From assembly GCA_035293285.1 (NCBI GenBank), contig DATDOM010000046.1:5982-69981 (forward strand): DNA of 64,000 nucleotides. Direction: 5' to 3'. Shown here in pieces: positions 1 through 64,000 of the stretch. The notes beneath the pieces were generated by a model. It saw only the letters and a list, made by a program, of their open reading frames with translations, did no database searches and was not told the DNA's origin. The translations under genes and the position numbers were made by a program. Each line of letters starts with the position of its first letter. Positions within the stretch are counted from its first letter, which is position 1. The DNA is from Candidatus Nanoarchaeia archaeon. GTDB taxonomy: Archaea > Nanobdellota > Nanobdellia > Woesearchaeales > GW2011-AR4.

Positions 1-877
1 CAACTGTGTTTTCCTTGAATTTTATGTCAAGCCACTCAAGCTCTGTCCTTGAAAAGTTAATCTGCTTGTCAACTCCTGCAATTTTTGCGTTTTTTCTTGA
101 GTAATCAACGAACTTGAATAAATTGTCATGCGCATATATCTCGCATTTGTCAGAAGTCTTTTTGTCAATTGCATTGAAGAACTTTTCATAATCAATTCCG
201 AGCTCAAGCTTTGTAAATGCAAACTTGTCTTTTTTAAAGTGATTAACCGCAAAACCGCTTGAATAAAACGCAGCCTCGATAGGGATTATGCCGTCGCGTG
301 AAAAGCAGTCCAAGATGGTTTCATTTTTTTTATAGCCGCTTTCGCGGATAACTGTGTAAGCTATTGTTCCGCGGATTGATGCTGGGTGCAAAAATATCTT
401 GTACCCCCTTTTGTTAAGCTCAAAGCCCGCAAAGTCAACTCCAAAGTAGCATTTTTTATCAACAACGTAAACAAAGAAGATTGTCTCGCAGTTTTTGGTG
501 TCAAGCTTTATGCCAACTTTCTTTGCGACAATTTCTGAAACTTTGGACTCGACATCAGCGCTGTTAAAATCATGCGTCCCTTCCCTTGTGCATTCAACCC
601 TGAAGCTCTTTGATTTCAAAATCCATTTTTCAAGCTTTGCCTTGTCAATAAATGAGTTTATTTCACCAAAAAAGTCCTTGAACTCAAAGCTGCCGATAAG
701 GTAGACTATTCTGTCAACTGATTGTGCTTTGTAGCAAAGAAGGCACAAATCTTCAAACTTCTTAAAGTCAAAAGAAACACACTTCTCCTCAATTTTGCAT
801 TTTGAGCCAATCATCTCCTTTATTTCAAGCGCTGCCGTTTCTTCAATGCCTTTTGACGTTATTGCTATTGCTTTCAT
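1..877 (-). CDS. THUMP-domain RNA methyltransferase (N-terminal 292 codons; C-terminus beyond window edge)
   Basis: Own translation from ATG at 875-877 (minus). The frame is open to position 1, so it is absent from the ORF track. MKAIAITSKGIEETAALEIKEMIG...FRVECTREGTHDF...KRGYKIFLHPASIRGTIAYTVIRESGY...ILDCFSRDGIIPIEAA...NAKIAGV gives a THUMP + class-I MTase layout. Confidence 0.7.
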   Translation of the reverse strand, partial: MKAIAITSKGIEETAALEIKEMIGSKCKIEEKCVSFDFKKFEDLCLLCYKAQSVDRIVYLIGSFEFKDFFGEINSFIDKAKLEKWILKSKSFRVECTREGTHDFNSADVESKVSEIVAKKVGIKLDTKNCETIFFVYVVDKKCYFGVDFAGFELNKRGYKIFLHPASIRGTIAYTVIRESGYKKNETILDCFSRDGIIPIEAAFYSSGFAVNHFKKDKFAFTKLELGIDYEKFFNAIDKKTSDKCEIYAHDNLFKFVDYSRKNAKIAGVDKQINFSRTELEWLDIKFKENTV

Positions 878-970
878 GGAGTTTATTATTTAGCTTTAAA
901 TAAAAAGCTATCTAAGCGGTATTTTATCAGAGATAATATTTTAAATTAATCTACAATATCACAAGCTAAA

Positions 971-1294
971 ATGGAATTTTATTCAGTTGAAAATGCGCAA
1001 TTGACTGTAGAGAGCTTTGTAGACAAATATTCTGTCTTTAGAAAAAAGAAGGATTTTACCCAGGGAGCCTATAATTATCTCCTGGACGATGCAGACGACA
1101 TCTGGTTTTTGGATGATTATATTGAAGATCATTACGGGACTAATGGATATTATTTCGCCCTTTTTACAGGCTCATTTATGGGAAATTTCAAGAAATATTT
1201 ATGGGGAATAAAAAGGCAGGATCGTTTGGAGGCAAGCATGGGCAGGCTCGAAGAAAAAATTCATTTGATAGGTTTGGGCAGCAGATTATATTAA
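971..1294 (+). CDS. hypothetical protein
   Basis: 107-aa ORF rich in acidic and aromatic residues, with no motif I recognise. Confidence 0.3.
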   Translation: MEFYSVENAQLTVESFVDKYSVFRKKKDFTQGAYNYLLDDADDIWFLDDYIEDHYGTNGYYFALFTGSFMGNFKKYLWGIKRQDRLEASMGRLEEKIHLIGLGSRLY

Positions 1295-1348
1295 GTAATT
1301 TTAGCTAAAAAGATACAAGAATCTTACGCCGTCAGAGCGTCCAATTTA

Positions 1349-1822
1349 TTGCCACTTTATAGTTACTATTTTAGTAAAATTTATAAACTCTTACCCCATT
1401 CCGTTATCATGGCATTAGTTTACACAACTACAAGGACAAGAACTATTCCAGTAACGCACGCCCATTTAGTAAAAAATAATGATACTTCTGGTTTGGAGGC
1501 TTTTGTATCCTCTGCTGGCGTGGAATTATCTATAAGTGGCCATACAGGACCTGAAAGTGAAGGAGTAATAGGTTCAGGAAATTACGAAAGGATTAATCAT
1601 TATAATTTTAAGGGTATAGAAGAGGCAACCATAATTCAAAAATTAGGGAGTTTAAGTCCCGAGTATGGAGTGCCTAGGCCTGCGTCCGAATATAAATATA
1701 TTTCATCCAAATATGGAGCTTCTGGAAATTATTATCGTGTTGTTTTTGATTTGGGTGCGAAACAAGAGCAAGTGGAGGCAGTATTTGAGAGATTGAATGA
1801 ATTATACCCCAAGGCATATTAG
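1349..1822 (+). CDS. hypothetical protein
   Basis: The track ORF starts at TTG; the in-frame ATG at 1409 (MALVYTTT...) is more plausible. No recognisable motif. Confidence 0.3.
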   Translation: MPLYSYYFSKIYKLLPHSVIMALVYTTTRTRTIPVTHAHLVKNNDTSGLEAFVSSAGVELSISGHTGPESEGVIGSGNYERINHYNFKGIEEATIIQKLGSLSPEYGVPRPASEYKYISSKYGASGNYYRVVFDLGAKQEQVEAVFERLNELYPKAY

Positions 1823-1877
1823 AATTACTTCTTTAAATTACAAAAATATTTATAACATCTAAAAAGAATACAAGTAC

Positions 1878-2276
1878 ATGAAAAAAATAATACTTGACAC
1901 TAACTTCCTTCTGATACCGATACAGTTCAAAGTGGACATCTTATCAGAAATAAAAAGAATCTGCGCCTTCAATTACGAGCTTTGCATTTATGAAAGCACA
2001 ATGGACGAGCTCAAGAGTATTCTGGAAAAGGGCTCAGGAAAAGACAAGAATGCCGCAAAGTTTGCATTAAAAATGGTTGAGGCAAAAGATTTTAAGAAAT
2101 TAAAGTCAGAAACTTCCTATGTCGATTCATCAATTCTTGAAAATGCGGACGAAAACACTATTGTTGCAACACTCGACATTGCATTAAAGAAAAAACTGCT
2201 TGATAAAGGCGTGTCGGTAATATTCCTAAGGCAGAAGAAATACCTCCAATATCTTCAGAGAAAGCTTTATAAATGA
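1878..2276 (+). CDS. PIN-domain protein (Fcf1/Utp24-like)
   Basis: N-terminal ILDTNFLL with later acidic residues (ESTMDEL). It sits directly upstream of rpoE', a common archaeal position. Confidence 0.6.
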   Translation: MKKIILDTNFLLIPIQFKVDILSEIKRICAFNYELCIYESTMDELKSILEKGSGKDKNAAKFALKMVEAKDFKKLKSETSYVDSSILENADENTIVATLDIALKKKLLDKGVSVIFLRQKKYLQYLQRKLYK

Positions 2277-2333
2277 AGTCTGTATCCTCAGCAGTATAGC
2301 GATTAGTTGAAATCGCCTTATATCGAGGTTTAA

Positions 2334-2945
2334 ATGTTCTATAAAGTAGAAGTAAAGGACCACATCAGGGTGCCTCCTAATCTATTCAGCTTGAAGCTGG
2401 AAGAGGCTGTAATCAAGAGAATTAAATCCAAGTATTCGGGATTCATCTCAAAGGACTTGGGCATAGTTGTGGAAGTTGCCGGCATCAAGGAAATAGGAGA
2501 AGGTGTAATAATTCCGGGAGACGGAGCATCATACTACAACGCTACATTTGAACTGTTGACTTTTCGGCCTGAAATGCAGGAAATTGTTTTAGGCAAGATA
2601 AAAGACATCGCAGAATTCGGCGCATTCATGAACATCGGCCCGATTGACGGCATGATTCACATTTCGCAGACAATGGATGACTTTGTCAGTTTCAGCAAGG
2701 ACAAAACCCTTGGTGGAAAAGACTCGAAGAGGGCATTAAAAGTAGGCGACCTTTGCAGGGCAAGAATAATCGCAGTTTCATTCAAGGATATGCTAAACCC
2801 AAAAATAGGCCTTACAATGAGGCAGCAGGGTCTTGGCAGGCTTGACTGGGCAAAAGAAGATGCCGAGACCAAGAAAGAAAAGGATGAGAAGCCTGAAGCA
2901 AAAGAAGGCAAGGAAAAAGACAAAGAAAGAAAAGGAAAAAAATAA
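2334..2945 (+). CDS. rpoE: DNA-directed RNA polymerase subunit E' (Rpo7)
   Basis: MFYKVEVKDHIRVPPNLF start, an S1-like segment (GKIKDIAEFGAFMNIGPIDGMIHISQ) and a K/E-rich tail. Confidence 0.85.
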   Translation: MFYKVEVKDHIRVPPNLFSLKLEEAVIKRIKSKYSGFISKDLGIVVEVAGIKEIGEGVIIPGDGASYYNATFELLTFRPEMQEIVLGKIKDIAEFGAFMNIGPIDGMIHISQTMDDFVSFSKDKTLGGKDSKRALKVGDLCRARIIAVSFKDMLNPKIGLTMRQQGLGRLDWAKEDAETKKEKDEKPEAKEGKEKDKERKGKK

Positions 2946-2974
2946 ATTAAAATCACAAAATAAGGTAACTCAAA

Positions 2975-3160
2975 ATGAAAAAGAAAGTCTGTAAACGATG
3001 CAAGTTGATTGTTGAAGGCAGTGAATGCCCTGCCTGCAAGACAAACCAGTTCTCATCAAGCTTTCAGGGAAGGCTTAACGTGCTTGACGCATCAAAATCA
3101 CTTATTGCAGAAAAGCTTGAAATAAAGACAAAGGGCGAGTACGCAATAAAGGTAAGGTGA
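2975..3160 (+). CDS. spt4: transcription elongation factor Spt4 / RpoE''
   Basis: 61-aa zinc ribbon (CKRC...CPAC) directly after rpoE'. Confidence 0.75.
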   Translation: MKKKVCKRCKLIVEGSECPACKTNQFSSSFQGRLNVLDASKSLIAEKLEIKTKGEYAIKVR

Positions 3161-3465
3161 ATATCATGCAGCTAAATGTAACATCAAAAACAGACGAAGC
3201 ATTAATGGGAAGGACATATGTCAAGGCAACTGTCGAATTCGACGCATCAACTCCTTCGTACAAGGATTTAAGCACTGCAATTGCTCACAATCTTAAAGCA
3301 GACGAAAAGCTTGTAGTTATCAGGCACGTTTACACTTCATTTGGCTCAAAAAAGGCAGACATAAGCGCTTATCTTTACAAAGATGAAGCAAAAAAAACAT
3401 TCATGGAGCCTAAAGTTAAAGTCAAAAAAGGCACTGGAGCAGAAGCAGCTCCTGAAAAGAAATAG
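3157..3465 (+). CDS. rps24e: 30S ribosomal protein S24e
   Basis: LMGRTYVKATVEFD...VVIRHVYTSFGSKKADISAYLY; 4-nt overlap with spt4. Confidence 0.85.
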   Translation: MNIMQLNVTSKTDEALMGRTYVKATVEFDASTPSYKDLSTAIAHNLKADEKLVVIRHVYTSFGSKKADISAYLYKDEAKKTFMEPKVKVKKGTGAEAAPEKK

Positions 3466-3491
3466 TCAAAACTAAAATTTTAATCTAAAAA

Positions 3492-3719
3492 ATGGCAGCA
3501 CCAGCAAAACCACAGGCAAAGGCAGGAGCAAAGCCGGCAGGAAAGCCAGGCAAAGCAAAGAAAGGCAGGTGGAATATTTACGAAAAGAAAGGCGACAAGC
3601 TTGAAAGAAGGACAAAGTCATGCCCAAAATGCGGCGCAGGCACTTTCATGGCAAAGCATAAAGACAGGTTTCACTGCGGGACTTGCAAATATACAGAATT
3701 CTCAACTAAACAAAACTAA
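3492..3719 (+). CDS. rps27ae: 30S ribosomal protein S27ae
   Basis: Basic N-terminus plus CPKCGAGTFMAKHKDRFHCGTCKY zinc ribbon. Confidence 0.85.
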   Translation: MAAPAKPQAKAGAKPAGKPGKAKKGRWNIYEKKGDKLERRTKSCPKCGAGTFMAKHKDRFHCGTCKYTEFSTKQN

Positions 3720-3734
3720 GATTGCACTGCCGAC

Positions 3735-4442
3735 ATGAAATATGTTTTAAGTCAAGAAATACTTGAAAAGTTTCCAACAACCCAGTTAGGGATAATTACA
3801 TTAAGAAATATAGATAATTCAAAAAACAATTCTGAGATTTTGGCACTTTTAAAAAGCGCAGAAGAATCAATAAAAGAAGTTTTCAAAGAAATAAATCCTT
3901 CAGAGCACGAAAGAATAAAATGCTGGCGAGAGGTTTATTCTGCATTCGGCGCAAAGCCAAAAAAATACAACTGCTCAATTGAGGCGATGTCAAAGCGGAT
4001 TTTAGAAAACGAGCAAATTCCTGACATAAGCGACATTGTAAACCTTTACAACTACATTTCTCTAAAGAATTTAATTTCAGCAGGCGGCGATGACTCAGAC
4101 AAAATAGAAGGAGATATTACATTAACATTGGCAAAAGGAGATGAAATTTTTACAGAGATTGGGCAGGAAGAGCCTAAAAATCCAAACCCGGGCGAGGCAA
4201 TATTCATAGATGACAAATCAGTCCTTGGAAGAAGATGGAACTGGCGCCAAAGCAACAAGACCAGAATAACAAAAGAATCAAAAAACATCAATCTCCAGCT
4301 TGAAGGAGTTTTTCCTGTAACAAAAGAAGACATTGAAGCTTCTGCTCAAGAATTGATTAGTCTTCTAAAAAAGTTTTTCAATGCAGAATGCAAGTTTTAT
4401 TTGATAAACAAAGAGAATCCTGTTGCGGAGATTATTAAATAG
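3735..4442 (+). CDS. B3/B4 tRNA-binding-domain protein (PheRS beta B3/B4-like)
   Basis: Pattern ...WREVYSAFGAKPKKY...IVNLYNYISLKNLISAGGDD...LGRRWNWRQSNKTRIT resembles the COG3382-type B3/B4 domain. Confidence 0.5.
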   Translation: MKYVLSQEILEKFPTTQLGIITLRNIDNSKNNSEILALLKSAEESIKEVFKEINPSEHERIKCWREVYSAFGAKPKKYNCSIEAMSKRILENEQIPDISDIVNLYNYISLKNLISAGGDDSDKIEGDITLTLAKGDEIFTEIGQEEPKNPNPGEAIFIDDKSVLGRRWNWRQSNKTRITKESKNINLQLEGVFPVTKEDIEASAQELISLLKKFFNAECKFYLINKENPVAEIIK

Positions 4443-4513
4443 GTGTTTCAAATACCAAATTAAAAAACTATTTTGTCTAAAATTAAATTTCTTAATAATT
4501 CATAAAATATAAA

Positions 4514-5467
4514 TTAAGGGCGAAAAATGACACTAGTCATCTGGTCTCCCCCTCCCATGGAGCTGCCATCCCAAACATCTTTTCTCAAAGAAATCTGTAC
4601 TGGCATGTTCTTATAAACCAAGGCAGAGCCTTCGATAGGGTTTCCAATCAAATAAACAGTTCCTGTCCTGTTTTTTCTTTCCACTTCACTTAAATGAGAT
4701 TGTTTTGCTGACATTAGAAAGTTTACAAGGTCGTCCTCTTTTAGTTTTAGTTCTTTATCTCCTGTAAATTTTGATTTGGCTACTGCAGCAACGCTTTGGT
4801 ACAACATCTCACTAATATATGAAAAAATTCTTCCGTTTCCTAATATATCAGAATAAATAAACAAGTCACCATTTTGGACTGCAGCTATGTAGCCTATTTG
4901 GTCACTTTCTGGTTTGCCTTTTTCTGCCAAAAATCGGATGTAATCACTAAGATCGGTTTCTCTAACAATAGATGCATAGTCATTTGTCTGGCTATGGGTT
5001 CCAAAAGCGGAGCTCGCATGGGAAACTGATTTCCAGGTTCTGTCCTGGGATATTACTCCTGACCTTGCAGATGCCGTCATTATTGTGCCTGATTTTGTAA
5101 AGATTTTGCCACTCTCTATTGGATGCATTTGTTCTGCACAATTAACAGAAATTACAATTCCTTGGGTGCGGGCTGGTAAAATTTCCGCATAATTCGCTGC
5201 CCTGTTCTGTGTCCCTCCCTCAAATATTATTCCAGATGGCACAAAAACCATATCACTTAAAAGATTGTCTATGCTGACTTCATTTCTGTGGCCTATATCA
5301 AAAACACTGAAATCCTTTTCCCCTATAACTACGTTTACTGGAATTAAATTTTCAGTAAACCTGTTATCCCCATAGACTCTTGAAAAAGCGAGATTTTTGT
5401 AAAAGTCCGTATTCCCAATTTCTAACCTACCCAATAAAGACCTTGCGTCCATAGCCATAAAAACCAC
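4514..5467 (-). CDS. hypothetical conserved protein
   Basis: 317-aa ORF with an internal FEGGTQNRAANY motif; family not confidently recognised. Confidence 0.4.
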   Translation of the reverse strand: MVFMAMDARSLLGRLEIGNTDFYKNLAFSRVYGDNRFTENLIPVNVVIGEKDFSVFDIGHRNEVSIDNLLSDMVFVPSGIIFEGGTQNRAANYAEILPARTQGIVISVNCAEQMHPIESGKIFTKSGTIMTASARSGVISQDRTWKSVSHASSAFGTHSQTNDYASIVRETDLSDYIRFLAEKGKPESDQIGYIAAVQNGDLFIYSDILGNGRIFSYISEMLYQSVAAVAKSKFTGDKELKLKEDDLVNFLMSAKQSHLSEVERKNRTGTVYLIGNPIEGSALVYKNMPVQISLRKDVWDGSSMGGGDQMTSVIFRP

Positions 5468-5530
5468 CCTCCTATAGCCAGGTAAGTCTGCCGACTATTA
5501 AAATTTTTTGTTAGCCAAACGAAAGAAAAA

Positions 5531-6424
5531 TTATTTCCCAAATTTCTGGAACACAAGCAAATCCTCGTTAGTCAACTTCTGTCCTTTCCTTATTTTTTCA
5601 TTGACTATTTCTTCCTTTGACCTTAGAATAGACTCTTCATCCATCTTTCTCTGTTCCCTTCTTTCATAATCCATCTTGTCAAGTTCATCTCGTGCCTGGT
5701 TCATGTTTTTAAGATTGCCTTTTAGAGTTGAATTTGCTTCTGAAAACTTGCTTTTGTATTCCACAAATTTTTTCAGTGCTTCTTCTTCCTGCGGCTTTAC
5801 ACTGTCAATTTCGGCTGAAAGCTTTAGAATCTGCTCGTGAAGCAATTGTCCTGCTTTTGCTTTTTCCTGAATCTGCCTGTGAATGTCATTTGCATCTTTC
5901 CTGATTTTGTCAAGCTCGCCCCTTTCCTGCCTTGATTTTCGGCTTGATGCCATCGAATCCCTTATACTGTCATAAGCCTTTCTAAGCTGCTTGATTTTTT
6001 TCATCAATGCCTGCTCCTTGTCAAAAGACATAGGCTCAGTCTCCATTTTAAACTCAAGCTGTTCCATTTGCGCCTTGAGTTTTCCAGGAGATTCCCTGAA
6101 TTCCATAGGCCTCTGAGGAGCTATTACTTCTTTTTCAGGCTGCTTGGCCTTTAGTTCCTTTGATTTTTCAGAAAGCTGCGCATTAAACGCATCTCTTTTG
6201 ACTTTAAGGTCTTTGACTTCCTGAGTTATTGCATCCCTTTGAGTCTTAAGCTCCTTTATTTTATGGATGTCTGATTTAATCTTAGTAGAAATCTCCTGCT
6301 TCTTGGAGTACCAGGATTCCTTCTCATTGTCAAGCTGGTTAAGGTTCTCCTTTAATTTGGAAACCTCGTCCCTGCTCTTTTTGAGGCCTTCAACTACCTC
6401 CTTCTTTCGTTCTTGCGATGTCAT
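5531..6424 (-). CDS. archaeal coiled-coil protein (COG1340-like)
   Basis: 297 aa of K/E/Q-rich heptad-like sequence throughout. Confidence 0.5.
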   Translation of the reverse strand: MTSQERKKEVVEGLKKSRDEVSKLKENLNQLDNEKESWYSKKQEISTKIKSDIHKIKELKTQRDAITQEVKDLKVKRDAFNAQLSEKSKELKAKQPEKEVIAPQRPMEFRESPGKLKAQMEQLEFKMETEPMSFDKEQALMKKIKQLRKAYDSIRDSMASSRKSRQERGELDKIRKDANDIHRQIQEKAKAGQLLHEQILKLSAEIDSVKPQEEEALKKFVEYKSKFSEANSTLKGNLKNMNQARDELDKMDYERREQRKMDEESILRSKEEIVNEKIRKGQKLTNEDLLVFQKFGK

Positions 6425-6458
6425 AAAAATTAAATGAAATAAAATTCATTCCCAGCAA

Positions 6459-6776
6459 TTAACCAAACAGTGCGCCAAGGCCTGCTGCTGCAGATTCTTC
6501 TGACTTCTTCTCATCAGCTGCTTTCTTAGCGTGGTCTGCTTTTGCATCATGTTTATGCTCGTGTCCGCCTGCTGCCGGAGCAGCTGCTACAACCTGAGCT
6601 ACTGATGCCTTTTCAATTGCCTCATCTATATTTACTCCTTCCAAAGCTGCTACAAGCGCCTTAGCCCTTGCCTCGTCAACTTTAACGTGAGCTGCCTCAA
6701 GCACTTTTTTCACTGAAGCTTCATCTACTTTCTGCCCTGCTTTGTGGAGCAACATTGCTGCGTATACGTATTCCAT
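6459..6776 (-). CDS. rpl12: 50S ribosomal stalk protein P1 (L12)
   Basis: [19 protein letters not shown]..., an Ala-rich hinge and a C-terminal GLGALFG. Confidence 0.9.
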
Positions 6777-6803
6777 TTTAACCTCCTAAGTTTATTTTAA
6801 GTT

Positions 6804-7157
6804 TTAATTTAATTCTTTAAGCGTTAACCCTTTAGCTTTATACGTATCTTTAAACCCACTAAATTGTGATTCATCAATATAAAAAATTAATTTTGTCCTT
6901 GAAATGTATTCCATTACTTCATCTGATTCGGGAGATAATGGCACACTACTATACCCTCTAAAGGTTTTTTGATCAACATTTAACGCGTAACCGCCGTGTC
7001 CTTCTCCAATTGAATCCACTCTTAAAACCCAACACTGGCCACTTGGTTTAATTACCACAGCTTCAAGCATGCCGAAAGTTTTACTAATTTGTCTTAATCT
7101 ATCGGAAAGACATGTTTCGTCCTTTGGGATTTTTGAATAATATATTGTTTCTGCCAT
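6804..7157 (-). CDS. hypothetical protein, paralog of 8039-8329, inserted between P0 and P1
   Basis: MAETIYYSKIPKD... shares its N-terminal YYSKIxKD block with the other insert. It starts 4 nt after the P0 stop. Confidence 0.5.
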   Translation of the reverse strand: MAETIYYSKIPKDETCLSDRLRQISKTFGMLEAVVIKPSGQCWVLRVDSIGEGHGGYALNVDQKTFRGYSSVPLSPESDEVMEYISRTKLIFYIDESQFSGFKDTYKAKGLTLKELN

Positions 7158-7161
7158 TTTA

Positions 7162-8037
7162 TTATAAGTTTCCTGCTGATTTCACGCCTGACATCTGATT
7201 ATGAGCTTTTGCTAAAAGCAATTCCATTATCCCTGTATCAAAGATATTTTGTGAAACTCCAAGTGATTTTGCGTCGTTATGAGCTTTTCCTACAAGCAAG
7301 CTGATGTTGTCTTTTGTTGGGTAAGCAATGAAGTTTGCCAAGTTAAATGCCCATCTTGAAGCGTTTGACAAGTTCTGCATGAACTGCTTTTCATCAACTG
7401 ACAAGACTTCTCTGCCATAGATTATGCCGTTTTCATAAACTGCAACAAGCCCAAGGCCAACTTCCATAGGCTGTATTCCAAGCCTTGTCAAAATCTCTGC
7501 AACCTTTGGCTTGATTTTCTCGCCTGCCTTTACAACAACAACATCTTCCTTGATTGCTATTTTCCCGCCTTCAACGCCGGCTTTTATTCCGACCATTGCA
7601 AGCTCTCCGATTATTGGGCCGGGAGCAAACGATGTTGCGCCTTTGTTTACCATGATGTCGCTTATTGCAGTTTGTCCTGCTTTTGCAAATGCAGGTGACT
7701 TGCTCTTTTGTAAAGTCCTGCTTAATTTGAAAGGATTTCCCTTTGTGAATATTAATGCAGGCATGCCGCCAAGGTGAGCTTCAATCTTCTCAATTCCTTT
7801 TTTTGAGGATTTTGTCTGTTCAATTGCAAGCTTGATTAGCCTCCTCTTTGTCATTGTAAGAACGCAGTCTTTTCTTAACTGCGCCCTCATTCCCTGTAGA
7901 GCAGAAGCTCCAAGGTTTTCCATATTGACTACTCCGATTATCGGGTATTCGTGGATTAGCTTGACAAGATTACTTACAACATCTTTCTTGTATTGCGCGA
8001 CGTGAGCTTCGTGTTTTAATTCTGTCATTTGAGTCAT
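7162..8037 (-). CDS. rpl10: 50S ribosomal protein uL10 (P0)
   Basis: 291 aa with ...YPIIGVVNMENLGASALQGMRAQLR..., positioned between L1 and P1. Confidence 0.9.
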   Translation of the reverse strand: MTQMTELKHEAHVAQYKKDVVSNLVKLIHEYPIIGVVNMENLGASALQGMRAQLRKDCVLTMTKRRLIKLAIEQTKSSKKGIEKIEAHLGGMPALIFTKGNPFKLSRTLQKSKSPAFAKAGQTAISDIMVNKGATSFAPGPIIGELAMVGIKAGVEGGKIAIKEDVVVVKAGEKIKPKVAEILTRLGIQPMEVGLGLVAVYENGIIYGREVLSVDEKQFMQNLSNASRWAFNLANFIAYPTKDNISLLVGKAHNDAKSLGVSQNIFDTGIMELLLAKAHNQMSGVKSAGNL

Positions 8038-8038
8038 T

Positions 8039-8329
8039 TTATTCTAATAGTTCCATTGTGCAATTCTTATACATATATTTCAGTGCGTGTTCTAAACCTT
8101 GTGTTTCAACATATAGCAACAAATCTGTTTCAGCTAAAGGAAATAGGCCAGGACCTTCGGCTCCGCTCAATCTACCTCCTGGGTTGGTGACGAAAGACCA
8201 AACATGATTATTTGAGCCTATTTCTACAATTTTTGAAAATTTTTTATTGTGTGTACCCATTAATTCACGAACTCGTTGGTCAATGGGAACATCCTTTTCT
8301 ATTTTCGAATAATATACCACGTTTTCCAT
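8039..8329 (-). CDS. hypothetical protein, paralog of 6804-7157, inserted between L1 and P0
   Basis: MENVVYYSKIEKD.... It starts 6 nt after the L1 stop and ends 1 nt before the P0 start. Confidence 0.5.
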   Translation of the reverse strand: MENVVYYSKIEKDVPIDQRVRELMGTHNKKFSKIVEIGSNNHVWSFVTNPGGRLSGAEGPGLFPLAETDLLLYVETQGLEHALKYMYKNCTMELLE

Positions 8330-8335
8330 TTTAGT

Positions 8336-9031
8336 TTACTTGTGTTTTTTTGATTTCTTTGCTATAGCTTCTTCGGTTTCTTCTCCAATCCTAACTGGCT
8401 TACTCATTGTAAGCTTTACCATGACGTCTTTTACGTTGTGCTTTTCATTTGGCAGAACCTGAAGAATTGAATTGTAAACTGTCATTCCGTTGTCAATCAG
8501 CTTTGCCATTTCCATATCCTCATTGCCGATTGGGCACTGGATTGCAGGGTTTAGCTTGTTTGACGCCCTGATTGTCTTTTGGAATCTTTCATAAACAACT
8601 TTTAAGTTTGCGTTTGGAGCAACTACTCCTCCTGCTTTTGGGTTTGGCATCTTTCCTCTTGGACCCAGCACCTTACCAAATACAGTAGCTACCTTTGGCA
8701 TTATGTTTGCCTGTGCAATGAAAAAATCGTGAGCAGCTGCAAGCTTCTTTATGTCTTTTTTGTCCTTGTATTTCTCAAAGTGGTCAAAAAGGATGACTGT
8801 GTCAAAGGTTCCCTTTGCCTGCGGCTCAAGCTCTGCGCCGATTAACGCGCAAGCCTTTACTTTTCTTCCTCTTGAGAATGGGAGTGTGATGAAAGTCTCT
8901 ATCTGGTGGTCCTGCTTTTTCTTGTCTAGGCCCCTTAGGTTTATGATTAAGTCAAATGTCTGCTTGAAATTTCTTTTATTAGAAGTCTCCTTTGCCTTTA
9001 TTAATGCTGCCTGTAATTGTTCTTTGTTCAT
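8336..9031 (-). CDS. rpl1: 50S ribosomal protein uL1
   Basis: ...NFKQTFDLIINLRGLD...TLPFSRGRKVKACALI...GPRGKMPNPK. Confidence 0.9.
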   Translation of the reverse strand: MNKEQLQAALIKAKETSNKRNFKQTFDLIINLRGLDKKKQDHQIETFITLPFSRGRKVKACALIGAELEPQAKGTFDTVILFDHFEKYKDKKDIKKLAAAHDFFIAQANIMPKVATVFGKVLGPRGKMPNPKAGGVVAPNANLKVVYERFQKTIRASNKLNPAIQCPIGNEDMEMAKLIDNGMTVYNSILQVLPNEKHNVKDVMVKLTMSKPVRIGEETEEAIAKKSKKHK

Positions 9032-9194
9032 TTGCTCCCTCCTACAGCGCGGTTAGACCGATGTAGTACAATGGGTGATAAAATGGTGGAAGATTACGGG
9101 GTTTTTAAATGTTTTTATTATAAAAACTTATATTATCTAATATATATTTTATATAATAGAAATGTATATATAGTGTAATACTTACATTAGTTTC

Positions 9195-9416
9195 ATGAAA
9201 GTTTTAACGTCGATGAGGTTGGATGAAAGAGTATTACAACAAATGGATTTTTTAATTGAAAGGGGGTACGCACTTAATAGGACTCACCTAATTGAAAAAT
9301 CATTGACCGTTTTTCAAAAAATGGTCGAAATGCAGCTTATTAATGAACAGCGTCAAAAGTTTGTTATAAAAGAAAAAGAGACGGAGTCTACATTATCCCT
9401 AGCTCAGTTTCTCTAA
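9195..9416 (+). CDS. ribbon-helix-helix (CopG/Arc-like) protein
   Basis: N-terminal RLDERVLQQMDFLIERGY pattern; lies directly upstream of and co-oriented with hicA. Confidence 0.5.
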   Translation: MKVLTSMRLDERVLQQMDFLIERGYALNRTHLIEKSLTVFQKMVEMQLINEQRQKFVIKEKETESTLSLAQFL

Positions 9417-9430
9417 AAAAAAGAAAAATT

Positions 9431-9655
9431 ATGAAACCAAAATCAGTAAAAGCGGTCTGCAAAGCGTTAAATAAATTAGGCTTTGAATTTGCAAGGCAGA
9501 AAGGCAGCCATATTCGTTTCGCCCATCCTGATGGCAGAAAGACAACAGTTCCGTCACATTCCGGGGAAGATATGGGCCCAAAGCTTTTGAATAAGATTGC
9601 CAAAGACATTGGAATTGATAATAAAGAATTTGAAAAAATATTAAGCAAATACTAG
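9431..9655 (+). CDS. hicA: HicA-family mRNA interferase toxin
   Basis: MKPKSVKAVCKALNKLGFEFARQKGSHIRFAHPDGRKTTVPSHSGEDMGPKLL (YcfA/HicA signature). Confidence 0.8.
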   Translation: MKPKSVKAVCKALNKLGFEFARQKGSHIRFAHPDGRKTTVPSHSGEDMGPKLLNKIAKDIGIDNKEFEKILSKY

Positions 9656-9889
9656 TTTAGGGCTAAGGGGCACTTTAATCTCTTGAATATCCACTTTCTT
9701 TAAAATAGGATTATTATCTTCCAAACACAATTCTATAACTTCTCTGACTCTTTTCATAAGCTCTTTCTTGTTTTTAGCTTGTGTGTGGCAGCCCTGTAAT
9801 TCCGGCACATCCGCAACATAATATCCAGATTCATCTTTCTCCACAAGAACTTTGAATTTCATCATTTTTAATTTAGTTTTAGATGACAT
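9641..9889 (-). CDS. hicB: HicB-like (UPF0150) antitoxin
   Basis: FKVLVEKDESGYYVADVPELQGCHTQAKNKKELMKRVREVIELCLED. It converges on hicA, and their 3' ends overlap by 15 nt. Confidence 0.7.
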   Translation of the reverse strand: MSSKTKLKMMKFKVLVEKDESGYYVADVPELQGCHTQAKNKKELMKRVREVIELCLEDNNPILKKVDIQEIKVPLSPKLVFA

Positions 9890-10026
9890 ACTAAGAACAG
9901 AGGACAGTTAAGATATAAAACTTTCGGATTTATTCTTATTTGAGTTGTTGAGTTTTGGATAAACTTTTTTATGTCGTCAACTAAATTCACGAAAGATTTA
10001 TAAACTTCATAGTAGTCACAATAGTT

Positions 10027-10428
10027 ATGGTAGGACAGGCCAATTATTATCAAGTGGGGTATATGCCTGGAGGGCGCAAATTGGTTGGGAGATTAAGCGA
10101 GGGACTGGACTATCGCGCACGGCAAGCAGGAACACCTTTTGGCGAAGAAGTGGATATTAGACTTGAAGATGTGATACCAGTTGGGCATCCAAAAATAATG
10201 TCGGGTTTGGTTTCAAGAATTGAGGTTAGTGATTCTCCAGAAAGTTATCTAGCACGCATTGATGAAGTAACAAGATTTGCAGATAAGGAGTTTCCAGTTA
10301 TTGAAGAAGGTGGAATTACAGCTAATTCATTTGTCAGTGTACCTACTTTCATTGGTGGTTCTGGTCTTCGATTACACGACTACTTATTACAATTTTACTA
10401 TATCCCAATTTTAGATAAGCAAGGTTGA
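10027..10428 (+). CDS. hypothetical protein
   Basis: 133-aa ORF with no recognisable motif. Confidence 0.3.
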   Translation: MVGQANYYQVGYMPGGRKLVGRLSEGLDYRARQAGTPFGEEVDIRLEDVIPVGHPKIMSGLVSRIEVSDSPESYLARIDEVTRFADKEFPVIEEGGITANSFVSVPTFIGGSGLRLHDYLLQFYYIPILDKQG

Positions 10429-10534
10429 TTTTTTAATCTGTCCAATTTACCCCATATTTTTACTATTTTTCTCAAGCAGGATTCACATATAGGTTTGTTA
10501 ATAACTTAAAAATTGTAGTTTTATAATATTTTAA

Positions 10535-10692
10535 GGGGCAGTTACGCCTCGCCATTTCGCTCGGCATACATCGTTTCTCAATCCAGCACATTCGCCACAT
10601 TTCGGGCGAAAATTTTTCCGTGGGAACTTTAGGTTCCACTTGATTCCGTCGTTAACTCGCGGAAGGGTTATCAGTGTTCATCCACGTCGTTA
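10535..10692 (+). repeat. composite GC-rich hairpin module (A-type fragment + inverted B module + TCAGTGTTCATCCAC box)
   Basis: 10565-10612 aligns with 42785-42835. 10614-10680 is the reverse complement of 43066-43120, with a compensated hairpin (gtgggaac/gttccac versus gtgaggc/gcctcac). Confidence 0.6.
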
Positions 10693-10778
10693 GTTATTGC
10701 AATAAATCGAGGCAAATTTTAGTGCCAGTCAAAAATTTGCCGAGTGTAAATATGGTCGCTCAAAGTGACCTATTGAAA
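10693..10778 (+). repeat. two-hairpin repeat, short form (copy E1)
   Basis: TTATTGCAATAA palindrome, CGAGG, H1 ggcaaatttt/aaaatttgcc (loop agtgccagtc), CCGAGTG, H2 ggtcgc/gtgacc. Confidence 0.75.
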
Positions 10779-10971
10779 TAGAGTTGATTTTTGGGTAAAA
10801 TAGGTATTTATACTTACTAAATCTCACCAGATATTGTAAAAATTTCAAGAATAATCCGCATAGTTGCACCATAGTGGTAGCCAAGCAAAAGATTTATTAG
10901 TTTACACCTGACATTATAAAAGCCGGTGATTCAGAGTAAAAAAGTTTGTATACGTCCAAAGAAGTGATTAA

Positions 10972-11073
10972 ATGAAACCAAAATCAGTAAAAGCAGTTTA
11001 TAAGGCATTAAACGAATTAGGGTTTGAATTTGCGAGGCAAAAAGACAACGATTTCGAAGAAAATATAAGTTAG
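10972..11073 (+). pseudogene. hicA remnant (first ~23 codons conserved, then divergent, premature stop)
   Basis: MKPKSVKAVYKALNELGFEFARQK then DNDFEENIS*. DNA is about 85% identical by eye to 9431-9500. Confidence 0.6.
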
Positions 11074-11080
11074 TTAAAAA

Positions 11081-11305
11081 ATGAAAATACCAAGAAACCT
11101 TTCAGGAATTGATGTAATAAAAGTTTTGAAAAAGCATTATGACTGGGAAGTTTACAGAAGGCAGGGGAGTCATGTCACTTTAAAGAAAAAATCAGAAATG
11201 GAAATACTAACAGTTCCGCTTCATTCTCAGCTCGACGTGGGAACATTCCTTGCTATTTTGAGAAAGGCAAATATCGAAAAAGAAGATTTTCTGAAGAATT
11301 TATAA
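11081..11305 (+). CDS. hicA: HicA-family toxin (second locus)
   Basis: IKVLKKHYDWEVYRRQGSHVTLKK...LTVPLHSQLDVGTFLAILRKANI. Confidence 0.7.
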   Translation: MKIPRNLSGIDVIKVLKKHYDWEVYRRQGSHVTLKKKSEMEILTVPLHSQLDVGTFLAILRKANIEKEDFLKNL

Positions 11306-11306
11306 G

Positions 11307-11612
11307 TTAAGAATATGTAGGAATTTTTATTGGGGCTTTGAGAAGTTCACTATTTGGAATTTCAAGTTTGTTATTTTTCCTAGTAATTCCAAGCTTTTCC
11401 AGTTCATTGTCAAGAATTCCTAATTCAGCTGCGCTCTTTAAATGCAGATTAATAGCTTCTGTAATGTTCTTTCTTGTCTTGTTTAAAGTTTTTCCCTGAG
11501 TGATTATATTCAAGTCCAAACATTCTGCAGTATACCCGTTCTTAGTTTTTCTAACAACAAAAGGAACCGGCAAGGTAAAACTCTCATTCTTATAATTAAC
11601 ATCTTTTTTCAT
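11307..11612 (-). CDS. hicB: HicB-like antitoxin (second locus)
   Basis: ...FVVRKTKNGYTAECLDLNIITQGKTLNKTRKNITEAINLHL...; convergent with 11081-11305, with 1 nt between the stops. Confidence 0.6.
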   Translation of the reverse strand: MKKDVNYKNESFTLPVPFVVRKTKNGYTAECLDLNIITQGKTLNKTRKNITEAINLHLKSAAELGILDNELEKLGITRKNNKLEIPNSELLKAPIKIPTYS

Positions 11613-11765
11613 AAGCCACTAAAATAACTTATCATATTTAAACTTTGTGCATTGCCATTGCCGCATCGATAGAACGCGCACGGAGCTTAAAGGGGGAATG
11701 CGAAGGCCTTGTTGTTGGCCCGGTTGCCCTCATCGTTGAAATAATAAAGAGATTTCTGGTCTAAA

Positions 11766-12380
11766 TTACTCAAATTTTGACAATATCTTTCTCCCTATTT
11801 TTGCAATAGAATCTTTAGCTTCCTCGCTGCTTCCCTTAGAAGTAACGTGAATGAGGTAATCATCCTTGCTAAAATAAAGAGTATAATAGTAAATGCCGGG
11901 TGGATTGAACTCTGCGCCATAATCATTCTCATTGTTGACATAAAACCTGCTCTGGTCCCCGTAATCATTCTCGCTTATCAGCCCTTCTGAACTGCGAAGG
12001 TGTGAAGATTCATACTGGTATGAGCCGTTTAGGTCGTGCAGATTTGTAAATTTCTTGAATTCAAGTATTACTCCAGTATCATTCAATCTGTCAATTACAT
12101 AGCTGCAGATGCTATATTGCAAAAGTGATGAAGATTCATCAGTTGGGTATTCCTCTGTCTTGCAAGGAGTTCCATTAAAAACTATCCCGAGCTGCTCAAG
12201 GTCCTTATTATCAAAATCGCCTGACATTTCAAGCTGCTCTAGGTCTTGTTCATTAAGCAAAAGCTCCTGGACTCCAGATATTTTCAAAGAAGGTTTCTTA
12301 TCTTGCACTTTTGTGCATCCTCCGATAAATAAAAAGAGAATTGCTAAAATTACAGCAAGTTTCACAATATCACCTTTCAT
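11766..12380 (-). CDS. putative lipoprotein, unknown function
   Basis: The internal ATG at 12380 gives MKGDIVKLAVILAILFLFIGGC (signal peptide + lipobox-like Cys). The track's upstream extension runs through a structured non-coding module. Confidence 0.45.
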   Translation of the reverse strand: MKGDIVKLAVILAILFLFIGGCTKVQDKKPSLKISGVQELLLNEQDLEQLEMSGDFDNKDLEQLGIVFNGTPCKTEEYPTDESSSLLQYSICSYVIDRLNDTGVILEFKKFTNLHDLNGSYQYESSHLRSSEGLISENDYGDQSRFYVNNENDYGAEFNPPGIYYYTLYFSKDDYLIHVTSKGSSEEAKDSIAKIGRKILSKFE

Positions 12381-12423
12381 TTTACAGAAAGAGACTATTA
12401 TATTCTTAAATGTTCTTAAAAAA

Positions 12424-12630
12424 GGACGGCATTGAAAAGCTCTCACTTCGTTCGGTCTGCCATCAGCTCGCACTTTTCTGTTATTCCTTTAAGGGAAAAA
12501 TTCGGGGACTTGCGAGTGAGCTCGTTAGCGAACTCGCTCACAGGTCACGGCAATTTCCTTTTCGCATAAACCAATTCTAAAAAGGTACTCGCAAATTGAC
12601 GGCAGCCTTCAACTTTTCAATGCCGTTTAA
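12424..12630 (+). repeat. GC-rich long-hairpin module closed by a 16-nt inverted repeat
   Basis: ggacggcattgaaaag (12425-12440) pairs with cttttcaatgccgt (12614-12629). Internal helices include gcgagt/actcgc and gtgagc/gctcac. Confidence 0.5.
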
Positions 12631-12659
12631 AAAAGCACTCAGTGTTCATCCACTCGTCA

Positions 12660-12742
12660 ATTATTGCAATAAATCGAGGCAAATTTTAGTGTAAATCAAA
12701 ATTTGCCGAGCGAAACCATTGTCGTAAAACGACCGATTAAAA
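12660..12742 (+). repeat. two-hairpin repeat, short form (copy E2)
   Basis: TCAGTGTTCATCCAC box upstream; TTATTGCAATAA; H1 ggcaaatttt/aaaatttgcc (loop agtgtaaatc); H2 gtcg/cgac. Confidence 0.75.
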
Positions 12743-12771
12743 TAATAAGTAAGAAATCAAAAATCTAATTC

Positions 12772-12915
12772 TTAAACATACAATTCCCTGTCAGGGCCCT
12801 TGAATTTTCCATTTTCCTTTTCCCAGCAGGGCATGCACTGCTTCCATGAAGGCTTGATAAAGCAGTATTTTCCGCACCGTGTGCATTTCATCTTGTAAAT
12901 AGGTTTCTTTGCCAT
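12772..12915 (-). CDS. small zinc-ribbon protein (47 aa)
   Basis: Own translation: MAKKPIYKMKCTRCGKYCFIKPSWKQCMPCWEKENGKFKGPDRELYV (CxxC...CxxC). Below the ORF-track size cutoff. Confidence 0.45.
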   Translation of the reverse strand: MAKKPIYKMKCTRCGKYCFIKPSWKQCMPCWEKENGKFKGPDRELYV

Positions 12916-13140
12916 TATTGCCTCGGTTTTATTGTGTATCTGGTAATTATCAGGTATATTTCATATTAAGGCAGCGTCTTTTAAATAGGTATGCAATTAT
13001 TTCGTCTGCAAATTAATGAATTAAGATATTGGCTGCAAATTTAATATACACTCAATCCTCTGAAGGGAAATAGCCCAGCGAGTGTTTGCAAAAATGAGAA
13101 AAGAATTGAATGTCAAATACTTGTTAAAATATTTTTGGAA

Positions 13141-13557
13141 CTATCTCATTCCTATATCAATATTAATTTCAAGGTTTGCAGTCTGGCCGGCTTCTATTTC
13201 AACAGCTGCCGGAAGGTTATTTCCTCCAATTCTGGATGATTCTTTGTTTTCAAGGTCAACAACATAATTTCCAACAGGAAGCTCCAGATTAAAGTTTCCA
13301 TCCTTGTCAGGAGTAATCTTCGCAACTATTTTCTTGCCAGGGGAAAAAACTGCCATAGGCCAGTTCTTGTAAGTTTCTTCTGTAGGCTCGCATCCCGGGT
13401 CAGGCGGATCTCTCGCTACAGGGCAAAGTGGCCCGATGTCAATTTTTCCCTCAAGAAAGCCTTTTTCTTCAATTTTACCTGTCTGCTTAGTGCACGCAGC
13501 AAAAACAACTCCAATTATAAAAAATCCGATAAGCAAAAGATTATATTCATTTTTCAT
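13141..13557 (-). CDS. secreted/lipid-anchored protein, unknown function
   Basis: N-terminal hydrophobic segment ...LLLIGFFIIGVVFAAC followed by a beta-rich domain. Confidence 0.4.
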   Translation of the reverse strand: MKNEYNLLLIGFFIIGVVFAACTKQTGKIEEKGFLEGKIDIGPLCPVARDPPDPGCEPTEETYKNWPMAVFSPGKKIVAKITPDKDGNFNLELPVGNYVVDLENKESSRIGGNNLPAAVEIEAGQTANLEINIDIGMR

Positions 13558-13768
13558 ATTTGTAGCCCGCAGTCGGGATATATTAATTTTCCGTGCAGTT
13601 ACTACTGCCTGTCTCCTTGCCCCATTGAGCCTAAAGGGTTGTATCTTCCCGAAAGCTCATCAGCATAATCATCTCCGGGCTTTTTGCCTAAAGACTTTTT
13701 TCTCTCCGGAGAGCCATTTCCATTTAGATTCTCTGTATTCTTCATTTGAATAAAGATATTTATCGGGA

Positions 13769-14074
13769 TTATGTCCTCGCCCTTCTTCTTTCAACTATCT
13801 TTTCTGTGTGATGCTCAACTCTTCGTTCAGGTGTTTCAACATAAACATTTGGCTGCGATCCAGGAAGAGCCAATCCAAGGACTATTAAAATAGCCCCTAT
13901 TATCATTGATGCAATTGAAACCTGCATTGGAAGACTAGCATACCCAATGACAGTTCTTGTCTTGCCCGCTTCAAGCTGGCTTCCTGATGCTGATGCACTT
14001 GCTATTGGAAAATAATAGAATACTGCGCCAAGAACCAATAATACGACCCCTAAGCTTAATAATCCTGTTCTCAT
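13769..14074 (-). CDS. small membrane protein (2 TM)
   Basis: Two hydrophobic spans (LLSLGVVLLVLGAVFYYF; MIIGAILIVLGLAL). Confidence 0.4.
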   Translation of the reverse strand: MRTGLLSLGVVLLVLGAVFYYFPIASASASGSQLEAGKTRTVIGYASLPMQVSIASMIIGAILIVLGLALPGSQPNVYVETPERRVEHHTEKIVERRRART

Positions 14075-14199
14075 TTATACCACCGAAGTTGTTAAATAAT
14101 CCGCATTATATAAATTTTAATTAGGCTTATATGCGCGCATAAGCTTAGGCTTAAAAAGACAAAACTTAAATATACGTAAGGCTGCATTTTTAGAAGGCC

Positions 14200-14832
14200 A
14201 TGGAAGAAAAAAACAATATCTGGATTCTGCTTATTGTAGCTGCTGTGGCAGTTGTGGCTATTGCATTTGTCTCCTTTTCATCTCAAAATCAAAAAATACA
14301 GGGTTCAGGATATGGGTTAAATAATGAGGCTGATTCTGTAGGGCAGGCGCTTGTGAAAAAACCAGTAAGCAAAGGCCCCGGTGCAATTGAGAAGGATTGT
14401 GAGAAATACCATACATACGTAAATTGCGTATGTTTTGAGGAGAACACTTACAAGGTGGACATCACAATGAATGACCAGCTTAAGATGCCTTCACCTTATT
14501 TCAAGTGCGGGGCAATTAACCCTAAATTTTATTCAATTGAAGAAAGAATTGTCCCGGAAGTTAATAATCCGGAATTGTGGACAGGCAGCCTCAGAATTGC
14601 CGGGAACACTCATCCATTCTCATTTGATACCTCAAGCAGGATTTTTAGCATTGATTACCGGAATGAAGAGTCAAGCCATCACTATTTCAGCACAACTTTT
14701 GAAGGTGAAGGAAATTACTTCTACGGCCCGATTTACACAGACATGGAGAATTACCCTGCCAGTTTTGCATACACTGAAATAACATTTGGGGAAAACTCAA
14801 TTATAAGTTTCAAGCCTTTGCTGATAGGATGA
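14200..14832 (+). CDS. membrane-anchored hypothetical protein
   Basis: N-terminal TM (IWILLIVAAVAVVAIAFVSF) followed by a soluble domain. Confidence 0.4.
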   Translation: MEEKNNIWILLIVAAVAVVAIAFVSFSSQNQKIQGSGYGLNNEADSVGQALVKKPVSKGPGAIEKDCEKYHTYVNCVCFEENTYKVDITMNDQLKMPSPYFKCGAINPKFYSIEERIVPEVNNPELWTGSLRIAGNTHPFSFDTSSRIFSIDYRNEESSHHYFSTTFEGEGNYFYGPIYTDMENYPASFAYTEITFGENSIISFKPLLIG

Positions 14833-14964
14833 TTTAATTTACGGGCAGTAACTTGAACACGTTTTATTTTGCTGAGATTCTGACAAGAAATGTAATAACC
14901 AAAGCAGGTGAAATAGCGCCAATATCAATATTTAATGTAGTTTCTTTCAGTTAAGCCGATTGGT

Positions 14965-15876
14965 TCAGGAAAGATGTAGTTTTTTCTTTGATGGTATATA
15001 TTGTTTTTCAATGAGAGAGATGTTAGTGCCCTTAGCCTTCATAAATTTGTACAAGTATTTTTTATCGTTATACCAATGGTTATAATCAGGATTGTGTTTT
15101 TTTATTCCAACCAATACTATGCCGGGCGTGATATAAACCCTGAACCATTTTGGGACAAGGAGTGACATCCAGACTGCAATCCGGTGAATGGCTTTTAGGA
15201 GATAATTTTTTGGTGATTTTGGGATGAGCATGTGCAGCGGAAAATACCTGACATTGGCAAATCCCTTCCTGTAGAACAGGCTCACAATCTCGTTTATTGA
15301 AGGCACGCCTATGTGGTCCCGGGCATTTCCAAAATCCGAATTAACTCTTTTTTCAATGTCCTTGGATGATGGAGAAAGATAAATCCTCTTTGGGATATAC
15401 TCCTGTATTGGGCTGCTGTAGATAAAATAGCCGCCGTTATTTAGCTGTAAAGCAATATTCAAGAAAGCAATTTCTTTTTCAAAATCAGTCAGGTGTTCCA
15501 TGACTTCGGAACAAATGACGATATCAAATTTTCCCAGGCTCTTCTCCGGATAAATCAGGTCATAGTATACAGAATTCACGATTTTTCCGTAATTCCTGAG
15601 TGTTTTTTTGTGTATTTGCAGGCAGGTCTTGCTAATCTCTGTGCAGACATAATTTTGTATTTTGCCATCAAACATTTCCAAGATAACTTTTGCCAGCTCT
15701 CCAAATCCGGAGCCAACCTCTAAAATAGATACGCCTTTTCTCCCTTTCAAAATCTTTTCTATTATCCTGACAATCTGCACTTTTGTATCTATATTGGCAG
15801 TATAAGCAGGCAGCCCCTCACTATAAAAATTTTGATAGAATTCACCAAATTTTCTTGAGATTAGCAGTCGATTCAT
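14965..15876 (-). CDS. class I SAM-dependent methyltransferase
   Basis: ILEVGSGFGELAKVILE (motif I) and DIVICSEVMEHL; divergent from dxs. Confidence 0.7.
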   Translation of the reverse strand: MNRLLISRKFGEFYQNFYSEGLPAYTANIDTKVQIVRIIEKILKGRKGVSILEVGSGFGELAKVILEMFDGKIQNYVCTEISKTCLQIHKKTLRNYGKIVNSVYYDLIYPEKSLGKFDIVICSEVMEHLTDFEKEIAFLNIALQLNNGGYFIYSSPIQEYIPKRIYLSPSSKDIEKRVNSDFGNARDHIGVPSINEIVSLFYRKGFANVRYFPLHMLIPKSPKNYLLKAIHRIAVWMSLLVPKWFRVYITPGIVLVGIKKHNPDYNHWYNDKKYLYKFMKAKGTNISLIEKQYIPSKKKLHLS

Positions 15877-15975
15877 TTCCGGAATGACTATAAACCGCTT
15901 AATAAACTTTATGTTCCATAATTATAATTGAAAAACTTTATAAATAGTCATAGACATTCCAAGACAGGGGTGTAA

Positions 15976-17859
15976 ATGGAGCAATCAAATGTGGAGAACA
16001 GCATTCTTGACAGAGTAAATTCTCCAAGGGATTTAAAGAATTTAAGCATTGAACAGCTCAAAATCCTTTCAAAAGACATCAGGGAGAAGATTTTGGAGGT
16101 TGTTTCTAAAAACGGCGGCCATTTAGGAGGCCCTCTTGGCGCTGTTGAGCTTACTCTTGCAACCCATTATGTTTTTGATTCGCCAACTGACAAGATTGTG
16201 ATTGACACAGGCCACCAAAGCTACCCTCACAAGCTCATTACTGGAAGAAAAGGCCGCTTCCACACTTTAAGGCAGTATCAGGGAATCTGCGGATTCTGCA
16301 ATATTTTTGAGTCGGAATATGACGCTTTTGGCGCAGGCCACGCATCAACTGCAATTTCTGCAGCGCTTGGAATGGCAAAAGCGCGCGATTACAAAAAAGA
16401 AAGTAACAAAGTCGTGGCAATTATTGGCGACGGCGCAATGACTGCTGGGCTAGCATATGAGGCATTAAACAATGCAGGGTACCTTAAGTCAGACATTCTT
16501 GTAATATTAAACGACAACCGGATGAGCATTTCGCCAAACGTAGGCGCACTTTCAAATTACTTAAACAGGATTGTGCTAAAGCAGGGATACTTCAAGCTAA
16601 GAAAAGGCACAAAGGAAATCTTAAGCATGATTCCCGGCATTGGTGAAGAAGAGCTTGAAAAAATATTCAAGGCGCAGGAAAAATTAAGGGTTTTGTCAAG
16701 CGAAGGCAATTTCTTTGAAAGCCTCGGATTCCAGTACTTTGGCCCGATTGACGGCCACAATCTTGAAGAGCTGATTTCTGCACTAAAAAATGTAAAAGAC
16801 CTAAAAGGCCCTATTCTTTTGCACGTCAAGACTGAAAAAGGAAAAGGCTACTCGCTTGCGGAAACTGACCTTGACAAGTTCCACGGAATGTCCCCGTTTG
16901 ACCCAATCAACGGCCAGAAATATGTGACAACTACAAAAATGGCATATACCGATGCATTTGCAAATGCGCTAATCAGGATTGCAAAAGATGATGAAAAAAT
17001 AATTGCAATAACTGCCGCAATGAAATCTGGAACTGGACTTCACAAGTTTGAAAAGCACTTTCCGGAAAGGACAATTGATGTCGGAATTGCAGAGCAGCAC
17101 GCTGCAACTTTTGCCGCAGGCCTTGCAATAAACGGCATGAAGCCGGTCTGCGCAATTTATTCAACATTTCTCCAAAGGTCTTTTGACATGATAATCCACG
17201 ACATCTGCCTTCAAAAGCTTCCGGTGATTTTTGCACTCGACAGGGCGGGGCTAGTCGGCGATGACGGGCCAACACACAACGGCCCTTTTGATGTTGCATA
17301 CTTAAGGATAATCCCAAACATGACTGTGATGGTTCCAAAAGATGAAAATGAGCTTCAGCACATGCTCTACACAGCAACATTGCACAACGGCCCCTCATCA
17401 TTAAGATTCCCAAGAGGTAATGCAATAGGAGTCGGCCTAAGTCCTGATTTAAAAAAACTTGAAATCGGAAAAGGAGAAATCATCAGAAAAGGAAAAGATG
17501 TCCTGATTATAGGGATAGGCCCGATTTTATATGATGCTATAAATGCAGTTGAAGAGCTTAAGTGCGATGCTACAATAATAAACGCAAGGTTTGCAAAGCC
17601 CCTTGATGAAAGCCTGATTTTGGAATATGCAAAAGATTTTGATACTATAATAACACTTGAAGAATCTTCAGTCAAAGGCGGATTTGGCTCGGCAATACTT
17701 GAGCTTTTGAACGAAAAAGGCATGAACAAAAAAATCAGGATGATTGGAATTCCTGATACATTCATCGAGCACGGCAAGCAGGACATCCAGAAAAAGATTG
17801 CAGGGATCGACAAGGACAGCATCAAGAAAGTTATAAGCGAAGTAATAAATAAAAAATAG
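15976..17859 (+). CDS. dxs: 1-deoxy-D-xylulose-5-phosphate synthase
   Basis: 627 aa; GGHLGGPLGAVELTLATHYVFD, DTGHQSYPHKLITGR, IGDGAMTAGLAYEALNNAG. Confidence 0.95.
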   Translation: MEQSNVENSILDRVNSPRDLKNLSIEQLKILSKDIREKILEVVSKNGGHLGGPLGAVELTLATHYVFDSPTDKIVIDTGHQSYPHKLITGRKGRFHTLRQYQGICGFCNIFESEYDAFGAGHASTAISAALGMAKARDYKKESNKVVAIIGDGAMTAGLAYEALNNAGYLKSDILVILNDNRMSISPNVGALSNYLNRIVLKQGYFKLRKGTKEILSMIPGIGEEELEKIFKAQEKLRVLSSEGNFFESLGFQYFGPIDGHNLEELISALKNVKDLKGPILLHVKTEKGKGYSLAETDLDKFHGMSPFDPINGQKYVTTTKMAYTDAFANALIRIAKDDEKIIAITAAMKSGTGLHKFEKHFPERTIDVGIAEQHAATFAAGLAINGMKPVCAIYSTFLQRSFDMIIHDICLQKLPVIFALDRAGLVGDDGPTHNGPFDVAYLRIIPNMTVMVPKDENELQHMLYTATLHNGPSSLRFPRGNAIGVGLSPDLKKLEIGKGEIIRKGKDVLIIGIGPILYDAINAVEELKCDATIINARFAKPLDESLILEYAKDFDTIITLEESSVKGGFGSAILELLNEKGMNKKIRMIGIPDTFIEHGKQDIQKKIAGIDKDSIKKVISEVINKK

Positions 17860-17954
17860 ACATTGCATTCACAGCAATTGCTAAAAATAAAATCGGGCTT
17901 CGCCACTAGTTACTCGCGCCCGCATTGGCGCGAAATGCATTAAACGTAAATTCA

Positions 17955-18171
17955 CTGAATGTTCCGAGGCAAATTTTAGTGCCAGTCAAAATTTGCCGAG
18001 CGAAATTATTGAAAATTCAAAGAATTTTCCGGTTTAATTTCATCTATCATTGAAAAATAACATTTAAACTGCGGCAATAACGGAAAACATTAAACTAAAC
18101 TCATTAAACCTTTCACAATAATTATTAGAAAAATAAAATTTAAAAAATAAATAAAAATTACAACAAATAAA
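17955..18171 (+). repeat. two-hairpin repeat, long form (copy E3) with AT-rich promoter-like tail
   Basis: CCGAGG, H1 17968-17997, H2 gaaaattc/gaattttc 18011-18029, GGCAATAAC 18073-18081, AACATTAAAC boxes, TTTAAAAAATAA about 25 nt before the ispG ATG. Confidence 0.75.
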
Positions 18172-19248
18172 ATGCTCGAATACAAATCACCGCAAATTCA
18201 AAGAAGAAAATCAAGGAAAGTAAAAGTCGGAAAGATTTTCATAGGAGGCGATGCGCCGATTCCAATCCAGTCGATGACTACAACTGACACAACAGATGCA
18301 AAAGCAACGATTAAGCAGATTCAGGAGCTTGAAGAAGTAGGCTGCGAAATAATCAGGGTTTCTGCGCCTACAATGGAGGCGGCAAAGGCATTAAAGGAAA
18401 TAAGGGCAAACATCAATATTCCTCTTGTTGTGGACATTCATTTTGACTACAGGATTGCGCTTGAAGCAGTAAAATATGTCGACAAAGTCAGGATTAATCC
18501 AGGCAACATCGGAAACCCCGACAAGGTCCAGCAGGTTGTGAATGCGTGCAAGGAATACAAAGTTCCTATAAGGATTGGTGTAAATCTCGGCTCGCTTGAG
18601 CGCGATTTGTTTGAAAAATATGGATATTCTCCGGATGCAATGGTTGAATCGGCGATGCGCCACGTAAAGATTCTTGAAGACCTTGATTTTTATGACACAA
18701 TAGTTTCGTTAAAGGCATCAGACGTTCCAAGGATGGTTTTGGCATACAAATTATTTGCAGAAAAAACAGATTACCCATTGCATCTTGGCGTAACAGAAGC
18801 AGGCTCAAAATTGCCAGGCGCAATAAAATCATCAATGGGTATGGGAATGCTCCTCTCACAGGGAATCGGCGACACAATAAGAGTTTCATTGAGTGAGGAC
18901 CCAAAAGAGGAAGTAAAAGTCGGAAAAAACATTTTAAGGTCGCTTGGATTAAGAAATGACGGCGTGCAGATAACAAGCTGCCCGACCTGCGCAAGGACCC
19001 AGATTGATGTAATAAAGCTTGTTGAAAAAATAGAAAATGCAACTGACAAAATCAAGAAGCCTATTCACGTTGCAATAATGGGATGTGCTGTCAACGGTCC
19101 TGGCGAGTCAAAAAAAGCCGATATAGGGATTGTAGGCGCGCCCGGAAATCACTTGCTTTACAGGGAAGGGAAGATTGTCAAAAGAATTAATGACAATGAG
19201 ATTGAGCAGGTTCTTCTGAATGAGATTAACGAGATTGCAAATAAATAA
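18172..19248 (+). CDS. ispG: 4-hydroxy-3-methylbut-2-enyl diphosphate synthase
   Basis: 358 aa; IQSMTTTDT, SCPTCARTQIDV, MGCAVNGPGES. Confidence 0.95.
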   Translation: MLEYKSPQIQRRKSRKVKVGKIFIGGDAPIPIQSMTTTDTTDAKATIKQIQELEEVGCEIIRVSAPTMEAAKALKEIRANINIPLVVDIHFDYRIALEAVKYVDKVRINPGNIGNPDKVQQVVNACKEYKVPIRIGVNLGSLERDLFEKYGYSPDAMVESAMRHVKILEDLDFYDTIVSLKASDVPRMVLAYKLFAEKTDYPLHLGVTEAGSKLPGAIKSSMGMGMLLSQGIGDTIRVSLSEDPKEEVKVGKNILRSLGLRNDGVQITSCPTCARTQIDVIKLVEKIENATDKIKKPIHVAIMGCAVNGPGESKKADIGIVGAPGNHLLYREGKIVKRINDNEIEQVLLNEINEIANK

Positions 19249-19251
19249 AAT

Positions 19252-19413
19252 ATGAAAAAGCAATATAAAACTATAAGTATTAATAGATATTTTATAATAG
19301 TATTAATCGTAGTGCTTATTGTTGGATTCAAATTTGGTTGGGTTATTGGTATAATGTTTGCAGCTATTCTGGGATTTTTATACAAAATAATTGAGAATTC
19401 AAATAAAAAATAA
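19252..19413 (+). CDS. possible small membrane protein (53 aa)
   Basis: Own translation: MKKQYKTISINRYFIIVLIVVLIVGFKFGWVIGIMFAAILGFLYKIIENSNKK. Starts 3 nt after the ispG stop. Confidence 0.25.
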   Translation: MKKQYKTISINRYFIIVLIVVLIVGFKFGWVIGIMFAAILGFLYKIIENSNKK

Positions 19414-19415
19414 AC

Positions 19416-19727
19416 CTAATTCCTCACGACAACTTTCTTCTTTTTATTCAACGGCTCAATAACCAAAGTATCGAATAAGTCAACAATTTTTTTAACGAAT
19501 GGATTTGCAACATTTAATTTGTACAATTTTGCATTGCCAATGTTTCTTGTGTTTTTTACAATTCCAAGTTCCACAAAATCATCCCAAAGCCTAAATAAAG
19601 TTGTTCTGCCTATGCCTGAGCCTTCTGCTATGTCTGAAATTGAGTAGTCAATCTCTCTCCCTTCTATTAAAAATTCCAGCACCTTGATTTTGGGAGTGTT
19701 AATAAATTTTGTAAAAGCTGTTGCCAT
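19416..19727 (-). CDS. winged-helix transcriptional regulator
   Basis: YSISDIAEGSGIGRTTLFRLWDDFVELGIVKNTRNIGNAKLYKLN; divergent from the methyltransferase-dxr pair. Confidence 0.6.
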   Translation of the reverse strand: MATAFTKFINTPKIKVLEFLIEGREIDYSISDIAEGSGIGRTTLFRLWDDFVELGIVKNTRNIGNAKLYKLNVANPFVKKIVDLFDTLVIEPLNKKKKVVVRN

Positions 19728-19814
19728 ATTAATGACTAAACGAGTAATATTTATATAACTTTGTTAATACTGTTATAAATAAATAACAACTGTATTTTTA
19801 TAAAAACAATAAAA

Positions 19815-20492
19815 ATGAATAAAGTAAATATCTGGGATGAATTAAGCATGCAGTTCGACGGCTATAGGAAAAATCTATTTTACGGCGTTGCAGATAACAT
19901 GTACACTGCATATCCCATAATTCTTGATTATATAAAAAAGAACAAAAAAGGCGTTTCAAAAAAAGTGCTGGAATACGGCTGCGGGACAGGAACATTTTGC
20001 AGAAAGCTTCCCTCATCGGGGTTTGAACCCATAGGAATAGACATCTCGCCAAAAATGATTTCTATTGCAAAAAAACACAATAAAAGTATTCATTTTTTTG
20101 TGGGTGATTCAAAAAAAGCTGTAAAACTTTCTGGAAAAAGAGAGAAATTTGGGTTTGTAGTTGCAATAATGGTTTTTCAGTTTATTGAAGATATAAGAAG
20201 CTGCATTGAGGATTTGTCAAATTGCCTTGAAAAAAATGGCCATATTATTTTTGCTGTGCACAATCCAAAAAAGATGAGGGAAAGAAAAATAACAAATAAA
20301 CTAAAGCTTGAAGACAAGGAAGTTGACATTTATATCAGGAGTTCAAAAGATTATGATAAAATGTTCAATTCTCTTGGATTTAGCAAAAAACTTGAAAAGT
20401 ACCCGAAAACAAGCGAGGAGTTCCTTAAAAAATACACTCAGAAAGATTCTTTAAGAATATCAAAATACATGATTTTGGCTTACAAAAAATGA
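19815..20492 (+). CDS. class I SAM-dependent methyltransferase
   Basis: VLEYGCGTGTFCRKL motif I; its stop overlaps the dxr start (ATGA). Confidence 0.7.
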   Translation: MNKVNIWDELSMQFDGYRKNLFYGVADNMYTAYPIILDYIKKNKKGVSKKVLEYGCGTGTFCRKLPSSGFEPIGIDISPKMISIAKKHNKSIHFFVGDSKKAVKLSGKREKFGFVVAIMVFQFIEDIRSCIEDLSNCLEKNGHIIFAVHNPKKMRERKITNKLKLEDKEVDIYIRSSKDYDKMFNSLGFSKKLEKYPKTSEEFLKKYTQKDSLRISKYMILAYKK

Positions 20493-21655
20493 AACGAATC
20501 TCAATTTTAGGCTCGACAGGCTCAATAGGGACACAGTCCCTTGATGTAATAAGAAAATACCCTGAAAAGTTCAAAGTTGTAGGGCTGACTGCAGGAAATA
20601 ATTCTGAATTATTGATTAAGCAGATAAAGGAATTTAAGCCAAAAGCAGTTGCAATAATGGACAAAAGCAAGGTTGCAGATTTGCTCAATTTCTCCTCATG
20701 CCAGGTTTTTTCAGGAACAGAAGGGCTTAACAAAATTGCGTCATTAAGCGAAGCAGACACTGTGATTAATTCTCTTGTCGGCTCGTCAGGAGTAGAGCCC
20801 ACTTACAGTGCAATAAAAGCCAAGAAAAATATTGCTTTGGCAAACAAGGAAACTTTGGTTGCTGCAGGCTCGGTAATAATGGAAGAGGCAGAAAAAAACA
20901 ATGTAACGGTAATGCCGATTGATTCTGAACACAGCGCAATATTCCAGTGCCTTAACGGCGAAAACAAGAAAGAAGTTGAAAAAATTATAATAACATGCTC
21001 AGGCGGCCCTTTTAAGAATTTTTCAGGTGAAGAGCTAAAAAATGTTACTGCAAAAGATGCATTAAAGCATCCCACCTGGAATATGGGCGCAAAAATAACA
21101 ATTGATTCGTCCACTTTGATGAACAAAGGATTTGAAGTGATTGAAGCCCACTGGCTTTATGGAACAAATTATGACAAAATTGAAGTTGTAATTCATCCGC
21201 AAAGCATAATACACTCGCTTGTAGAGTTCAGGGACAAGTCAGTAATTGCCCAGCTTGGAATTCCGGACATGAGAATACCAATACAATACGCCCTCTCTTA
21301 TCCAGAAAGGCTTGAAAGCAGTTCTGAATCCCTGAGCCTTTCAAAAATAAAATCGCTCGAATTCAAGGAGCCTGATTTTGAAAAATTTCCTTGCCTAAAA
21401 TATGCGTTTGAAGCAGGAAAAACAGGGGGAACAATGCCTTGCGTTATGAATGCAGCAAATGAAATTGCGGTTCACGCTTTCCTAAATGATAAAATCAGCT
21501 ATCTTGACATTGCAATTATAATAAAAAAAATGATGGATGACCATAACCTGATAAAAAATCCAAATTTGCAGGAGATTCTTGAAGTGGACAGAAAAGTGAA
21601 GGAAGAAACAAAAAAAGTAATTGAAAATGGGGAATTTAATCGTCAAAAAAGTTAA
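20489..21655 (+). CDS. dxr: 1-deoxy-D-xylulose-5-phosphate reductoisomerase
   Basis: ILGSTGSIGTQSLDV, LANKETLV, IDSEHSAIFQCL, HPTWNMGAKITIDSSTLMNKG. Confidence 0.95.
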   Translation: MKRISILGSTGSIGTQSLDVIRKYPEKFKVVGLTAGNNSELLIKQIKEFKPKAVAIMDKSKVADLLNFSSCQVFSGTEGLNKIASLSEADTVINSLVGSSGVEPTYSAIKAKKNIALANKETLVAAGSVIMEEAEKNNVTVMPIDSEHSAIFQCLNGENKKEVEKIIITCSGGPFKNFSGEELKNVTAKDALKHPTWNMGAKITIDSSTLMNKGFEVIEAHWLYGTNYDKIEVVIHPQSIIHSLVEFRDKSVIAQLGIPDMRIPIQYALSYPERLESSSESLSLSKIKSLEFKEPDFEKFPCLKYAFEAGKTGGTMPCVMNAANEIAVHAFLNDKISYLDIAIIIKKMMDDHNLIKNPNLQEILEVDRKVKEETKKVIENGEFNRQKS

Positions 21656-21878
21656 TGCAATGTTCCGAGGCAAAATTTTATTGGCAGGAAAAATTTTACC
21701 GAGCGAAACTATTGAAAATTCGAAGAATTTTCCGGTTTTAAACCGATGTGGATTAAAAATAAACTACAGCAATAACGAACGAACATTAATTAATAGCATT
21801 AAACCGACGGCATTGAGATTTTACAATAAGGAAATTTAAAAAATAAAAGACGGAAGAAATGATAAACTAAACCAAAAA
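21651..21878 (+). repeat. two-hairpin repeat, long form (copy E4)
   Basis: Begins at the dxr stop codon (gTTAATGCAATG). H1 21669-21700 (ggcaaaatttt/aaaattttacc), H2 21714-21732, GCAATAAC 21769-21776, GAAATTTAAAAAA upstream of ispDF. Confidence 0.75.
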
Positions 21879-23048
21879 ATGAATTACGCAATCATCGTCG
21901 CAGCAGGAAGCGGCAAAAGGATGGGGAAAAAAGAAAATAAAGTATTTCTTTCATTACAGGACAAACCCATAATTTACCACACAATAAAAAAATTCCAGAA
22001 TTGTAAAATAATAGATGAAATTATAGTAGTCACGAGAAAAGAAGACAAAAAAAAAATAGAGGAAATAAAAAAAAGATTCAGTTTTAAAAAAATCAGTTCA
22101 ATTGTTGAAGGCGGGAAAGAAAGGCAGGATTCTGTTTACAATGGCTTAATGTCGATCAAAAGCGCAAAAGAAGACAACATAATTCTGGTGCATAACGGCT
22201 GCAATCCTTTGGTCAGGGAATCTGAAATTGTTTCCTGCATAAAAGCAGCAGAAGAAAACGGCGCGGCAATTGTCGGATTTCCATTAAAAGACACAATAAA
22301 AAAGGCAAAAAATGAATTTGTTCAGTCTACTTTAAACAGGGAAAATATTTTCCAGGTCCAGACGCCGCAGTGTGTAAGATACGGCCTGTTTCTAAATGCA
22401 TTTAAAAACTTAAAAGCCAAAAAGCTCAAAGTAACCGACGATTCTTCAATGGTTGAAGCGCTTGGCAAAAAAGTCAAAATCGTGCCCTGCTCATATGAAA
22501 ACATCAAGATAACCGCAAAAGAGGATCTGGAAATTGCACATGGAATATTGAATAAAAGCAAATCAAGTGTGTTCAGGACAGGAATGGGGCAGGACAGCCA
22601 CAGGTTTTCAAAAGACAAAAATAAAAAACTTGTTTTGGGCGGTTTTACAATTGATGAAACCGGATTTGATGCAAATTCTGACGGGGATGTAATTCTCCAC
22701 GCACTGTTTAATGCAGTAAGTTCCACAATTGGCGAGCGCTCGCTTGGCTTTTACGCTGATGAAATGTGCAAAAAAGGAATTACTGACAGCAAAGAATATC
22801 TTAAAGTGATTTTGGAAAAAATGAGAAATTCCGGATTTGAATTAAATAATGTAAGCATTGCAATTGAAGCCTCAAAGCCAAGGCTTGAAAAGCACACAAA
22901 AAGCATAAAGGACTCGTTGTCAAAAATATTAAGCCTTGAAAAATCCAAAATAGGAATAAGTTATACTTCAGGCGAAGGCCTTACTGATTTTGGAAAAGGG
23001 CTTGGGATGCAGTGCCTTGCTTATGTAAGCCTTGATGAGTCATCTTAA
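21879..23048 (+). CDS. ispDF: bifunctional IspD/IspF (MEP cytidylyltransferase / MEcPP synthase)
   Basis: N-terminal IIVAAGSGKRMG; C-terminal half RTGMGQDSHRF...GDVILHAL. Confidence 0.95.
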   Translation: MNYAIIVAAGSGKRMGKKENKVFLSLQDKPIIYHTIKKFQNCKIIDEIIVVTRKEDKKKIEEIKKRFSFKKISSIVEGGKERQDSVYNGLMSIKSAKEDNIILVHNGCNPLVRESEIVSCIKAAEENGAAIVGFPLKDTIKKAKNEFVQSTLNRENIFQVQTPQCVRYGLFLNAFKNLKAKKLKVTDDSSMVEALGKKVKIVPCSYENIKITAKEDLEIAHGILNKSKSSVFRTGMGQDSHRFSKDKNKKLVLGGFTIDETGFDANSDGDVILHALFNAVSSTIGERSLGFYADEMCKKGITDSKEYLKVILEKMRNSGFELNNVSIAIEASKPRLEKHTKSIKDSLSKILSLEKSKIGISYTSGEGLTDFGKGLGMQCLAYVSLDESS

Positions 23049-23117
23049 TCCTTTTAAAAACATATAAATGCCTTAAAATCAGCAATATTAATATACCTTC
23101 TGTTATACTCATTCGCT

Positions 23118-23966
23118 ATGGCCATACCATCAAATGCAAAGATAAACCTGTTCTTAAAGATAGGAAAGAGGCAGAAATCAGGCTACCATAACATACAGTC
23201 AGTCATGCAGAAAATTGAACTAAGCGACAACATCACGATAGAACCTCTTACCGAAGACAAGATAGTGATTGAATGCACAAATGCTGACCTTGAAAATGAA
23301 GAGAACCTTGCCTATAAGGCAGCTTCGCTGCTTAAAAAGAAATTCAGGGTAAAGCACGGGGTAAGAATCCACATCGAGAAAAACATCCCTTTTGAGGCAG
23401 GCCTTGGCGGAGGCTCAAGCAATGCAGCAACAGTTCTTTCAAACCTGAACAAGCTCTGGACTTTAAGGCTTAGCGAAAAGCAGCTGATGAACCTCGCTGC
23501 CCAGATAGGCTCAGATGTCCCATTTCTTATAGGGGACGCTCCTGCGCTTGTCGAGGGAATAGGTGACAAGATAAAAAAAATAAACAAGTCTTTTAGCGTC
23601 AACGTCGTTTTGATAAACCCCGGCTTTAGGGTATCAACAAAATGGGCTTATGCAACCTATGACAAAATGAAGCCAAAAATCAAGACAGATGCCAACATCA
23701 AGGAACTAATCAAGGCAATGGAAAGAAAGGACATATCAAAAATTGCTGACAATGTGCATAATGATTTTGATTCAGTCATCACAAAAAAATACAAAGTCCT
23801 CGAGCAGATTAAGACAAACCTTGTCAGAAATGACGCGCTCTCTGCCTCAATTTCAGGCTCAGGCCCCACAGTATTTGGAATTTTTAAGAGCATTTACGAG
23901 GCACGCGAAGCTTTTTTCAAAATCCAGTACGATTATCCTTTCGTTTTCCTGACAAAAACTATATAA
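23118..23966 (+). CDS. ispE: 4-diphosphocytidyl-2-C-methyl-D-erythritol kinase
   Basis: KINLFLKIGKR..., PFEAGLGGGSSNAATVL (GHMP kinase motif). Confidence 0.9.
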   Translation: MAIPSNAKINLFLKIGKRQKSGYHNIQSVMQKIELSDNITIEPLTEDKIVIECTNADLENEENLAYKAASLLKKKFRVKHGVRIHIEKNIPFEAGLGGGSSNAATVLSNLNKLWTLRLSEKQLMNLAAQIGSDVPFLIGDAPALVEGIGDKIKKINKSFSVNVVLINPGFRVSTKWAYATYDKMKPKIKTDANIKELIKAMERKDISKIADNVHNDFDSVITKKYKVLEQIKTNLVRNDALSASISGSGPTVFGIFKSIYEAREAFFKIQYDYPFVFLTKTI

Positions 23967-24018
23967 TTAAGGGCAGAATAACCTGATTCTTAAGCAGTTA
24001 ATAGGGCGCACAGTAAGT

Positions 24019-24211
24019 GTCAATGCCATAAATCGAGGCGAAAATTAGTGCTATTCAATTTTCGCCGAGTGAAAATATTGAAAATTCGCAGAATTTTCCA
24101 GTTGAACGTCATTATGCATTAAAACAATAATAACTAACGACGGCAATAACTGACAACATTAAACTAATAACATTGAAAATTTCACGACAATAAACTAAAT
24201 CACAATAAAAA
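24019..24211 (+). repeat. two-hairpin repeat, long form (copy E5)
   Basis: H1 24037-24066 with compensated stem ggcgaaaatt/aattttcgcc, H2 24080-24098, GGCAATAAC 24142-24150, AACATTAAAC boxes. Confidence 0.75.
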
Positions 24212-25165
24212 GTGAAAAATGAGGAAAAACCAAATAACAAAATGCCAATTATAAAGGTAGCAAAGCACGCAGGATTCTGCTTCGGGGTAAAAAAGGCAAT
24301 TGAGATAGCTGAAGAGGTTGCATCGAAAAACTCAGGGCCGACATATGTCCTTGGCCAGCTTGTTCATAACGAGCGCGTTATAAAGAACCTCGAAGACAAG
24401 GGAATTGTTTTTGTGGACGGGATAAATAAAATACCGCAGAATGCTGTGACTGTCCTAAGGGCGCACGGCGAGCCGGGAACTACTTATGTCTCGCTTGGGC
24501 AAAAGTCAATAGAAAAAGGAAAAAACCTCAATGACGCAACCTGCCCCCTTGTCACTCTTGTTCACAATGTGGCAATCAAGCTAAAGAACTCAGGGTATGA
24601 AGTAATAATTTTCGGAAAGCACGACCATCCTGAGTCAATAGGCACGAGCTTCCATCTCAAAGGAAAGGACACCTTCATTGTAGAGCACCAAGATGATTAT
24701 CAGATAGTGGTTGACTACATCAATAAAAACAATTTTGAAAAAGTTGTAATAATTTCGCAGACAACAATGTCTGTTTATGGTTACAAAGACCTTATCGATA
24801 AAATAAACTCAAAAATACGGAATGCTTTTGTCGAGATTCCGTTAAACCTGCGCGACCTGTCGATAAAGCACGGCTATGTCGACACAATCTGCAACCCGAC
24901 AAAGCAGCGCCAGTCTGACACTGAAGAGATTGCAAAAGAATCCGATGTCGTCATTGTGATTGGCGGGTTAAATTCAAGCAACTCAAAAGAGCTTTACCAT
25001 AAATGCGAGGAGCTCGGAGTCAGGTCTTACTTCATCCAGTCAGCAGAGCAATTGAAAAAAGAGTGGTTTGATTCAATGGAAAAGATAGGAGTGACAGCGG
25101 GCGCATCAACTCCGGATTACCTGATTGATGAAGTTGTTGATAGGATTAAGGAACTTGTTTTTTAG
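24212..25165 (+). CDS. ispH: 4-hydroxy-3-methylbut-2-enyl diphosphate reductase
   Basis: AKHAGFCFGVKKAIE, ...VLGQLVHN.... The track start is GTG; the in-frame ATG at 24242 (MPIIKVAKHAGFCFG) is the more likely start. Confidence 0.9.
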   Translation: MKNEEKPNNKMPIIKVAKHAGFCFGVKKAIEIAEEVASKNSGPTYVLGQLVHNERVIKNLEDKGIVFVDGINKIPQNAVTVLRAHGEPGTTYVSLGQKSIEKGKNLNDATCPLVTLVHNVAIKLKNSGYEVIIFGKHDHPESIGTSFHLKGKDTFIVEHQDDYQIVVDYINKNNFEKVVIISQTTMSVYGYKDLIDKINSKIRNAFVEIPLNLRDLSIKHGYVDTICNPTKQRQSDTEEIAKESDVVIVIGGLNSSNSKELYHKCEELGVRSYFIQSAEQLKKEWFDSMEKIGVTAGASTPDYLIDEVVDRIKELVF

Positions 25166-25200
25166 GTTAAAAATAGAAAATAAGAAAAATAAAAAATTGC

Positions 25201-25656
25201 TTATTCAGCAAAAAATCCCATCCTTTCTGAGTCAAACTTCCATGCTTCCGGTAGTTTTCCCGTTCTTTTATAGTATTTTGCAAGCCTGTTTATCTTTGAT
25301 TCTGCCAAGTGAAGCCCCCTGATTGCAGTCTCGTCCTTCTTGTTTGTTTCCATGTGCTTTTTGACAGCAGCATATTTCTTGAACAGTGCAATAAGGTCTT
25401 CAGGCATCTCTCCTGCAAGCTTTTTCTCTGTGAGTATCTCTGTTATTGATTTTCCGCAAAGCACCTGGACGCTTGGAATGCCGTATGAATCCCTTAGCAT
25501 CAGCCCAATCTGCGACGCTGCCTTTCCCTCCTTTGCAAGCTTCCCTATCAAGAGCTCGACTTTCTTTGAGTCATGCAAAATCCATGAAGGAGATGTCTTT
25601 TTTGCCGGCCTCTTTGAGCCTGATTTTCCGCGTTTTCCCGAATGCATTCTTGCCAT
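25201..25656 (-). CDS. rps15: 30S ribosomal protein uS15 (S13e type)
   Basis: MARMHSGKRGKSGSKRPAKK... Confidence 0.9.
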   Translation of the reverse strand: MARMHSGKRGKSGSKRPAKKTSPSWILHDSKKVELLIGKLAKEGKAASQIGLMLRDSYGIPSVQVLCGKSITEILTEKKLAGEMPEDLIALFKKYAAVKKHMETNKKDETAIRGLHLAESKINRLAKYYKRTGKLPEAWKFDSERMGFFAE

Positions 25657-25965
25657 TTTATTCCTCCGATTTATGTTTTAGTTTTTATTTTGATATATTC
25701 TTAGTTTTTATTTTTTTAGTTTTTTATATTTTATTATTTCGTCCTTCGTTTTTTTTAAATTTCGTTATTGTAAAACCTTAATGCCGTAAGTTTAATGTTA
25801 ATCGTTATTGTTCGTCCGTCAATGCCAGTTCGTCATTGTCGTTGTTATTTATTGTAGTTTTAATGTTTAATGACTTTCAATCGGAAAATTCTTCGAATTT
25901 TCAATATTTTCACTCGGCGAATTTTGACTTACACTAAAATTCGCCTCGATTTATTGCATTAACTC
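25657..25965 (-). repeat. two-hairpin repeat, long form (copy E6, inverted)
   Basis: Read on the minus strand: GTTAATGCAATAAATCGAGG, H1 ggcgaatttt/aaaattcgcc (25916-25945), H2 gaaaattc/gaattttc. The tail carries CATTAAAC boxes and GAAATTTAAAAAAA and leads to the rps15 start. Confidence 0.75.
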
Positions 25966-26098
25966 TAGCGTATTTTATTTCTCTGGAGAAATTGTATTTT
26001 CATCCAGTATAGCCAAGCCGTAACCGAGCTACCTTTACCTATAGGATGAATTGATGGTTTATAAAGGTTATTGTTGAGTTTTTGTATAAAGCTTAGAA

Positions 26099-26419
26099 TT
26101 ATTTTTGCTCAACACCCCAATGAGTAGAGATTACTCCTGGAATCCCTATTTCGATTCCAAAATTTCTTTTAAATTGATCTTTATTTTCAACTATAGATAC
26201 TCCTAATTCAGTAATATTTATTGTGATAAACTCGCCATCAAGAAGTTTTTCACCCTCAATCATGTACATCCTTATCAAATAATTTAAAGCGTTTGTTAGT
26301 TCTTTTTCATTCAACTTTGTGACTTCTAATAGTTTTGATTGTCTAACTTCATCACCTTGTTCTATATCTATATCATAGATGTGACCTAAAACTAAAATTG
26401 CATTTTCTTTGGTTTTCAT
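26099..26419 (-). CDS. hypothetical protein (possible winged-helix fold)
   Basis: 106-aa ORF; the segment LNEKELTNALNYLIRMYMIEGEKL is HTH-like. Confidence 0.3.
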   Translation of the reverse strand: MKTKENAILVLGHIYDIDIEQGDEVRQSKLLEVTKLNEKELTNALNYLIRMYMIEGEKLLDGEFITINITELGVSIVENKDQFKRNFGIEIGIPGVISTHWGVEQK

Positions 26420-26474
26420 CCTAGCCCCAATTACCGAGAATCAACTTACCCCCCACAGATTTCTGGTCGTCAAC

Positions 26475-27227
26475 TCACTCTTTCTTTTTTCCAAGCCTTT
26501 CAAAAAACTCCATAACTTCTACTGGCAAGGCCATTATTACAGTATTCGAAGCAGTTGGGCCAAGCCCGTCAAGGGTTTGCAAAGTCCTTAATTGCATTGC
26601 GCCTTTTGCCTTTCCCATTGTTGATGCTGCCGCTGCAAGGTTCTTTGCAGCATCCCTGTCTCCTTCGCTCTTGATTATGACAGCCCGTTTTTCTCTTTCT
26701 GCTGCTGCCTGTCTTGACATTATTCTTTTCAAATCATCAGGAACTTCAACATCCTGTAATTTAATAGTTTGAATATCCAAACCCCACTGGTCAGTTTCCT
26801 TGTCAACAATTTTTCTTATCTCTTCTCCAATCTTCTGCCTTTCAGTCAAAACAGTATCTAAACTCATTCCGCCAATCACATCCCTTAAAGCAGTCTGCGC
26901 GTATTGTGCAAGTGAATATTCATAATCCTGAATCTTTATGACAGCATCATTTACTTTTGCAACCTTGAAAAACACAACTCCATTGACGTGGACTGGAACG
27001 TTGTCTCTTGTCATTACCTGCTGCTTCTCTATGTCAATTGTCCTGATTCTTAAGTCGACAATTACCATTCTTTGAATTATTGGAAAAATAAATGTCAGGC
27101 CGGGGTCTCTCATTCCGCCATATTTTCCCAGAGTGAAAATTACTCCTTTTTCATACTGATTAATTACCCTTAAGCCTGAAAGAACTACAATCACCGCAAA
27201 AACCAAAAGTCCGATTTGCCATATCAT
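26475..27227 (-). CDS. SPFH/band-7 (stomatin-like) protein
   Basis: N-terminal TM then ...RTIDIEKQQVMTRDNVPVHVNGVVFFKV...ALRDVIGGMSLDTVLTERQKI. Confidence 0.85.
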   Translation of the reverse strand: MIWQIGLLVFAVIVVLSGLRVINQYEKGVIFTLGKYGGMRDPGLTFIFPIIQRMVIVDLRIRTIDIEKQQVMTRDNVPVHVNGVVFFKVAKVNDAVIKIQDYEYSLAQYAQTALRDVIGGMSLDTVLTERQKIGEEIRKIVDKETDQWGLDIQTIKLQDVEVPDDLKRIMSRQAAAEREKRAVIIKSEGDRDAAKNLAAAASTMGKAKGAMQLRTLQTLDGLGPTASNTVIMALPVEVMEFFERLGKKKE

Positions 27228-27376
27228 TTTTACCGCCCCCGCATTAAGTTATGTTTAGCAACTTGTTATTTGCAGATTTATAAATGTTGTTAATAAAAAG
27301 CCTGCATCGATTTTATTATCTATTCAATAGTAGTTACAATAGAAAAGTTTATAAATTTGAATCCTGTACCAGCATT

Positions 27377-27982
27377 ATGGCAAGAAAACCTCAAAACCTG
27401 GATACTTTGTTGTTATCAGTAACAAATGAAGAAACAAAAGAATTGAGGGCTAAGATTGTTCTCGATATTCTTGTTTCCGGAAACGAAGTATCGGAGCAAT
27501 ATGCTAAAGAAGCCGCCGGAACTTATGCCAGTAAAAAAGAAGTTGGCACTGCTGCCTTAATAATGGAGAAGGCTGGTTATGGGCCACAGGCAAAGGACTT
27601 CTATACTCAGGCATTTAAACTCGCAGATTCACCTTCAAGCAAAACAGCTGATTCAACATCAAGCAGAGCAACTCTTTCGGAAAGGGCACATCTTGCTGAA
27701 AAGGCAAAACTTTACGATACTGCAATAGAGTTATGGATGAAACTAGGCAAACCTGGTGAAGCAGAAAGGATTGCAAAAGAACAAAATATGAAAGACAAGA
27801 TAGGAAGTTATTATGCTTTAGTTGGAAGCTATTCAGAAGCCGCAAAAGCTCTGGAAGGGTCAGATTTAATTCATAAAATTGGCAGCTATAACATCCTTAG
27901 CAAAATGACTAATGAGTTTAAGGGTTCCTGGAAGGACAAACTGCCAGGATTTATGTATGATTTGTTTACCAGAAAATACTAA
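27377..27982 (+). CDS. hypothetical helical-repeat protein
   Basis: The ATG at 27377 (MARKPQNLD...) is preferred over the track's upstream start. Ala/Lys/Glu-rich helical sequence. Confidence 0.3.
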   Translation: MARKPQNLDTLLLSVTNEETKELRAKIVLDILVSGNEVSEQYAKEAAGTYASKKEVGTAALIMEKAGYGPQAKDFYTQAFKLADSPSSKTADSTSSRATLSERAHLAEKAKLYDTAIELWMKLGKPGEAERIAKEQNMKDKIGSYYALVGSYSEAAKALEGSDLIHKIGSYNILSKMTNEFKGSWKDKLPGFMYDLFTRKY

Positions 27983-28007
27983 TAAGAGAAATAATTTACA
28001 AAATTCG

Positions 28008-28484
28008 TCATATATGGCACGAATATCCATTCTTCTGAAAGTATTTCTGGTGGTATTCTTCTGCGGGATAAAATTTAGGCGCCTTGACAATTTCAGTAAC
28101 AATCGGCTTTTTGTATTTTCCGGATTTTTCAAGTTTCTCTTTTGATTTCAATGCAGTATTTTTCTGCTCGTCACTGTAATAAAAGATTGCAGAGCGGTAC
28201 TGCGAGCCCACATCAGGCCCCTGCCTGTTCGGAGTTGTAGGGTCATGGATGCTAAAGAACAAATCAAGCAGTTTTTCGTAAGTAACAATTGAAGAATCAT
28301 ATTCAACATAAACAGCTTCAGCGTGGCCAGTTTCATCAGAACAGACATCTTCATAAGTCGGGTTTTCCATTTTCCCGCCCATGTAGCCTACTTCTGTTTT
28401 AAGCACTCCTTTTACCTCGCTGAACTTAAATTCAACTCCCCAGAAGCATCCTGCGCCGAACGCTGCTTTTTGTGTTTGTGGCAT
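28008..28484 (-). CDS. msrA: peptide methionine (S)-sulfoxide reductase
   Basis: [15 protein letters not shown]...[11 protein letters not shown]...[18 protein letters not shown]. Confidence 0.9.
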
Positions 28485-28673
28485 TTATTTTAACCTTCCG
28501 TGATCTCCCAGGTACTTCATCAGTTTTTTGAGTTCGTCTTCAGATATTGTGACTTCAAAATGAAATTTATCAAATAACCCGGGCGCAATTGTTATTTTTA
28601 TGTTTCCAGGTTCCTTGGAATTGTACTCTATGTATCCCTCCTCTTCTATAATAATTGGTTTGCCGGATGGCAT
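28485..28673 (-). CDS. small hypothetical protein
   Basis: 62-aa ORF abutting the msrA start. Confidence 0.3.
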   Translation of the reverse strand: MPSGKPIIIEEEGYIEYNSKEPGNIKITIAPGLFDKFHFEVTISEDELKKLMKYLGDHGRLK

Positions 28674-28725
28674 AGTAAAACTTTGTCTGAAAAGTATATA
28701 AATTTATGCTGTGATTAAAGAAAAA

Positions 28726-28848
28726 TAGCCCCGGGCAGACTTTCGCAAAAGATTTTGATTCTTTTTATTCGAACTGCCGTCACAGCCTTTCTCTTATGAT
28801 TCTCTCATAACCAAAGGGCCGTATCCTTGACCGCTAGACTACGGGGCT
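28726..28848 (-). tRNA. tRNA-Gln (anticodon UUG) with two intervening sequences
   Basis: Minus-strand read: AGCCCCG-TA-GTCT-AGCGGTCAA-GGAT-A-CGGCC-CTTTGG[22 nt]A-GGCTG-TGAC-GGCAG-TTCGAAT[28 nt]CTGCC-CGGGGCT-A. All four stems pair. Confidence 0.8.
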
Positions 28849-28928
28849 TTAGCTTTCTGGAAAATTATGCATTATTTAAATTAATTGCTATAGGAATTTT
28901 TATAAACTTCAAAATATTGGAATTGAAA

Positions 28929-29462
28929 ATGAAAAGATTTTTACCAATTGCATTGATAATTTTAATATTTGTTCCAGGATGCAAATCAAATGCAGGCATG
29001 ACTGAGCAGGAAAAAGTCCAGTACAGCCTTAAAAACTGCGAACGGGACAATAAAATTTGCCCTGACGGAAGCATTGTGATGAGAATTGGTCCTGACTGCG
29101 AGTTTGAAGCGTGCCCTGAAATGAACGACCCCTGCGGATATTCTGATTTCAGGAAAGACTACAGCTCAAGAAATCCTGAAGAGTGCAAAAGAATGAAGTT
29201 CACTTGCTACGGATATGAAACAATGTTTTCAAACGAATGCGGCTGCGGATGCCAAAAACCAGAATGGATGACAGGCGGGACAATGTGCCAGGAAGGCGAC
29301 AGGTATTATGAACGCTGTCCTGAAGATGAAGAAACAATCTGCGGAATAATTGACCCAAAATCAAAAATGTGCGGAAGCGAGCCTTGTAAAAAAGAATTCA
29401 AAAACAGGTGCGAGGCATGCAGGACAGAAAATATAGTTTATGCTGCTGTTGGTAAATGTTAA
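28929..29462 (+). CDS. Cys-rich secreted lipoprotein
   Basis: The ATG at 28929 gives MKRFLPIALIILIFVPGC. The mature part has more than 20 Cys (CGCGC, CEACRTEN). The track start at 28827 would overlap tRNA-Gln. Confidence 0.45.
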   Translation: MKRFLPIALIILIFVPGCKSNAGMTEQEKVQYSLKNCERDNKICPDGSIVMRIGPDCEFEACPEMNDPCGYSDFRKDYSSRNPEECKRMKFTCYGYETMFSNECGCGCQKPEWMTGGTMCQEGDRYYERCPEDEETICGIIDPKSKMCGSEPCKKEFKNRCEACRTENIVYAAVGKC

Positions 29463-29513
29463 TTTCTAAGAAATAAAAAACAAAATTTAAATAGATAAGA
29501 TTTTCTCAATGCA

Positions 29514-31355
29514 ATGATGAGGGGGCTTTCATTAATAATTTTATTCTTGCTTGTTATTCAGACCGCTAGCGCTATGTATACTCAGGGTGAAGGCTATGAA
29601 GCAATAGCCAGTGAGCATTCTCCAATTCTTTTTATTCCAGGAATTATGGGTTCAGCGCTTGACGACAATAACAGATGGACAATGTCAGACAATCTCTGGC
29701 CAGGAAATCCGCATGAAGACAGGATGGAGCTTGCATTCAAAGAAGACGGAAAAACAGTTTTGGTAGACGGCTCTGACATTAAAGCAACATACGTCTTAAG
29801 AACAGCATGGAAATCTCCAATCTATAATGGGTTCTATGTATACATGGATGCCAACACCCCTTACAAATTTGACGGAAAGACTGGCAATGGGGATTATATG
29901 GGTCCTGCTTATTTTGACAGGCCTTATGATTTCAGGCGTCCTACAGAGTTTCACCTCAGCGGAAAGAACAGCATTGGTGATGATGTAAAAAGAATTCTAA
30001 AGGAAACAAAGTCAGACAAAATTATTCTTATTGCCCACAGCATGGGGGGGCTTCAGGCAAAAATGTATGCCTCACAAAATCCAGACAAAGTCAGGGCAGT
30101 CATCTTATTATCAAGCCCGCTTAATGGAGCGCCACGGGGATTCCAATCATTAACAGAAGGATACAATTTTGGAGCAGGCCTTTTGATTTCAGAAGCTCAC
30201 GTCTGGGAAATAGGACACAACTGGGAAGGTGTCTTTCATCTTTCTCCTGACCACCAGTTTGTAAAGGCAAATGGAAATCTTATTTCACTCGACGAAACAT
30301 TCGGCAAAGGAATAAGTTTCCAGCAGGCAGGTCACCTTCCAAGAGAAGCATTTAGCGAGCTTCAAGTAGCCAAAATTACAAATCCTGATGAAGTTACAAA
30401 AAAACTTGAAGAAAAATACAGCGGGCTTTCTCCAGAAGTATACAAAAATACAAAAGAGTTCAGGGCAAAATTCAATGCATTAAAAGCAGACCCTTCAGTA
30501 AGAGTTGAGATTATTCACGGCGACAACCAGATGACAACTCAGGAATTTACTGTAAGAAATGAATTATATACATCTATTCACACTTATGGCACAGGAGAAT
30601 TCATAACAACAGAAGAAGGATCTACTGAATTAGCAGCCCCATTCAAGTTCAATATCAGGAGGCTTGATAAAGTTGACAAAGCAGAAGGAGACGAGACAGT
30701 TCATAGAAAAGGATTCCCATGGGGCAGCGCTGTAAGAACCCAGACTGTAAACTCAGGCCACATGACAATGGCAGCAATTCCGGAAACTCTTGATAAAGTA
30801 GTGGCAATTATTGAAGAAGTTAACCACGACAAAAGAGACAAGCAGTGGATTGATTCAGTCAAAAGAATTGCAGGCGATAATCTTGGAAAGCTTGCTCAAA
30901 TGAGTGAGTCAGCCCTGGCAGAAAAATCCAAGGAATATGCAGAGGCAATTAAGGCAGAAAAGGAGAAAAAAGAAAAAGACGAAAACTTCATAAAAAAACT
31001 CACAGGAGATATAAAGGGAAGGGGCAAGTATGTATTTTTCCAGAGAATGATTGAAGGAAAACAAAACAAAATCCAGATAATAGTTCCAGAGATGGGGCAA
31101 TATGACGACAAGCACAAGGACTTTCATGCATGGATTGCGCTTGACAGCTATACAATAGTTGATTCAGGCGTAGGAATAGTGCAGCCTTCAACATATACAA
31201 TCACAATGAATAAAGAAACTTTCCAGGGAGTAACAAGTGGAACTATTTCGCTAAAACAGGCATGGGACAGTGGAAATCTTGACGTCAGTGGCGGATTAAA
31301 AGAAAATTTACTAATATGGGCAGGATCATGGCTTTCAAAATTTATGTCTTCATAA
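29514..31355 (+). CDS. secreted alpha/beta-hydrolase (PGAP1/LCAT-like lipase) fused to a C-terminal SCP2-like lipid-binding domain
   Basis: Signal peptide; nucleophile elbow IILIAHSMGGLQAKMY; C-terminus TITMNKETFQGVTSGTISLKQAWDSGNLDVSGGLKENLL resembles SCP2. Confidence 0.65.
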   Translation: MMRGLSLIILFLLVIQTASAMYTQGEGYEAIASEHSPILFIPGIMGSALDDNNRWTMSDNLWPGNPHEDRMELAFKEDGKTVLVDGSDIKATYVLRTAWKSPIYNGFYVYMDANTPYKFDGKTGNGDYMGPAYFDRPYDFRRPTEFHLSGKNSIGDDVKRILKETKSDKIILIAHSMGGLQAKMYASQNPDKVRAVILLSSPLNGAPRGFQSLTEGYNFGAGLLISEAHVWEIGHNWEGVFHLSPDHQFVKANGNLISLDETFGKGISFQQAGHLPREAFSELQVAKITNPDEVTKKLEEKYSGLSPEVYKNTKEFRAKFNALKADPSVRVEIIHGDNQMTTQEFTVRNELYTSIHTYGTGEFITTEEGSTELAAPFKFNIRRLDKVDKAEGDETVHRKGFPWGSAVRTQTVNSGHMTMAAIPETLDKVVAIIEEVNHDKRDKQWIDSVKRIAGDNLGKLAQMSESALAEKSKEYAEAIKAEKEKKEKDENFIKKLTGDIKGRGKYVFFQRMIEGKQNKIQIIVPEMGQYDDKHKDFHAWIALDSYTIVDSGVGIVQPSTYTITMNKETFQGVTSGTISLKQAWDSGNLDVSGGLKENLLIWAGSWLSKFMSS

Positions 31356-31936
31356 TTGCACTTTTGATGCTTCCGGGCATCTTTGCATACCAGCAGGGCT
31401 ATCTGGTTTTTGACACAAAAGGCTGGGAAGTGTTTGAGCAGGTAAGCTGGAGGCAGGCATTTACAAAAGGAGATTTATTTCTCGAAATCAGGGCAAGTCA
31501 GGGTTCATTGATTGAAAATGAGAAATTTGCAAGAGAAATAGGAGGCAAAGTTGAAAGCACTCAAGCTTATTCTGACGTCAAAGAATCAATCATTTCAAAC
31601 AGCAATGATTTCTATATATTTGCAACACTTCCTTACAAAGACCATTCATACCTTATAACAATGACCGGGCCAAAAGCCAAGATGAGTGAAGGCAAAACAG
31701 CAATTCAGGCAGTCTACAAGACATTTAGCTTTGCAGGCACTCCTCAAGTTGTCGAGGCTCCTTGGGAAAAAGAGCCAGTGCCTCCAAAAAGGGTTTCATT
31801 TCTTGTCAGGCATCCTGTTCCGTGGGACTGGATTATTCTTTTGGTAGTTCTTGGAGGAATAGGATGGCTAATCTGGCGAAAAATAAAGAAGCGAAAGCAT
31901 AAACACGCAACGCACCACGAAGAGCATAAGAAGTAG
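31316..31936 (+). CDS. membrane-anchored hypothetical protein
   Basis: N-terminal signal/TM, C-terminal TM (WDWIILLVVLGGIGWLIW) and a basic His-rich tail; overlaps the lipase gene end. Confidence 0.4.
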   Translation: MGRIMAFKIYVFIIALLMLPGIFAYQQGYLVFDTKGWEVFEQVSWRQAFTKGDLFLEIRASQGSLIENEKFAREIGGKVESTQAYSDVKESIISNSNDFYIFATLPYKDHSYLITMTGPKAKMSEGKTAIQAVYKTFSFAGTPQVVEAPWEKEPVPPKRVSFLVRHPVPWDWIILLVVLGGIGWLIWRKIKKRKHKHATHHEEHKK

Positions 31937-32023
31937 ATTTCTAGTTGCGCACATCGTTGAATAAGCTATGCAATGCCACTATGGAATGTTAATCTTATAT
32001 ACTAAGATGTCTTAAATTAGGCT

Positions 32024-32434
32024 ATGAAAGAAGTCCAAATGAAAAAAAGATGGATTTTGCTGTCATCATTTTTGATTTCCTGCGCATTTACGATTTTGGA
32101 TTCACTGGTCCATTATTTCTATGAGGGTTTAGAAATTTATTATTATCCATTTCATTTTTTCGGAATACAGTCGGCATTGACTAATTATGCCATGTCCAAA
32201 CTGGTTTCTTCAACCATAATCTTATTCATCCTATTCTATGTTTTTTCAAAGACAAAAATAAACAAGCATGTTCAGTACAATTTAATAACATTGATAGTCG
32301 TAGTTCTTTTGGAAATAAGGTACATAATGGGGGGCTATTATACAAATATTTGGCACATTCTTAATTTCATAAACCATTATTTATCGTTGATTATAGGAAT
32401 CTACTTAGTTAAACAAATAAAATTTAAAGATTAA
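32024..32434 (+). CDS. integral membrane protein
   Basis: Four hydrophobic spans in 136 aa. Confidence 0.4.
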   Translation: MKEVQMKKRWILLSSFLISCAFTILDSLVHYFYEGLEIYYYPFHFFGIQSALTNYAMSKLVSSTIILFILFYVFSKTKINKHVQYNLITLIVVVLLEIRYIMGGYYTNIWHILNFINHYLSLIIGIYLVKQIKFKD

Positions 32435-32567
32435 TGGTATAATTCTAGTCCAATTTTAAGAATTTAATTATTCTATCGCTGCACTAATGCCCTATGAATG
32501 GAAATAAGAAATTCCATTAAGGTTATAAAAAAATAAAATTCCCTAACCAATCTGAAAACTATAAATT

Positions 32568-33401
32568 TTATTTTTCAGTTCCGGTTATTGAAAGCAGGCT
32601 TCCGCTTCCGAGTGCAAGAGGCATCTTTCCGTCCCATTTCTGGATTGTTAAATAATCAATATATCTTGGGCTTTTTGACAGTTCTTCGTTAACTATCCTT
32701 ATTGCCTCTGCCTCTCCTTTGGATTGGACAATTTTCTGCTGCGCCTGGAATTCTATTACTTTCAAATTGTTTTGTTCCTTTAAGGCGTTTTGCTCAGCAG
32801 TTACTTTTTGTTCTATTGCTAAGTTGAATTCCTTGCTGAAATCAAAATTAGTTACTGATAAATCATCCAATGCTATGAATGATGTGGAGAGCCTGTCCCT
32901 CAGGGTGTTTTTTATTTGTTCCTTTACAAGTTCTCTTTTTGTAATCAGCTCTTCAGCAATGTATTTTGCAGTTATCGATTTTACAACTTCTTGAATCGAC
33001 GGGCTGATAATCCTATCCTCATATTCAGGCCCGATATTTTTAAATAAATCATTGACTTTATCCTTGTTAATATGGTAATTTAATGCAATTTCTGCCGAAA
33101 CTATCTGCAAATCTTTTGAAGCAGCTGCTGCCTGCGCATGAAAAACTCTGGTCCTTACTTCAAACCTGTATGGCTTTTCAAAGAAAGGTATTTTCAGGTG
33201 CATGCCTTCTTCAAATGTCTTTTCTTTGACTCCGTAAAAAGAATTGAATATGACTCCTTTGTAGCCCGCGCCAACCACAAAAAATGAATTCCATAGAGTA
33301 ATTATAATCAATAATATAATAAGTAGCTTTTTGATAGTGTTCAAGGATATTCGCGTATTTGTAGGTTTTTTTGTGTTTGTTGAAGTATCTTTTTCTGCCA
33401 A
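32568..33401 (-). CDS. prohibitin/HflC-like SPFH-domain protein
   Basis: TM then ...AGYKGVIFNSFYGVKEKTFEEGMHLKIPFFEKPYRFEVRTR...AASKDLQIVSAEIALNY. Confidence 0.85.
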   Translation of the reverse strand: MAEKDTSTNTKKPTNTRISLNTIKKLLIILLIIITLWNSFFVVGAGYKGVIFNSFYGVKEKTFEEGMHLKIPFFEKPYRFEVRTRVFHAQAAAASKDLQIVSAEIALNYHINKDKVNDLFKNIGPEYEDRIISPSIQEVVKSITAKYIAEELITKRELVKEQIKNTLRDRLSTSFIALDDLSVTNFDFSKEFNLAIEQKVTAEQNALKEQNNLKVIEFQAQQKIVQSKGEAEAIRIVNEELSKSPRYIDYLTIQKWDGKMPLALGSGSLLSITGTEK

Positions 33402-33439
33402 TTTAACTCACCCCCTTAGTATTTTATGATTAATATAAA

Positions 33440-33588
33440 TGCGGAGGACAGGATTCGAACCTGCGTAAGCACTAAGCTAATAGGTGTCTTCTAGTCATTG
33501 CATTGCTGCTCGTAACACCAATCAATGCTGGCCTAAGCTTGGACGGAAATATTTCCTCTATCCCGTTTGGCCACTCCGGCACCTCCGC
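33440..33588 (-). tRNA. class II tRNA, proposed tRNA-Leu (UAG) with two intervening sequences
   Basis: Minus-strand read: GCGGAGG-TG-CCG..CGG-G-ATAG[19 nt]G-CTTAGG[46 nt]A-CCTAT-TAGCTTAGTGCTTAC-GCAGG-TTCGAAT-CCTGT-CCTCCGC-A. The acceptor, D and T arms are unambiguous. The anticodon-arm parse is my inference. Confidence 0.65.
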
Positions 33589-34126
33589 ATTTGAGTTTTA
33601 GATAGATTCTTCCAAGCTTTTCTTTATTCTGCAAAGGGAAAGTGCTTAAAAATTTATCTATTTGATTCTTATTAATCCTTATGCCATAAAATTCTTTTTT
33701 GTATTTTTTGTTAATCCAGGATTCTTTTGAGTGAGTTATGTTAAATTCCGTTAGTAAATTGCTTACACCATCACAAAGTCTTTTGCTAGCTGTTGTGAAG
33801 CCTAAAGTATTTGATCTAAAACCTCCATCTGTGTCAAAATATCCTGCTAAGAAGTGCTTCTTTATCTCTTGTGATGATTTTTCAATTGAAGTTGGTACAA
33901 AAACCCTATTACTTTTTGCACCTTTTGGTATTTCCATTCGTTCATTAAAAAATTTGAATAATTCTTTATTTCTTATCCTTAAGTATAAGCGAGGTATCCT
34001 GTTTCCTCTTTTGAGAGGTTCCTTAGGGTTAGTTCTAGTGAATATAAGAGTTTTAATAAGTTCAGAAAGGTAATTTAAGTACAACCTGTCAGACATATCA
34101 ATAGTTATTGCATAGTCTTTTGACAA
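33533..34126 (-). CDS. LAGLIDADG homing endonuclease (frame stays open upstream to 34261)
   Basis: Second motif HFLAGYFDTDGGF lies inside the track ORF. First motif AYLSGVIIGDGN lies in frame upstream of the TTG start. The C-terminal 19 codons overlap the tRNA 5' half. Confidence 0.8.
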   Translation of the reverse strand: MSKDYAITIDMSDRLYLNYLSELIKTLIFTRTNPKEPLKRGNRIPRLYLRIRNKELFKFFNERMEIPKGAKSNRVFVPTSIEKSSQEIKKHFLAGYFDTDGGFRSNTLGFTTASKRLCDGVSNLLTEFNITHSKESWINKKYKKEFYGIRINKNQIDKFLSTFPLQNKEKLGRIYLKLKCGGAGVAKRDRGNISVQA

Positions 34127-34371
34127 ATCATTTTTCTTAGATTTTACATAATTAGAAATATTGCCGTCTCCTATTATTACTCCTGATAAATAAGCAGTTT
34201 TGGTAGTTAAAGTTAACGATGGCTGTATTTTTGTAGTTCTCTCAAGTACTAATATTATTAATTAAATTATGAATAGTTGCTTTAAATAATATACGCAAGG
34301 AAGTCCAGTGACAGATTCAAACTAACAGCTTTTTAGATAATTATAAATATAACAATGCCAAAAATCAAGGT

Positions 34372-35031
34372 ATGGATGTTGCAGCGTGCATTAGGTCAAG
34401 AAGGTCTGTAAGAAAGTACAAGCCAGTTGACATTCCATGGGATAATGTTGTCCAGATTCTCGAGTCAGGAAGGCACGCGCCGTTTGCAGGAAACATACAA
34501 AACTGCAAGTTCATAGTCTGCAAGAACGAAGACAAAAGAGTTGCAATTGCAGAGGCATGCTCAAAGCAGTATTGGATGCAGGACGCGCCAATCCACATTG
34601 TAATTGTCGCAGAGCCTGAAAAATCAGAAAGATATTACGGGACAAGGGGCTCAAGATTATATACGATACAGGGCGCGGCAGCAGTAATCCAAAACATGCT
34701 CCTGACAGCCCATTCCTTAGGCCTTGGCGCATGCTGGGTCGGCGCTTTTGACGAGGAAGAAATAAGAAGGCTGTGCAACCTGCCTGAGCATGTCAACGTG
34801 CAGGGAATAATCACTATAGGGCACGCTGCCGAAACTCCTGAACCGCCGCCAAAATACAGGATTGAGCACACAATGTTCTTTGAAAAATGGTGGGGCAGGA
34901 TTGAAAGCCCAAAATCAGGCTTAAGCTACTGGAGCCCGTATGTCGACAAGATGGTAAAAAACACAAAGAAAGGCATAAAGAGGGCCGTTGATAAGGTAAA
35001 AGGGAAAGGAAAGAAGAAAGATGGAAAATAA
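34372..35031 (+). CDS. nitroreductase-family protein
   Basis: IRSRRSVRKYKPVDIPWDNVVQILESGRHAPFAGNIQ...; Lys-rich C-terminal tail. Confidence 0.8.
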   Translation: MDVAACIRSRRSVRKYKPVDIPWDNVVQILESGRHAPFAGNIQNCKFIVCKNEDKRVAIAEACSKQYWMQDAPIHIVIVAEPEKSERYYGTRGSRLYTIQGAAAVIQNMLLTAHSLGLGACWVGAFDEEEIRRLCNLPEHVNVQGIITIGHAAETPEPPPKYRIEHTMFFEKWWGRIESPKSGLSYWSPYVDKMVKNTKKGIKRAVDKVKGKGKKKDGK

Positions 35032-35075
35032 AATTAATGAAATTTGTATTTTATAACTTTCTGAATTCTAGAAGT

Positions 35076-35633
35076 TTATTTCGTGTATAATGTGCTTGCT
35101 GCTAAAAGTTGGCTGTTAAAATCTCTGTATCCATTTTCTGAAGTTCTTCTCGCCAACGCCGGTTCTATTACAATAGCTACTAGTTTTTCAAGTCCTCTTC
35201 GGACTTGTGGCTTCATGAAAGAAAATTTATCCAGAACTTTTGCTGCCTTATCTCCAACACCGCCATAATACATTTCAATGAATAATTGGCCAAGAGGATG
35301 GTTAACAAGAACTTCATCCCTATACCTTCTTAATGATTTTACAGTTGGGTGATTTCCATTGCCTTCATAAGCTGATGTTGCGACAAAACATAAAGAGTCG
35401 TCATCGTCATCAAAATAAGATGTTGTCGCTTGGCTGGATTGACGACTTATTTCTAATTCAAGAGCCCTTCTGGGAAAAAGCTCATCGTTTAGAGTTGTGT
35501 CTGTTCCACTTTCTAGCCGAAAAGAAGAGCGGGCTCTGTCCCATATTCTTTCTCTCTCGCCTTCTGGAAGTTTCATATCAAAGTATTTAGGATCGTTCCA
35601 AGGCTCGTCACCTCTAGTCCACCCACCTACCAT
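35076..35633 (-). CDS. hypothetical protein with CFVATSAY...LRRYRD motif
   Basis: Contains a DDDDD run then CFVATSAYEGNGNHPTVKSLRRYRDEVL. I have seen this motif in other prokaryotic proteins but cannot name the family. Confidence 0.3.
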   Translation of the reverse strand: MVGGWTRGDEPWNDPKYFDMKLPEGERERIWDRARSSFRLESGTDTTLNDELFPRRALELEISRQSSQATTSYFDDDDDSLCFVATSAYEGNGNHPTVKSLRRYRDEVLVNHPLGQLFIEMYYGGVGDKAAKVLDKFSFMKPQVRRGLEKLVAIVIEPALARRTSENGYRDFNSQLLAASTLYTK

Positions 35634-35825
35634 TTGTTAGTTCACCTAAGGTTTGTTGTAAAAGCCGAGAATATATAAATTTTACCACTAAAAAATAAGA
35701 AAAAATGTGGCCCGTCACCGAGCCACTGCTTGCCCTCGCTCTTAAAACGTTGGGGGTGGTTTTTCAAAACGAAGGCAAAGAAACAATCTCACCACAAAGA
35801 CTAAAGGGGTGATAGTGATATTTGC

Positions 35826-36896
35826 CTAATTTACAAGCTCAATTCCAAGCTCGTGTGATACTTCAACTGCCTCAACTGAAGGCCTTGAATGATCCTGCTT
35901 GCCTAAAACCCACGGGCTTTTGACACCCGTGATTATAGTCATTACCATTATCTTTCCTGCCATGTCATCAGAGACTCTTGCGCCCCAGATGACGTTTGCG
36001 TCCTGGTCAAGGTGTTCTGTGACAAGCTCGCCGACCTTGTTTATGTCATCCAAAGTCATGTCAGGCCCGCCGACAACCTGAATCAATGCGCCTGTAGCGC
36101 CGGTATAATCAACATCAAGCAAAGGATTTCCAAGCGCTCCCTTGACAGCTTCCTCAACTCGGCTGTTTGTGTCGCTTGTTCCGACTCCAATGACTGCAAC
36201 CCCGCCGTTTTGCATTATCGCCTTCACATCTGCAAAATCCAGATTGACAAGTGAAGGTATTGCAATAGTCTCGACAATTCCCTTTATCATTGTTGCAACA
36301 AGTTCGTTTGCTACTGCAAAAGCCTGCTGTATCGGAAGATTTCCTGCAATCTGCACAAGCCTGTTGTTGTCGATTACAATTACAGTATCACAGACTTTTC
36401 TTAATTGCTGCAGCCCAAATTCAGCCTTGTCAACTCTCGCCCTTTCAATTTTGAAAGGCATTGTGACAGTTCCAATTACTATGCCGCTATTTTCTTTTGC
36501 GACTTCTGCGACTACAGGCGCAGCTCCTGTGCCTGTTCCGCCGCCCATTCCGGCGCACACAAAAATCATGTCAGCGCCTCTCAACGATTCTTTTAATTGA
36601 GGCAGGGATTCTTTTGCAGATGCTGCTCCTTTTTCAGGAAAGCCGCCGCACCCAAGTCCTCTTGTAACATCCCGCCCTATGAGAAATTTCTTATCAGCAT
36701 CAATTATTCCAAGGTGCTGTTTATCCGTATTGCACGCGATGATTTCAGCGCCCTTAACTCCTTTTTTGTAAAGCCAGCCAACCATATTGTTGCCTGAACC
36801 GCCCACACCAATCACTTTGATGTTTGCATGCCCTACATCCATCGTTGCATCTACGCTTACTGCCTGCTTTATCGCACTCTCCACCAAAAAATCCAT
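35826..36896 (-). CDS. ftsZ: cell division protein FtsZ
   Basis: IKVIGVGGSGNNMV, GMGGGTGTGAAPVVAEVAKE, TMPFKIERARV. Confidence 0.95.
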   Translation of the reverse strand: MDFLVESAIKQAVSVDATMDVGHANIKVIGVGGSGNNMVGWLYKKGVKGAEIIACNTDKQHLGIIDADKKFLIGRDVTRGLGCGGFPEKGAASAKESLPQLKESLRGADMIFVCAGMGGGTGTGAAPVVAEVAKENSGIVIGTVTMPFKIERARVDKAEFGLQQLRKVCDTVIVIDNNRLVQIAGNLPIQQAFAVANELVATMIKGIVETIAIPSLVNLDFADVKAIMQNGGVAVIGVGTSDTNSRVEEAVKGALGNPLLDVDYTGATGALIQVVGGPDMTLDDINKVGELVTEHLDQDANVIWGARVSDDMAGKIMVMTIITGVKSPWVLGKQDHSRPSVEAVEVSHELGIELVN

Positions 36897-37261
36897 TTTA
36901 ATCCCCCTTTCTCCCTAGCCCTTGCGGTTTTCAAAATATATTTTGCAATATAGCGGTCAATTTACCGAAATGTTTATATTGCCCCATCATTGTACTACCT
37001 TTAGAATTAGTTCACGCCAATGAACTTGTTTAGAACCGTTTTATAGTTTTTATCGTACAAAAAAACTGGATTTCACGAAAACAGACGATTTAAAGCTTCT
37101 TTTCGCCAAAAAAGATGCCTTAGCTGAGTTTTTCGCCAAAAAAACTCAAATATATCTTTTCTTTTATAAACATAACATGAGTAAACTCATTTATAAACAT
37201 TTCTGATATTTAACATATAGTTTAACTTATATAGTTTTTAAATGAAAATTGGAATAGTGAT

Positions 37262-37708
37262 CTATTGTACTATATCAGACTCAGAAAAAGGCAACCCTTC
37301 GATGAGTGCATCCGCAAAGTTTACTGATTTTCCAATTCCGGAAGGAAGGACCAAATAACCATTACAGCCGCTTATTTTTGATTCTACCAAGTTAACCATG
37401 TCAGTCCGATAATTACTATTGCTCGTTACCATTACAACAGGCACTTCGCTTTTCTGCCTGACTTTTACAAGAACTTCAAGACCCTGGTTTCTTTCATGAG
37501 GCCAGCCAAATTCAAGCGCAAGAAAAACCAGATCAGGGCTTTTTTCATTTATATCTTCAGCAATATACTCAATTGAAGTGCTTGGTTTAACTATTTCGTA
37601 ATTTGCAACATACATTGCATCATCAAGAAATTTTTTGAATAGTTTAGCAACAGCTTCTTCATAATGGTAAATCTGCACTTTCCCCCTGCCAGTCATGTCA
37701 TCTTTCAT
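37262..37708 (-). CDS. receiver-like (CheY-fold) protein with non-canonical acceptor site
   Basis: PDLVFLALEFGWP...VPVVMVTS pattern resembles REC, but the usual acceptor Asp position reads Ala/Glu. Confidence 0.4.
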   Translation of the reverse strand: MKDDMTGRGKVQIYHYEEAVAKLFKKFLDDAMYVANYEIVKPSTSIEYIAEDINEKSPDLVFLALEFGWPHERNQGLEVLVKVRQKSEVPVVMVTSNSNYRTDMVNLVESKISGCNGYLVLPSGIGKSVNFADALIEGLPFSESDIVQ

Positions 37709-37766
37709 ATTACTTAGTAGCGATTAATATATTAAAATATATATTTAATAAAATCCAACAAATTAT

Positions 37767-38396
37767 TTAAGGCACATCAACAAAAAGTTCGTGGAAAAAA
37801 TGAGGATATCTTTTTATGGAGTTTAATAAATTTACAAGGCCTTGCCTGTCCTTCACGGTGCTCTTAAACCGCGCATCGATATTTACGTGGTCTTGATATT
37901 CAAGAATGCCGTATCTATGATAAATTTCAATCGGAATATCATTTTGAGCTGCAATAACGTTAACCCTCGACATTAAAATCAAAGTATCTGCTTCATCTTC
38001 TGTATAAAAAGCAAATCCCTTGCCGGGCATTTCATATCTTCCGCCGCCCCATTTAACATAAAATTCGTGTTCCGGAAATATCTGGGCGTATCTTTCTGTT
38101 ATGTCAAACATATTTTGAAGCGGGTTTTCGCCGTAAATAATTCCTGAGGCCCTCTGGTCATCTTTTAGGGGAAATAAATCCAATTCTTGGTTTTCACTAT
38201 CGGCCTCAATAGAGTGTAATAATCTAGATGCAACACTTCTTCTTTTTTCTCTTTTAGAAAAATCCCAGTCATCCGGCAGGTGTCTTGCGTAACTCCAATA
38301 ATCATTGTGATCATGGGTAACCAAGCCCGGAGCTTCAATCAGCCCTTTTTCAGTGTGGGCTTCAGCAATTCGGTATTCAAGTTTTATTTCAGGCAT
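37767..38396 (-). CDS. hypothetical protein
   Basis: 209-aa ORF with no recognisable motif. Confidence 0.3.
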   Translation of the reverse strand: MPEIKLEYRIAEAHTEKGLIEAPGLVTHDHNDYWSYARHLPDDWDFSKREKRRSVASRLLHSIEADSENQELDLFPLKDDQRASGIIYGENPLQNMFDITERYAQIFPEHEFYVKWGGGRYEMPGKGFAFYTEDEADTLILMSRVNVIAAQNDIPIEIYHRYGILEYQDHVNIDARFKSTVKDRQGLVNLLNSIKRYPHFFHELFVDVP

Positions 38397-38482
38397 TTTT
38401 CTTAATATATTAATATAGTTTATAAGCCTTACTATTGTTACTACTAATAAATTACTAAATAAGTATCTATAAATTTTTATAA

Positions 38483-39256
38483 ATGAAGTTTAATCTAAGT
38501 AAAATGCCACTATATTTCATCGGTCTTGGATTAAGCAACGAAAAAGACATCACAGTCAATGGTCTTGAAGCTGTAAAAAAATGTGATATTGTCTATCTAG
38601 AATACTACACTTCCGTTTTAAACACAACAAAGGAAAAACTCGAAGAATTCTACGGAAAAAAAATAATTCTGGCGCCAAGGCAAAAAGTAGAGTCTGATAA
38701 TAATGAAATTATAGACAACGCAAAAACAAAAAATGTTGCTTTTTTGGTTGCAGGAGACGCAATGGCAGCAACAACCCACATTGATTTAATGCTAAGGGCA
38801 AAAAAAGAAAAAATCAGGTGCCATGTTATCCATAATGCCTCAATTATAAATGCAGTAGGAATTACTGGACTCCAGTTATACAAATTCGGAAAAACAACAA
38901 GCATTCCGATGGAAAACGAGAATGTTGAAAGCCCATATGATGCGCTAAAAGACAACTTAAGCCTTGGAATGCACACATTATTCCTGCTTGACTTAAAGCC
39001 CGATGAAAACAAGTTCATGACAATAAATGACGCAATAAGGTATTTACTCAAAGTTGAGCTTAAAAGAAATAATAAAATATTTACAGAAAAAACTTTGTGT
39101 ATTGGCCTTGCAAGGGTTGGAAGTGAAAGCCAGTTGATTAAGGCAGGAACTGCAAAGGAGCTTGTAAAACATGATTTCGGAAAGCCTGTTCATTGCCTCA
39201 TAGTTCCTGGCAAAATGCACTTTATGGAAGAGGAAGCATTGAAGATTTACAGCTAA
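38483..39256 (+). CDS. dph5: diphthine synthase
   Basis: MPLYFIGLGLSNEKDITVNGLEAVKKCDIVYLEYYTS...FLVAGDAMAATTHIDL; the second ATG at 38504 may be the true start. Confidence 0.9.
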   Translation: MKFNLSKMPLYFIGLGLSNEKDITVNGLEAVKKCDIVYLEYYTSVLNTTKEKLEEFYGKKIILAPRQKVESDNNEIIDNAKTKNVAFLVAGDAMAATTHIDLMLRAKKEKIRCHVIHNASIINAVGITGLQLYKFGKTTSIPMENENVESPYDALKDNLSLGMHTLFLLDLKPDENKFMTINDAIRYLLKVELKRNNKIFTEKTLCIGLARVGSESQLIKAGTAKELVKHDFGKPVHCLIVPGKMHFMEEEALKIYS

Positions 39257-39293
39257 AACGTAATAATGCCGTATTTATTCATCTCGTTTCTAA

Positions 39294-39381
39294 AATATTG
39301 CAATATTCCGAGGCAAAATTTAGTGGCAGTCAAATTTTGCCGAGTGTATCTAAAGTTGTCTCAAAGGCAACGGATTTAAGG
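39294..39381 (+). repeat. two-hairpin repeat, short form (copy E7)
   Basis: AATATTGCAATATT perfect palindrome, CCGAGG, H1 ggcaaaattt/aaattttgcc (39312-39341), H2 gttgt/gcaac. Confidence 0.75.
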
Positions 39382-39388
39382 TAATACC

Positions 39389-39555
39389 GGGACCCGTCCT
39401 AAATCTCGCTCCGCTCGGGTTATTGCCAAGCTTGGCTCCTTCATCTCAAATCGCAGGCTGACATTGCCCGGATGGCGCGTCCCCTTTGTCAGCTTTTCAT
39501 CCGTACAAATCATGGCCTCGCAAAAAGGCAATAACCTGCATTTAGGACGGGGCCC
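39389..39555 (-). ncRNA. structured RNA candidate, C-type (small paralog of 42984-43267)
   Basis: Minus-strand read: P1 gggccccgtcctaaat/atttaggacgggtccc, P2 ggttattgcc/ggcaataacc, gctgaca/tgtcagc helix. It shares the tttttgcgaggcc, cgatttgagatgaa and aataacccgagcg blocks with the larger copy. Confidence 0.6.
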
Positions 39556-39570
39556 AAATATCAACTGGTT

Positions 39571-40221
39571 TTAAGAGCTGCAAAGTTTATACAATAAGTC
39601 AAATGATTTCTGGAGCTTGTCTTCCTCAATAATCAATATGTGCTCGTTCGAGGAAATAAGCGCGTCAATTATGCTTATCCCGTTCTCTGCAAGCTCGTTG
39701 TATATTATTGAAAATACACCTGGTGTTTTCTTTAGTATTCTTGGGTAATTGATTTCAATCATCCCAACTTTTTTGTTTTCCTCAAGTATCAGTTCCTTTG
39801 GGAATGATGATTTGACTTTGTCAAGGTTTTTCTGGTCTATGACTATAGTAAGCGCTTCCGAGCCTTCAAGCACCCTTATTATGTCATGGTCCTGAAAATC
39901 AAGCATCCGGTCAGGCCTGCCAAGCTTGGTTTTTACAGAATCAGTCCTCTTCAATAATAAAGAAGACATTTTGGTCTTGATTGATATTCGAGCCTGCTTT
40001 AGTATTGCGTGTACTGAATTTGACTCCTCACTTTTTTTGATGCTGGTTTTGTATCTTCTTAATGCGCTTATTACTGAATCAGGGCTTGCATCAAGCTTTT
40101 GGGTCTGGATAATATATTTTGCAAGGCTCCTTATGTTTATTATTCCTCTTGAAATGTCTTTTTTGAGCGCAATGTCAGTATCAACAAATTTCCAGACAAA
40201 TTCTGCGATATTTTTTGCCAT
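39571..40221 (-). CDS. ACT-domain regulatory protein (COG2150-like)
   Basis: C-terminal GVFSIIYNELAENGISIIDALISSNEHILIIEEDKL is ACT-like. Confidence 0.45.
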   Translation of the reverse strand: MAKNIAEFVWKFVDTDIALKKDISRGIINIRSLAKYIIQTQKLDASPDSVISALRRYKTSIKKSEESNSVHAILKQARISIKTKMSSLLLKRTDSVKTKLGRPDRMLDFQDHDIIRVLEGSEALTIVIDQKNLDKVKSSFPKELILEENKKVGMIEINYPRILKKTPGVFSIIYNELAENGISIIDALISSNEHILIIEEDKLQKSFDLLYKLCSS

Positions 40222-40336
40222 AGGATGGCATAAATATGGGTCTGTTTTTAAATTTTTTTGCTAAATATGACATTTTTATCAGAATTTTGGCATATATGTC
40301 ACAATCGTTTTAAAGGTATTTTGTTTCCAAAATGTT

Positions 40337-41347
40337 ATGGAAAATGACAAAAAGAAAGTGCTGATAGCAACTGGAACTCCGTTTGATTTGGATGTAAGAG
40401 TCAGGATGGCAAACACCCTGATGGCAAACGGGCTTGATGTTGCAGTTCTGGAAAATTATCAGGGCTGGCAGCTTGAGGAAGAAATATCGTCTGCCAACTA
40501 TCTGATTGTAAGAAGCGACAAAATCGACAGACAACTGATTGACCGTGCTTCAAATCTGGAATTGATTGTCAGGGCAGGCTCTGGAATCAACACAATCGAT
40601 GTAGATTATGCCCAACTAAAAGGGATCGAAGTTCAAAACACAAACGGGGCAAATGCAGTCTCTGTCGCTGAGCTTGCAGTCGGAATGATGGTTACTCTTG
40701 CAAGGGATTTGCACATGCAAAATTACCAGGCAGGCAATCCTGCCAAACAAAACGGTCATTTTGAGATGTTTGGCAAGAAAATAGGTTTGCATGGATTTGG
40801 TGCAGTTGGAGTGCAGGTTGCAAGGAGAGCAAAGGCTTTTGGATTGAATATATTTGCTTATGACACAAATCCGGAAATTGATTATAATCCGCCCGGGATG
40901 GAAAAATCATTTGGATTTGATTCCGTAACTGGCGCAAGAAATATTGAAGATGTGTATAGAAATTCGCAGTTTGTATCAATTCATGTTCCTTTGACAGATG
41001 AGACAGAAGGCAAAGTAAACTACGAATTAATTTCACTTATGAGGTCAAATGGAATTCTCATAAACACTGCAAGGCCGGAAATAGTAAATTACGGAGATTT
41101 GGCAAGAATTATGGAAGAAAATCCTAAATTCAAATACGCAGCAGATGTAAGCAAGGACGAATTTAGGGAATTTGCAGAAAACAACGGGCTTGCAGAATTC
41201 AAAAGCAGGCTTTTTATCACAAACAAGATAGGGGCACAGACCTATGAGGCAAACCACAATGCCGCAATTCAGGCCGCAAATAAAGTTATAGAATACAAAC
41301 AAAGAATGGATAGAGTCATAGTTGCAGACAGCACGTTCCTTCAATAG
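40337..41347 (+). CDS. D-isomer-specific 2-hydroxyacid dehydrogenase (phosphoglycerate dehydrogenase-like)
   Basis: GKKIGLHGFGAVGVQVARRAKAFG (NAD fold), ...SIHVPLTDETEGK..., INTARPEIV. Confidence 0.8.
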   Translation: MENDKKKVLIATGTPFDLDVRVRMANTLMANGLDVAVLENYQGWQLEEEISSANYLIVRSDKIDRQLIDRASNLELIVRAGSGINTIDVDYAQLKGIEVQNTNGANAVSVAELAVGMMVTLARDLHMQNYQAGNPAKQNGHFEMFGKKIGLHGFGAVGVQVARRAKAFGLNIFAYDTNPEIDYNPPGMEKSFGFDSVTGARNIEDVYRNSQFVSIHVPLTDETEGKVNYELISLMRSNGILINTARPEIVNYGDLARIMEENPKFKYAADVSKDEFREFAENNGLAEFKSRLFITNKIGAQTYEANHNAAIQAANKVIEYKQRMDRVIVADSTFLQ

Positions 41348-41408
41348 CCAAAATATCATTTGAAGAAACATTTATAAACAAAGCAACTCTTCTCAAGCTT
41401 GATTTTAG

Positions 41409-41645
41409 GTGATAAATTTGATGGAACAATCTAGGCCACTGGACGCTTTAAACAAAGCAAGAGACAAAAGAGTAATAGTAGAACTAAAGAACAGCAGGAC
41501 ATACATAGGAAAGTTAAAATCATTTGACATTCACGTTAATGTAGTTCTTGAAGATGCCGAAGAAATGGTAAACGGCACAATGACAAGAAAGCTTGGAGTT
41601 GTCTTTGTAAGAGGAGACACAATAACTGTAATCTCAACTGAATAA
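41409..41645 (+). CDS. Sm-like (LSm) archaeal protein
   Basis: RPLDALNKARDKRVIVELKNSRTYIGKLKSFDIHVNVVLEDAEE...VFVRGDTI. Confidence 0.85.
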   Translation: MINLMEQSRPLDALNKARDKRVIVELKNSRTYIGKLKSFDIHVNVVLEDAEEMVNGTMTRKLGVVFVRGDTITVISTE

Positions 41646-41659
41646 ATTCTGGTGCTAAA

Positions 41660-41827
41660 ATGAAGGGAACACCGTCAATGGGAGTAAAGTCTGGCAAGAA
41701 GAATATGATACATTGCAGGCGATGCGGCCAAAGGACGCTTAATCTTTCAGGAAGAGTATGCGCCTCATGCGGCTTTGGAAAAAGCGCAAGGATGCGTTCT
41801 TACACCTGGTGCAAGAAAAGGAAGTAA
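41660..41827 (+). CDS. rpl37e: 50S ribosomal protein L37e
   Basis: Own translation (55 aa, below track cutoff): MKGTPSMGVKSGKKNMIHCRRCGQRTLNLSGRVCASCGFGKSARMRSYTWCKKRK. Sm-L37e is a conserved archaeal gene pair. Confidence 0.85.
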   Translation: MKGTPSMGVKSGKKNMIHCRRCGQRTLNLSGRVCASCGFGKSARMRSYTWCKKRK

Positions 41828-41870
41828 ATAAAAGCACTAAACTTAAATATATTCTAAACATACGTCCTTT

Positions 41871-42431
41871 ATGGAGCGAAGAGTAAAGGACAGGAACATT
41901 CTCGATAAGTTTTGTCTGGATTTTTGCAAAGTTGTCGAAAAACACTGCAAATACATAATTGTGTCTGGATTTGTGGCTATTGCTTCAGGCAGAACAAGGG
42001 GAACTGAAGATATTGACATCATAATTGAGAAACTAAGCCAATCAAAGTTTGCCAAACTTCATAAAAGCCTTATAAAAAATGAGTTTATTTGTATTCAAGG
42101 CAGCAACTCTAATAATTTGTATAATGACTACCTTAAAGACAATATTAGTATAAGGTATACTTACAAAAAGTTGTTGCTTCCCGAAATGGAACTAAAATTC
42201 TCCAAAGACTCTCTTGATGATTACCAGCTTAAAACAAGAGTTAAGCTCAAATTAACTGGATTGGATTTGTGGTTTAGCTCAGTCAACGTAAACATTGCAT
42301 TTAAAGAAGAGCTTTTGAAATCGGATAAGGATTTAGAGGATGCAAGGCATCTGAGAATTGTCTATTCTGAGATGATTAACAATAACGAGATAGATAAAGT
42401 TAAATCTATGATAAAGGAGCAGAGATTATGA
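41871..42431 (+). CDS. nucleotidyltransferase-fold protein
   Basis: ASGRTRGTEDIDIIIEKL fits the minimal NTase G[SG]...D.D motif. Confidence 0.45.
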   Translation: MERRVKDRNILDKFCLDFCKVVEKHCKYIIVSGFVAIASGRTRGTEDIDIIIEKLSQSKFAKLHKSLIKNEFICIQGSNSNNLYNDYLKDNISIRYTYKKLLLPEMELKFSKDSLDDYQLKTRVKLKLTGLDLWFSSVNVNIAFKEELLKSDKDLEDARHLRIVYSEMINNNEIDKVKSMIKEQRL

Positions 42432-42649
42432 GAAATGAACATATATCCCAAGTTGAAAGATGGGCTGACTACGTAAAAAACAACCCAACTCAGTGGAAAA
42501 AACAGCACACTAAATTCATAAATGCTCAATTTGAAAAGCACAGGAATTTTGTAAAGTCAATCCTTAAGCAAAGTAATGGATTTGAAAAACTTGTTAAAAT
42601 ATATAAAATTAAAAATATTGAAGAATACAGAAAGTCTTTTGGTCGTTGA
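42428..42649 (+). CDS. small helical hypothetical protein
   Basis: 73 aa; its start overlaps the stop of the NTase gene (ATGA). Confidence 0.3.
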   Translation: MRNEHISQVERWADYVKNNPTQWKKQHTKFINAQFEKHRNFVKSILKQSNGFEKLVKIYKIKNIEEYRKSFGR

Positions 42650-42743
42650 AATATTTACCTTATTTTAGATTATTAAAAGACTGCGAGAAAAATCTAGGCC
42701 TCGTCATTTGACCTATTTTGAAGATAAATTTTCAGACTAAGAT

Positions 42744-42955
42744 AAAAAAGACGCTGAATTATATTTAGGCCGCACCATTAGTGCGGCGTACATTGCTCAT
42801 CCAATCCGCACAATTCGCCCCATTTGGGCGAAAATCGTTTGTTTTTATTTTTACAAACAAATTCAAGGAGTCACCTTCGCAATGCAACGAATCAACCGTA
42901 TTATGTACGCGGCCTAATGCAGGCCGCCTATCTTTGCGGAGCGGATTTAAAATTA
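42744..42955 (+). repeat. A-type hairpin module ending in a TATA-like box
   Basis: Collinear with 61645-61842: AAAAAAGACG, covarying hairpins (ccgcac/gtgcgg vs cagccgc/gcggctg; gcggcc/ggccgc vs gcgcgcc/ggcgcgc), conserved ttcgccc/gggcgaa hairpin, ...TTCGCGGAGCRG-TTTAAAA. Confidence 0.6.
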
Positions 42956-42983
42956 GTAAAAGAAACCTTAAAAAATAATTTCC

Positions 42984-43267
42984 GGCTCTGTCCGGAATAT
43001 GGTTATTGCCTTTTTGCGAGGCCGTGATTTTCCGGCTGAATAGCTGACAAAGGGGATACTCCACAACCCTTCCGCGAGTTGACGGCGGAATCAAGTGAGG
43101 CCTAAAGCCTCACGAAAAACAAGAATATTCGAGGGCTTGAGCGAAGCGAAACCCTAAATGCGTGTCAACTGAGCGTAACCAGTTGCGGGAAATGTCAGCC
43201 CACGATTTGAGATGAATGAGCCGAGCTTGCCAATAACCCGAGCGAATGCGAGATTCCGGACAGAGCC
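42984..43267 (+). ncRNA. structured RNA candidate, C-type (large paralog, ~130-nt internal extension)
   Basis: P1 ggctctgtccggaat (42984-42998)/attccggacagagcc (43253-43267), 15 bp perfect. P2 ggttattg/caataacc, gctgaca/tgtcagc. The extension at 43057-43187 has agttgac/gtcaact and gtgaggc/gcctcac helices. Confidence 0.6.
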
Positions 43268-43413
43268 ATAATTTCCGTAACCTTTATAAATAAACCAGCC
43301 ATCCCAGATAAGATAACAAGCCCGAGTTCGAGAGAGCGCTTTAGGGTTTAACGAAAGTTAAATTTCGCTATTTCTCTCGCGGTAATACTTAAAAACAAGA
43401 GTCAAATTAAAAA

Positions 43414-43896
43414 ATGCCACCAGAACAGCCAAAACAGGAATTAAAATATTTCGTCAGGATTGCAAACACTGACCTTGACGGAAACAAGCAGATAGGAAAT
43501 GCCCTTCTAAAAATCAAGGGAATAGGTTTCATGTTCTCGAATGCAATTTTAAAGACAGCCAAAATTGACCCAATAAAAAAGGCAGGCTTCATGACTGACG
43601 CTGAAGTTGCAAAAGTTGACGAAGTAATAAAAGAGCCTTCAAAATTCAAGATTCCTGTGTGGATGTTTAACAGGAAAAGAGACCCAGAAGACAGCCAAGA
43701 CAAGCATTTAATCGGCTCAAACTTGACATTCACTCAGGACAACGACATAAAGATGATGAAAAAGATAAAGTCCTACAAGGGAATAAGGCACTCATTCGGT
43801 CTTCCAGTCAGGGGACAAAGAACCAGGTCAAACTTCAGAAAGAACAAAGGAAAAGTAATGGGCGTCAAGAGAAAAGAAGGCGCAAAGTCAAAGTAA
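43414..43896 (+). CDS. rps13: 30S ribosomal protein uS13
   Basis: KYFVRIANTDLDGNKQIGNALLKIKGIGFMFSNAILK...GIRHSFGLPVRGQRTRSN. Confidence 0.9.
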   Translation: MPPEQPKQELKYFVRIANTDLDGNKQIGNALLKIKGIGFMFSNAILKTAKIDPIKKAGFMTDAEVAKVDEVIKEPSKFKIPVWMFNRKRDPEDSQDKHLIGSNLTFTQDNDIKMMKKIKSYKGIRHSFGLPVRGQRTRSNFRKNKGKVMGVKRKEGAKSK

Positions 43897-43928
43897 ATCA
43901 AAATAAAAACTAATTTAACACTGACAAA

Positions 43929-44474
43929 ATGGGAGATCCAAAAAAACACAGAAGGAAATTTTCAAAGCCGAGCCATCCCTGGCAAAAGGAAAGGATTGAG
44001 GCAGAGAAAATAATCATGAAAGATTACGGCCTGAGGAGAAAGCAGGAAATCTGGAAAATGAGCTCATTGCTTCAGACGTTCTTAAACAGGGCAAAAACAA
44101 TCATCGCGCAAAGAACTGTCCAGTCAGAAATCGAGCAAAAGCAGCTTTTGACAAGGCTAATCAAGCTTGGATTAATCAAGCCGAATGCAAAAGTCGAGGA
44201 TGTATTAAATCTTACAATGAAAGACATGCTTGAAAGAAGGCTTCAGACAATTGTAGTAAGAAAACACATCTCAAAGTCAATGCTTCAGGCAAGACAATTG
44301 ATAACTCACGAGCACATTGCAGTTGGCGCAAGAAAAATAACTTCACCGTCATATCTTGTAAGCACAAGCGAAGAATCTCACATTAAATTAATAGACCCGA
44401 TAAATTTGGAAACGCCTCCGCCGGCAGCGCCTGAAAAGGAAAAGGCGGTTGAAGTAAAAGCAGAGGCTAAATAA
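43929..44474 (+). CDS. rps4: 30S ribosomal protein uS4
   Basis: [27 protein letters not shown]...[11 protein letters not shown]. Confidence 0.9.
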
Positions 44475-44475
44475 A

Positions 44476-44874
44476 ATGGAACAAAGACAGCAAAGATGGG
44501 GAATAGCGCACATTTACGCTTCATACAATAATACAATAATCCATATCACAGACATAACAGGAACTGAAACACTTGCTGTAGGCTCTGGTGGAATGGTTGT
44601 CAAAAGCGACCGAATGGAAGGTTCTCCGACAGCAGCAATGATTGCAGCAAAAAAAGCAGCAGAGATTGCAAGAGATAAAGGAATCACAGGAATTCACGTC
44701 AGGATTAAAGCGCCAGGAGGCCATAACGGCCCTACAAGCCCAGGACCTGGAGCACAGGCTGCTATAAGGGCATTATCAAGAATGGGATTAAGGATTGGCA
44801 CAATCGAAGAGGTCACACCACTTCCACACGACGGCTGCCGAAAGAAAGGCGGAAAACGAGGAAGAAGGGTTTAA
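44476..44874 (+). CDS. rps11: 30S ribosomal protein uS11
   Basis: [28 protein letters not shown]...[11 protein letters not shown]. Confidence 0.9.
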
Positions 44875-44905
44875 ACTAATTAATTAAAAAAGGAAAAATA
44901 AAAGG

Positions 44906-45709
44906 TTGAAGAACATGGAAATCAAGGTTTTGGAAAACAAGAAGGACGAGGGAAAGCTTACATTTCTTTTCAAGGACACAAACCATATATTTGTAAATAC
45001 TCTGAGAAGGTTAATCTTAGACAGCGTTCCTTCAATGGCTATCGAAGAAGTTGAGTTTAGCAAAAACAACTCGATCCTTTATGATGAGATGATATCACAC
45101 AGGCTTGGCCTTATTCCATTAAAGACCGACTTGAAATCATACAACCTTATTGAAAACTGCAAGTGCGAAGGCAAGGGATGCAACCGATGCCAGCTTAAGA
45201 TGGTATTAAAGACAGGAAAAAACGGAATGGTTTATGCCTCAGAAATCAAAAGCAAGGACCCTGCTGTAAAGCCAGTCCATCCTGAAATGCCAATTGTAAA
45301 ATTGCTTAAGGGCCAGTCTCTCGAGCTTGAGGCAACAGCAATGCTTGGAACAGGAAAGCAGCATTCAAAGTGGTCGCCTGGACACTTTTACTTCAAGTGC
45401 AAGCCTATTGTTGAGATAAAAGGCGACGTGAAGAACCCTGAGACAATCATAGAAATGGATCACAATAATATTTTCGAAATAAAAGACCGCAAGCTTGTTG
45501 TCAACAAGGACAAGGTGCTTGACTGCGATTTGTCTCTTGACTTTTCAGAGATTGATAAAAATGTAGTAGTTACTGCAAGTACAAGCGATTTTGTAGTAAA
45601 TGTAGAATCATTCGGACAGTTAAGCTGCAAGGAAATGCTCAATCAGGCGCTCGATGTATTTGACGAGCAGCTGGACAAGTTCAGCGACGAAGTAAAGAAG
45701 ATAAAATAA
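44906..45709 (+). CDS. rpoD: DNA-directed RNA polymerase subunit D (Rpo3)
   Basis: FVNTLRRLILDSVPSMAIEEVEF..NNSILYDEMISHRLGLIPL; Cys cluster CKCEGKGCNRC. Confidence 0.9.
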   Translation: MKNMEIKVLENKKDEGKLTFLFKDTNHIFVNTLRRLILDSVPSMAIEEVEFSKNNSILYDEMISHRLGLIPLKTDLKSYNLIENCKCEGKGCNRCQLKMVLKTGKNGMVYASEIKSKDPAVKPVHPEMPIVKLLKGQSLELEATAMLGTGKQHSKWSPGHFYFKCKPIVEIKGDVKNPETIIEMDHNNIFEIKDRKLVVNKDKVLDCDLSLDFSEIDKNVVVTASTSDFVVNVESFGQLSCKEMLNQALDVFDEQLDKFSDEVKKIK

Positions 45710-45746
45710 GCCCACGGAGTTAGGACCATTATGCCTCCTGCGTTTT

Positions 45747-45832
45747 GCGGGGGTGGCGGAGCCTGGTCAAACGTGCTAGCTTGAGGGGCTAGTCCCTTAG
45801 TGGGTGCGCGTGTTCGAATCACGTCCCCCGCA
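45747..45832 (+). tRNA. tRNA-Leu (anticodon GAG), intron-less
   Basis: GCGGGGG-TG-GCG..CGT-G-CTAGC-TTGAGGG-GCTAG-TCCCTTAGTGGGTGC-GCGTG-TTCGAAT-CACGT-CCCCCGC-A. Confidence 0.9.
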
Positions 45833-46025
45833 TTAAAATCACAAACCAAAATCAAAAAATAAAATGGCAATAATCAAATTATCAAAAACAAGGCAGAGGC
45901 TTTATGCCCCTTCAAGCTTGACGAGTTCTTTTTGGTCAAGCTTTTACTTGAAAATCAAAGATTTTCAAGTTCCCAAAAATCGCTTGCGATTTTTTAGGAT
46001 CTTGTTAAGAAAAAGGTTGTAGAAA

Positions 46026-46394
46026 ATGGCATCACAAAGAACAGGACCAACAAACCCAATCCTTGCAAGCTTGATTGTAGAGCTAAAGAAAAAAGGCAGC
46101 GAGGAGGAAATCAACCTTTGGAGAAGGGTAGCCTATGACCTTGAAAGGTCAACAAGGCGAAGAAGAGTTGTAAATCTGTCAAGCATCTCAAGATACACAA
46201 AAGCTAACGAGATAATCATTGTTCCAGGAAAAGTTCTTGGCGCAGGTTCTCTTGACCACAAATTAACAATTTCAGCATTCCAGTTTTCAGATGGAGCTAA
46301 GGAAAAGATAGAAAAAACTGGCTCAAAGATAGTTCCTTTGCTTGAATTAAGCAAGGAAAACCCAAGCGGAAAGGGAATAAGGATAATCGGTTGA
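46026..46394 (+). CDS. rpl18e: 50S ribosomal protein L18e
   Basis: RTGPTNPILASLIVELKKK...RRRVVNLSSISRYTKANEIIIVPGKVLGAG. Confidence 0.85.
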   Translation: MASQRTGPTNPILASLIVELKKKGSEEEINLWRRVAYDLERSTRRRRVVNLSSISRYTKANEIIIVPGKVLGAGSLDHKLTISAFQFSDGAKEKIEKTGSKIVPLLELSKENPSGKGIRIIG

Positions 46395-46825
46395 TTTTCA
46401 TGGATAACAGAATAATAATTGACGGAAAAGATGCAATCTTGGGGAGAGTCTGCACTTATGCTGCAAAGCAGGCATTGCTAGGGCAAAACGTACAAGTAAT
46501 AAACTGCGAGGAAATGGTAGTTTCCGGCAAGAAAAACCCGATAATTGAGAATTACACAAGGAGAATAGACAGAAAAGCCCCAAATAAAGGGCCTTATCTT
46601 TACAGAAGGCCTGACATGTTTGTAAGAAGGACAATAAGAGGAATGCTCCCATTCAAAAGGTCAAGAGGAAGAGAGGCATACAAAAATGTAATATGCCACG
46701 TCGGAGTTCCTCCAGAGCTTAAAGATAGCAAGGCAGTTGTTTTCGAAGACACAAAGATGGAAAAACTAAAGACAGCTGACACATTAAAATTAAAAGAAAT
46801 CTGCGGGCGAATAGGTGCAAGATAA
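46391..46825 (+). CDS. rpl13: 50S ribosomal protein uL13
   Basis: IIIDGKDAILGRVCTYAAKQALLGQNVQVINCEEMVVSG. Confidence 0.9.
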   Translation: MIFMDNRIIIDGKDAILGRVCTYAAKQALLGQNVQVINCEEMVVSGKKNPIIENYTRRIDRKAPNKGPYLYRRPDMFVRRTIRGMLPFKRSRGREAYKNVICHVGVPPELKDSKAVVFEDTKMEKLKTADTLKLKEICGRIGAR

Positions 46826-47228
46826 AATGAAAAACGTTCAGGCTTCAGGAAAAAGAAAAAGGTCAATAGCCAGAGCAGTTTTAAGGCAGGGAACAGGCAT
46901 TGTAAGAATAAACAAAGTGCCAGTTGAATTCGTCAGCCAGAGAATGTTCAGGCTCAAATTAATGGAACCTTTGATTCTTGCAGGCGATGCTGCTTCAAAA
47001 GTCAATATCGATATTGAAGTTGCAGGCGGAGGAATCTCAAGCCAGGCAGAGGCAGCGAGACTGGCAATTGCAAAAGTGCTTACAAATCACTCTAAAAGCG
47101 ATAAATTAAAGGAAATATTTTTAGCTTACGACAGGAATATGCTTGTTGCTGATGTAAGACGAAAAGAGCCTTCAAAGCCAAACAGGCACGGAAAGGCAAG
47201 AAGCAAAGTTCAAAAATCATACAGATGA
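46815..47228 (+). CDS. rps9: 30S ribosomal protein uS9
   Basis: VQASGKRKRSIARAVLRQGTGIVRINK...ends ...KARSKVQKSYR. Confidence 0.9.
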   Translation: MQDKMKNVQASGKRKRSIARAVLRQGTGIVRINKVPVEFVSQRMFRLKLMEPLILAGDAASKVNIDIEVAGGGISSQAEAARLAIAKVLTNHSKSDKLKEIFLAYDRNMLVADVRRKEPSKPNRHGKARSKVQKSYR

Positions 47229-47235
47229 GGTCAAA

Positions 47236-47433
47236 ATGATAATACCAATTCGATGCTGGAGCTGCGGAAAGCCAATAGGGCACTTATGGGAGCAATATCT
47301 GGAAAGAGTTGCAAAAGGAGAAGAAAGGAAGAAAATAATGGACGAGATTGGATTGCAGAGATACTGTTGCAGATCAATGTTCCTGGGTCACGTCGACTTG
47401 ATTGACACAGCAGCGCAGTTTAAGAAATTTTGA
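47236..47433 (+). CDS. rpoN: DNA-directed RNA polymerase subunit N (Rpo10)
   Basis: MIIPIRCWSCGKPIGHLWEQY...YCCRSMFLGHVDLID. Confidence 0.9.
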   Translation: MIIPIRCWSCGKPIGHLWEQYLERVAKGEERKKIMDEIGLQRYCCRSMFLGHVDLIDTAAQFKKF

Positions 47434-47455
47434 ATTCTTTTTTTATTAAAGACAA

Positions 47456-48727
47456 ATGTTACAAGTGCCTGGCGAGAAAGGTTTTTGCAGGGTAGCGGAG
47501 GTTTCCAAAACAGATTTGCATTTAATAGAAAAATTTCAGCGGGAAGTTTTAGGGCTTTCTGATTTAGAGACTATTACAGAAGACCATTTAGTTGCAATAA
47601 AACACGCGGGAGGCAATGTTATTGTCGCCAGGCTAAATGAAGACATCGATCCTGAGATTTTAGGATTTGCTGCGTATACTCCTTCAGTTTCAGGTAATCT
47701 TGTTTCTGTAAATAAAGTCGCATTTGGCGTAAATCCCAAATATGAAAATAGGAATGGGGTTGAGGGCTGGCTGAATTATTCAGTTGCCGTTTTTGGAGAT
47801 GAGGCAGTCAGAAACTTAAGCAAAGGAAGTTTTTCCAGTGCAAGCAGCAGGGTGGGAATTAGAGGGGTTACGCCTTATTCACTCGAAATTCTTTGTGAGT
47901 GTGATTATCCATTGATTGAGGGGTTTCAGGAAAATATTTGGAGTTATAAGCCCCTTCAAATGAGGTCAATAAGCCAGCTTAAGTCCATAAATGGTTCAGG
48001 AGGCCACATAATCGGGGCCAGGTTGAAAGATACCGGAAATTTGATAGGATTCTGCATGGACACGCCTTCAATCGCAGGCGGAAATCTTGGAAGGTATTCA
48101 ATAATAGCGGGTGTAGATCCAAATTATCAAAATATGGATGTGGGCTATCAGCTAAAATTATTCCAGATGGAGCTTGCGCTTTCAAGCGGCGCACGATTTA
48201 TTGACTGGACTTTTGACCCCCTTCAAAGCAGAAACGCATACTTCAACATTGAAAAGCTTGGTGCAACAATTTCAAACTACACTCCGAAATATTACAGAAA
48301 TGCAGGGGGAGGGTTAAACAATGGCCTTGACGCCGACAGGGTTGTTGCAGTAGTTGGCTTAAATTCAGAAAGGTTAGTTTCAAGTGTAAATAGGGAAAAT
48401 AAGGAGCATAACCTGCAGGAGTATCATAAATTGCTAAAGACAAAAGAGGTGGCAAGCTTTTTTATGTATGGGGATTTAAAAGAAAAATTTAATTATGTCA
48501 TACCTCACGGTGATTTGGACTTTTCCGATACAGGAAAAATTGCGATTGAAGTGCCTTACGACATAGGAAAAATTGCAAAAGACGTAACGTTCATTGCAAA
48601 AGACTGGCAAACATACCTTAGGCAGGCATTCGCACAAGTATTTAATACGGGTTATATTGTAACGGGATTCATAACGACAAAAGAAGGTATTCCAAGAAGC
48701 TACTACCTTTTGACAAAGAAAAATTAA
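47456..48727 (+). CDS. tandem GNAT-fold-like protein (COG3375-like)
   Basis: IDWTFDPLQSRNAYFNIEKLGATISNYTPKYY resembles the conserved block of that family; the N-terminal half looks like a degenerate repeat. Confidence 0.4.
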   Translation: MLQVPGEKGFCRVAEVSKTDLHLIEKFQREVLGLSDLETITEDHLVAIKHAGGNVIVARLNEDIDPEILGFAAYTPSVSGNLVSVNKVAFGVNPKYENRNGVEGWLNYSVAVFGDEAVRNLSKGSFSSASSRVGIRGVTPYSLEILCECDYPLIEGFQENIWSYKPLQMRSISQLKSINGSGGHIIGARLKDTGNLIGFCMDTPSIAGGNLGRYSIIAGVDPNYQNMDVGYQLKLFQMELALSSGARFIDWTFDPLQSRNAYFNIEKLGATISNYTPKYYRNAGGGLNNGLDADRVVAVVGLNSERLVSSVNRENKEHNLQEYHKLLKTKEVASFFMYGDLKEKFNYVIPHGDLDFSDTGKIAIEVPYDIGKIAKDVTFIAKDWQTYLRQAFAQVFNTGYIVTGFITTKEGIPRSYYLLTKKN

Positions 48728-48728
48728 A

Positions 48729-49307
48729 ATGAAATTCGTAATTGAGCATATGGATAATGAACTTTATGAGTGGTCCTTTCTGGAATACAGGCATATCTCA
48801 GAATTTGTAGGGAAAGAAAGCCTTATTTTTACAAATATAGAAAACCAAGCAGATTCAAAAAAGCTGGAAAAATACGGAACTGTAAAAAAAGAAAAGATTT
48901 CAAATTTAATTCCGCATAAAGTCTGTGTTCTAAGCCAGTACGCAGAAAAAATTCTTGAGACAAAAGACAAAAGCCATTTTGATTTTTTCATCTTCGGAGG
49001 CATTCTTGGAGACAACCCTGCAAAGAAAAGGACTGAAGATATAATAAACAGCCTGAAGGCAAAAAATATAAAATTTGAAGAAAGAAACCTTGGAAATGTC
49101 CAGATGCCCACAGATGTTGCAGTTTACGTCGCAAAAAAGATTCTTGAAGGCGCAAAGTTCAGCGAATTGAAATTTATCGACAAAGTCGAGATTGACATAA
49201 ATGACAATGAATGCATTGATTTGCCGTTTAGGTACATCGTTGATAATCATAAATTGATAATAAGCGAACAACTGGTTGAATACTTAAAAAACAGGGAAGA
49301 ATTCTGA
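48729..49307 (+). CDS. SPOUT-type methyltransferase, Sfm1/DUF431-like
   Basis: MKFVIEHMDNELYEWSFLEYRHI, FDFFIFGGILGDNPAKKRT, LGNVQMPTDVAV, LPFRYIV. Confidence 0.55.
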   Translation: MKFVIEHMDNELYEWSFLEYRHISEFVGKESLIFTNIENQADSKKLEKYGTVKKEKISNLIPHKVCVLSQYAEKILETKDKSHFDFFIFGGILGDNPAKKRTEDIINSLKAKNIKFEERNLGNVQMPTDVAVYVAKKILEGAKFSELKFIDKVEIDINDNECIDLPFRYIVDNHKLIISEQLVEYLKNREEF

Positions 49308-49351
49308 AATTATATTGAATTAGGATAGGTAGTACCAGTTCAAACCTAAGA

Positions 49352-49540
49352 AATCATTGCAATATTTCGAGGCAAATTTTAGTGCTAATCAAAATTTGCC
49401 AAGTGAAATTCTTGAAAATTCGGAGAATTTTCCGTTTAAATTGCAAAAATACAAAACAGGCAATAAAAAACGGCAATAACGAGTAACATTGAATTAGTCC
49501 AATTAAACTTTGAAATAAAAAAGCCAGAAATTAAAAATAA
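49352..49540 (+). repeat. two-hairpin repeat, long form (copy E8)
   Basis: TCATTGCAATATTTCGAGG, H1 49371-49400, GCCAAG variant, H2 49414-49432, GGCAATAAC 49472-49480, AACATTGAAT / AATTAAAC boxes. Confidence 0.75.
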
Positions 49541-49544
49541 AAAA

Positions 49545-50408
49545 TCACTTCTCTTTCCTGCTTAAGAAATAAACTCCAACAAGCAAAATCATTATACCAA
49601 AAAACTGCATCAGTGTTATTGTCTCCTGCAAAAATAAATATCCAGTTACAACTGCAAAAAACGGGCTTGCAAGCTCAAGCGCTCCTGCCTGCGCGGCCTT
49701 GATTCTTTTCATGCTTTCATAATAAAGAATCATCCCGACGCCGATAACAGCACCAACCAAAATCTGATAGATGTTTGATACAACAAGGGAGCCTGTCAAA
49801 ACCAAATAAGCAAAAAAAGCAACCGAGGCAAAGGAATATCTGTAAAATACTATTGTGCCGGGGTCAAGTTTGCTGAGATATTTCTTCATTACAATTGAAG
49901 TGATTGCCCAAAGTACTGCTGTGGTTAATACAAGCAAATCTCCAAATGTCCCGATTTTAAGGTGCAATAAGTTCTGAAAATTTTTTGTTGTTACAAAAAG
50001 TCCCGCAATTATCATGAAAAACATTCCAAGATAATCATACTTTGTGAGTTTTTCTTCCTTGAGTGTAAAATATGCCATTACCGCTATGAAAACAGGCTGT
50101 GTATGCGCAATCAAAACTGCATTTATGACAGGAACTCTTGAAAGCGCATATACATACAAAAGCTCTGCAATTAATGTTGCAGTGAGTGAGATGTATGCAA
50201 TTGCAGAGAATTCTTTTTTGGTTATTTTGAAGCTTGCCTTGGAAAATAGGACATAAGCAAGTGCAATTAATGCTGCAACAAAAGTCCTTATTGCCGTTGT
50301 GTGGATAAAATCCGAAGTACTGTAGGAAAGCTTGACAAGTATGGGCTCAATTGACCACAAAAAGGCGGAGCCGAGTATCAAAAAAACGCCGATTAGTTTC
50401 TTGTTCAT
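49545..50408 (-). CDS. EamA/DMT-family transporter
   Basis: 10 hydrophobic spans in two EamA-like halves. Confidence 0.8.
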   Translation of the reverse strand: MNKKLIGVFLILGSAFLWSIEPILVKLSYSTSDFIHTTAIRTFVAALIALAYVLFSKASFKITKKEFSAIAYISLTATLIAELLYVYALSRVPVINAVLIAHTQPVFIAVMAYFTLKEEKLTKYDYLGMFFMIIAGLFVTTKNFQNLLHLKIGTFGDLLVLTTAVLWAITSIVMKKYLSKLDPGTIVFYRYSFASVAFFAYLVLTGSLVVSNIYQILVGAVIGVGMILYYESMKRIKAAQAGALELASPFFAVVTGYLFLQETITLMQFFGIMILLVGVYFLSRKEK

Positions 50409-50414
50409 AAATTC

Positions 50415-50933
50415 CTATTTTTTCTTTTTTGACTTGGATTTCCTGTCTTTTGCAAGCAGCTTAAAGAAGCGCTTCTTATAGTCAGCCCCCACAATGTACC
50501 CTGTGCAGTTCTTCGTGCCGCATTTGCACGGGTGCTCGTAATATTCTTCATGGTCGTAGCCGTAATCATAATAAAGCTCCTCCCCTTTCAGAATTTTCCT
50601 TTTTGAGATAATCCAGATATGGTCATTTTTTATTTCAATTCGGCAGTTTGGAGTGCAGGAATGGTTGATGTACCTTGCAGTATTCCACAGCGGGCTGCCG
50701 TCTATGTCCTGTTTTTTATCGAGCTCAAACACATATTCCTGCCCAATAAGGTGGTTTTTGGCTGCCTTTTCAAACTGCGCCTCTGACCTCTTTGTTCCTT
50801 CGCCGGCAGCCACTATTTCGCCGACATATTCGATTATCCTTGTGCTTTTTGGAATGTCTTTTTTTGCAAAAGCCCCGTTATTATGGATCCTGGACTTTTT
50901 TATAATCATATACTCAGATTTAGTTGGTTTCAT
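50415..50933 (-). CDS. SET-domain lysine methyltransferase
   Basis: IHNNGAFAKKDIPKSTRIIEYVGEI, ARYINHSCTPNC, GEELYYDYGYD, post-SET CKCGTKNC. Confidence 0.85.
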   Translation of the reverse strand: MKPTKSEYMIIKKSRIHNNGAFAKKDIPKSTRIIEYVGEIVAAGEGTKRSEAQFEKAAKNHLIGQEYVFELDKKQDIDGSPLWNTARYINHSCTPNCRIEIKNDHIWIISKRKILKGEELYYDYGYDHEEYYEHPCKCGTKNCTGYIVGADYKKRFFKLLAKDRKSKSKKKK

Positions 50934-50951
50934 GTTTTGCCTCTTTCAGAT

Positions 50952-51377
50952 TTAGTTTATGTTAAAAGCTTCCTTTACCTCAGAATTCCCGGAATCATAG
51001 AAAAAAAGCTCGCACCTGTATGCGCCCTTGTCTTTTAGAAAATCATTCATCCAAGGAATCATTTTTCCCTTGACATCCTTCAGGAAGTTTTCAAAGAAGT
51101 TTTCGTCATTAATCTTGGTTTCGTCCATTGTGAATCTTACTTTTAGCTCATATTCGTCATTGCCAGTCATCAGGCATTCAAGGCTTACTTCCAGAAAATT
51201 TTCCTTCGGTTTGAAAATTCCTTCTTTAAGTGTAACATAGATAATGTTGCTTTTTACTGAAATCTTTATCTTCTTGTTCTCGGGTTCTGAAATTTCGGAT
51301 ATAATTGGGTCTATAAGCTCCTTAAATCCCCTAATAAAATCCTGTATCAGCACAGACTCATTGTCCCAGGTTGCCAT
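50952..51377 (-). CDS. hypothetical protein
   Basis: 141-aa acidic ORF with no recognisable motif. Confidence 0.3.
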   Translation of the reverse strand: MATWDNESVLIQDFIRGFKELIDPIISEISEPENKKIKISVKSNIIYVTLKEGIFKPKENFLEVSLECLMTGNDEYELKVRFTMDETKINDENFFENFLKDVKGKMIPWMNDFLKDKGAYRCELFFYDSGNSEVKEAFNIN

Positions 51378-51468
51378 AAGAACTGGACATTATCCCACAA
51401 TTTAAATATTTCTTTTTAAGACTATTACAAAATTAAGTTTATAGTCTATGTATCATCGTTGCCAAAGT

Positions 51469-51542
51469 GGCGTGCGGCGAGCCGAGGGACGGCTCCTCCG
51501 GAGTGGCGAGCAGGTTTTCCCAAAGAAAACCGTCGCACCGCC
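51469..51542 (+). ncRNA. GC-rich three-way-junction element upstream of leuS (candidate leader/small RNA)
   Basis: Closing helix ggcgtgcggc/gtcgcaccgcc (10 bp, one bulge, one G-U that is valid only on the + strand). Hairpins gagcc/ggctc (loop gagggac) and ggttttc/gaaaacc (loop ccaaa). Confidence 0.4.
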
Positions 51543-51633
51543 GATATAGAAAAAATTCAGACCAATTTTTAGAGCTTGAGTTGGACTTATTTTTTGCATA
51601 ATCTTTAAAAACAAAATTAAATAACTCAGAAAT

Positions 51634-54456
51634 ATGTCAGATTTTAAGGAAATATCAGCCAAATGGCAGAAAAAGTGGGAGGACTCAAAAGTATTTGAGG
51701 CAAATCCTGACAAGAGAAAAAAATTCTTCATAAATTTCCCATATCCTTACATCAATTCTTACCTTCACTTAGGCCATGCATTTTCAGTCACGAGAGTTGA
51801 TGTCTTTGCAAGATACAAAAGGATGCAGGGATTTAATGTGTTGTTTCCGCAGTCGTGGCACTGTACAGGAACGCCTGTATGGGCTGCAGCCCAAAGAGTA
51901 AAGGAAAAAGAGCCAAAGCAGCTGAAAATTCTTGAGTCGCTTGGATTCAAGGGAAAAGAAATTGAGAAGTTTTCTGATGTTAAGCACTGGATTGATGTCT
52001 TTGTCCCTGCAGCAAAAGAAGACCTCAAAAGACTTGGAGCAAGTGTTGACTGGAGAAGGAGCTTTATCACTACAGACCTTAATCCAAGATACGACAAGTT
52101 CATAAGATGGCAGTTTAGGAAGCTAAAGGAAAAGGGGCATGTAGCAAAAGGAACTCATCCTGTTGTTTGGTGCCCAAAAGACAATATGCCTGTCGGCGAC
52201 CACGACAGGGTTGAAGGGGAAGGTGAAACGCCCCAGGATTTCATATGGGTTAAATTCAGGGCCAAAGATTCTAACCTCATATTAATTGCAGGGACAACGA
52301 GGCCTGACGCTCTTTTAGGCCAGGCTAACATGTGGGTTGACCCAAAAGGCCATTATGTCATTGCGAAAGTTGGAGACGAAAAATGGGTTGTCGGAAAAGA
52401 AGTATTTTACAAAATTGAGAACCAATACAAAAAAGCAGAAGTTATTGGAAAAATAAGCCCAGGTGAATTAATGGGAAAATGGGTAAAAGGCCCTGTAGTT
52501 GACCGGGATCTTCTTGTCCTTCCTGCAGATTTTATTGATTCTTCTGTTGGCTCAGGAATTGTCTATTCGGCGCTCGAAGACCCTGTAGACTTGTTTGAGC
52601 TGAAAAAAATACAGTCGTCAGATGAAATCATAGATAAATACGGCCTTGACAAGGAATATGTAAAGAAGCTAAAGCCCTTTGAGATAATAGAAGTTGAGGG
52701 GATGGGCGGCAACCTTGGAGAAGACATTGGAAAAGAATTCAAGGTTAAATCGGCTTTGGACAAGGAACTGCTTGAAGAGGCAAAAGGGGAATTGAACAGG
52801 AGGGTTTTCAGAAAAGGGATTATGAGGAAAAGCTGCGGCAGGTTTGCAGGAAAAACTGTTCCTCAAACACAGGAAATCCTGAAAAAAGAGCTTGTTGAAT
52901 CAAGCGATGCAGTAATGTTTTACGAGCCAAGCGCAAAAGTAGTATGCAGGTGCCTAACTGAATGCACGATAAAAACAGTTTCAGACCAGTGGTTTTTGAA
53001 ATACAGCTCACCTGTTTGGAAGGAAAAGACAAGGAAAGCGCTCAAAAACATGGACCTATACCCGGAACTTGCAAGGACGCAGTTTGAATATGTGCTTGGC
53101 TGGCTAAATGACTGGGCATGCACCCACCATCACGGAACAGGAACCAAGCTGCCGTGGGATGAAGATTGGGTAATTGAATCACTTTCAGACTCAACAATTT
53201 ACATGGCATTTTACACAATTGCGCATCTGCTTAATGAGCTGCCGCCTGAAAAAATAGACGACGCCCTTTTTGATTTCGTGTTTTTAGGAATTGGCAAAGG
53301 AGACAAATCGCTTGAAAAAATAAAAAAAGAGTTTGAGTACTGGTATCCCTTTGACGTGAGAAGCTCTGGCAAGGACTTAATCCAGAACCACATGGCTTTC
53401 TGCCTTTTTAACCATACGGCAATTTTTCCAGAAAAATACTGGCCAAAGTCATTTAGCGTAAACGGCTGGCTTTTGGTTGACGGGGAAAAAATGAGCAAGA
53501 GCAAGGGAAATTTCTTCACAATAAGGGAGATTCTTGACAAATACTCAGCCGACATCGCAAGAACTTGCTTAATGCTTGGCGGCGAAGGAATGAACGACCC
53601 CAATTTTGACATGAACAATGCAAAAGCGCTTGATGAAAAGTTAATGCAGTGGCACGCTTTTGCAAAAGAGAATTACAAAAAATCAAGGCCAGGAAAATCA
53701 GGAGAGTTAAGCCTGCACGACAGGGTATTTCTGTCAAGCGTCAGCCGCCTTTTGAAAGAAGGCACTGAATCAATGGAAAAAATGCTTTTTAGGACCGCTT
53801 TTGAAAAATTGTTTTTCCAAATGCAAAAAGCCCTGAGGGATTATGAAAGAAAAGCAGAAGTCAGCCAAAAAGTAATTAATGAGTTTATAGAGCTTCAGAC
53901 AAAAGCCATAAGCCCGTTTTGCCCGTTCATCTCAGAGGAGATCTGGAGTGAAATAGGAAAAAACGGTTTTGCATCCATATCTGAATGGCCAAAATATGAC
54001 GAAAGCAGGATAGATGAAGAGGCTGAGGCGATAGCTGAATACACTGAAAACACAAGAAGGGACATTATAGAGATTTTGAGGCTCTCAAAAATACAAAATC
54101 CAAAGTCAATAAGCATCTTCATAGCTGAAAAGTGGAAGTACAAGTTCTTTGAAAAGCTGAAAAGCGAAATGAGGAATACAAGGAATGCTGGCCAGATAAT
54201 TAAGTCCTTGATGTCAACAGAATTAAAGCAGCACGGAAGCGAAATCAGCAAATTAGTGCCAAGGCTGATTTCTGATGAAAGCAGAGTCCCCTCATTTTTG
54301 TTGAACCAGGAAACAGAGGCAGGCGCAATAAAGGATTCAATGAGCCTGCTCGAAAAAGAGTTTAAGTGCAAAATTGTTGTAGAATCAGCGGAAGATTCAA
54401 AAGAGCAAAAGGCAAGGCAGGCGTTTCCGTCAAAGGCTGCAATCCTGATAAGCTAA
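51634..54456 (+). CDS. leuS: leucyl-tRNA synthetase
   Basis: 940 aa; FPYPYINSYLHLGHAFS (HIGH-type), KMSKSKGN. Confidence 0.95.
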   Translation: MSDFKEISAKWQKKWEDSKVFEANPDKRKKFFINFPYPYINSYLHLGHAFSVTRVDVFARYKRMQGFNVLFPQSWHCTGTPVWAAAQRVKEKEPKQLKILESLGFKGKEIEKFSDVKHWIDVFVPAAKEDLKRLGASVDWRRSFITTDLNPRYDKFIRWQFRKLKEKGHVAKGTHPVVWCPKDNMPVGDHDRVEGEGETPQDFIWVKFRAKDSNLILIAGTTRPDALLGQANMWVDPKGHYVIAKVGDEKWVVGKEVFYKIENQYKKAEVIGKISPGELMGKWVKGPVVDRDLLVLPADFIDSSVGSGIVYSALEDPVDLFELKKIQSSDEIIDKYGLDKEYVKKLKPFEIIEVEGMGGNLGEDIGKEFKVKSALDKELLEEAKGELNRRVFRKGIMRKSCGRFAGKTVPQTQEILKKELVESSDAVMFYEPSAKVVCRCLTECTIKTVSDQWFLKYSSPVWKEKTRKALKNMDLYPELARTQFEYVLGWLNDWACTHHHGTGTKLPWDEDWVIESLSDSTIYMAFYTIAHLLNELPPEKIDDALFDFVFLGIGKGDKSLEKIKKEFEYWYPFDVRSSGKDLIQNHMAFCLFNHTAIFPEKYWPKSFSVNGWLLVDGEKMSKSKGNFFTIREILDKYSADIARTCLMLGGEGMNDPNFDMNNAKALDEKLMQWHAFAKENYKKSRPGKSGELSLHDRVFLSSVSRLLKEGTESMEKMLFRTAFEKLFFQMQKALRDYERKAEVSQKVINEFIELQTKAISPFCPFISEEIWSEIGKNGFASISEWPKYDESRIDEEAEAIAEYTENTRRDIIEILRLSKIQNPKSISIFIAEKWKYKFFEKLKSEMRNTRNAGQIIKSLMSTELKQHGSEISKLVPRLISDESRVPSFLLNQETEAGAIKDSMSLLEKEFKCKIVVESAEDSKEQKARQAFPSKAAILIS

Positions 54457-54905
54457 TTTTTATTTTTTGGCTTTTTCTTGGGGATTGTCATAACCGGAAG
54501 CTCTTCATCTCCGACCAATTTTGTTTTGTCATAATGGAATACATCCTTAAGATTTCTCAATAAATTTCCGGTCCTTTGCTTTACGTTGGGATTTCCCATC
54601 CTTTTAAACCAAAACTCCTCTCTCTCCTCGACAAAATGGGTCGCAAGCACCGAAAGGCAGTATAGCGCAAGGCCAACGCCTACAAATGCAAAGAATATAG
54701 TGAATATTTTTCCACCGTCAGTTCTTGGAGTTATGTCACCATATCCAATAGTAGTCATTGTTGCGGTCGTAAAGTAAAGCGCATCAAGATAGCGCCAGTT
54801 CTCGGCATAATGATAAAACGAAGCACCCAGAAAAAGCGTAAGGAGTAGCACTAAAATCACATAAAAAAGCTTTTTGTGGTATTCTGTGTGGTCTTCGTCC
54901 ATCAT
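54453..54905 (-). CDS. two-TM potassium channel (pore-only)
   Basis: Selectivity filter TTIGYGD between two TM helices. Confidence 0.8.
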   Translation of the reverse strand: MMDEDHTEYHKKLFYVILVLLLTLFLGASFYHYAENWRYLDALYFTTATMTTIGYGDITPRTDGGKIFTIFFAFVGVGLALYCLSVLATHFVEEREEFWFKRMGNPNVKQRTGNLLRNLKDVFHYDKTKLVGDEELPVMTIPKKKPKNKN

Positions 54906-56725
54906 TTCAACCTTTTTGTATTTTTGACAAGGGGTTTAATAACTTTCCTTAATTTGGGGATTTCAAGCCTGTTGCTTTTTACAACTGAAATAATAATTTT
55001 TGCGGATTTAAGGCCGAAATATACTATCACTGCCCCTGCTGCTACCCAGACTACGTTAAATATTGGATGAAGGCCGAATATGAGTGAAACGCCGGGATAT
55101 GAAAAGACGACGATAAAAAGCAGCATTATTATGAAAAAATTCCTGATAATTGTTCTGGTGTCCTTGGCATTTGAAGGGTAAAGGTTCCTGAGAAGCGCAG
55201 GGAATTTTGCAAAAATATCAGAAATGTTCCTGAAAATTGTTATTATAGGGAATATTGAACCGATAAGGAGTGCGCCTATTGCAAATATAAAGAAAATATT
55301 TTGCCTGTAGTTCTGCGGGTAAAAAATTGTAAAAAGCCTCCAGACGAAAAATCCTGTGATGAAAAACGCCAAAAGGACAAGCACGCTTTTGAGTATCCTC
55401 TTTGAGTCTGGCAAAAGTGTTGCAGTATTTATCCTGCTTGCAAGCATCTTCCATGAAAGATTGTTGATGTATGATGCAGTAGCTCTTGATTTTTCTATCA
55501 ATCCCTGAGGAGAATGCCTCAAAAAGGAGTTATAAATCTGGTCATTTTTATTGAGCAAAAATGACATTGCAATTGAAGATACCAGTATGATTATGGAAGT
55601 GATGCTGACTAAGTCTATGTTAAATCCAAGGCCCGACGCCTCCTTTGCAATGAGAAGTGAAAACTCACCCACTGAAACCATTGCAATGCCGCTAAACACT
55701 GCCTGCTTCCCGCTGAAATTTGAAAGTATGTAACTCCCATACCCTATTGCGAGAAATTTTGAGATTATGTTTACAAGGATAAGCACAATTATGAGAAAAA
55801 GGCTTGTCTTTAGAACAGAGAAATTAACAATAGTCCCTACCGAAAAGAAAAACAATGAAGTGAATGTAAGTATGAACGGGTGTATTGACTTGTCAAATGA
55901 TTTTGACTGAGGAAGGGAAGCTACCATGTTTCCTGCAAGGAATGCTCCAACTGAAGGCGAGAGATTGATTATGTATGCAAGATAGCTCATTGCGCCGCAA
56001 AGTCCAAGAGAAACAAAAGTGATTGTCTCGTCAGTCTTATACTTGATAAGCCAGTCTATTATTGGCTTTATCGCCCGTTTAAGTATCATGTAAGCAACAA
56101 TCAGGACAGCCATTGAGAACAAAAGTTCAGTAACTAAATTTAATGGCTGCAAGTCTCCCTGGGTGTTAAGGCCTGAAAAAAATGTAAGCGCAAAAACTCC
56201 ATAGATGTCTTCAATTATCAAAACAGCTATCAGAAGCGGAATTTCCCCCCGTTTAGCCATGCCCTTTTGCTCAAGGATTTTCATAAATATTACTGTGCTC
56301 GTAATTGAAAGAATTACTGCAATATAGAGCGCAAGTATGAAATCTATCCCGAAGAATATTGACGTATAATATGACAAAATAAACACTAATCCCAGCTTGA
56401 ATATTGCAAGAAGGATTCCTTTAATCCCGACTTTTATGAGGTTTTGAAGGCTAAACTCTATCCCCACTGTAAATAAAAGCAGTATAGCCCCTATCTCTAT
56501 TGAAATGTTGATAAGCTCTTTGTCCTGCACAAATCCAAATACATTTGGACCTACAAGCGCGCCAACAATAATAAGCCCAAGCACGGAAGGCTGCCTAAAT
56601 CTTACAGCAAGAACCCCTCCGAGAATTGAAAATAACAATATAAGTCCAAGCTCAGTCGATAAAACCATAATATGGCTCGGAATTGCTGAGTATAAATAAT
56701 TTTTCAATATTAAATCAAAAATCAT
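54902..56725 (-). CDS. cation:proton antiporter (CPA2/Kef-like)
   Basis: 607 aa, polytopic, Na+/H+ exchanger-like N-terminal 380 aa plus extra C-terminal TM segments; 4-nt overlap with the channel gene. Confidence 0.75.
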   Translation of the reverse strand: MIFDLILKNYLYSAIPSHIMVLSTELGLILLFSILGGVLAVRFRQPSVLGLIIVGALVGPNVFGFVQDKELINISIEIGAILLLFTVGIEFSLQNLIKVGIKGILLAIFKLGLVFILSYYTSIFFGIDFILALYIAVILSITSTVIFMKILEQKGMAKRGEIPLLIAVLIIEDIYGVFALTFFSGLNTQGDLQPLNLVTELLFSMAVLIVAYMILKRAIKPIIDWLIKYKTDETITFVSLGLCGAMSYLAYIINLSPSVGAFLAGNMVASLPQSKSFDKSIHPFILTFTSLFFFSVGTIVNFSVLKTSLFLIIVLILVNIISKFLAIGYGSYILSNFSGKQAVFSGIAMVSVGEFSLLIAKEASGLGFNIDLVSITSIIILVSSIAMSFLLNKNDQIYNSFLRHSPQGLIEKSRATASYINNLSWKMLASRINTATLLPDSKRILKSVLVLLAFFITGFFVWRLFTIFYPQNYRQNIFFIFAIGALLIGSIFPIITIFRNISDIFAKFPALLRNLYPSNAKDTRTIIRNFFIIMLLFIVVFSYPGVSLIFGLHPIFNVVWVAAGAVIVYFGLKSAKIIISVVKSNRLEIPKLRKVIKPLVKNTKRLK

Positions 56726-56761
56726 ATAAATGAGTCTTACCTTCAGTTCATTAATTCTAAA

Positions 56762-57652
56762 ATGAAAATAATAATTTTGGGTGCGGGTGCAATCGGAAGC
56801 CTTTACGGGGCAAAGCTGTCAGAGCATAATGATGTAACGCTTGTCTGCAGGGAAAAACACGCAGGTGCAATAAACAAAAGCGGCCTTAAGGTTGAGGGGA
56901 TAATAAACCGGACATATGATGTAAGGGCAGTTACTAAAATAAAAAATATAGAAAAGACCACGCTTTTGATTGTTACAACAAAAGCCCAGGACAGTAAAAA
57001 GGCATTTCTTCCGGTAAAAAACCTAATAAGAAAAGACACAATAATATTGTGCCTCCAAAACGGCCTTTACAGCGAGGATATTATAAAAAAAATTGTTGGA
57101 AAAAGGTGCTTGGTTCTTCGTGCAATTACAAACTTTGGCGCAATCTTTCTAGAGCCCGGGAAAGTCTCATACAAAACAGACAGCTACACTTCAATAGAAA
57201 AAAGCAAATTCAGTGAAAAAATTGCGCAAAATTTTACAAAGTGCGGATTGAATGCACATGTTTCAAAAAACATAAAACATGACATGTGGAAAAAACTTGT
57301 TCTAAACTGCGCACTAAATCCAGTTACTGCAATTCTCAAAATCACGAATGGCGGGATTATAGACCAAAGGCTCGACCCCCTGAAAAAGCTGATAATAGAT
57401 GAATGTATCAGAGTTGCAAAAAAAGACGGAATAAATTTTGATTTCGATTTCCTGGAATTCCTCAACAAGGAGTTCAAAAATTCAAAAAACCGCTCGTCAA
57501 TGCAGCAGGATTTGTTAAAAGGTAAAAAGACTGAAATAGATTATCTGAATGGCGCTGTTGTAAACCTTGGAAAAAAATTCGGGATTAAATGCCCAGTAAA
57601 CAGTGCAATTGTTTCTATAATCAAGGAGATGGAAAGACTGCCTAAAGCCTGA
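56762..57652 (+). CDS. panE: 2-dehydropantoate 2-reductase
   Basis: MKIIILGAGAIGSLYGAKL (Rossmann), ...DMWKKLVLNCALNPVTAIL..., SSMQQDLLKGKKTEIDYLNG. Confidence 0.8.
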   Translation: MKIIILGAGAIGSLYGAKLSEHNDVTLVCREKHAGAINKSGLKVEGIINRTYDVRAVTKIKNIEKTTLLIVTTKAQDSKKAFLPVKNLIRKDTIILCLQNGLYSEDIIKKIVGKRCLVLRAITNFGAIFLEPGKVSYKTDSYTSIEKSKFSEKIAQNFTKCGLNAHVSKNIKHDMWKKLVLNCALNPVTAILKITNGGIIDQRLDPLKKLIIDECIRVAKKDGINFDFDFLEFLNKEFKNSKNRSSMQQDLLKGKKTEIDYLNGAVVNLGKKFGIKCPVNSAIVSIIKEMERLPKA

Positions 57653-57694
57653 TTCAAACAAACCTTTAAATAACTAATTTGATACTGTGTTGAT

Positions 57695-58495
57695 ATGAAA
57701 CTAAAAGAAGTTTTGATAGTCTACACGATTCCAAGAACAAAAGAGCAGAAAGTCTCGCTTGAGCACGTTAAAAAAATACTGAAAAAGCACGAAATCGGTT
57801 TTGAGCTTGCAAACAGGGACGAGCTTAATAAATTAAAATCAAGGTTTGAGAATAAAAGCCTGATTATTGCAGTAGGGGGAGACGGAACTTTCCTGAGAGC
57901 TGCGCAGTTTGTGACATCTGTTCCGGTTCTCGGGGTCAATGCTGACGTGAAAAACAAGGAAGGATTTCTGATGCGCTCAAGTAAAACCGACTTTGAAGCA
58001 AAGCTCAAAAGAATTTCCAAAGGGGATTTCAAAATAAGAAAGCTTGCAAGGCTAAAAGCATACATAAAAGGCAAGAAGCTGCCTGTTTATGCCCTCAATG
58101 AATTTTTCATAGGACCGAAAAAAGCTTACCACGCAGCAAAGTATGAACTAACAGTCAAAGGCCGGACTGAAGTGCACAAAAGCAGTGGAGTCATTGTGGC
58201 AACGGCAACAGGAAGCCACGCCTGGGCAAAGGCATGTAGAGGAAAAGTTCTTGATTTGGGCTCCGGCAATTTCCAGTATGTCGTAAGGGAGCCTTTTGAA
58301 GGCAAGGTATTTAGGGGCTACAGGCTGAAAAGCGGGGTCTTAAATCACAAAGAAGTCCTGAAAATAAAGTCTGAAATGCTTGACGGCGTAATAATAGCCG
58401 ACTCTGTAGGAAAAGAATACGATTTTAAGGACAAAAGCAGGGCAAAAATAAAATTGTCAAAAAATCCTGTAAAGCAGGTGTACTTTGAAGACTGA
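57695..58495 (+). CDS. nadK: NAD kinase
   Basis: LIIAVGGDGTFLRAAQ; ...ATATGSHAWA... Confidence 0.85.
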   Translation: MKLKEVLIVYTIPRTKEQKVSLEHVKKILKKHEIGFELANRDELNKLKSRFENKSLIIAVGGDGTFLRAAQFVTSVPVLGVNADVKNKEGFLMRSSKTDFEAKLKRISKGDFKIRKLARLKAYIKGKKLPVYALNEFFIGPKKAYHAAKYELTVKGRTEVHKSSGVIVATATGSHAWAKACRGKVLDLGSGNFQYVVREPFEGKVFRGYRLKSGVLNHKEVLKIKSEMLDGVIIADSVGKEYDFKDKSRAKIKLSKNPVKQVYFED

Positions 58496-58498
58496 TAA

Positions 58499-59467
58499 AT
58501 GAAAAATAAAGATTATTTCTCGGAATTTGAATTGATAGATTTAATCAGGAAAAAGGCAAAAATCTCAAAAAGTTCTGCTGTCAGGGGAATTGGGGATGAT
58601 GCCGCTGTAATAAATTATGATAAGAAAAATTACATGCTCTTCACAACAGACTCGCTTGTTGAAAATGTTCATTTCTCGCTAAATTATTTCAGCCCGAAGC
58701 AGGTTGGTATGAAAGCAGTTGAGCAGAATGTGAGCGACATAGCTGCGATGGGAGGCATTCCAAAATTTGCGCTTGTTTCGCTCGGCCTGAAAAAAAGCAC
58801 AAATAAAAAATTTGTGGAATCGCTTTACGACGGAATACTGAAAGCTGCTTCAAAATATAAAATTGAAGCTATTGGAGGCAACATAACAAGCTCAAAAGAT
58901 AATTTCATAACAATTTTCCTTGCGGGTTTTGTTGAAAAAAAGAAAATTTGTTTAAGAAGTGCTGCAAAAAAAGGGGACTTGGTTTTCTGCACAGGCAATG
59001 TAGGGAAATCCGCTGCAGGCCTTGAGCTTTTGAAATCAAAAAAAACAGGGGAATCAGTAAAATCCCACATTGAGCCAAAATCAAGGCTTGCCTTGTCCCA
59101 AAAGCTTGTAAGGATTGGAATAAATTCAATGATTGACGTCAGCGACGGAGTTGCGCCAGAAATAAGTCACATCTGTCAAGAATCAAAAGTAGGCGCAGTA
59201 ATTTATGCAGATAAATTGCCAATATCAGAATCGACAATTGAAGATGCAAAAAAATCCAGAAAAAATCCTGTTGATTTTGCGCTTTACGGAGGAGAAGATT
59301 TTGAGCTGATTTTTACAGCAGATAAAAGCAGGCTTTCAAAGCTCAAAAATCTCGATGTTTCAGTTATAGGAGAAATTATTGATAAAAAATATGGAGTCAA
59401 AGTTGTTAAAGGCGGCAAAGAAATCAAGATAAAAAAAGGGTTTGATCATTTTGCTGCTGGCAATTAA
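58499..59467 (+). CDS. thiL: thiamine-monophosphate kinase
   Basis: GIGDDAAVI, FTTDSLVENVHF, NVSDIAAMGG (AIR-synthase-like fold, ThiL pattern). Confidence 0.8.
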   Translation: MKNKDYFSEFELIDLIRKKAKISKSSAVRGIGDDAAVINYDKKNYMLFTTDSLVENVHFSLNYFSPKQVGMKAVEQNVSDIAAMGGIPKFALVSLGLKKSTNKKFVESLYDGILKAASKYKIEAIGGNITSSKDNFITIFLAGFVEKKKICLRSAAKKGDLVFCTGNVGKSAAGLELLKSKKTGESVKSHIEPKSRLALSQKLVRIGINSMIDVSDGVAPEISHICQESKVGAVIYADKLPISESTIEDAKKSRKNPVDFALYGGEDFELIFTADKSRLSKLKNLDVSVIGEIIDKKYGVKVVKGGKEIKIKKGFDHFAAGN

Positions 59468-59486
59468 AGGTGTTACTAGTTTAAAT

Positions 59487-59572
59487 TAATGTAATAAACT
59501 GAGGCAAAATTTTAATGGCAGAAGAAATTTTGCCGAGTGTAATTATGGTCGCCCAAAGCGACGGATTGAAGT
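59487..59572 (+). repeat. two-hairpin repeat, short form (copy E9)
   Basis: TTAATGTAATAAACTGAGG, H1 ggcaaaattt/aaattttgcc (59503-59534), H2 ggtcgc/gcgac. Confidence 0.7.
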
Positions 59573-59657
59573 AAAAAATAAAAGTAAGAACCTCTAAAAT
59601 ATTAAGTAGAGGACGTGCCCAAAAATGAACAAATTGAGACTATTGCAAGTTAACCCT

Positions 59658-59893
59658 TATTCTTCCTCAACTCTGTGACCCAAAGACACCGAAGTTCAAG
59701 ATTACCGCTGCTTCCTTCCAGACCTGACGGATTTTCAAGAGCTTTAGCCCCTTGAGGCAGAGTCTCAACGTCGGAATAAGGCTGGCAACAATCACAATTG
59801 CCGCTTTTTGAGCTTCACCGCGCCTAAAGCACATCTGCGCTGACAGGAGAGTGCTGACCTCCCGGCAAAGTCCTCCGTAGGTTAGGAAGATAA
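59658..59893 (-). ncRNA. ffs: signal recognition particle RNA (7S/SRP RNA)
   Basis: Minus-strand read contains GTCAGGTCTGGAAGGAAGCAGC (59707-59728), the universal helix-8 motif. The ends pair: tcttcctaac/gttgaggaaga. Confidence 0.8.
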
Positions 59894-59930
59894 TGCAGTT
59901 TTAAAAGCTTGCCATAAGTCTATTTTTTAT

Positions 59931-60133
59931 TGAGTGAAACCAGAAGGATTCACACACGGGTTTTCTTTGTGAAAACCCTACTCACAAAGGTAAAATCCAC
60001 ACTGCGCATGGAGTTTCCCTCTGCATTCGGTGTTCATCCACTTTACGTAAAGTTATTGAAATATTCGAGGCAAATTTTAGTGCCATTCAAAATTTGCCGA
60101 GTGTAAATATTGTTGTCAAACAACCGATTTAAG
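59931..60133 (+). repeat. GC-rich hairpin module + two-hairpin repeat, short form (copy E10)
   Basis: gggttttc/gaaaaccc hairpin, TCGGTGTTCATCCAC box, GTTATTGAAATATTCGAGG, H1 60069-60098, H2 gttg/caac. Confidence 0.7.
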
Positions 60134-60170
60134 TAAAAAAATTAATTAGAATTCTATAATCAAAAACAAA

Positions 60171-61118
60171 TTATATAATCCATACAACCAAATACCCAAC
60201 CAAACATCCAAAACTAAGTATTGGCATTGCAGGATAAAACTTATTTTTTTCTCCCTTCATCAAAAGGTAAAGAAGTGCAATTGAGGCAAAAAGCGGGATA
60301 ATAAGGGTTTTAAGAAAGCCAGTCAAAACAGTTTCTGTCAGCATTAAATCTTTCATCACAACTCCTGCAAAAATCAATGTAAATCCAACGTCGCCTCCTC
60401 CTAAAATTGCCACGCGCGTCCTTGAGCTTTTGGCAGTCTTTTCAGAAGAGTTTGGAGAAGAAATTATTTCAATCTTTTCATGCCGCCCGCTTTCATGTTT
60501 TTTGCCGTGGGTTTTTGGAGCTTCGTAAGGAATCATAAGCCCTGCAAAAACTTTTGAGCTTGATTGGAACGTTGCAAGTTTTACCATGTGTTTGGTTTTA
60601 TAGACTGCAATAAAATCATAAATTGAAATTACAATAAGCATCATAAAAGCAGAAAACAAGTTGAAAATGTTGACAAAAAACGCCGCAAGACCGCCGTAAA
60701 TAAAAATCTCAGATAAGTTTTGGATGTAAACATTCGGGCGGTACAATCTCCATCCAGCCAAAATTAATGCAATAACTGCGGCAGCATAATAATTAATGAA
60801 AGCCCCGAAAGCAATTGTCAGTGTCGTAGTTACCGAGAAGAAAAACATTATTTTCCAGATAAGCGGCTTATTGTACTTTACAATCAAAAGCGCAAATCCT
60901 GTACCTACGAGAATTGAGATAATTATCAGAATGTAAGAAGTGGATTTATTTTCAACTTCTGGCCTCTCAATTCCAAGTGGAAGCGGCTTCATCACAGTCT
61001 CTTTTATTTCAATGCTTTTTTTGTGGTCGATGTACTGGTTTATTATCAATAGTCCAAGGAACTGCGCCAGAAGAAAAAAAGCGATGAGAATTGCAGTGAC
61101 TTTATATGTGTGCTTCAT
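60171..61118 (-). CDS. presenilin/signal-peptide-peptidase-like intramembrane aspartyl protease
   Basis: YDFIAVY and LGGGDVGF catalytic motifs plus a PAMP(I)L PAL-like motif; polytopic. Confidence 0.8.
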   Translation of the reverse strand: MKHTYKVTAILIAFFLLAQFLGLLIINQYIDHKKSIEIKETVMKPLPLGIERPEVENKSTSYILIIISILVGTGFALLIVKYNKPLIWKIMFFFSVTTTLTIAFGAFINYYAAAVIALILAGWRLYRPNVYIQNLSEIFIYGGLAAFFVNIFNLFSAFMMLIVISIYDFIAVYKTKHMVKLATFQSSSKVFAGLMIPYEAPKTHGKKHESGRHEKIEIISSPNSSEKTAKSSRTRVAILGGGDVGFTLIFAGVVMKDLMLTETVLTGFLKTLIIPLFASIALLYLLMKGEKNKFYPAMPILSFGCLVGYLVVWII

Positions 61119-61352
61119 CCAATGACAAAAAGAATAATAGTTTAATAAGTTATTGATTGTCGTCGTTATTTTGCTCCAGTGGTAAAAAATTCAAAACATT
61201 TAAATATAAGCTCCTCTACAGATACGAGATAATGGCATATAACACAGTGTGGACTGGAAAATGTATTCTGATTTTTAATAGGGTCCACTATCTGATGTGT
61301 TAGGCCATTTTAACATCAACTTTTTTTTCTAATAACACAGGAGGTGCATAAA

Positions 61353-61457
61353 ATGGAACAAAAAACAAAACTAAGCTCTGCGGCTGATGATGAATTCCTT
61401 CGGGATTTGTTAGTTGTAGACTTAAACAACCGCGGCGAAGAATCGAAATTTAAGTGA
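61353..61457 (+). CDS. small ORF (34 aa) with GGAGG-type ribosome-binding site
   Basis: Own translation: MEQKTKLSSAADDEFLRDLLVVDLNNRGEESKFK. Its start region is homologous to that of 62053-62139. Confidence 0.35.
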   Translation: MEQKTKLSSAADDEFLRDLLVVDLNNRGEESKFK

Positions 61458-61461
61458 AAGT

Positions 61462-61551
61462 ATGAACAAAGGTAAACATTTATATATTATGTGGAATAAC
61501 CTTTGGCTTATGATTAGGTCAAGTTATTTTGGAAATTGTTGTTGCTGTTAG
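61462..61551 (+). CDS. small ORF (29 aa) ending Cys-Cys-Cys-Cys
   Basis: Own translation: MNKGKHLYIMWNNLWLMIRSSYFGNCCCC*. Confidence 0.3.
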   Translation: MNKGKHLYIMWNNLWLMIRSSYFGNCCCC

Positions 61552-61644
61552 TTCTCATCTTGTTAGTTAAACTTTTAAATTGCAGGTTTTATTCATTCAA
61601 AATCACAAATAATCAAATTTAACAATATCAAGTTCGCATAAAAA

Positions 61645-61842
61645 TAAAAAAGACGAAGGATGTTAGGCAGCCGCCAATAACTGCGGCTGCATTCATTGAA
61701 CACAAAATTCGCACATTCGCCCCATTTTGGGCGAAAGTTGATAAAAAGTACCAAGTAAACAATTGAAACCCGCATTGCGGCGGGTTGTAAGATAAATGCG
61801 CGCCATTGTGGCGCGCCTAACATTCGCGGAGCAGGTTTAAAA
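61645..61842 (+). repeat. A-type hairpin module ending in a TATA-like box ~28 nt upstream of the tRNA-like gene
   Basis: Collinear with 42744-42955; gttaggc/gcctaac long-range pair; ends CGCGGAGCAGGTTTAAAAAAACC. Confidence 0.6.
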
Positions 61843-61871
61843 AAACCAATTAAAAAAATAATAAAACTGAT

Positions 61872-62020
61872 GCGAAGGTAGCCAAGCGGCCTAAGGCGAG
61901 CGTTTTTGTTGCGTCTGCAACAATACTCGATGCTGCAAAGCAGCATTATGAGCCAAGCGATTGGCGATGACATGTTGCGCTGGGCCCGCTTCATCGGCGG
62001 TTCGAATCCGCCCCTTCGCT
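61872..62020 (+). tRNA. class II tRNA-like gene with ~65-70 nt of unresolved intervening sequence (identity not assigned)
   Basis: GCGAAGG-TA-GCC-AAGCGGCCTAA-GGC-G ... GGCGG-TTCGAAT-CCGCC-CCTTCGC-T. The middle holds three hairpins (ttgttgc/gcaacaa, tgctgc/gcagca, gccaa/ttggc). I could not derive a canonical anticodon loop. Confidence 0.55.
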
Positions 62021-62052
62021 CTTTAATTAAAACAACGGAGGAAAAATAAGAA

Positions 62053-62139
62053 ATGGAAAAAACAAAAGGAAATATAGAGAATAAAACCAAAGTTTTGAGT
62101 GTTAAAGTTAGTGCTAATTCTGAATGTTGCTGTTGCTAG
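62053..62139 (+). CDS. small ORF (28 aa) ending Cys-Cys-Cys-Cys
   Basis: Own translation: MEKTKGNIENKTKVLSVKVSANSECCCC*; GGAGG 12 nt upstream. Confidence 0.35.
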   Translation: MEKTKGNIENKTKVLSVKVSANSECCCC

Positions 62140-62224
62140 TTCTGATTCAGTTATTTACTAAATCAAATTTTATTGTTAAAGTTAAGTTTATCGTTTAAAA
62201 TCTAAAAATAAAGCTAATGGAGGA

Positions 62225-62644
62225 ATGATTATAATGTGCGATATGTATGGAACAGGATTTGCGGATTACAGAAAAGTTATGCAGCAGGCTGCGCCTTTAT
62301 TTATAGAGGCTGATTCAGGGCTTGAGAGGCAGGCAAGAATGTCTGACATAAGCCTGACAGGAGTTAAAATCAATACTAGGGAGCCGAAATCGTATCTTGT
62401 GCATCCAAACGGAGTTGTAGCGAGGGCTGACCTGCTTGAAGAAAACATAAGCCGGAGTGGACTTGGAATCAGCGCTGAGGCTGCGCTTGATTTGGCAGGC
62501 GCTACAAGGGGAAGAAACGGAGATTATAGAGTAATAAGTGATGATGGATTGGTTTATGCAGTGAGGATAAACGGCAGCATAAGGCTTGGAACTTCTGATT
62601 ATGGGGTGCTTACAAGCATAAAATATCACGGCAAGGCCCATTAG
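62225..62644 (+). CDS. hypothetical protein
   Basis: 139-aa ORF with GGAGG upstream and a hairpin + T-run after the stop (aaacca/tggttt). Confidence 0.35.
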   Translation: MIIMCDMYGTGFADYRKVMQQAAPLFIEADSGLERQARMSDISLTGVKINTREPKSYLVHPNGVVARADLLEENISRSGLGISAEAALDLAGATRGRNGDYRVISDDGLVYAVRINGSIRLGTSDYGVLTSIKYHGKAH

Positions 62645-62706
62645 CCCAATCAAAACCATTAAAAAGTGGTTTATTTTTTATTTTATTTACTAAAAATAAC
62701 AAGAAA

Positions 62707-64000
62707 ATGGCATTAAGATTATTCAATACATTAAGCAGGAAAACTGAAAGCTTCAAGCCGATTAAGGATAAGGAAGTGAAAATGTACACCTGCGGCCCAA
62801 CAGTTTATAATTTTGCCCACATCGGAAACTTCAGGGCTTACATGTGCTCAGACATATTGAAGCGCTACCTGAAATACAAAGGCTACAAGGTAAATCACGT
62901 AATGAATTTAACAGATGTGGACGACAAGACAATAAAAGGCGCAAATTCTGAAAAAATTTCACTAAGCGAATTCACAGAAAGATATTCAAAAGCATTTTTT
63001 GAGGATCTTGAAACTCTGAACATAGAAAAAGCAGATATCTATCCAAAAGCAACCGAGCACATCAAAGAGATGGTGGATATCATCAAAAAACTGATTAAAG
63101 AGGGCATTGCGTACAAAAGCGAGGACGGCTCTGTCTATTACGACATCTCAAAATTCAAGGATTATGGAAAACTCTCAAAGACAAAAATCGCGCAGCTAAA
63201 GGAAGGCGCAAGGGTAAAGCAGGATTCTTATGAAAAGGAAGAGGCAAAGGACTTTGCCCTCTGGAAAGCTTTCGACAAAGAAGACGGGCCTGTTTTCTGG
63301 GAAACTGAAATTGGAAAAGGGAGACCCGGATGGCATATTGAATGCAGTGCGATGTCAATGAAGCACTTGGGAAATCATTTTGACATTCACGCGGGAGGGA
63401 TTGATTTGGTTTTTCCGCATCACGAAAATGAAATTGCCCAAAGCGAGGGATTTTCCCATGAAAAGTTTGCGAATTACTGGTTTCATAACGAGCACCTTCT
63501 TGTCGAAGGCAAAAAAATGTCAAAATCGCTTGGAAATTTTTTCACTCTCCGCGATTTGCTTGCAAAAGGATACAATCCAAAAGGAATAAGGTATCTGCTG
63601 CTTTCTGCAAATTATCGAGTTCAATTGAATTTCACAGATGAGGCTGTAAAAGCTTCGGAAAATGCTGTGCAAAGATTAGACACATTCATTAAAAAAATCT
63701 TGGTATTCAAAAAAATTTTGAAAAAAAGCCATAGAGATTCCGAAATAAAAGAGTTAATTGTGGAATCTAGGAAAAATTTTGTTAAGAATATGGATGACGA
63801 TTTGAATATATCAGAATCTTTATCAGTTATTTTTGAGTTTGTCAGAAAGATTAATGTAAAGATGGCGCCGGAAGAAATTGACAAAGAAGATGCTCAAGAA
63901 ATTTACGATTTTATGAAAGAAATTGACTCAGTCTTGGGAGTTATTGATTTTAATGATGAAGAAAAATTGTCTTCTGAACTGCAAAACCTCATTGATGTAC
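62707..64000 (+). CDS. cysS: cysteinyl-tRNA synthetase (N-terminal ~431 codons; continues past window end)
   Basis: Own translation: MALRLFNTLSRKTESFKP...MYTCGPTVYNFAHIGNFRAY (HIGH), WHIECSAM, KMSKSLGN. No stop in the window, so it is absent from the track. Confidence 0.9.
   Translation, partial: MALRLFNTLSRKTESFKPIKDKEVKMYTCGPTVYNFAHIGNFRAYMCSDILKRYLKYKGYKVNHVMNLTDVDDKTIKGANSEKISLSEFTERYSKAFFEDLETLNIEKADIYPKATEHIKEMVDIIKKLIKEGIAYKSEDGSVYYDISKFKDYGKLSKTKIAQLKEGARVKQDSYEKEEAKDFALWKAFDKEDGPVFWETEIGKGRPGWHIECSAMSMKHLGNHFDIHAGGIDLVFPHHENEIAQSEGFSHEKFANYWFHNEHLLVEGKKMSKSLGNFFTLRDLLAKGYNPKGIRYLLLSANYRVQLNFTDEAVKASENAVQRLDTFIKKILVFKKILKKSHRDSEIKELIVESRKNFVKNMDDDLNISESLSVIFEFVRKINVKMAPEEIDKEDAQEIYDFMKEIDSVLGVIDFNDEEKLSSELQNLIDV

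Follow-up and report, generated by a model that had tools for sequence, protein, structure and literature searches.

Two small genes, ORF96 and ORF117, lie in the two junctions of the L1-P0-P1 ribosomal stalk operon within the window, i.e., the stretch of 64,000 nucleotides from a Candidatus Nanoarchaeia archaeon analyzed here, and we consider, with a probability of roughly 0.6, that they are mobile accessory cassettes hitchhiking on this operon. Their products, deeply diverged from each other, belong to a very rare family of small proteins with a predicted alpha/beta fold. Ribosomal protein operons are usually seen as the part of a genome that changes least. According to the reading proposed here, both stalk-operon junctions would act as landing pads within a single genus of ultra-small archaea, receiving homing-endonuclease genes and repeat modules as well as a dedicated small-protein family exchanged between species. 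The initial annotation had put forward either stalk-associated accessory factors or a selfish or immunity-type cassette; the latter is now favored over the former, because the family is patchy, bears signs of lateral transfer and shares its site with homing-endonuclease genes.

Two additional cistrons in the stalk operon

The genes follow one another on the minus strand in the order L1, ORF96, P0, ORF117 and P1 (Table 1), and rechecking the window returned exactly the coordinates and gaps first reported for both ORFs. The L1 stop and the ORF96 ATG are separated by 6 nt, the ORF96 stop and the P0 ATG by 1 nt, the P0 stop and the ORF117 ATG by 4 nt, and the ORF117 stop and the P1 ATG by 27 nt. 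This last gap contains GGAGG, the sole such site among the operon junctions downstream of L1, a motif also found ahead of P1 in most relatives. The three ribosomal genes are indeed normally contiguous, as had been stated for archaea, with a gap of 0–1 nt between L1 and P0 in most species of the genus and a P0-P1 spacing of 12–30 nt in its tightest loci. Compared with the canonical archaeal L1-L10(P0)-L12(P1) operon, the window shows the same gene order, strand and 1-nt stop-start before P0, and P1 likewise keeps its own GGAGG, but two extra cistrons are present and P0 lacks the C-terminal extension typical of the genus. In the window, L1 carries 5 aa more at its C-terminus than in most species of the genus, where it measures 226 aa. 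Directly upstream of this gene are HicAB toxin-antitoxin modules.

Table 1. Features of the stalk operon, in positions of the window.
Feature	Coordinates	Strand	Evidence
L1 gene, 231 aa, first in operon	8336..9031	-	Pfam Ribosomal_L1, E 7e-39
ORF96 (P0001), inserted small gene, L1-P0 junction, 96 aa	8039..8329	-	Family profile, E 3e-31
P0 (L10) gene, short form, 291 aa	7162..8037	-	Pfam Ribosomal_L10 and RL10P_insert
Direct repeat, 14 nt, upstream copy AAACTTATAATAAA	7158..7171	-	Repeat search, 93% identical, spacing 367 nt
ORF117 (P0002), inserted small gene, P0-P1 junction, 117 aa	6804..7157	-	Family profile, E 5e-48
Direct repeat, 14 nt, downstream copy AAACTTAAAATAAA	6791..6804	-	Repeat search
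GGAGG ribosome-binding site of P1	6782..6786	-	Read from sequence
P1 (L12) stalk protein gene, 105 aa, canonical GLGALFG tail	6459..6776	-	Pfam Ribosomal_60s, E 8e-14

The spacing is consistent with both co-transcription and coupled translation, as the initial annotation had proposed. The cassettes of the window, in which no separate signals are evident, would thus ride on the operon transcript, and stop-restart translation is probable because the gaps measure 6, 1 and 4 nt. Since Rfam returned no match in 6300–9300, an RNA element does not account for the inserts. Judging from their sequence, both ORFs are real genes that code for proteins. We estimate the chance of such long open frames at ~1e-3 for 96 codons and ~2e-4 for 117 codons, with a stop frequency of ~0.07 per codon in DNA of ~36% GC, and frames of these lengths filling two junctions on the operon strand are far beyond chance.

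A rare family of small proteins

The two ORFs had been described as paralogs, and this relationship, weak in a pairwise comparison, is solid at the level of the family. BLASTP aligned only the first 27 residues of ORF96 and ORF117 (41% identity, E 3e-4), and their identity amounts to ~23–31%, with a predicted alpha/beta topology common to both; each of them aligns end-to-end with a third member, from genome G003. The AlphaFold models of ORF96 (pLDDT 89.9, pTM 0.83, from only 9 sequences) and ORF117 (pLDDT 71.9, pTM 0.69, with a disordered loop at residues 51–70) display an identical order of strands and helices, and the later conserved Trp noticed in both proteins (W43/W44) is kept in 8 of 9 aligned members. 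The two copies of the window are not recent duplicates, because ORF117 is closer to member P0011 (38%) than to ORF96 (31%), while ORF96 is at a roughly equal distance from all members (24–32%).

About 11 sequences of this family are known. A profile built from three of them (ORF96, ORF117 and the G003 member), run against 1.84 billion representatives, retrieved six additional full-length proteins of small size, and one further member came from a later search. Members measure 96–129 aa, with one predicted at 144 aa, and most are mildly acidic (pI 5–6.5). They share 16–47% identity, with one pair at 76%, compared with ~75% for P0 across the genus. Since the fold is kept across members with only 16–47% identity, the family protein is under some selection. 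No column of the nine-member alignment (A2) holds an invariant Asp, Glu, His or Lys, so that no conserved catalytic residue is seen, and none of the surface polar residues in it is invariant.

No family had been recognized for the two ORFs, and this still holds for the paralogs: Pfam, NCBIfam and PHROGs gave no credible match to any of nine members, the sub-threshold scores of WSN, EutN and NADase_transloc being discarded, while PADLOC gave no match at E up to 1 and a PDB sequence profile search nothing below E 0.19. Word-indexed homology searches with single ORFs returned only the queries themselves, and single-protein scans of viral contigs and genome contigs found nothing; a weak match in genome G054 was a spurious 331-aa helical protein. 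Foldseek searches of the PDB and wide VIA-align searches, both carried out with two models, returned only generic three-layer alpha/beta sandwiches (Z ≤ 5.7) and no nuclease fold among the matches listed, a result which excludes no fold, and GAF-like or ACT-like leads from the ESM Atlas scored low and were discarded as noise. The best structural look-alikes were P-loop NTPase-like kinases, e.g., the T4 polynucleotide kinase domain, with a Z of only 4.5–5.7. This identity was rejected: strand 1 is followed by YYSKIPKDETC in ORF117 and YYSKIEKDVPI in ORF96, neither of them a Walker A motif GxxxxGK[ST], and no member has a glycine-rich loop at this position.

An origin within the stalk operon itself was also considered. 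A similar length, an ME..V.Y start and a duplicated leader would suggest diverged duplicates of P1. The N-terminal domain of P1 is helical, and the predicted alpha/beta fold of the small proteins differs from it, so this origin was rejected; nor did Pfam match the small proteins to the Ribosomal_L10, Ribosomal_60s or L11 families. The family protein is most likely a non-enzymatic binding module under relaxed or diversifying selection.

Genomic site and signs of mobility

Every family member with a known context lies inside the stalk operon, in one Woesearchaeota genus. These members belong to the window (two copies), to G003 (locus L015) and to contigs L037 and L038, the gene being located between P0 and P1 in the last three. 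This site specificity is thus based on five gene copies in four genomes or contigs, of ~11 members, five of which are on short contigs; P0004, P0008, P0011, P0013 and the ORF96-like members P0010 and P0018 do not enter the count. Of the 43 species in the genus, 2 carry the family and 40 gave no match to it, and it occurred in 0 of 400 genomes sampled in the order and 0 of 400 in the phylum, the window's own genome (G000) aside. Conservation of the ORFs in relatives had been proposed as a check on the initial annotation, and the survey indeed found the protein family kept at the P0-P1 junction in G003 and L037/L038. At all loci read, the neighbors of the cassettes are ribosomal genes only. The carriers could not be taken as one clade, as the P0+L1 tree, a star without resolved branches, does not support grouping G000 with G003.

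The P0-P1 junction also receives other elements. LAGLIDADG genes are located there in the sister species G007, G023 and G048, G016 retains a 65-nt LAGLIDADG relic which matches the 3′ terminus of the G007 gene at 95% identity, and in other species both junctions are filled by hairpin repeat modules. The LAGLIDADG proteins of this junction (L020, L021 and L048) measure 365–416 aa, combine LAGLIDADG_3 and winged-helix domains, and have no sequence similarity to the 96–129 aa family. Their genes nevertheless occupy the same site as the cassettes, from right after the P0 stop to the P1 ribosome-binding site, and share with them a low GC3 and a patchy occurrence in the genus. No genome examined carries a LAGLIDADG gene and a family gene together at the junction.

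Composition sets the cassettes apart from their surroundings. GC3 is 0.19–0.31 in all four cassettes, compared with 0.33–0.53 in the flanking genes. In the window, it reaches 0.278 for ORF96, between genes at 0.39–0.44, and 0.237 for ORF117, the genes flanking the two cassettes being at 0.33–0.44 overall, in a genome with a mean of 0.40 (sd 0.06); the cassettes of G003 and L037 are likewise low relative to their flanks. The LAGLIDADG genes at the P0-P1 junction have similar values (0.21–0.22). In addition, direct repeats of the P1 start region bracket each P0-P1 cassette, over 42 nt (83%) in L015 and 17 nt (88%) in L037. In the window, the upstream copy reaches across the P0 stop as far as the ORF117 ATG, while the downstream copy begins in the ORF117 stop codon, just ahead of the P1 ribosome-binding site. 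At the other junction, the start of ORF96 lies in ACTAAAATGGAA, which is the native L1-P0 junction sequence of L016. The repeats of the window (14 nt) and of ORF96 (~8 nt) are short and AT-rich, and they could be convergent start contexts.

A mosaic was found between L037 and L038. Their family genes (ORF112) are 98.8% identical (4 of 339 nt differ, with 4 non-synonymous and 0 synonymous changes), compared with 83.6% for the adjacent P1 genes (~50 of 315 nt and an indel), a difference in rates with a Fisher p of 6e-13. The P1 value corresponds to the usual level between species of the genus, and the DNA downstream in L038 matches G057, which has no cassette, at 92%. This mosaic comes from two metagenome assemblies, one of only 1,096 nt, in which a chimeric assembly is possible. 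The family thus combines a sporadic distribution with a similarity between genomes above that of the flanking host genes, as expected of homing endonucleases, and its members look like laterally moving accessory cassettes rather than parts of the ribosome. As neither the cassettes nor the adjoining genes encode a nuclease, a recombinase or any other mobility function, we infer the mechanism of transfer.

Proposed hitchhiking cassettes and competing explanations

From a mechanistic point of view, cassettes would have lodged at both of the narrow intergenic junctions of the L1-P0-P1 operon. At the P0-P1 junction, insertion would take place directly before the P1 start, within a direct repeat of the P1 start region, so that the cassette gene would use the upstream copy and P1 would retain the downstream one. 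Movement between species of the genus may rely on recombination in the conserved ribosomal genes on either side or, alternatively, on the repair of breaks made by LAGLIDADG endonucleases which target the same junction (trans-homing), and the enzymes of sister species may have helped the cassettes to move in this way. A more specific and doubtful proposal is that the family is either a nuclease-free hitchhiker, which exploits LAGLIDADG breaks and disrupts their target, or else a fast-evolving ligand of the stalk or GTPase center. As a hitchhiker, the insertion would destroy the LAGLIDADG target and shield the junction of its carrier from cutting. Either of the two, if true, would represent a class of element or factor not described before, associated with one of the most conserved operons in biology.

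A lineage-specific accessory factor of the stalk or GTPase center, binding P0, P1, L11 or the factors that they recruit, is rather unlikely. Such a protein would be made together with the stalk proteins as their partner, in line with the restriction of all known-context members to the stalk operon, with a tight coupling in the window that would yield roughly matched synthesis, and with a fold kept over deep divergence. It may also compensate for a missing part of P0. Most species of the genus have a P0 with a charged C-terminal extension of roughly 60–100 aa, which the window P0 lacks and which was not found anywhere in G000, and in both G000 and G003 the small gene comes after a short, extension-less P0. 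However, presence of the gene does not follow the length of P0: L037 combines a long P0 with the gene, while G010, G050, G051 and G056 have a short P0 and no gene. This distribution likewise led us to reject ORF117 as a displaced P0 extension, the extension not having been found in G000 and both being present in L037. Moreover, the family was not found in 40 of the 43 species or in the samples of ~400 genomes each of the order and phylum, and thus does not show the conserved presence across the lineage which characterizes a stalk protein. Its members are far less conserved than P0, none of their surface polar residues is invariant, the recent changes are all non-synonymous, and in both signature of transfer and low GC3 the family resembles the endonuclease genes located at this junction.

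Another alternative is that the protein is itself a homing endonuclease of a new and very small type, or some other self-mobilizing enzyme, cutting the empty junction in order to spread itself. Insertion at a specific site beside conserved genes, patchiness, lateral transfer and the company of known free-standing homing genes would fit this idea, which we nevertheless regard as very improbable: no nuclease family was matched in Pfam, PHROGs or the PDB, no domain or catalytic motif of the LAGLIDADG, GIY-YIG, HNH, His-Cys box, PD-(D/E)xK or EDxHD classes was recognized, Asp, Glu, His and Lys are nowhere invariant in nine members, the fold searches with two models gave generic alpha/beta matches only (Z ≤ 5.7, no nuclease fold listed), and a pI of 5–6.5 is unusual for DNA-binding enzymes. 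Somewhat less remote, but still improbable, is a protective protein of the immunity or anti-toxin type, directed for example against an attacker of the stalk or translation apparatus, whose diversity and interspecies exchange would reflect an arms race. Hypervariable cassettes at one locus, lateral exchange, an excess of recent non-synonymous changes and small, acidic, non-enzymatic products agree with it, as do the HicAB modules upstream of L1 in the window. Against it, a partner toxin gene adjoins no copy, PADLOC gave no match, and nothing ties the family to any attacker, so that this role would be deduced purely from the evolutionary pattern.

Mobile hitchhiking cassettes, the reading that we prefer, have a parallel in the free-standing homing genes of T4-like phages (seg, mob), which are likewise extra genes wedged between conserved genes, patchy among relatives, foreign in composition and closer in sequence between genomes than their neighbors are. 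By contrast, the small proteins described here have no nuclease motif or matched fold, and their hosts are cellular archaea, not phages. In work on these phages, mobE is described as mobilizing the defunct I-TevIII, so that a nuclease can move neighboring DNA which does not encode it (PMC2790892). If they are pure hitchhikers, the cassettes would offer a clean natural case of non-nuclease genes persisting through a homing hotspot and translational coupling; if they act on the stalk, they would add a new lineage-specific layer at the recruitment site of translation factors. In practical terms, inserts of this kind have consequences for phylogenies built on marker genes and for how DPANN genomes are annotated.

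Phage "morons" are comparable insertions of orphan genes, and orphan genes inserted into existing operons were reportedly described by Price, Arkin and Alm in "The life-cycle of operons" (2006). The small genes resemble such insertions, being restricted to a lineage, located in an intact conserved operon whose genes are contiguous in relatives, and probably expressed from operon signals. They differ from them in that one family recurs at the same junction across species and fills two junctions in one genome, with exchange between species, which argues for site-specific mobility rather than one-off accretion.

Stalk-operon layout and the inserted protein family

Two small genes, ORF96 and ORF117, are inserted in the L1-P0-P1 ribosomal stalk operon of the window, separated from their neighbours by gaps of 6, 1, 4 and 27 nt in the order L1, ORF96, P0, ORF117 and P1, and among these gaps only that preceding P1 holds a GGAGG site. 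The coordinates, spacings and N-termini that the initial annotation gave for the two ORFs were all found to be correct when re-read on the minus strand. ORF96 lies in frame with L1, with TAA ACT AAA between them (window 8330-8338), and the two proteins would be joined if, hypothetically, ribosomes passed the one stop codon of L1. The stretch immediately upstream of the L1 promoter region (window 9195-11612) holds HicA/HicB-like toxin-antitoxin pairs along with further small accessory genes, and the stalk operon thus adjoins an accessory-gene patch. In an L1 plus P0 tree, the terminal branch of the window's own genome (G000) measured 0.49, against a genus median of 0.18, so that the species itself may be an outlier, or else the stalk genes are evolving faster in it.

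Coordinates and properties of the features discussed (window positions unless a locus is named)
Feature	Coordinates	Strand	Basis or remark
L1	8336-9031	-	Pfam
ORF96, 96 aa	8039-8329	-	between L1 and P0
P0 (L10) with insertion domain	7162-8037	-	Pfam
ORF117, 117 aa	6804-7157	-	between P0 and P1
P1, acidic stalk protein	6459-6776	-	Pfam
Flanking repeat, window	7158-7171 and 6791-6804		14 nt, 93%
Flanking repeat, L015 (G003)			42 nt, 83%; includes hairpin and ribosome-binding site
Flanking repeat, L037 (metagenome contig)			17 nt, 88%
Endonuclease-gene relic, P0-P1 spacer of G016	L022:2575-2628	P0 on +	comparison with L020 (G007)
P0 of G033	L027:1501-3162	P0 on +	excess mostly long charged C-terminal region

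Pairwise BLASTP aligned ORF96 and ORF117 over their first 27 residues only (41% identity, E 3e-4). A third member of the family is a 114-aa ORF between P0 and P1 in species G003 of the same genus (L015:467-811, minus strand), and the three proteins could be aligned end to end, sharing an N-terminal IYY strand, an R..R.L helix, a Trp-bearing strand, an LILY strand and a C-terminal L.EL. The three-sequence profile, searched against 1.84 billion representative proteins, recovered six more full-length small proteins (P0004, P0008, P0009, P0010, P0011 and P0013; E 3e-14 to 5e-4), and a later search added P0018; all of these are metagenome singletons. AlphaFold models of ORF96 (9 sequences; pLDDT 89.9, pTM 0.83) and ORF117 (3 sequences; pLDDT 71.9, pTM 0.69) presented the same order of strand, helix, two or three strands, helix, strand, helix and strand, to which ORF117 adds a disordered loop (residues 51-70). 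The three-way alignment, the profile matches and these agreeing models indicate that both are real, foldable proteins, and bear out the paralogy proposed in the initial annotation, as a genuine but distant one: the identity of ORF96 and ORF117 is about 23-31%, varying with the alignment used. ORF117 is nearer to P0011 (38%) than to ORF96, and ORF96 is roughly equidistant from all members (24-32%), so the two did not arise by a recent duplication within G000.

No member matched Pfam, NCBIfam, PHROGs or PADLOC, a PDB sequence search with the family profile matched nothing, and Rfam gave no match in the stalk-operon region. Foldseek and VIA-align returned generic three-layer alpha/beta look-alikes only, namely de novo P-loop-like designs, a T4 polynucleotide kinase domain and a Mur-ligase C-terminal domain (Z 5.7 or below). 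The family alignment contains neither a Walker A loop nor an invariant polar residue, and most members are mildly acidic (pI 5-6.5). The protein probably acts by binding, as a small module without enzymatic activity.

Junction variation across the genus

Across some 38 assembled L1-P0-P1 loci surveyed in the genus, the ancestral state was clear, with an L1/P0 gap of 0-1 nt and a P0/P1 gap down to 12-30 nt holding GGAGG. Departures from it were frequent and varied. They included AT-rich filler and GC-rich hairpin repeat modules (typically ACGAGAGCGAC...AATCCGCTTTTGATG and GGCGAGGCAAA...TTTGCCGAGC), the latter in the L1-P0 spacers of loci L011, L014, L017 and L037 and in the P0-P1 spacers of L010, L011, L013 and L023. 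Three species (G007, G023 and G048) carried a P0-P1 gene of 365-416 aa, the product of which has LAGLIDADG_3 and winged-helix domains in G007 (Pfam) and is homologous in the other two, judging from sequences and motifs. In another species, G016, the 54-nt P0-P1 spacer and the first P1 bases (65 nt in total) matched the equivalent end of the G007 locus (L020), where the endonuclease gene 3' end runs into P1, at 95% identity; this spacer is the relic of an endonuclease gene gained and then lost. Between G007 and G048, the endonuclease genes were 85% identical in DNA, against 75% for P0 and 70% for L1, the signature expected of a mobile gene. Two further LAGLIDADG-type open frames occur in G000 (C47:13337-14419, plus strand; C66:2436-3086, minus strand), 31% and 29% identical, respectively, to the G007 endonuclease.

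The profile of the small-protein family matched only G000 (twice) and G003 among 43 species genomes of the genus, a weak match in G054 being spurious. G000 itself aside, no match was obtained in 400 genomes from 257 genera of the order or in 400 high-quality genomes of the phylum, and no member was found in the viral contigs searched. The one metagenome member with a placed context, P0009 (ORF112), lies on a 27.6-kb contig (L037) in the order L1, P0 (392 aa, long form), 112-aa gene, P1 and DUF7121, with synteny as in the window, and its gene is also found immediately before P1 on a further contig, the short L038. The stalk operon of this genus thus houses all copies of readable context (window, G003, L037 and L038).

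Movement of the small genes and its interpretation

Evidence of exchange came from these two contigs. ORF112 differed at 4 of 339 nt, versus some 50 of 315 positions in the P1 genes, which start 44 nt downstream and also differ by a 6-nt indel (Fisher p = 6e-13); the P1 identity of 83.6% is an ordinary between-species level in the genus. Near-identity gives way to divergence somewhere between the last ORF112 difference (position 269) and the P1 leader. Downstream, L038 is 92% identical to G057, a species without the cassette, and its gene content is unlike that of L037. All four recent changes in ORF112 were non-synonymous (probability 0.015 at omega 0.15 and 0.375 if neutral), which suggests relaxed or diversifying selection, on very small counts.

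Composition also pointed to movement: GC3 was 0.278 in ORF96 and 0.237 in ORF117, versus 0.435, 0.394 and 0.330 in the flanking L1, P0 and P1 and a mean of 0.401 (sd 0.062) in the long ORFs of G000. Compared with their flanking genes, the G003 and L037 copies were just as low, and so were the LAGLIDADG genes. Each P0-P1 cassette lies between two direct-repeat copies of the P1 start region; the start context of ORF96, ACTAAAATGGAA, is exactly the native L1/P0 junction of locus L016, and its end, TAAAATG, remakes the native 1-nt stop-start junction of P0. Convergence of start contexts could explain the shorter repeats, and this evidence is therefore supportive, not decisive.

Mobile accessory cassettes occupying stalk-operon junctions are the best-supported reading of ORF96 and ORF117. 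Such cassettes would borrow the transcription and coupled translation of the operon and be exchanged between species, perhaps by recombination in conserved flanks or by repair of LAGLIDADG-induced breaks (trans-homing; compare PMC2790892). A lineage-specific stalk factor, one of the candidates of the initial annotation, would account for the exclusive operon association of the copies of readable context, but is unlikely in view of the rarity of the family, its divergence (members 16-47% identical, the P0010/P0018 pair at 76% excepted, with P0 about 75% identical across the genus) and the transfer signature. The initial observation is confirmed and its interpretation upheld in part, the paralogy standing and a cassette being favoured over a stalk factor. 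An immunity-like protective protein is less probable still, and a novel minimal nuclease is the least probable of these readings.

That orphan or mobile genes insert beside conserved ones is a known kind of event. The present analysis adds that both window inserts come from one recurrent protein family, which occupies both junctions, together with direct evidence, from the contig comparison, of recent between-species exchange of a cassette; our literature search found no paper on stalk-operon junction inserts, their family or their exchange.

Length of P0

The P0 of the window (291 aa) ends right behind its final spine helix (..KSAGNL), whereas most P0 proteins of the genus (L005-L026, L039-L054) continue for about 60-100 charged residues to a conserved APTREELEANIKMREKQ.EVKEVEKIYH motif, a segment found nowhere in G000. 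This end is not the canonical acidic GLGALFG-type tail. The short form, with the same end point, was present in seven species (G000, G003, G007, G010, G050, G051 and G056) and also in other families of the order, and co-occurred with small genes, with a LAGLIDADG gene or with an empty junction. In L037 and G048, an insert accompanies a long P0. The occurrence of the small genes thus does not follow P0 length, which is evidence against a role as functional substitutes for the extension. The longest P0 examined, by far, was an open frame of 553 aa in G033, a species from another family of the same order.

Follow-up and report, generated by a model that had tools for sequence, protein, structure and literature searches.

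A bacterial-type MEP/DOXP gene cluster between ribosomal-protein genes of a probable Woesearchaeota chromosome

How did a full set of bacterial-type genes of the MEP/DOXP isoprenoid pathway come to stand in a single 9.2-kb block among archaeal genes? The question is raised by a 64,000-nucleotide (64-kb) stretch of DNA from Candidatus Nanoarchaeia archaeon (hereafter the window), which the first-pass annotation had interpreted as carrying an apparent, and by implication novel, transferred pathway island.

All six MEP open reading frames named in that annotation are present on the + strand at 15976-25165 (dxs, ispG, dxr, ispDF, ispE and ispH), and every motif string that it quoted was found in the translations. 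The genes encode all seven MEP activities and thus cover each step from pyruvate and GAP to IPP and DMAPP, as had been proposed: the products exceed the curated NCBIfam cut-offs (given below; the models for Dxs, IspG, Dxr, IspE and IspH are equivalogs), and the Pfam assignments concur. The cluster is co-oriented but not contiguous, as a winged-HTH (wHTH) and a methyltransferase gene lie between ispG and dxr:

15976-17859, + strand: dxs (TIGR00204, 841 bits, cut-off 466 bits)
18172-19248, + strand: ispG (gcpE), HMBPP synthase, 358 aa (NF001540, 503 bits, cut-off 345 bits)
19416-19727, - strand: small winged-HTH (IclR-type HTH) protein (PF09339, E=4.9e-5)
19815-20492, + strand: class I SAM-dependent methyltransferase (Pfam Methyltransf_23/11/25)
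20489-21655, + strand: dxr, DXP reductoisomerase, 388 aa (NF009114, 567 bits, cut-off 461 bits)
21879-23048, + strand: ispDF, fused MEP cytidylyltransferase / MEcPP synthase, 389 aa (IspD domain TIGR00453, 227 bits, cut-off 181 bits; IspF domain TIGR00151, 130 bits, barely over the cut-off of 116 bits)
23118-23966, + strand: ispE, CDP-ME kinase, 282 aa (TIGR00154, 262 bits, cut-off 139 bits)
24242-25165, + strand: ispH (lytB), HMBPP reductase, 307 aa from ATG (TIGR00216, 265 bits, cut-off 188 bits)

The ispH reading frame opens at a GTG (24212), and the ATG at 24242 is the more likely start. In an exact-protein lookup the 307-aa product was found to be called in independent public assemblies, and the product from the GTG gave no match.

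The two interspersed genes were compared with nine related loci (L001-L009). The wHTH gene has an orthologue (81% identical, in the equivalent position) in L001 only. No counterpart of the methyltransferase gene, whose last 4 nt are also the first 4 nt of dxr, was found in any of the nine; its product is BioC/UbiG-like, with scores under the curated NCBIfam cut-offs. Three of the spacers within the cluster are filled by copies of a hairpin repeat of roughly 90-180 nt, which occurs 10 times in the 64 kb:

17944-18122, + strand: hairpin repeat copy in the dxs|ispG spacer
21645-21817, + strand: hairpin repeat copy in the dxr|ispDF spacer
24013-24191, + strand: hairpin repeat copy in the ispE|ispH spacer

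Two hairpins make up the repeat: the first, GAGGC-stem-AGTGCCAGTC-stem-GCCGAG, is conserved and covarying, and the one after it varies in sequence. Most copies follow a gene directly on its 3' side and share its orientation. An Rfam scan of positions 17860-26100 (E<=1) yielded nothing credible for the spacers, the sole match, psRNA6, reaching 20 bits where the gathering score is 60. The repeat might represent a structured RNA, or a terminator/insulator module, of a kind not yet described, and so be more than a MITE; it would then divide the acquired genes into units with expression of their own. It is doubtful, though, that these lineage-specific features matter, with the methyltransferase translationally coupled to dxr and modifying an isoprenoid intermediate and the hairpin acting as such an RNA or terminator module.

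Catalytic residues, which the first-pass annotation had proposed to inspect, were checked by alignment to solved structures; catalytic, metal and cofactor residues are retained, and some substrate-contact residues of IspF are non-consensus. In Dxs the ThDP motif and the catalytic His, Glu, Arg and Asp are intact, with equivalents of GDG...NDN, H49, E370, R398, D427/H431 and R478 of the E. coli enzyme (2O1S). The cluster ligands of IspG (CxxC...C...E, i.e. three Cys and a Glu) align with those of A. aeolicus 3NOY, and Dxr shares GSTGSIG, DSEH, HPTWNMG and NKGFEVIEA with 6MH4, together with an equivalent of E231. GxGKRM and NIKIT are retained in the IspD half. IspE aligns with E. coli 1OJ4 at K10 (NAKINL), GLGGGSSNAA and GSDVP, its Lys, Asp and Gly-rich loop being intact, and the three Cys, HxE, SQTT and NSSNS of IspH are conserved in comparison with 3DNF/3KE8. 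The IspF domain keeps its Zn ligands (D/H/H) and carries non-consensus substrate-contact residues (H34N, D56S); the variants ANSDGD, KSLG and TSGE occur in all clade members compared (the window, L001-L005 and L008).

This divergence of IspF at several substrate-contact residues might be taken as a sign that the cluster is a decaying relic, with genes present and function gone, as might the long intergenic spacers and an ispH split into two ORFs in one JGI contig. Yet every ORF in the window is full length, the catalytic and metal ligands are intact, and dN/dS of the MEP genes ranges from 0.05 to 0.12, i.e. does not exceed 0.12 in any gene. Moreover, the IspF variants are fixed throughout the clade, including its deep member L008, which points to selection and not drift. 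We consider decay to be highly improbable. The pathway as a whole is, as far as can be judged from its sequence, very probably functional, purifying selection being indirect support for its activity, and we infer that the IspF domain would be active as well. No reductant partner for IspG and IspH (ferredoxin or flavodoxin) was identified within the 64-kb window.

The surroundings of the cluster are archaeal. Upstream lie genes for L1, P0, P1 and Rpo7, and the window also contains S13-S4-S11-Rpo3-L18e-L13-S9 and a diphthine-synthase-like TP_methylase gene:

7162-9031, - strand: archaeal ribosomal P0 and L1 genes, conserved in relatives on the left side of the cluster
25201-25656, - strand: archaeal ribosomal protein S15 (S13e-type; NF006331, 183 bits; PF08069), convergent with ispH
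45746-45833: tRNA-Leu (ARAGORN), the sole tRNA found in the window
59607-59877: archaeal SRP RNA

The archaeal gene context reported earlier was thus verified for Rpo7, P0, P1, Rpo3, L18e and the diphthine-synthase-like gene, and L1, S15 and the archaeal SRP RNA can be added to it; the intron-bearing tRNAs that had been mentioned were not confirmed, as ARAGORN gave only tRNA-Leu. On the right, a spacer of about 35 nt separates ispH from the S15 gene, and on the left 6.9 kb of hypothetical ORFs (9.0-15.9 kb) separate L1-P0-P1 from dxs. The flanking P0, L1, P1 and S15 are 63-95% identical to, and syntenic with, those of Woesearchaeota MAGs.

It could be argued that the contig is bacterial (e.g. 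from CPR) and has acquired archaeal informational genes, since DPANN and CPR co-occur and swap genes, and Huang et al. (PMC8421398) found the archaeal IspDF fusion to be nearest to Ca. Nealsonbacteria, not Campylobacterota. However, the informational core of the window is wholly archaeal (SRP RNA, P0/P1/L18e, S13e-type S15, Rpo3, Rpo7, the diphthine-synthase-like gene) and the named nearest relatives are all Woesearchaeota or Nanoarchaeota, which leaves a bacterial host extremely improbable. The source is very probably a Woesearchaeota chromosome (Nanoarchaeota/Woesearchaeales in GTDB).

Mis-joining of a bacterial MEP fragment into an archaeal contig would account for bacterial-type genes in such a setting, and the hypothetical ORFs of the left flank (9.0-15.9 kb) have no clear domain affiliation. 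Against such a chimera, the IspH|S15 junction is found again, 99.8-100% identical at the nucleotide level, in five independently made assemblies of the organism (JGI 3300025323, ENA ERZ27254795, ERZ28563803 and ERZ27254767, and Logan SRR3989295), while positions 12662-17988 are matched exactly by one Logan contig. Because samples and assemblers differ, a single mis-assembled template behind all these assemblies is implausible. Composition and codon usage are uniform, and three other Woesearchaeota MAGs from separate studies (L001, L004 and L005) share the layout L1-P0-P1, six MEP genes, S15, the dxr-to-S15 part of which is also seen in L003. An assembly artefact thus has next to no probability.

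Relatives show how widely this arrangement is conserved. The order dxs-ispG-dxr-ispDF-ispE-ispH is repeated in L001, L002, L004, L005 and L008, and the IspH|S15 junction has the same arrangement in L001, L003, L004 and L005. In L001, L004 and L005, dxs is preceded at 0.6-1.3 kb by an L1-P0-P1-DUF7121 block. The window Dxs is 74-77% identical to its orthologues in L001, L002, L004 and L005. In L007, genes for a bacterial GpsA, two acyltransferases, EtfAB/Bcd and a thiolase adjoin dxr, and the flanks of L008 and L009 consist of unrelated housekeeping genes; no prenyltransferase gene was found in the flanks of the relatives. The IspH of L008, which belongs to a second subclade, is as far from the window IspH as is that of Aquifex, so that the block need not have been acquired in one event. 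For IspH, IspE and IspDF, identity between this subclade and the window is only 34-48%.

Per-protein phylogenies had been suggested as a check for all six products; NJ trees of the top 80 hits were built for two of them, Dxr and IspG, and clade membership of Dxs, IspDF, IspE and IspH was judged by synteny and identity alone. The Woesearchaeota clade of Dxr, which includes Yap2000.bin4.8, is monophyletic with 99% bootstrap support, and the archaeal clade of IspG with 89%. Among GTDB species representatives the nine closest Dxr proteins (62-76% identity) all come from Woesearchaeota/Nanoarchaeota MAGs, including Yap2000.bin4.8 (Huang et al.), and the best bacterial matches reach 55-60%; those of top identity are from Bacillota and one unclassified bacterial MAG. 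At least 119 more protein clusters, defined at 90% identity, are 72-78% identical to the window Dxr, and all the organism-named ones are assigned to Woesearchaeota or Nanoarchaeota. The 'bacterium MEGAHIT-group-1.518' (L013), which the NJ tree places next to the archaeal Dxr clade as its sister, was considered as a possible donor; support for this position is just 33%.

The cluster also resembles its host in composition. GC content is flat along the window (0.33-0.43), in agreement with the AT-richness noted previously, and GC and GC3 of the cluster fall inside the host range. Relative synonymous codon usage (RSCU) of the cluster correlates with that of the host with r = 0.94, compared with 0.97 between two halves of the host genes and no more than 0.47 for bacterial comparators. 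Synonymous sites are saturated between the MEP orthologues, and dN is near that of the flanking ribosomal-protein genes.

These data bear directly on whether we are dealing with a recently transferred island, private to this genome or to a few close relatives. Such an origin is suggested by the compact, co-oriented, bacterial-type block, its lineage-specific insertions (the methyltransferase gene, and the wHTH gene common to L001 only), the 6.9 kb of extra ORFs upstream and the repeat elements in the spacers. The borders, on the other hand, are free of integrase, transposase and tRNA genes (integrase or transposase domains were absent from ORFs at 2.3-35 kb, and the sole tRNA is at 45.7 kb), the codon usage is that of the host genes, and synonymous saturation is accompanied by a dN equal to that of the adjacent ribosomal genes. 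Furthermore, the block occupies the same slot in relatives whose ribosomal proteins are only 63-74% identical, and the archaeal clade is both monophyletic and very large. Patchy occurrence at the site was not seen, the block standing between L1-P0-P1 and S15 in L001, L004 and L005 and by S15 in L003. A mobile-element or viral origin was rejected on account of the lack of mobility genes together with the conserved chromosomal slot.

Recent transfer is therefore very unlikely, and the MEP cluster is, with high probability, an old, vertically inherited acquisition common to a large clade. Of the transferred pathway island proposed in the first-pass annotation, the bacterial origin by horizontal transfer and the unusually tight clustering stand; its island character does not, and the novelty reading fails because the genes sit in a long-standing, widely distributed archaeal clade.

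Indeed, the MEP pathway of Woesearchaeota is already published, with its co-located genes and its fused ispD/F (2018–2021; PMC8204110, PMC8421398, PMC6107057). An earlier description is reported to be that of Castelle & Banfield 2018 (as cited). Castelle et al. 2021 (PMC8204110) reported a clade of 52 genomes with co-located MEP genes, some of which have UbiA, bacterial G3P dehydrogenase and acyltransferase genes by the cluster. Huang et al. 2021 (PMC8421398) distinguished subgroups J and F, of which subgroup J has the fused ispD/F and is reported to lack GGGPS and DGGGPS. The window resembles this clade in its DPANN host, complete bacterial MEP set, co-located genes and fused ispD/F, and its Dxr and IspG group with published Woesearchaeota MAGs, Yap2000.bin4.8 among them. 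Genes for UbiA, a bacterial G3P dehydrogenase or acyltransferases do not adjoin its cluster, in contrast to some of these genomes and to L007, where genes of this kind are seen, and it differs from other Woesearchaeota clusters in the methyltransferase gene, the wHTH gene (common to L001 only) and the hairpin repeats in three spacers.

In comparison with bacteria (E. coli, Bacillota), the seven activities, catalytic residues and cofactor motifs are equal, but the bacterial genes are dispersed, as the first-pass annotation had stated: at a distance of up to 10 kb from dxr, the 69 bacterial loci sampled show at most two MEP genes each (dxr with ispG or with ispE), whereas the window has one 9.2-kb block. 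Its host is, moreover, archaeal, with host-like codon usage and presumably archaeal promoters and translation signals. The N-terminal IspD / C-terminal IspF fusion is also known from Campylobacter jejuni and Helicobacter pylori (PDB 1W55, 8XHU), which of all PDB entries match the IspF half best, albeit with low scores of 70-81 bits; unlike these proteins, the window IspDF has the clade-specific H34N, D56S and TSGE for TTTE. A horizontally acquired MEP pathway has been described in another DPANN lineage, the Micrarchaeota (PMC12892359, 2025). The Micrarchaeia Dxr pair forms a separate clade (100% bootstrap), which joined that of Woesearchaeota in 3 of 100 replicates, and no other MEP genes were found within 10 kb of dxr in the Micrarchaeota loci L016 and L057. 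The separate clade and this dispersal indicate that Micrarchaeota probably acquired the pathway independently.

Taken together, the best explanation, to which we assign a probability of about 0.9, is that the window derives from a Woesearchaeota chromosome with a functional, bacterial-derived MEP/DOXP pathway like that of many relatives. The bacterial genes would have been gained in an ancestor of the clade, probably from Bacillota-like donors for dxr and ispG and from others for the remaining genes, become arranged as a co-oriented block between archaeal ribosomal-protein genes, and been inherited vertically since, under purifying selection and with full amelioration of codon usage. In the predicted pathway, ThDP-dependent Dxs would condense pyruvate with glyceraldehyde-3-phosphate and Dxr would convert DXP to MEP by NADPH-dependent reduction and rearrangement; the IspD half of IspDF would then add CMP, IspE phosphorylate the product, and the IspF half cyclise it to MEcPP, which the [4Fe-4S] enzymes IspG and IspH would reduce to IPP and DMAPP. 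The pathway would replace an absent mevalonate route and feed the cell with isoprenoid precursors. Neither mevalonate genes nor IPP users (polyprenyl synthase, UbiA, GGGPS) were found among the scanned ORFs of >=100 aa (most of them) in the 64 kb visible.

Archaeal use of the bacterial MEP route is relevant to the 'lipid divide' and to the supply of membrane precursors in DPANN archaea with reduced genomes. As this significance has already been recognised in print for the clade, the window represents one more well-assembled example. What it adds is a block set between ribosomal-protein genes, ameliorated and under purifying selection, which stands without the neighbouring bacterial lipid genes of some relatives.

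Six large open reading frames on the plus strand encode the bacterial-type MEP/DOXP isoprenoid pathway, as the first-pass annotation had read them, and each was matched by both NCBIfam and Pfam, whose assignments agree. Together with the genes interspersed or abutting, they are:

14965-15876, minus strand: second class I SAM methyltransferase, abutting the MEP cluster and divergent from dxs (99-nt spacer)
15976-17859, plus strand: dxs (NCBIfam equivalog, 841 bits; cut-off 466)
18172-19248, plus strand: ispG (NCBIfam equivalog above the curated cut-off)
19416-19727, minus strand: small winged-HTH protein within the cluster
19815-20492, plus strand: class I SAM methyltransferase within the cluster, its stop overlapping the dxr start by 4 nt
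20489-21655, plus strand: dxr (NCBIfam equivalog above the curated cut-off)
21879-23048, plus strand: ispDF, an IspD-IspF fusion (NCBIfam models above the curated cut-offs for both domains)
23118-23966, plus strand: ispE (NCBIfam equivalog above the curated cut-off)
24212/24242-25165, plus strand: ispH (NCBIfam equivalog above the curated cut-off)

The lowest margin was that of the IspF domain (130 bits against 116 in NCBIfam). All six MEP products exceed the equivalog cut-offs, therefore seven of seven MEP activities are encoded.

Alignment of the window enzymes to solved structures showed that catalytic residues are kept in all six proteins. Dxs retains the ThDP motif GDG...NDN and the equivalents of H49, E370, Y392, R398, D427, H431 and R478 of the E. 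coli enzyme. IspG keeps the CxxC...C...E ligands of its [4Fe-4S] cluster; IspH the three Cys and the HxE, SQTT and NSSNS motifs; Dxr GSTGSIG, DSEH, HPTWNMG and NKGFEVIEA; the IspD half GxGKRM and NIKIT; and IspE the catalytic Lys and Asp with the GLGGGSSNAA loop. The IspF half preserves the D, H, H zinc ligands and departs from the consensus at some substrate-contact positions (ANSDGD for AHSDGD, KSLG for GDIG, TSGE for TTTE). These variants are fixed in all clade members compared, including the distant L008, a locus of a second subclade, and therefore represent a conserved lineage feature rather than decay. Relative to their orthologues, the MEP genes of the window have a pN of 0.08-0.24 with saturated synonymous sites, and dN/dS, where computable, is 0.05-0.12. 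To judge from their sequences, the MEP enzymes look functional.

In a JGI 3300025323 contig (L082), otherwise 99.9% identical to the window, ispH is called as two ORFs of 198 and 78 aa (L082:516-1439, window 24.2-25.2 kb); the split stems from a frameshift/nonsense variant at strain level or from a sequencing error.

The archaeal context is borne out on both sides. Rpo7, an L1-P0-P1 block and DUF7121 lie upstream; 35 nt past the ispH stop, and convergent with it, stands an S15 gene with the eukaryal/archaeal S13e N-domain, followed farther downstream by S13-S4-S11-Rpo3-tRNA-Leu-L18e-L13-S9, FtsZ and a diphthine-synthase-like gene. An archaeal SRP RNA scores above the Rfam gathering threshold, and GC is flat over the whole window, in agreement with the composition noted by eye in the first-pass annotation. 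An assembly chimera was rejected, as the IspH/S15 junction recurs at 99.8-100% nucleotide identity in five independent assemblies (JGI 3300025323; ENA ERZ27254795, ERZ28563803 and ERZ27254767; Logan SRR3989295). One Logan contig matches 12662-17988 exactly. The layout, too, is reproduced in MAGs of other studies: L001, L004 and L005 carry DUF7121-P1-P0-L1 (minus), dxs ispG dxr ispDF ispE ispH (plus) and S15 (minus) as in the window, and L003 holds its right-hand portion only, dxr through S15. Elsewhere in the window, a free-standing LAGLIDADG_3 homing-endonuclease-like ORF of 197 aa (33533-34126, minus) is flanked by SPFH and nitroreductase genes, with no obvious intron or intein around it.

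In a search of one genome per GTDB species, the closest Dxr sequences came from nine Woesearchaeota/Nanoarchaeota MAGs (loci L001-L009; 62-76% identity), and the best bacterial ones reached 55-60% (an unclassified bacterial MAG, 60%; Sporomusa, other Bacillota, Petromonas and Firestonebacteria, 55-57%). In NJ trees, run for Dxr and IspG, the archaeal sequences are monophyletic (99/100 and 89/100 bootstrap, respectively), the window grouping with L001-L005 as a subclade. The six-gene order extends to L008, and no more than two MEP genes lie within 10 kb of dxr at any of the 69 bacterial loci. In the same genome pairs, dN is 0.08-0.29 for MEP genes against 0.18-0.28 for the neighbouring P0, L1 and S15, a similarity predicted under co-inheritance. 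In codon usage, the correlation between the cluster and the other window genes is r = 0.94, compared with 0.97 between host halves and at most 0.47 for bacterial dxr and ispG. In a collection of 5.8 billion proteins, the best 120 Dxr matches are still at 72-78% identity, so the clade is much larger than the matches listed; all of those with an organism name are Woesearchaeota or Nanoarchaeota.

The MEP cluster is thus an old, widely shared archaeal trait. Of the transferred island proposed in the first-pass annotation, the HGT origin stands, while a novel or recent arrival is contradicted by the monophyletic clade, shared synteny and host-like codon usage. The window cluster belongs to the published Woesearchaeota MEP clade and is already known; its genes are real, intact, archaeal-resident and HGT-derived. 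The first report of this pathway is credited to Castelle & Banfield 2018 by Castelle et al. (PMC8204110), and Hoshino & Gaucher 2018 (PMC6107057) assigned an HGT origin to DPANN MEP enzymes. According to Huang et al. 2021 (PMC8421398), it is confined to Woesearchaeota subgroups F and J, ispD/ispF are fused, and the nearest lineages are Firmicutes for dxr and ispG and Ca. Nealsonbacteria for ispD/F. Two Micrarchaeia loci (L016, L057) encode a bacterial-type Dxr (55-56% identity) in a clade apart from that of Woesearchaeota and have no other MEP gene within 10 kb of dxr, consistent with the independent acquisition in Micrarchaeota published in 2025 (PMC12892359).

IspH of L008 (L008:13125-14036) shares only 34% identity (171 bits) with that of the window (24242-25165), no closer than Aquifex IspH is to either (181 and 189 bits), unlike Dxr, IspG and Dxs (55-62%, identical gene order). 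The contrast suggests that late-pathway genes either evolved fast or had a separate origin or were replaced.

The window also carries lineage-specific insertions. Neither methyltransferase has a counterpart at its position in L001-L009, and among the relatives compared the winged-HTH gene is shared with L001 only. Hypothetical ORFs take up the ~6.9 kb from L1 to dxs, a distance of only 0.6-1.3 kb in relatives, and in 9032-15975 only the ORF at 11307-11612 has an L001 orthologue. The ORFs of this region are short, several being predicted membrane or secreted proteins; an 81-nt direct repeat pair (9431-9511 and 10972-11052) appears to represent the 5' ends of paralogous small ORFs.

Three spacers of the MEP cluster are 223-312 nt long, whereas those of relatives are short (e.g. 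11-52 nt in L002 and L005). Each of the three holds one copy of a repeat (conserved hairpin, second hairpin, tail) with 10 intergenic copies in the 64-kb window:

Copies 1-5: 10687-10780, 12654-12752, 17944-18122, 21645-21817, 24013-24191
Copies 6-10: 25832-25960 (minus), 39288-39386, 49347-49521, 59493-59573, 60045-60143

The first hairpin (GAGGC, 10-bp stem, AGTGCCAGTC loop, GCCGAG) shows compensatory changes at 3 of 10 pairs; the second keeps its pairing with variable sequence; the tail AACnnCGGCAATAAC...ACATTAAAC occurs in four or five copies. Most copies sit 30-140 nt beyond the 3' end of a gene with the same orientation, and the family has no Rfam match. It also occurs, outside the MEP cluster, in the 21-kb loci of two relatives: L001 has 1-2 copies (593-647 and, weakly, 19625-19659), and L005 has one (15060-15114) placed upstream of S15, where the window has a copy too. 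A MITE and a terminator-like 3' element are the candidates.

The scan of window ORFs, covering most of those with 100 aa or more, turned up neither a polyprenyl synthase, UbiA or GGGPS gene nor any gene of the mevalonate pathway. Huang et al. 2021 (PMC8421398) note that subgroup J lacks GGGPS and DGGGPS. In L007 (Yap2000.bin4.8; L007:1419-11128), dxr lies outside any MEP cluster, directly after genes for thiolase, SDR, Bcd (acyl-CoA dehydrogenase), EtfB, EtfA-ferredoxin, two acyltransferases and a bacterial-type NAD-dependent G3P dehydrogenase, with an archaeal S2 gene downstream. This neighbourhood matches the bacterial lipid gene setting in archaea of Castelle et al. 2021 (PMC8204110), whereas the window cluster has none of these bacterial-type lipid genes. 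An AIR-synthase-related (ThiL-like) protein at 58499-59467 (plus), assigned by Pfam only, could be a thiamine-monophosphate kinase, a function that would bear on the ThDP cofactor Dxs needs. The genes of the full route from pyruvate and GAP to IPP/DMAPP are shown, at the sequence level, to be intact and kept by selection in an archaeal chromosome, where the MEP pathway would supply the isoprenoid precursors in place of the mevalonate route.

Follow-up and report, generated by a model that had tools for sequence, protein, structure and literature searches.

The two-hairpin unit that precedes ispG in the 64-kb window (the whole stretch of DNA analysed here) is a member of an old family that is present in many copies throughout Woesearchaeota (DPANN). 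Its hairpins, H1 and H2, covary strongly, and no described Rfam family or published element matching it was found. Our preferred reading, to which we assign a probability of roughly 0.4, is that the module at 17955-18171 is a protein-recognised boundary element joined to a portable leaderless promoter.

All five long-form copies claimed by the first-pass annotation, E1-E5, were present in the window with their parts in the same order (Table 1). The H2 core, TTGAAAATTCNNAGAATTTTCC, occurred exactly five times against 0.13 expected. Covariance model R1 returned exactly 10 matches in the window (44-70 bits; runner-up 16 bits), comprising the five long forms and five short forms, S1-S5, which share the head and H1 of the long forms and carry other H2 stems. 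Unit density was ~1 per 6 kb, and nine of the ten units lay on the + strand, regardless of neighbour orientation. Four of the five long forms fell within 8.1 kb (binomial P ~0.001, by our own arithmetic). Pairwise identity among the long forms was 71-84%, the strongest match being E3-E4 (84% over 135 nt); the longest match of E2 was to E4, while those of E1 were to E3, E5 and E2, not E4. One Logan contig starts in H1 of E1 and stops in H1 of E2, and metagenome assemblies are broken by the units.

The description of H1 as a 10-bp stem with a 10-nt loop, AGTGnnAnTC, was correct, E2 having 11 bp including one C·A mismatch. So were the compensatory stems: ggcaaatttt/aaaatttgcc in E1 and E5, ggcgaaaatt/aattttcgcc in E3 and ggcgaatttt/aaaattcgcc in E4. 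The dxr TAA does lie within a head box (21653-21655), though in E2 and not, as had been written, in E4. The proposal that every copy runs up to the next start codon holds for E1, E2 and E4. E3 stops ~30 nt short of position 24242, where the likely ispH ATG lies (the GTG at 24212 is probably not a start), and after E5 comes a convergent gene's stop, not a start codon. A supposed U-G to U-A replacement at the base of H2, used to argue for the sense strand, did not survive as evidence of pairing: the U before H2 is conserved as sequence whatever its partner (T·G 60, T-A 16, T·C 9, C-G 1). In E5, the 3′ G·A motif of H1 is mutated to CCAAG, and this copy is probably decaying.

Table 1. Positions of the two-hairpin units and associated features in the window.
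Feature	Position	Strand	Details
E1 head box, degenerate	17947..17964	+	TAAATTCACTGAATGTTC; equivalent to ATTGMAATAAATYC of other units
E1 H1	17965..18000	+	C-G closing pair, tandem G·A/A·G, 10-bp stem GGCAAATTTT/AAAATTTGCC, loop AGTGCCAGTC; covariance-model match of the region 48.4 bits
E1 A/U-rich linker	18001..18010	+	CGAAATTATT
E1 H2	18011..18029	+	GAAAATTC-AAA-GAATTTTC
E1 3′ box	18030..18037	+	CGGTTTAA, the GGATTGAA box of the family
E1 tail	18038..18134	+	unstructured CAWTRAA(C) array, boxes ~13-14 nt apart; RNAalifold 0 pairs
E1 tail box	18073..18081		GGCAATAAC
E1 tail box	18086..18095		AACATTAAAC
E1 tail box	18102..18109		CATTAAAC
E1 tail box	18111..18121		TTTCACAATAA
E1 TATA-like run	18135..18152	+	AAAATTTAAAAAATAAAT; TTTAAAA from -33 of the ispG ATG at 18172
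E2 long form, dxr/ispDF	21651..21878	+	head GTTAATGC includes the dxr stop codon; H1 21666-21703, H2 21714-21732; TATA-like run at -45
E3 long form, ispE/ispH	24019..24241	+	H1 24034-24069, H2 24080-24098; TATA-like run of tail degenerate
E4 long form, 5′ of rpS15	25657..25965	-	H1 25913-25948, H2 25884-25902; longest tail; flanked by the conserved rpS15 leader-like box and the rpS15 ATG
rpS15 upstream context	25983..26075	-	conserved TATA box TTTATAAA and leader-like RNA box ..GCTTGGCTATACTGGATGAAAA..TTCTCCAG
E5 long form, between convergent genes	49352..49540	+	H1 49368-49403, H2 49414-49432; tail
S1 short unit	10703..10778	+	H2 GGTCGCT-CAAAG-TGACC; 64.4 bits
S2 short unit	12670..12742	+	H2 GTCGT-AAA-ACGAC; antisense between two minus-strand genes; 69 bits
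S3 short unit	39304..39380	+	H2 GTTGTCT-CAA-AGGCAAC; 58.4 bits
S4 short unit	59495..59571	+	class-B-like loop AATGGCAGAAG; 3′ end of the convergent SRP RNA gene 36 nt away; 66.8 bits
S5 short unit	60061..60133	+	H2 GTTGT-CAA-ACAAC; stop of a convergent gene 38 nt away; 70.5 bits

A covariance-model scan of relatives and a comparison with Rfam had been suggested as checks. The model identified 100 units in ~440 kb (439 kb) of Woesearchaeota/Nanoarchaeota DNA; scanning genomes with the H2 core alone gave chance matches only (L001-L006). In H1 and H2, 98.5% of cells were paired, compared with 80.8% in shuffles, and 14 of 16 pairs had changed on both sides (slid controls, 28-54%). One related locus, L063, carries a compensatory H2 variant, GAAAATCC/GGATTTTC. 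The H1 loop (ARTGGCAG-like) and the C-GA-G/C-GA-G motif, a tandem G·A at the H1 base, were >95% conserved. Purine-purine mismatches, at the H1 base and in some H2 stems (e.g. GUGAGC/GCGAAC), are workable on one strand only. The units matched no Rfam family: in an Rfam 15 search of the whole window only SRP RNA reached its gathering score, and 18 related loci yielded only tRNAs. Literature searches returned no description of this element.

Several established structures were considered and set aside. A helix closing the head box on the 3′ box, giving a three-way junction, was an idea that arose from single-sequence folds; it was paired in 59.3% of cells, against 59.0% in shuffles. A K-turn/L7Ae motif does not fit, the tandem G·A having Watson-Crick pairs on both sides and no bulge in a consistent register. 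Readings as C/D box, H/ACA or hammerhead RNA found no consistent boxes or bulge and nothing from Rfam, and neither ARAGORN nor the Rfam tRNA model placed a cloverleaf at the units, which disposes of a tRNA or tRNA-like reading.

The stems were nearly pure Watson-Crick, with G·U pairs at 13 and A·C at 6 in ~1,500 cells. Strand-specific wobble is weak, so these counts do not establish folding as RNA rather than as a single-stranded DNA hairpin. The main alternative to the boundary reading, possible if doubtful, is that the units are REP/BIME-like elements acting as single-stranded DNA hairpins, for example on the lagging-strand template. Their readers might be a domesticated HUH/tyrosine transposase, a topoisomerase or a replication/recombination factor; spread and upkeep would occur at the DNA level, and effects on neighbouring genes would be secondary. 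The nearly pure Watson-Crick pairing of the stems fits this explanation and counts against the boundary reading, such stems being unusual for functional RNA and equally suited to DNA hairpins. The H2 loops point the same way, C-GNA-G triloops being dominant: the commonest loop was a GAA triloop, C-G closed (49 and 69 of 100), and at conserved loci H2 was reduced to mini-hairpins of 2-3 bp, GCAGAGC or GCCGAAGGC. Minimal forms of the GCAGAGC type are classic stable DNA mini-hairpins that are weak as RNA, and the tandem G·A of 5′-CGAG-3′ is likewise a stable DNA motif. Under DNA parameters the units folded no less well (z -3.5 to -4.7). Many units stand upstream of a TATA box and are therefore probably outside the downstream mRNA. 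The strand bias of the window units, accompanied by a cumulative GC skew that rises across the window, hints at a replication-strand, DNA-level bias and also speaks against the boundary reading, though it is based on 10 copies only. A DNA-level origin would further suit the presence or absence of units at orthologous junctions, and a near-identical copy of the E1 unit at another locus (L075, two differences over ~85 nt).

Among known systems, the units compare with the REP/BIME elements of enterobacteria. They are extragenic and multi-copy, their hairpins change by compensation, and they form inverted pairs of two subtypes round a linker, at gene 3′ ends and between co-directional genes. In relatives, these are often head-to-head pairs of a class A and a class B unit round an A/T-rich spacer, an arrangement that resembles BIMEs; in the window the left arms of the pairs are degenerate. 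The units differ from REP/BIME elements, however, in being archaeal (DPANN), in having two different hairpins, a conserved 10-11-nt loop and a tandem G·A, in their conservation at orthologous sites, in the promoter-like tail of one lineage and in lacking a RAYT/Y1 transposase nearby. No transposase recurred as a neighbour: the sole Y1_Tnp gene in 536 kb around ~110 units (L021) belongs to an IS200 with its own, different end hairpin. An association with RAYT/TnpA was thus not supported within that DNA, though a single-copy RAYT may lie elsewhere in the genomes. No conserved GTAG-like flank and no target-site duplication were identified at the units. Nor do they behave as young mobile repeats, being kept at orthologous sites between genomes whose proteins are ~65-75% identical and covarying slowly, and a 10-11-nt H1 loop is poor for cruciform extrusion.

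Other mobile or repetitive elements were compared in the same way. The MITE-like alternative offered by the first-pass annotation was discarded: the arms of a pair are not complementary, inverted ends that pair were not found, no target-site duplication was identified, and the long forms are 71-84% identical rather than near-identical. The order of boxes (GTTAATG ... CATTAAAC) is reversed relative to an integron attC site, which has RYYYAAC at its 5′ end and GTTRRRY at its 3′ end, and there are two separate hairpins in place of one long imperfect one; an IS200/IS605-derived element (PATE) was rejected, H1 being unlike H2 and no TnpA recurring. Two scans of viral contigs gave no match and no sign of a viral origin. 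Some modular intergenic repeats bring promoters or processing sites with them, such as the Correia elements of Neisseria and the BOX elements of Streptococcus pneumoniae. The units share with them a mosaic build (head, hairpins, optional tail), the ability to deliver promoter-like sequence close to genes, and hairpins that, when transcribed, may affect mRNA ends. In contrast to Correia and BOX elements, they have no self-pairing inverted ends, no complementarity between paired arms and no visible target-site duplication, and they are much older and more diverged.

With respect to genes, 74 of 79 units lay outside ORFs, and the portable, modular intergenic element that had been proposed is real. 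Unpaired units were co-oriented with the upstream gene in 27 cases versus 12. T runs of at least five within 40 nt after the unit accompanied 10 of 38 units when the next gene was convergent and 3 of 51 when it was co-oriented. Units also stand 25-42 nt 5′ of the ATG of rpS15, rpS19e, rpS7, rpL18e, aldolase, CTP synthase and SufB, at sites that are orthologous between different genomes, and upstream of rpS15 and rpS19e the unit has been kept vertically in several genomes. In the window and in L011, L022 and L033, it is interposed between the rpS15 leader-like box and the ATG.

This placement would suit regulation in cis of the gene that follows, with the unit acting either as a structured leader in the 5′ part of its RNA or as an upstream part of a strong housekeeping promoter, an explanation that we consider improbable. 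In its favour, the rpS15 unit is sense-oriented and lies between the promoter with its leader-like box and the ATG, and the 3′ box, GGATT(G/T)AAA, is near the BRE/TATA position. However, half of the units have no co-oriented downstream gene (among them the class-A units, E5, S2, S3, S4 and S5), the downstream genes are many and unrelated, and a relative, L083, has the same genes without the unit. A transcription factor that reads double-stranded DNA would also sit badly with covarying hairpins.

The two arms of a pair each have their own covarying stems and are not complementary to each other. Class-A units in relatives are antisense to both flanking genes. Together with the head-to-head layout round a TATA-like palindromic spacer, TATTTATTcATTGAATAAAT, and the T5-T8 runs that often follow class-A units, the independently covarying arms could indicate small RNA genes in divergent pairs, each ~80-100 nt and running from the A/T-rich spacer to the T run. 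We regard this as very unlikely. Where spacers are short, only 15-22 nt separate the TATTTATT box from the GAGGC that follows it, the distance varies over 17-53 nt, and a start ~25 nt downstream of the box would fall inside H1; a small-RNA promoter in the spacer was rejected on this wrong and variable distance. In the window, the units lack a promoter-like box at constant spacing. Known small-RNA boxes were absent, and a permissive Rfam scan of the full pair in L007 gave only two weak matches (E 1.3 and 2.9), far below gathering scores.

In most units the small hairpin is followed directly by GGATTGAAA. H2 plus (GG)ATTGAAA resembles what we take to be the 3′ half of a type I-B/III CRISPR repeat, with its mini-hairpin and AUUGAAA(C/G) handle, which would allow a processing site cut by a Cas6-like endoribonuclease. 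There is very little chance that this is correct: none of the loci contained a repeat-spacer array, an occasional second mini-hairpin being all that was seen, and CRISPR repeats contain nothing equivalent to H1, which is the best conserved part of the unit.

The tail, a CAWTRAA-box array ending in a TATA-like run, was found only in the lineage of the window. It showed no conserved pairs, and its array was not called by Tandem Repeats Finder; the 13-14-nt spacing derives from our own box positions. As the standard promoter of this genome, leaderless ATGs have a TATA box (consensus TTTAWAWA) at -30 ± 2; the tail run AAATTTAAAAAATAAA fits this consensus. Its position is -33/-34 in E1, -45 in E2 and ~-100 in E4, where the gene has a Shine-Dalgarno sequence; E3 has only a weak AATAAAAA at ~-35, and in E5 the run points into the convergent gene. 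The L073 and L067 tails close with a TATA box that stands ~29-33 nt upstream of an ATG, the tail in L073 following a different H2 type. Only in E1 does the run of a window copy lie close to the standard leaderless position, as a promoter cassette would require; its poor placement in E2, E3 and E4, and its direction in E5, tell against the boundary-and-promoter reading. As well as in these off positions, the tail differs from an archaeal core promoter in being a repeated, portable module of ~130 nt with CAWTRAA boxes. The accompanying claim of a terminator is not supported. Nothing shows transcription termination, and the sense strands of the five window long forms, as read, contain no T run of at least five; archaeal termination is not known to depend on hairpins. 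Both points also weigh against the boundary reading.

Pfam confirmed the MEP genes of the window. The MEP cluster of Woesearchaeota has been described as a bacterial acquisition (PMC8421398). In L083, gene order is the same as in the window, at 63-76% protein identity, and the MEP spacers measure 9, 63 and 31 nt and contain no unit. The dxr/ispDF junction accounts for the 9 nt and ispE/ispH for the 31 nt, and a G-rich run resembling a Shine-Dalgarno sequence stands before ispH. L083 also has the conserved rpS15 leader-like box, 18 nt from the rpS15 ATG and without a unit. Strict pattern scans matched no contig of the L083 MAG, elsewhere in which units may still occur. Since these orthologous sites lack the unit, E2, E3 and E4 are either insertions in the window lineage or losses in L083. 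In the window, ispG, ispDF and ispH have no Shine-Dalgarno sequence, and rpS15 has GGAGG. The module does occupy MEP junctions, as the first-pass annotation had emphasised, but its two-hairpin part is not MEP-specific, with 100 units across the lineage.

These observations are best accommodated, in our view, by the boundary reading. The module at 17955-18171 is a composite of a ~85-nt 5′ unit (head box, H1, A/U-rich linker, H2 and a GGATTGAA-type box) and a ~130-nt 3′ tail. The unit would serve as a boundary or 'punctuation' element, placed after the end of one transcription unit and before the next core promoter. Both hairpins appear to be selected on one strand only, and the H1 loop and tandem G·A probably dock a trans-acting protein. 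Folding in RNA that runs in from upstream, the hairpins may define or protect its 3′ end, by processing, as an exonuclease stop or by insulation, and so separate the upstream RNA from the downstream promoter. An RNA role for class-A units would need antisense or divergent transcripts, a point against this reading. In metazoans, the histone mRNA 3′ stem-loop is processed with a CPSF73-family nuclease, and archaea have a CPSF73 homologue, aCPSF1/FttA, which is a termination and 3′-end factor. The units would be comparable to the histone stem-loop as a conserved hairpin, probably read by a protein, just past coding regions; for the units, however, cleavage and a binding protein are hypothetical, and they also occur antisense and upstream of promoters.

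The tail, the younger part, would act as a portable promoter of leaderless type. In the window lineage, copies of the composite may have entered neighbouring junctions of the MEP cluster, itself a horizontal acquisition; their source was probably the ancestral copy 5′ of rpS15 (E4). The clustering of four long forms within 8.1 kb and the matches of E4 to E3 and E2 speak for such copying. The formerly compact pairs dxr-ispDF and ispE-ispH would have become separately promoted units. The comparison with L083 would then offer a natural case of operon domestication: the relative keeps compact MEP junctions, and the window lineage has promoter-bearing modules in them and no longer has the Shine-Dalgarno-like run in front of ispH.

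A wider proposal, which we think rather unlikely, is that the unit is a protein-read signal punctuating the whole Woesearchaeota genome and that the fused promoter re-wired the bacterial MEP operon. Such punctuation could be an archaeal counterpart of 3′-end, processing or insulator signals, or a strand-specific DNA signal tied to replication. If true, promoter fusion would be a means of turning a bacterial MEP operon into archaeal transcription units. DPANN archaea are uncultured, and gene punctuation and regulation in them are almost unstudied. A conserved, structure-constrained unit with a probably protein-read loop provides an experimental handle on these processes, and the units could also serve as a lineage marker.

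Alignment bore out the five long-form copies (E1–E5) of the first-pass annotation, in both their positions and the order of their parts, together with the compensatory stem variants quoted there for the first hairpin, H1. The core of the second hairpin, H2, TTGAAAATTCNNAGAATTTTCC, had five exact occurrences against 0.13 expected. Five further units in the window (S1–S5) had the head and H1 in common with the long forms and differed in their second hairpins. A covariance model built from 18 relatives of equal geometry picked out exactly ten window units (44–70 bits), the next best match scoring 16 bits. In pairwise BLAST, counting from GAGGC, the long forms covered about −18 to +180/210 and the short forms about −15/−40 to +70. 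The SRP RNA identifies the window as archaeal.

Features of the window and of related loci; gene identities in the MEP region are from Pfam
Feature	Position	Strand	Remark
dxs	15976–17859
E1	17955–18171	+	TATA-like run at −33/−34 of ispG
ispG	18172–19248
methyltransferase	19815–20492
dxr	20489–21655
E2	21651–21878	+	TATA-like run at −45 of ispDF
fused ispDF	21879–23048
ispE	23118–23966
E3	24019–24241	+	TATA-like run before ispH degenerate
ispH	24242–25165		start most likely the ATG at 24242
archaeal rpS15	25201–25656	−	own GGAGG
E4	25657–25965	−	TATA-like run at ~−100 of rpS15
rpS15 TATA and leader-like box	25983–26075	−	in L083, 4013–4130 (−)
E5	49352–49540	+	TATA-like run directed into convergent gene; no downstream gene
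SRP RNA	59607–59877
GC-rich structured stretch	39389–39556
Third repeat family	10561–10611, 42783–42833, 61686–61736
Duplicated ORF start	9431–9511, 10972–11052
HicB-like antitoxin gene	9641–9889	−
Leaderless-promoter genes (examples)	971, 1409, 1878, 9641, 10027, 28929, 29514, 51634, 57695
SufB gene, L042	2045–4594
IS200-type Y1 transposase, L021	4154–4714	−

The unit comprises, in order, a head box ATTG(A/C)AATAAATYC, H1, a linker rich in A and U (TGTAA, ACTAA or CACTA with ~5 nt more), H2 and a 3′ box GGATT(G/T)AA. In H1, a C-G pair and a tandem G.A/A.G lead into a ~10-bp stem; the loop reads either ARTGGCAGGAC or AGTGnnAnTC, the second being the 10-nt loop on the 10-bp stem of the long forms. 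The H2 stem is 4–13 bp of nearly any sequence; its commonest loop is a GAA triloop (49/100), and 69/100 have a C-G closing pair. Across 100 units, 98.5% of stem cells were paired versus 80.8% in shuffles, with both-sided changes in 14 of 16 pairs (241 cells), and slid controls reduced pairing to 28–54%. At the R/Y position of the search pattern, the first 56 sequences gave 32 A-U, 23 G-C, one G-U and no A.C, so H1 pairing was not imposed by the pattern. The flanking G, A, G and A positions and the loop core were more than 95% conserved, and the purine-purine mismatches are compatible with one strand only. A closing helix from head box to 3′ box was unsupported. We conclude that the two-hairpin unit is a structure-constrained extragenic element, probably recognised by a protein.

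Scanning with the H1 motif pattern gave 47 loci in about 20 Woesearchaeota/Nanoarchaeota MAGs, 17 further genome loci, 27 in metagenome contigs and no match in viral contigs. Neither Rfam 15 nor the searched literature describes the two-hairpin family. Its kind is known from bacteria, as repetitive extragenic hairpin elements and mosaic intergenic repeats. The present family differs from these in being archaeal (DPANN), in its two unlike hairpins, conserved loop and tandem G.A, and in its orthologous conservation upstream of ribosomal protein genes. The Woesearchaeota-type element is present in many binchicken/TPA assemblies whose MAGs bear the name 'uncultured Methanosarcinales' (L013–L015, L020, L026–L028, L034, L036, L044–L046, L048, L049, L051, L083 and L090–L101), and one of these has a Woesearchaeota-like MEP cluster; the label is probably wrong. 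A Logan contig (L054, SRR3989295) matching window 17988–21692 starts within H1 of E1 and stops within H1 of E2. Short-read assemblies are apparently broken by the repeated units.

In relatives, the apparent upstream boxes were a second unit in reverse complement. Units there often stand head-to-head, in two subtypes, across a palindromic A/T-rich spacer of 17–53 nt; class A has the loop AGTGGCAGGAC, class B the loop AATGGCAGAAA and an additional G-C pair, and stems are particular to each arm. The lineage of the window has a degenerate left arm (GTGTTCATCCAC or the like). Units lay outside ORFs in 74 of 79 cases, the 3′ box often 21–42 nt from the next gene boundary, with class-B units upstream of a co-oriented ATG and class-A units facing the stop of a convergent gene. 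Unpaired units were co-oriented with the upstream gene in 27 cases versus 12 not. T runs of at least 5 followed 10/38 units in convergent contexts and 3/51 in co-oriented ones.

Housekeeping genes lie downstream of the units, at sites that are orthologous between genomes: rpS15 (window, L011, L022, L033), rpS19e (L049, L008 and, by N-terminal similarity only, L064) and, at one locus each, rpS7, rpL18e, class-I aldolase, CTP synthase, SufB and a NifU-like gene. The unit could be a leader or upstream element of these genes, which we consider less likely, as we do a small-RNA gene or a Cas6 site. At the rpS15 site H1 was kept and H2 wholly exchanged, being GAAAATTC/GAATTTTC in the window, GAAAATTTGC/GCAAATTTTC in L011, GCGAC/GTCGC in L022 and GCAGAGC in L033. 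Upstream of rpS15, five genomes (window, L083, L011, L022, L033) have a conserved TATA box (TTTATAAA) and then a ~75-nt leader-like box (..GAAAGATAGCNCGGTT..GCTTGGCTATACTGGATGAAAA..TTCTCCAG), a candidate leader or regulatory RNA of archaeal rpS15; tRNA-Gln is immediately upstream in L011. The SufB gene after the L042 unit holds an intein, which includes a LAGLIDADG homing-endonuclease domain.

Other repeats and structured stretches were seen nearby. Immediately past S3 (and in L079) lies a ~170-nt GC-rich stretch with a long terminal helix, GGGACCCGUCCUAAAU/AUUUAGGACGGGGCCC (MFE −65.5 kcal/mol, z −3.9), which had no Rfam match and may be an unannotated RNA gene. A second structured module, AAACGAGAGCGAC-stem...stem-AAC-CCGCTTGTG, absent from Rfam, is repeated 60–120 nt upstream of class-B units (L010, L024, L030, L032, L037, L042, L060, L077), its stem covarying by eye (ACCUU/AAGGU, ACUUU/AAAGU, ACUUUU/AAAAGU). 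The third repeat family, ..CGCACATTCGCCCCATTT(T)GGGCGAAA, has a TTCGCCC/GGGCGAA hairpin and also occurs upstream of the L067 unit; two copies adjoin two-hairpin units. A small ORF (MKPKSVKA...), HicA-like by eye only, has its first 81 nt or so duplicated at 83% identity; given the HicB-like antitoxin gene nearby, this may be a duplicated toxin-antitoxin module.

L083, a relative with the orthologous MEP cluster, has dxr, ispDF, ispE, ispH and minus-strand rpS15 in the window's order (protein identity 63–76%), and no unit was found at this locus. Its dxr/ispDF, ispDF/ispE and ispE/ispH spacers are 9, 63 and 31 nt, against 223, 69 and ~275 nt in the window; ahead of ispH is a G-rich Shine-Dalgarno-like run, GGGGG, and 18 nt separate the leader-like box from the ATG of rpS15. 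In the window, the 309-nt E4 stands between that box and the ATG. Because the L083 junctions are short and unit-free, E2, E3 and E4 represent insertions relative to L083, or losses from it. The ispDF/ispE spacer has its own TATA box in both, so the L083 genes do not form one operon either. The dxr stop codon, earlier assigned to the E4 box, lies in that of E2, and the claim that every copy ends at a start codon fails for E5, next to which is the stop of a convergent gene. The rpS15 unit is common to four genomes, four of the five long forms fall in an 8.1-kb stretch, and E3–E4 is the strongest single pairwise match, E4 also giving the longest match to E2. Local copying from an ancestral rpS15 copy would be the simplest history. 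The family is old and vertically retained, and has also been gained or lost locally.

In one lineage the unit has been fused to a promoter-like tail, with the conserved core AAC-GGCAATAAC-GAAT-AACATTAAAC-TAAnnn-CATTAAA-nTTT-ACAATAA...AAAATAAAA, CAWTRAA boxes spaced about 13–14 nt, a TATA-like run at the 3′ end and no conserved secondary structure. It is restricted to the window's own lineage. The L073 copy of the tail comes after a unit with another H2 plus other inserted sequence, which indicates that the tail is a separable module. The standard promoter of the window genome is a TATA box (TTTAWAWA) from −30 ± 2 of a leaderless ATG (at least 16 genes), often with BRE-like (C/G)RAAAG upstream; operon-internal genes have instead a GGAGG Shine-Dalgarno at −10 to −14. 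No Shine-Dalgarno sequence is present at ispG, ispDF or ispH.

Units lie past gene ends, before core promoters and, as inverted pairs, between genes running in one direction, which would suit a boundary or insulator. Our preferred reading, with a probability of about 0.4, is that the hairpins would act in RNA, defining or protecting 3′ ends, and that the tail would serve as a promoter. Units folded well under RNA and DNA parameters alike, and the strongest rival, somewhat less likely, is a REP/BIME-like single-stranded-DNA element. It would account for the near absence of wobble pairs (G.U 13 and A.C 6 of ~1,500 cells), the C-GNA-G triloops, minimal H2 forms of 2–3 bp, the 5′-CGAG-3′ tandem G.A, the many units upstream of a TATA box and the 9:1 strand bias (9/10 window units on the plus strand) alongside rising GC skew. 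However, no cognate transposase was found, and the sole IS200, in L021, carries an end hairpin of its own, CCAGCTaaAGCTGG. That Y1 transposase (PF01797, E 2.5e-32), the only such gene in the 536 kb examined, is inserted ~20 nt downstream of a two-hairpin unit.

The Woesearchaeota MEP pathway, with its fused ispD/F, has been described as a bacterial acquisition (PMC8421398). With the tail read as a promoter, the window would offer a natural case of a promoter module inserted into a horizontally acquired pathway.
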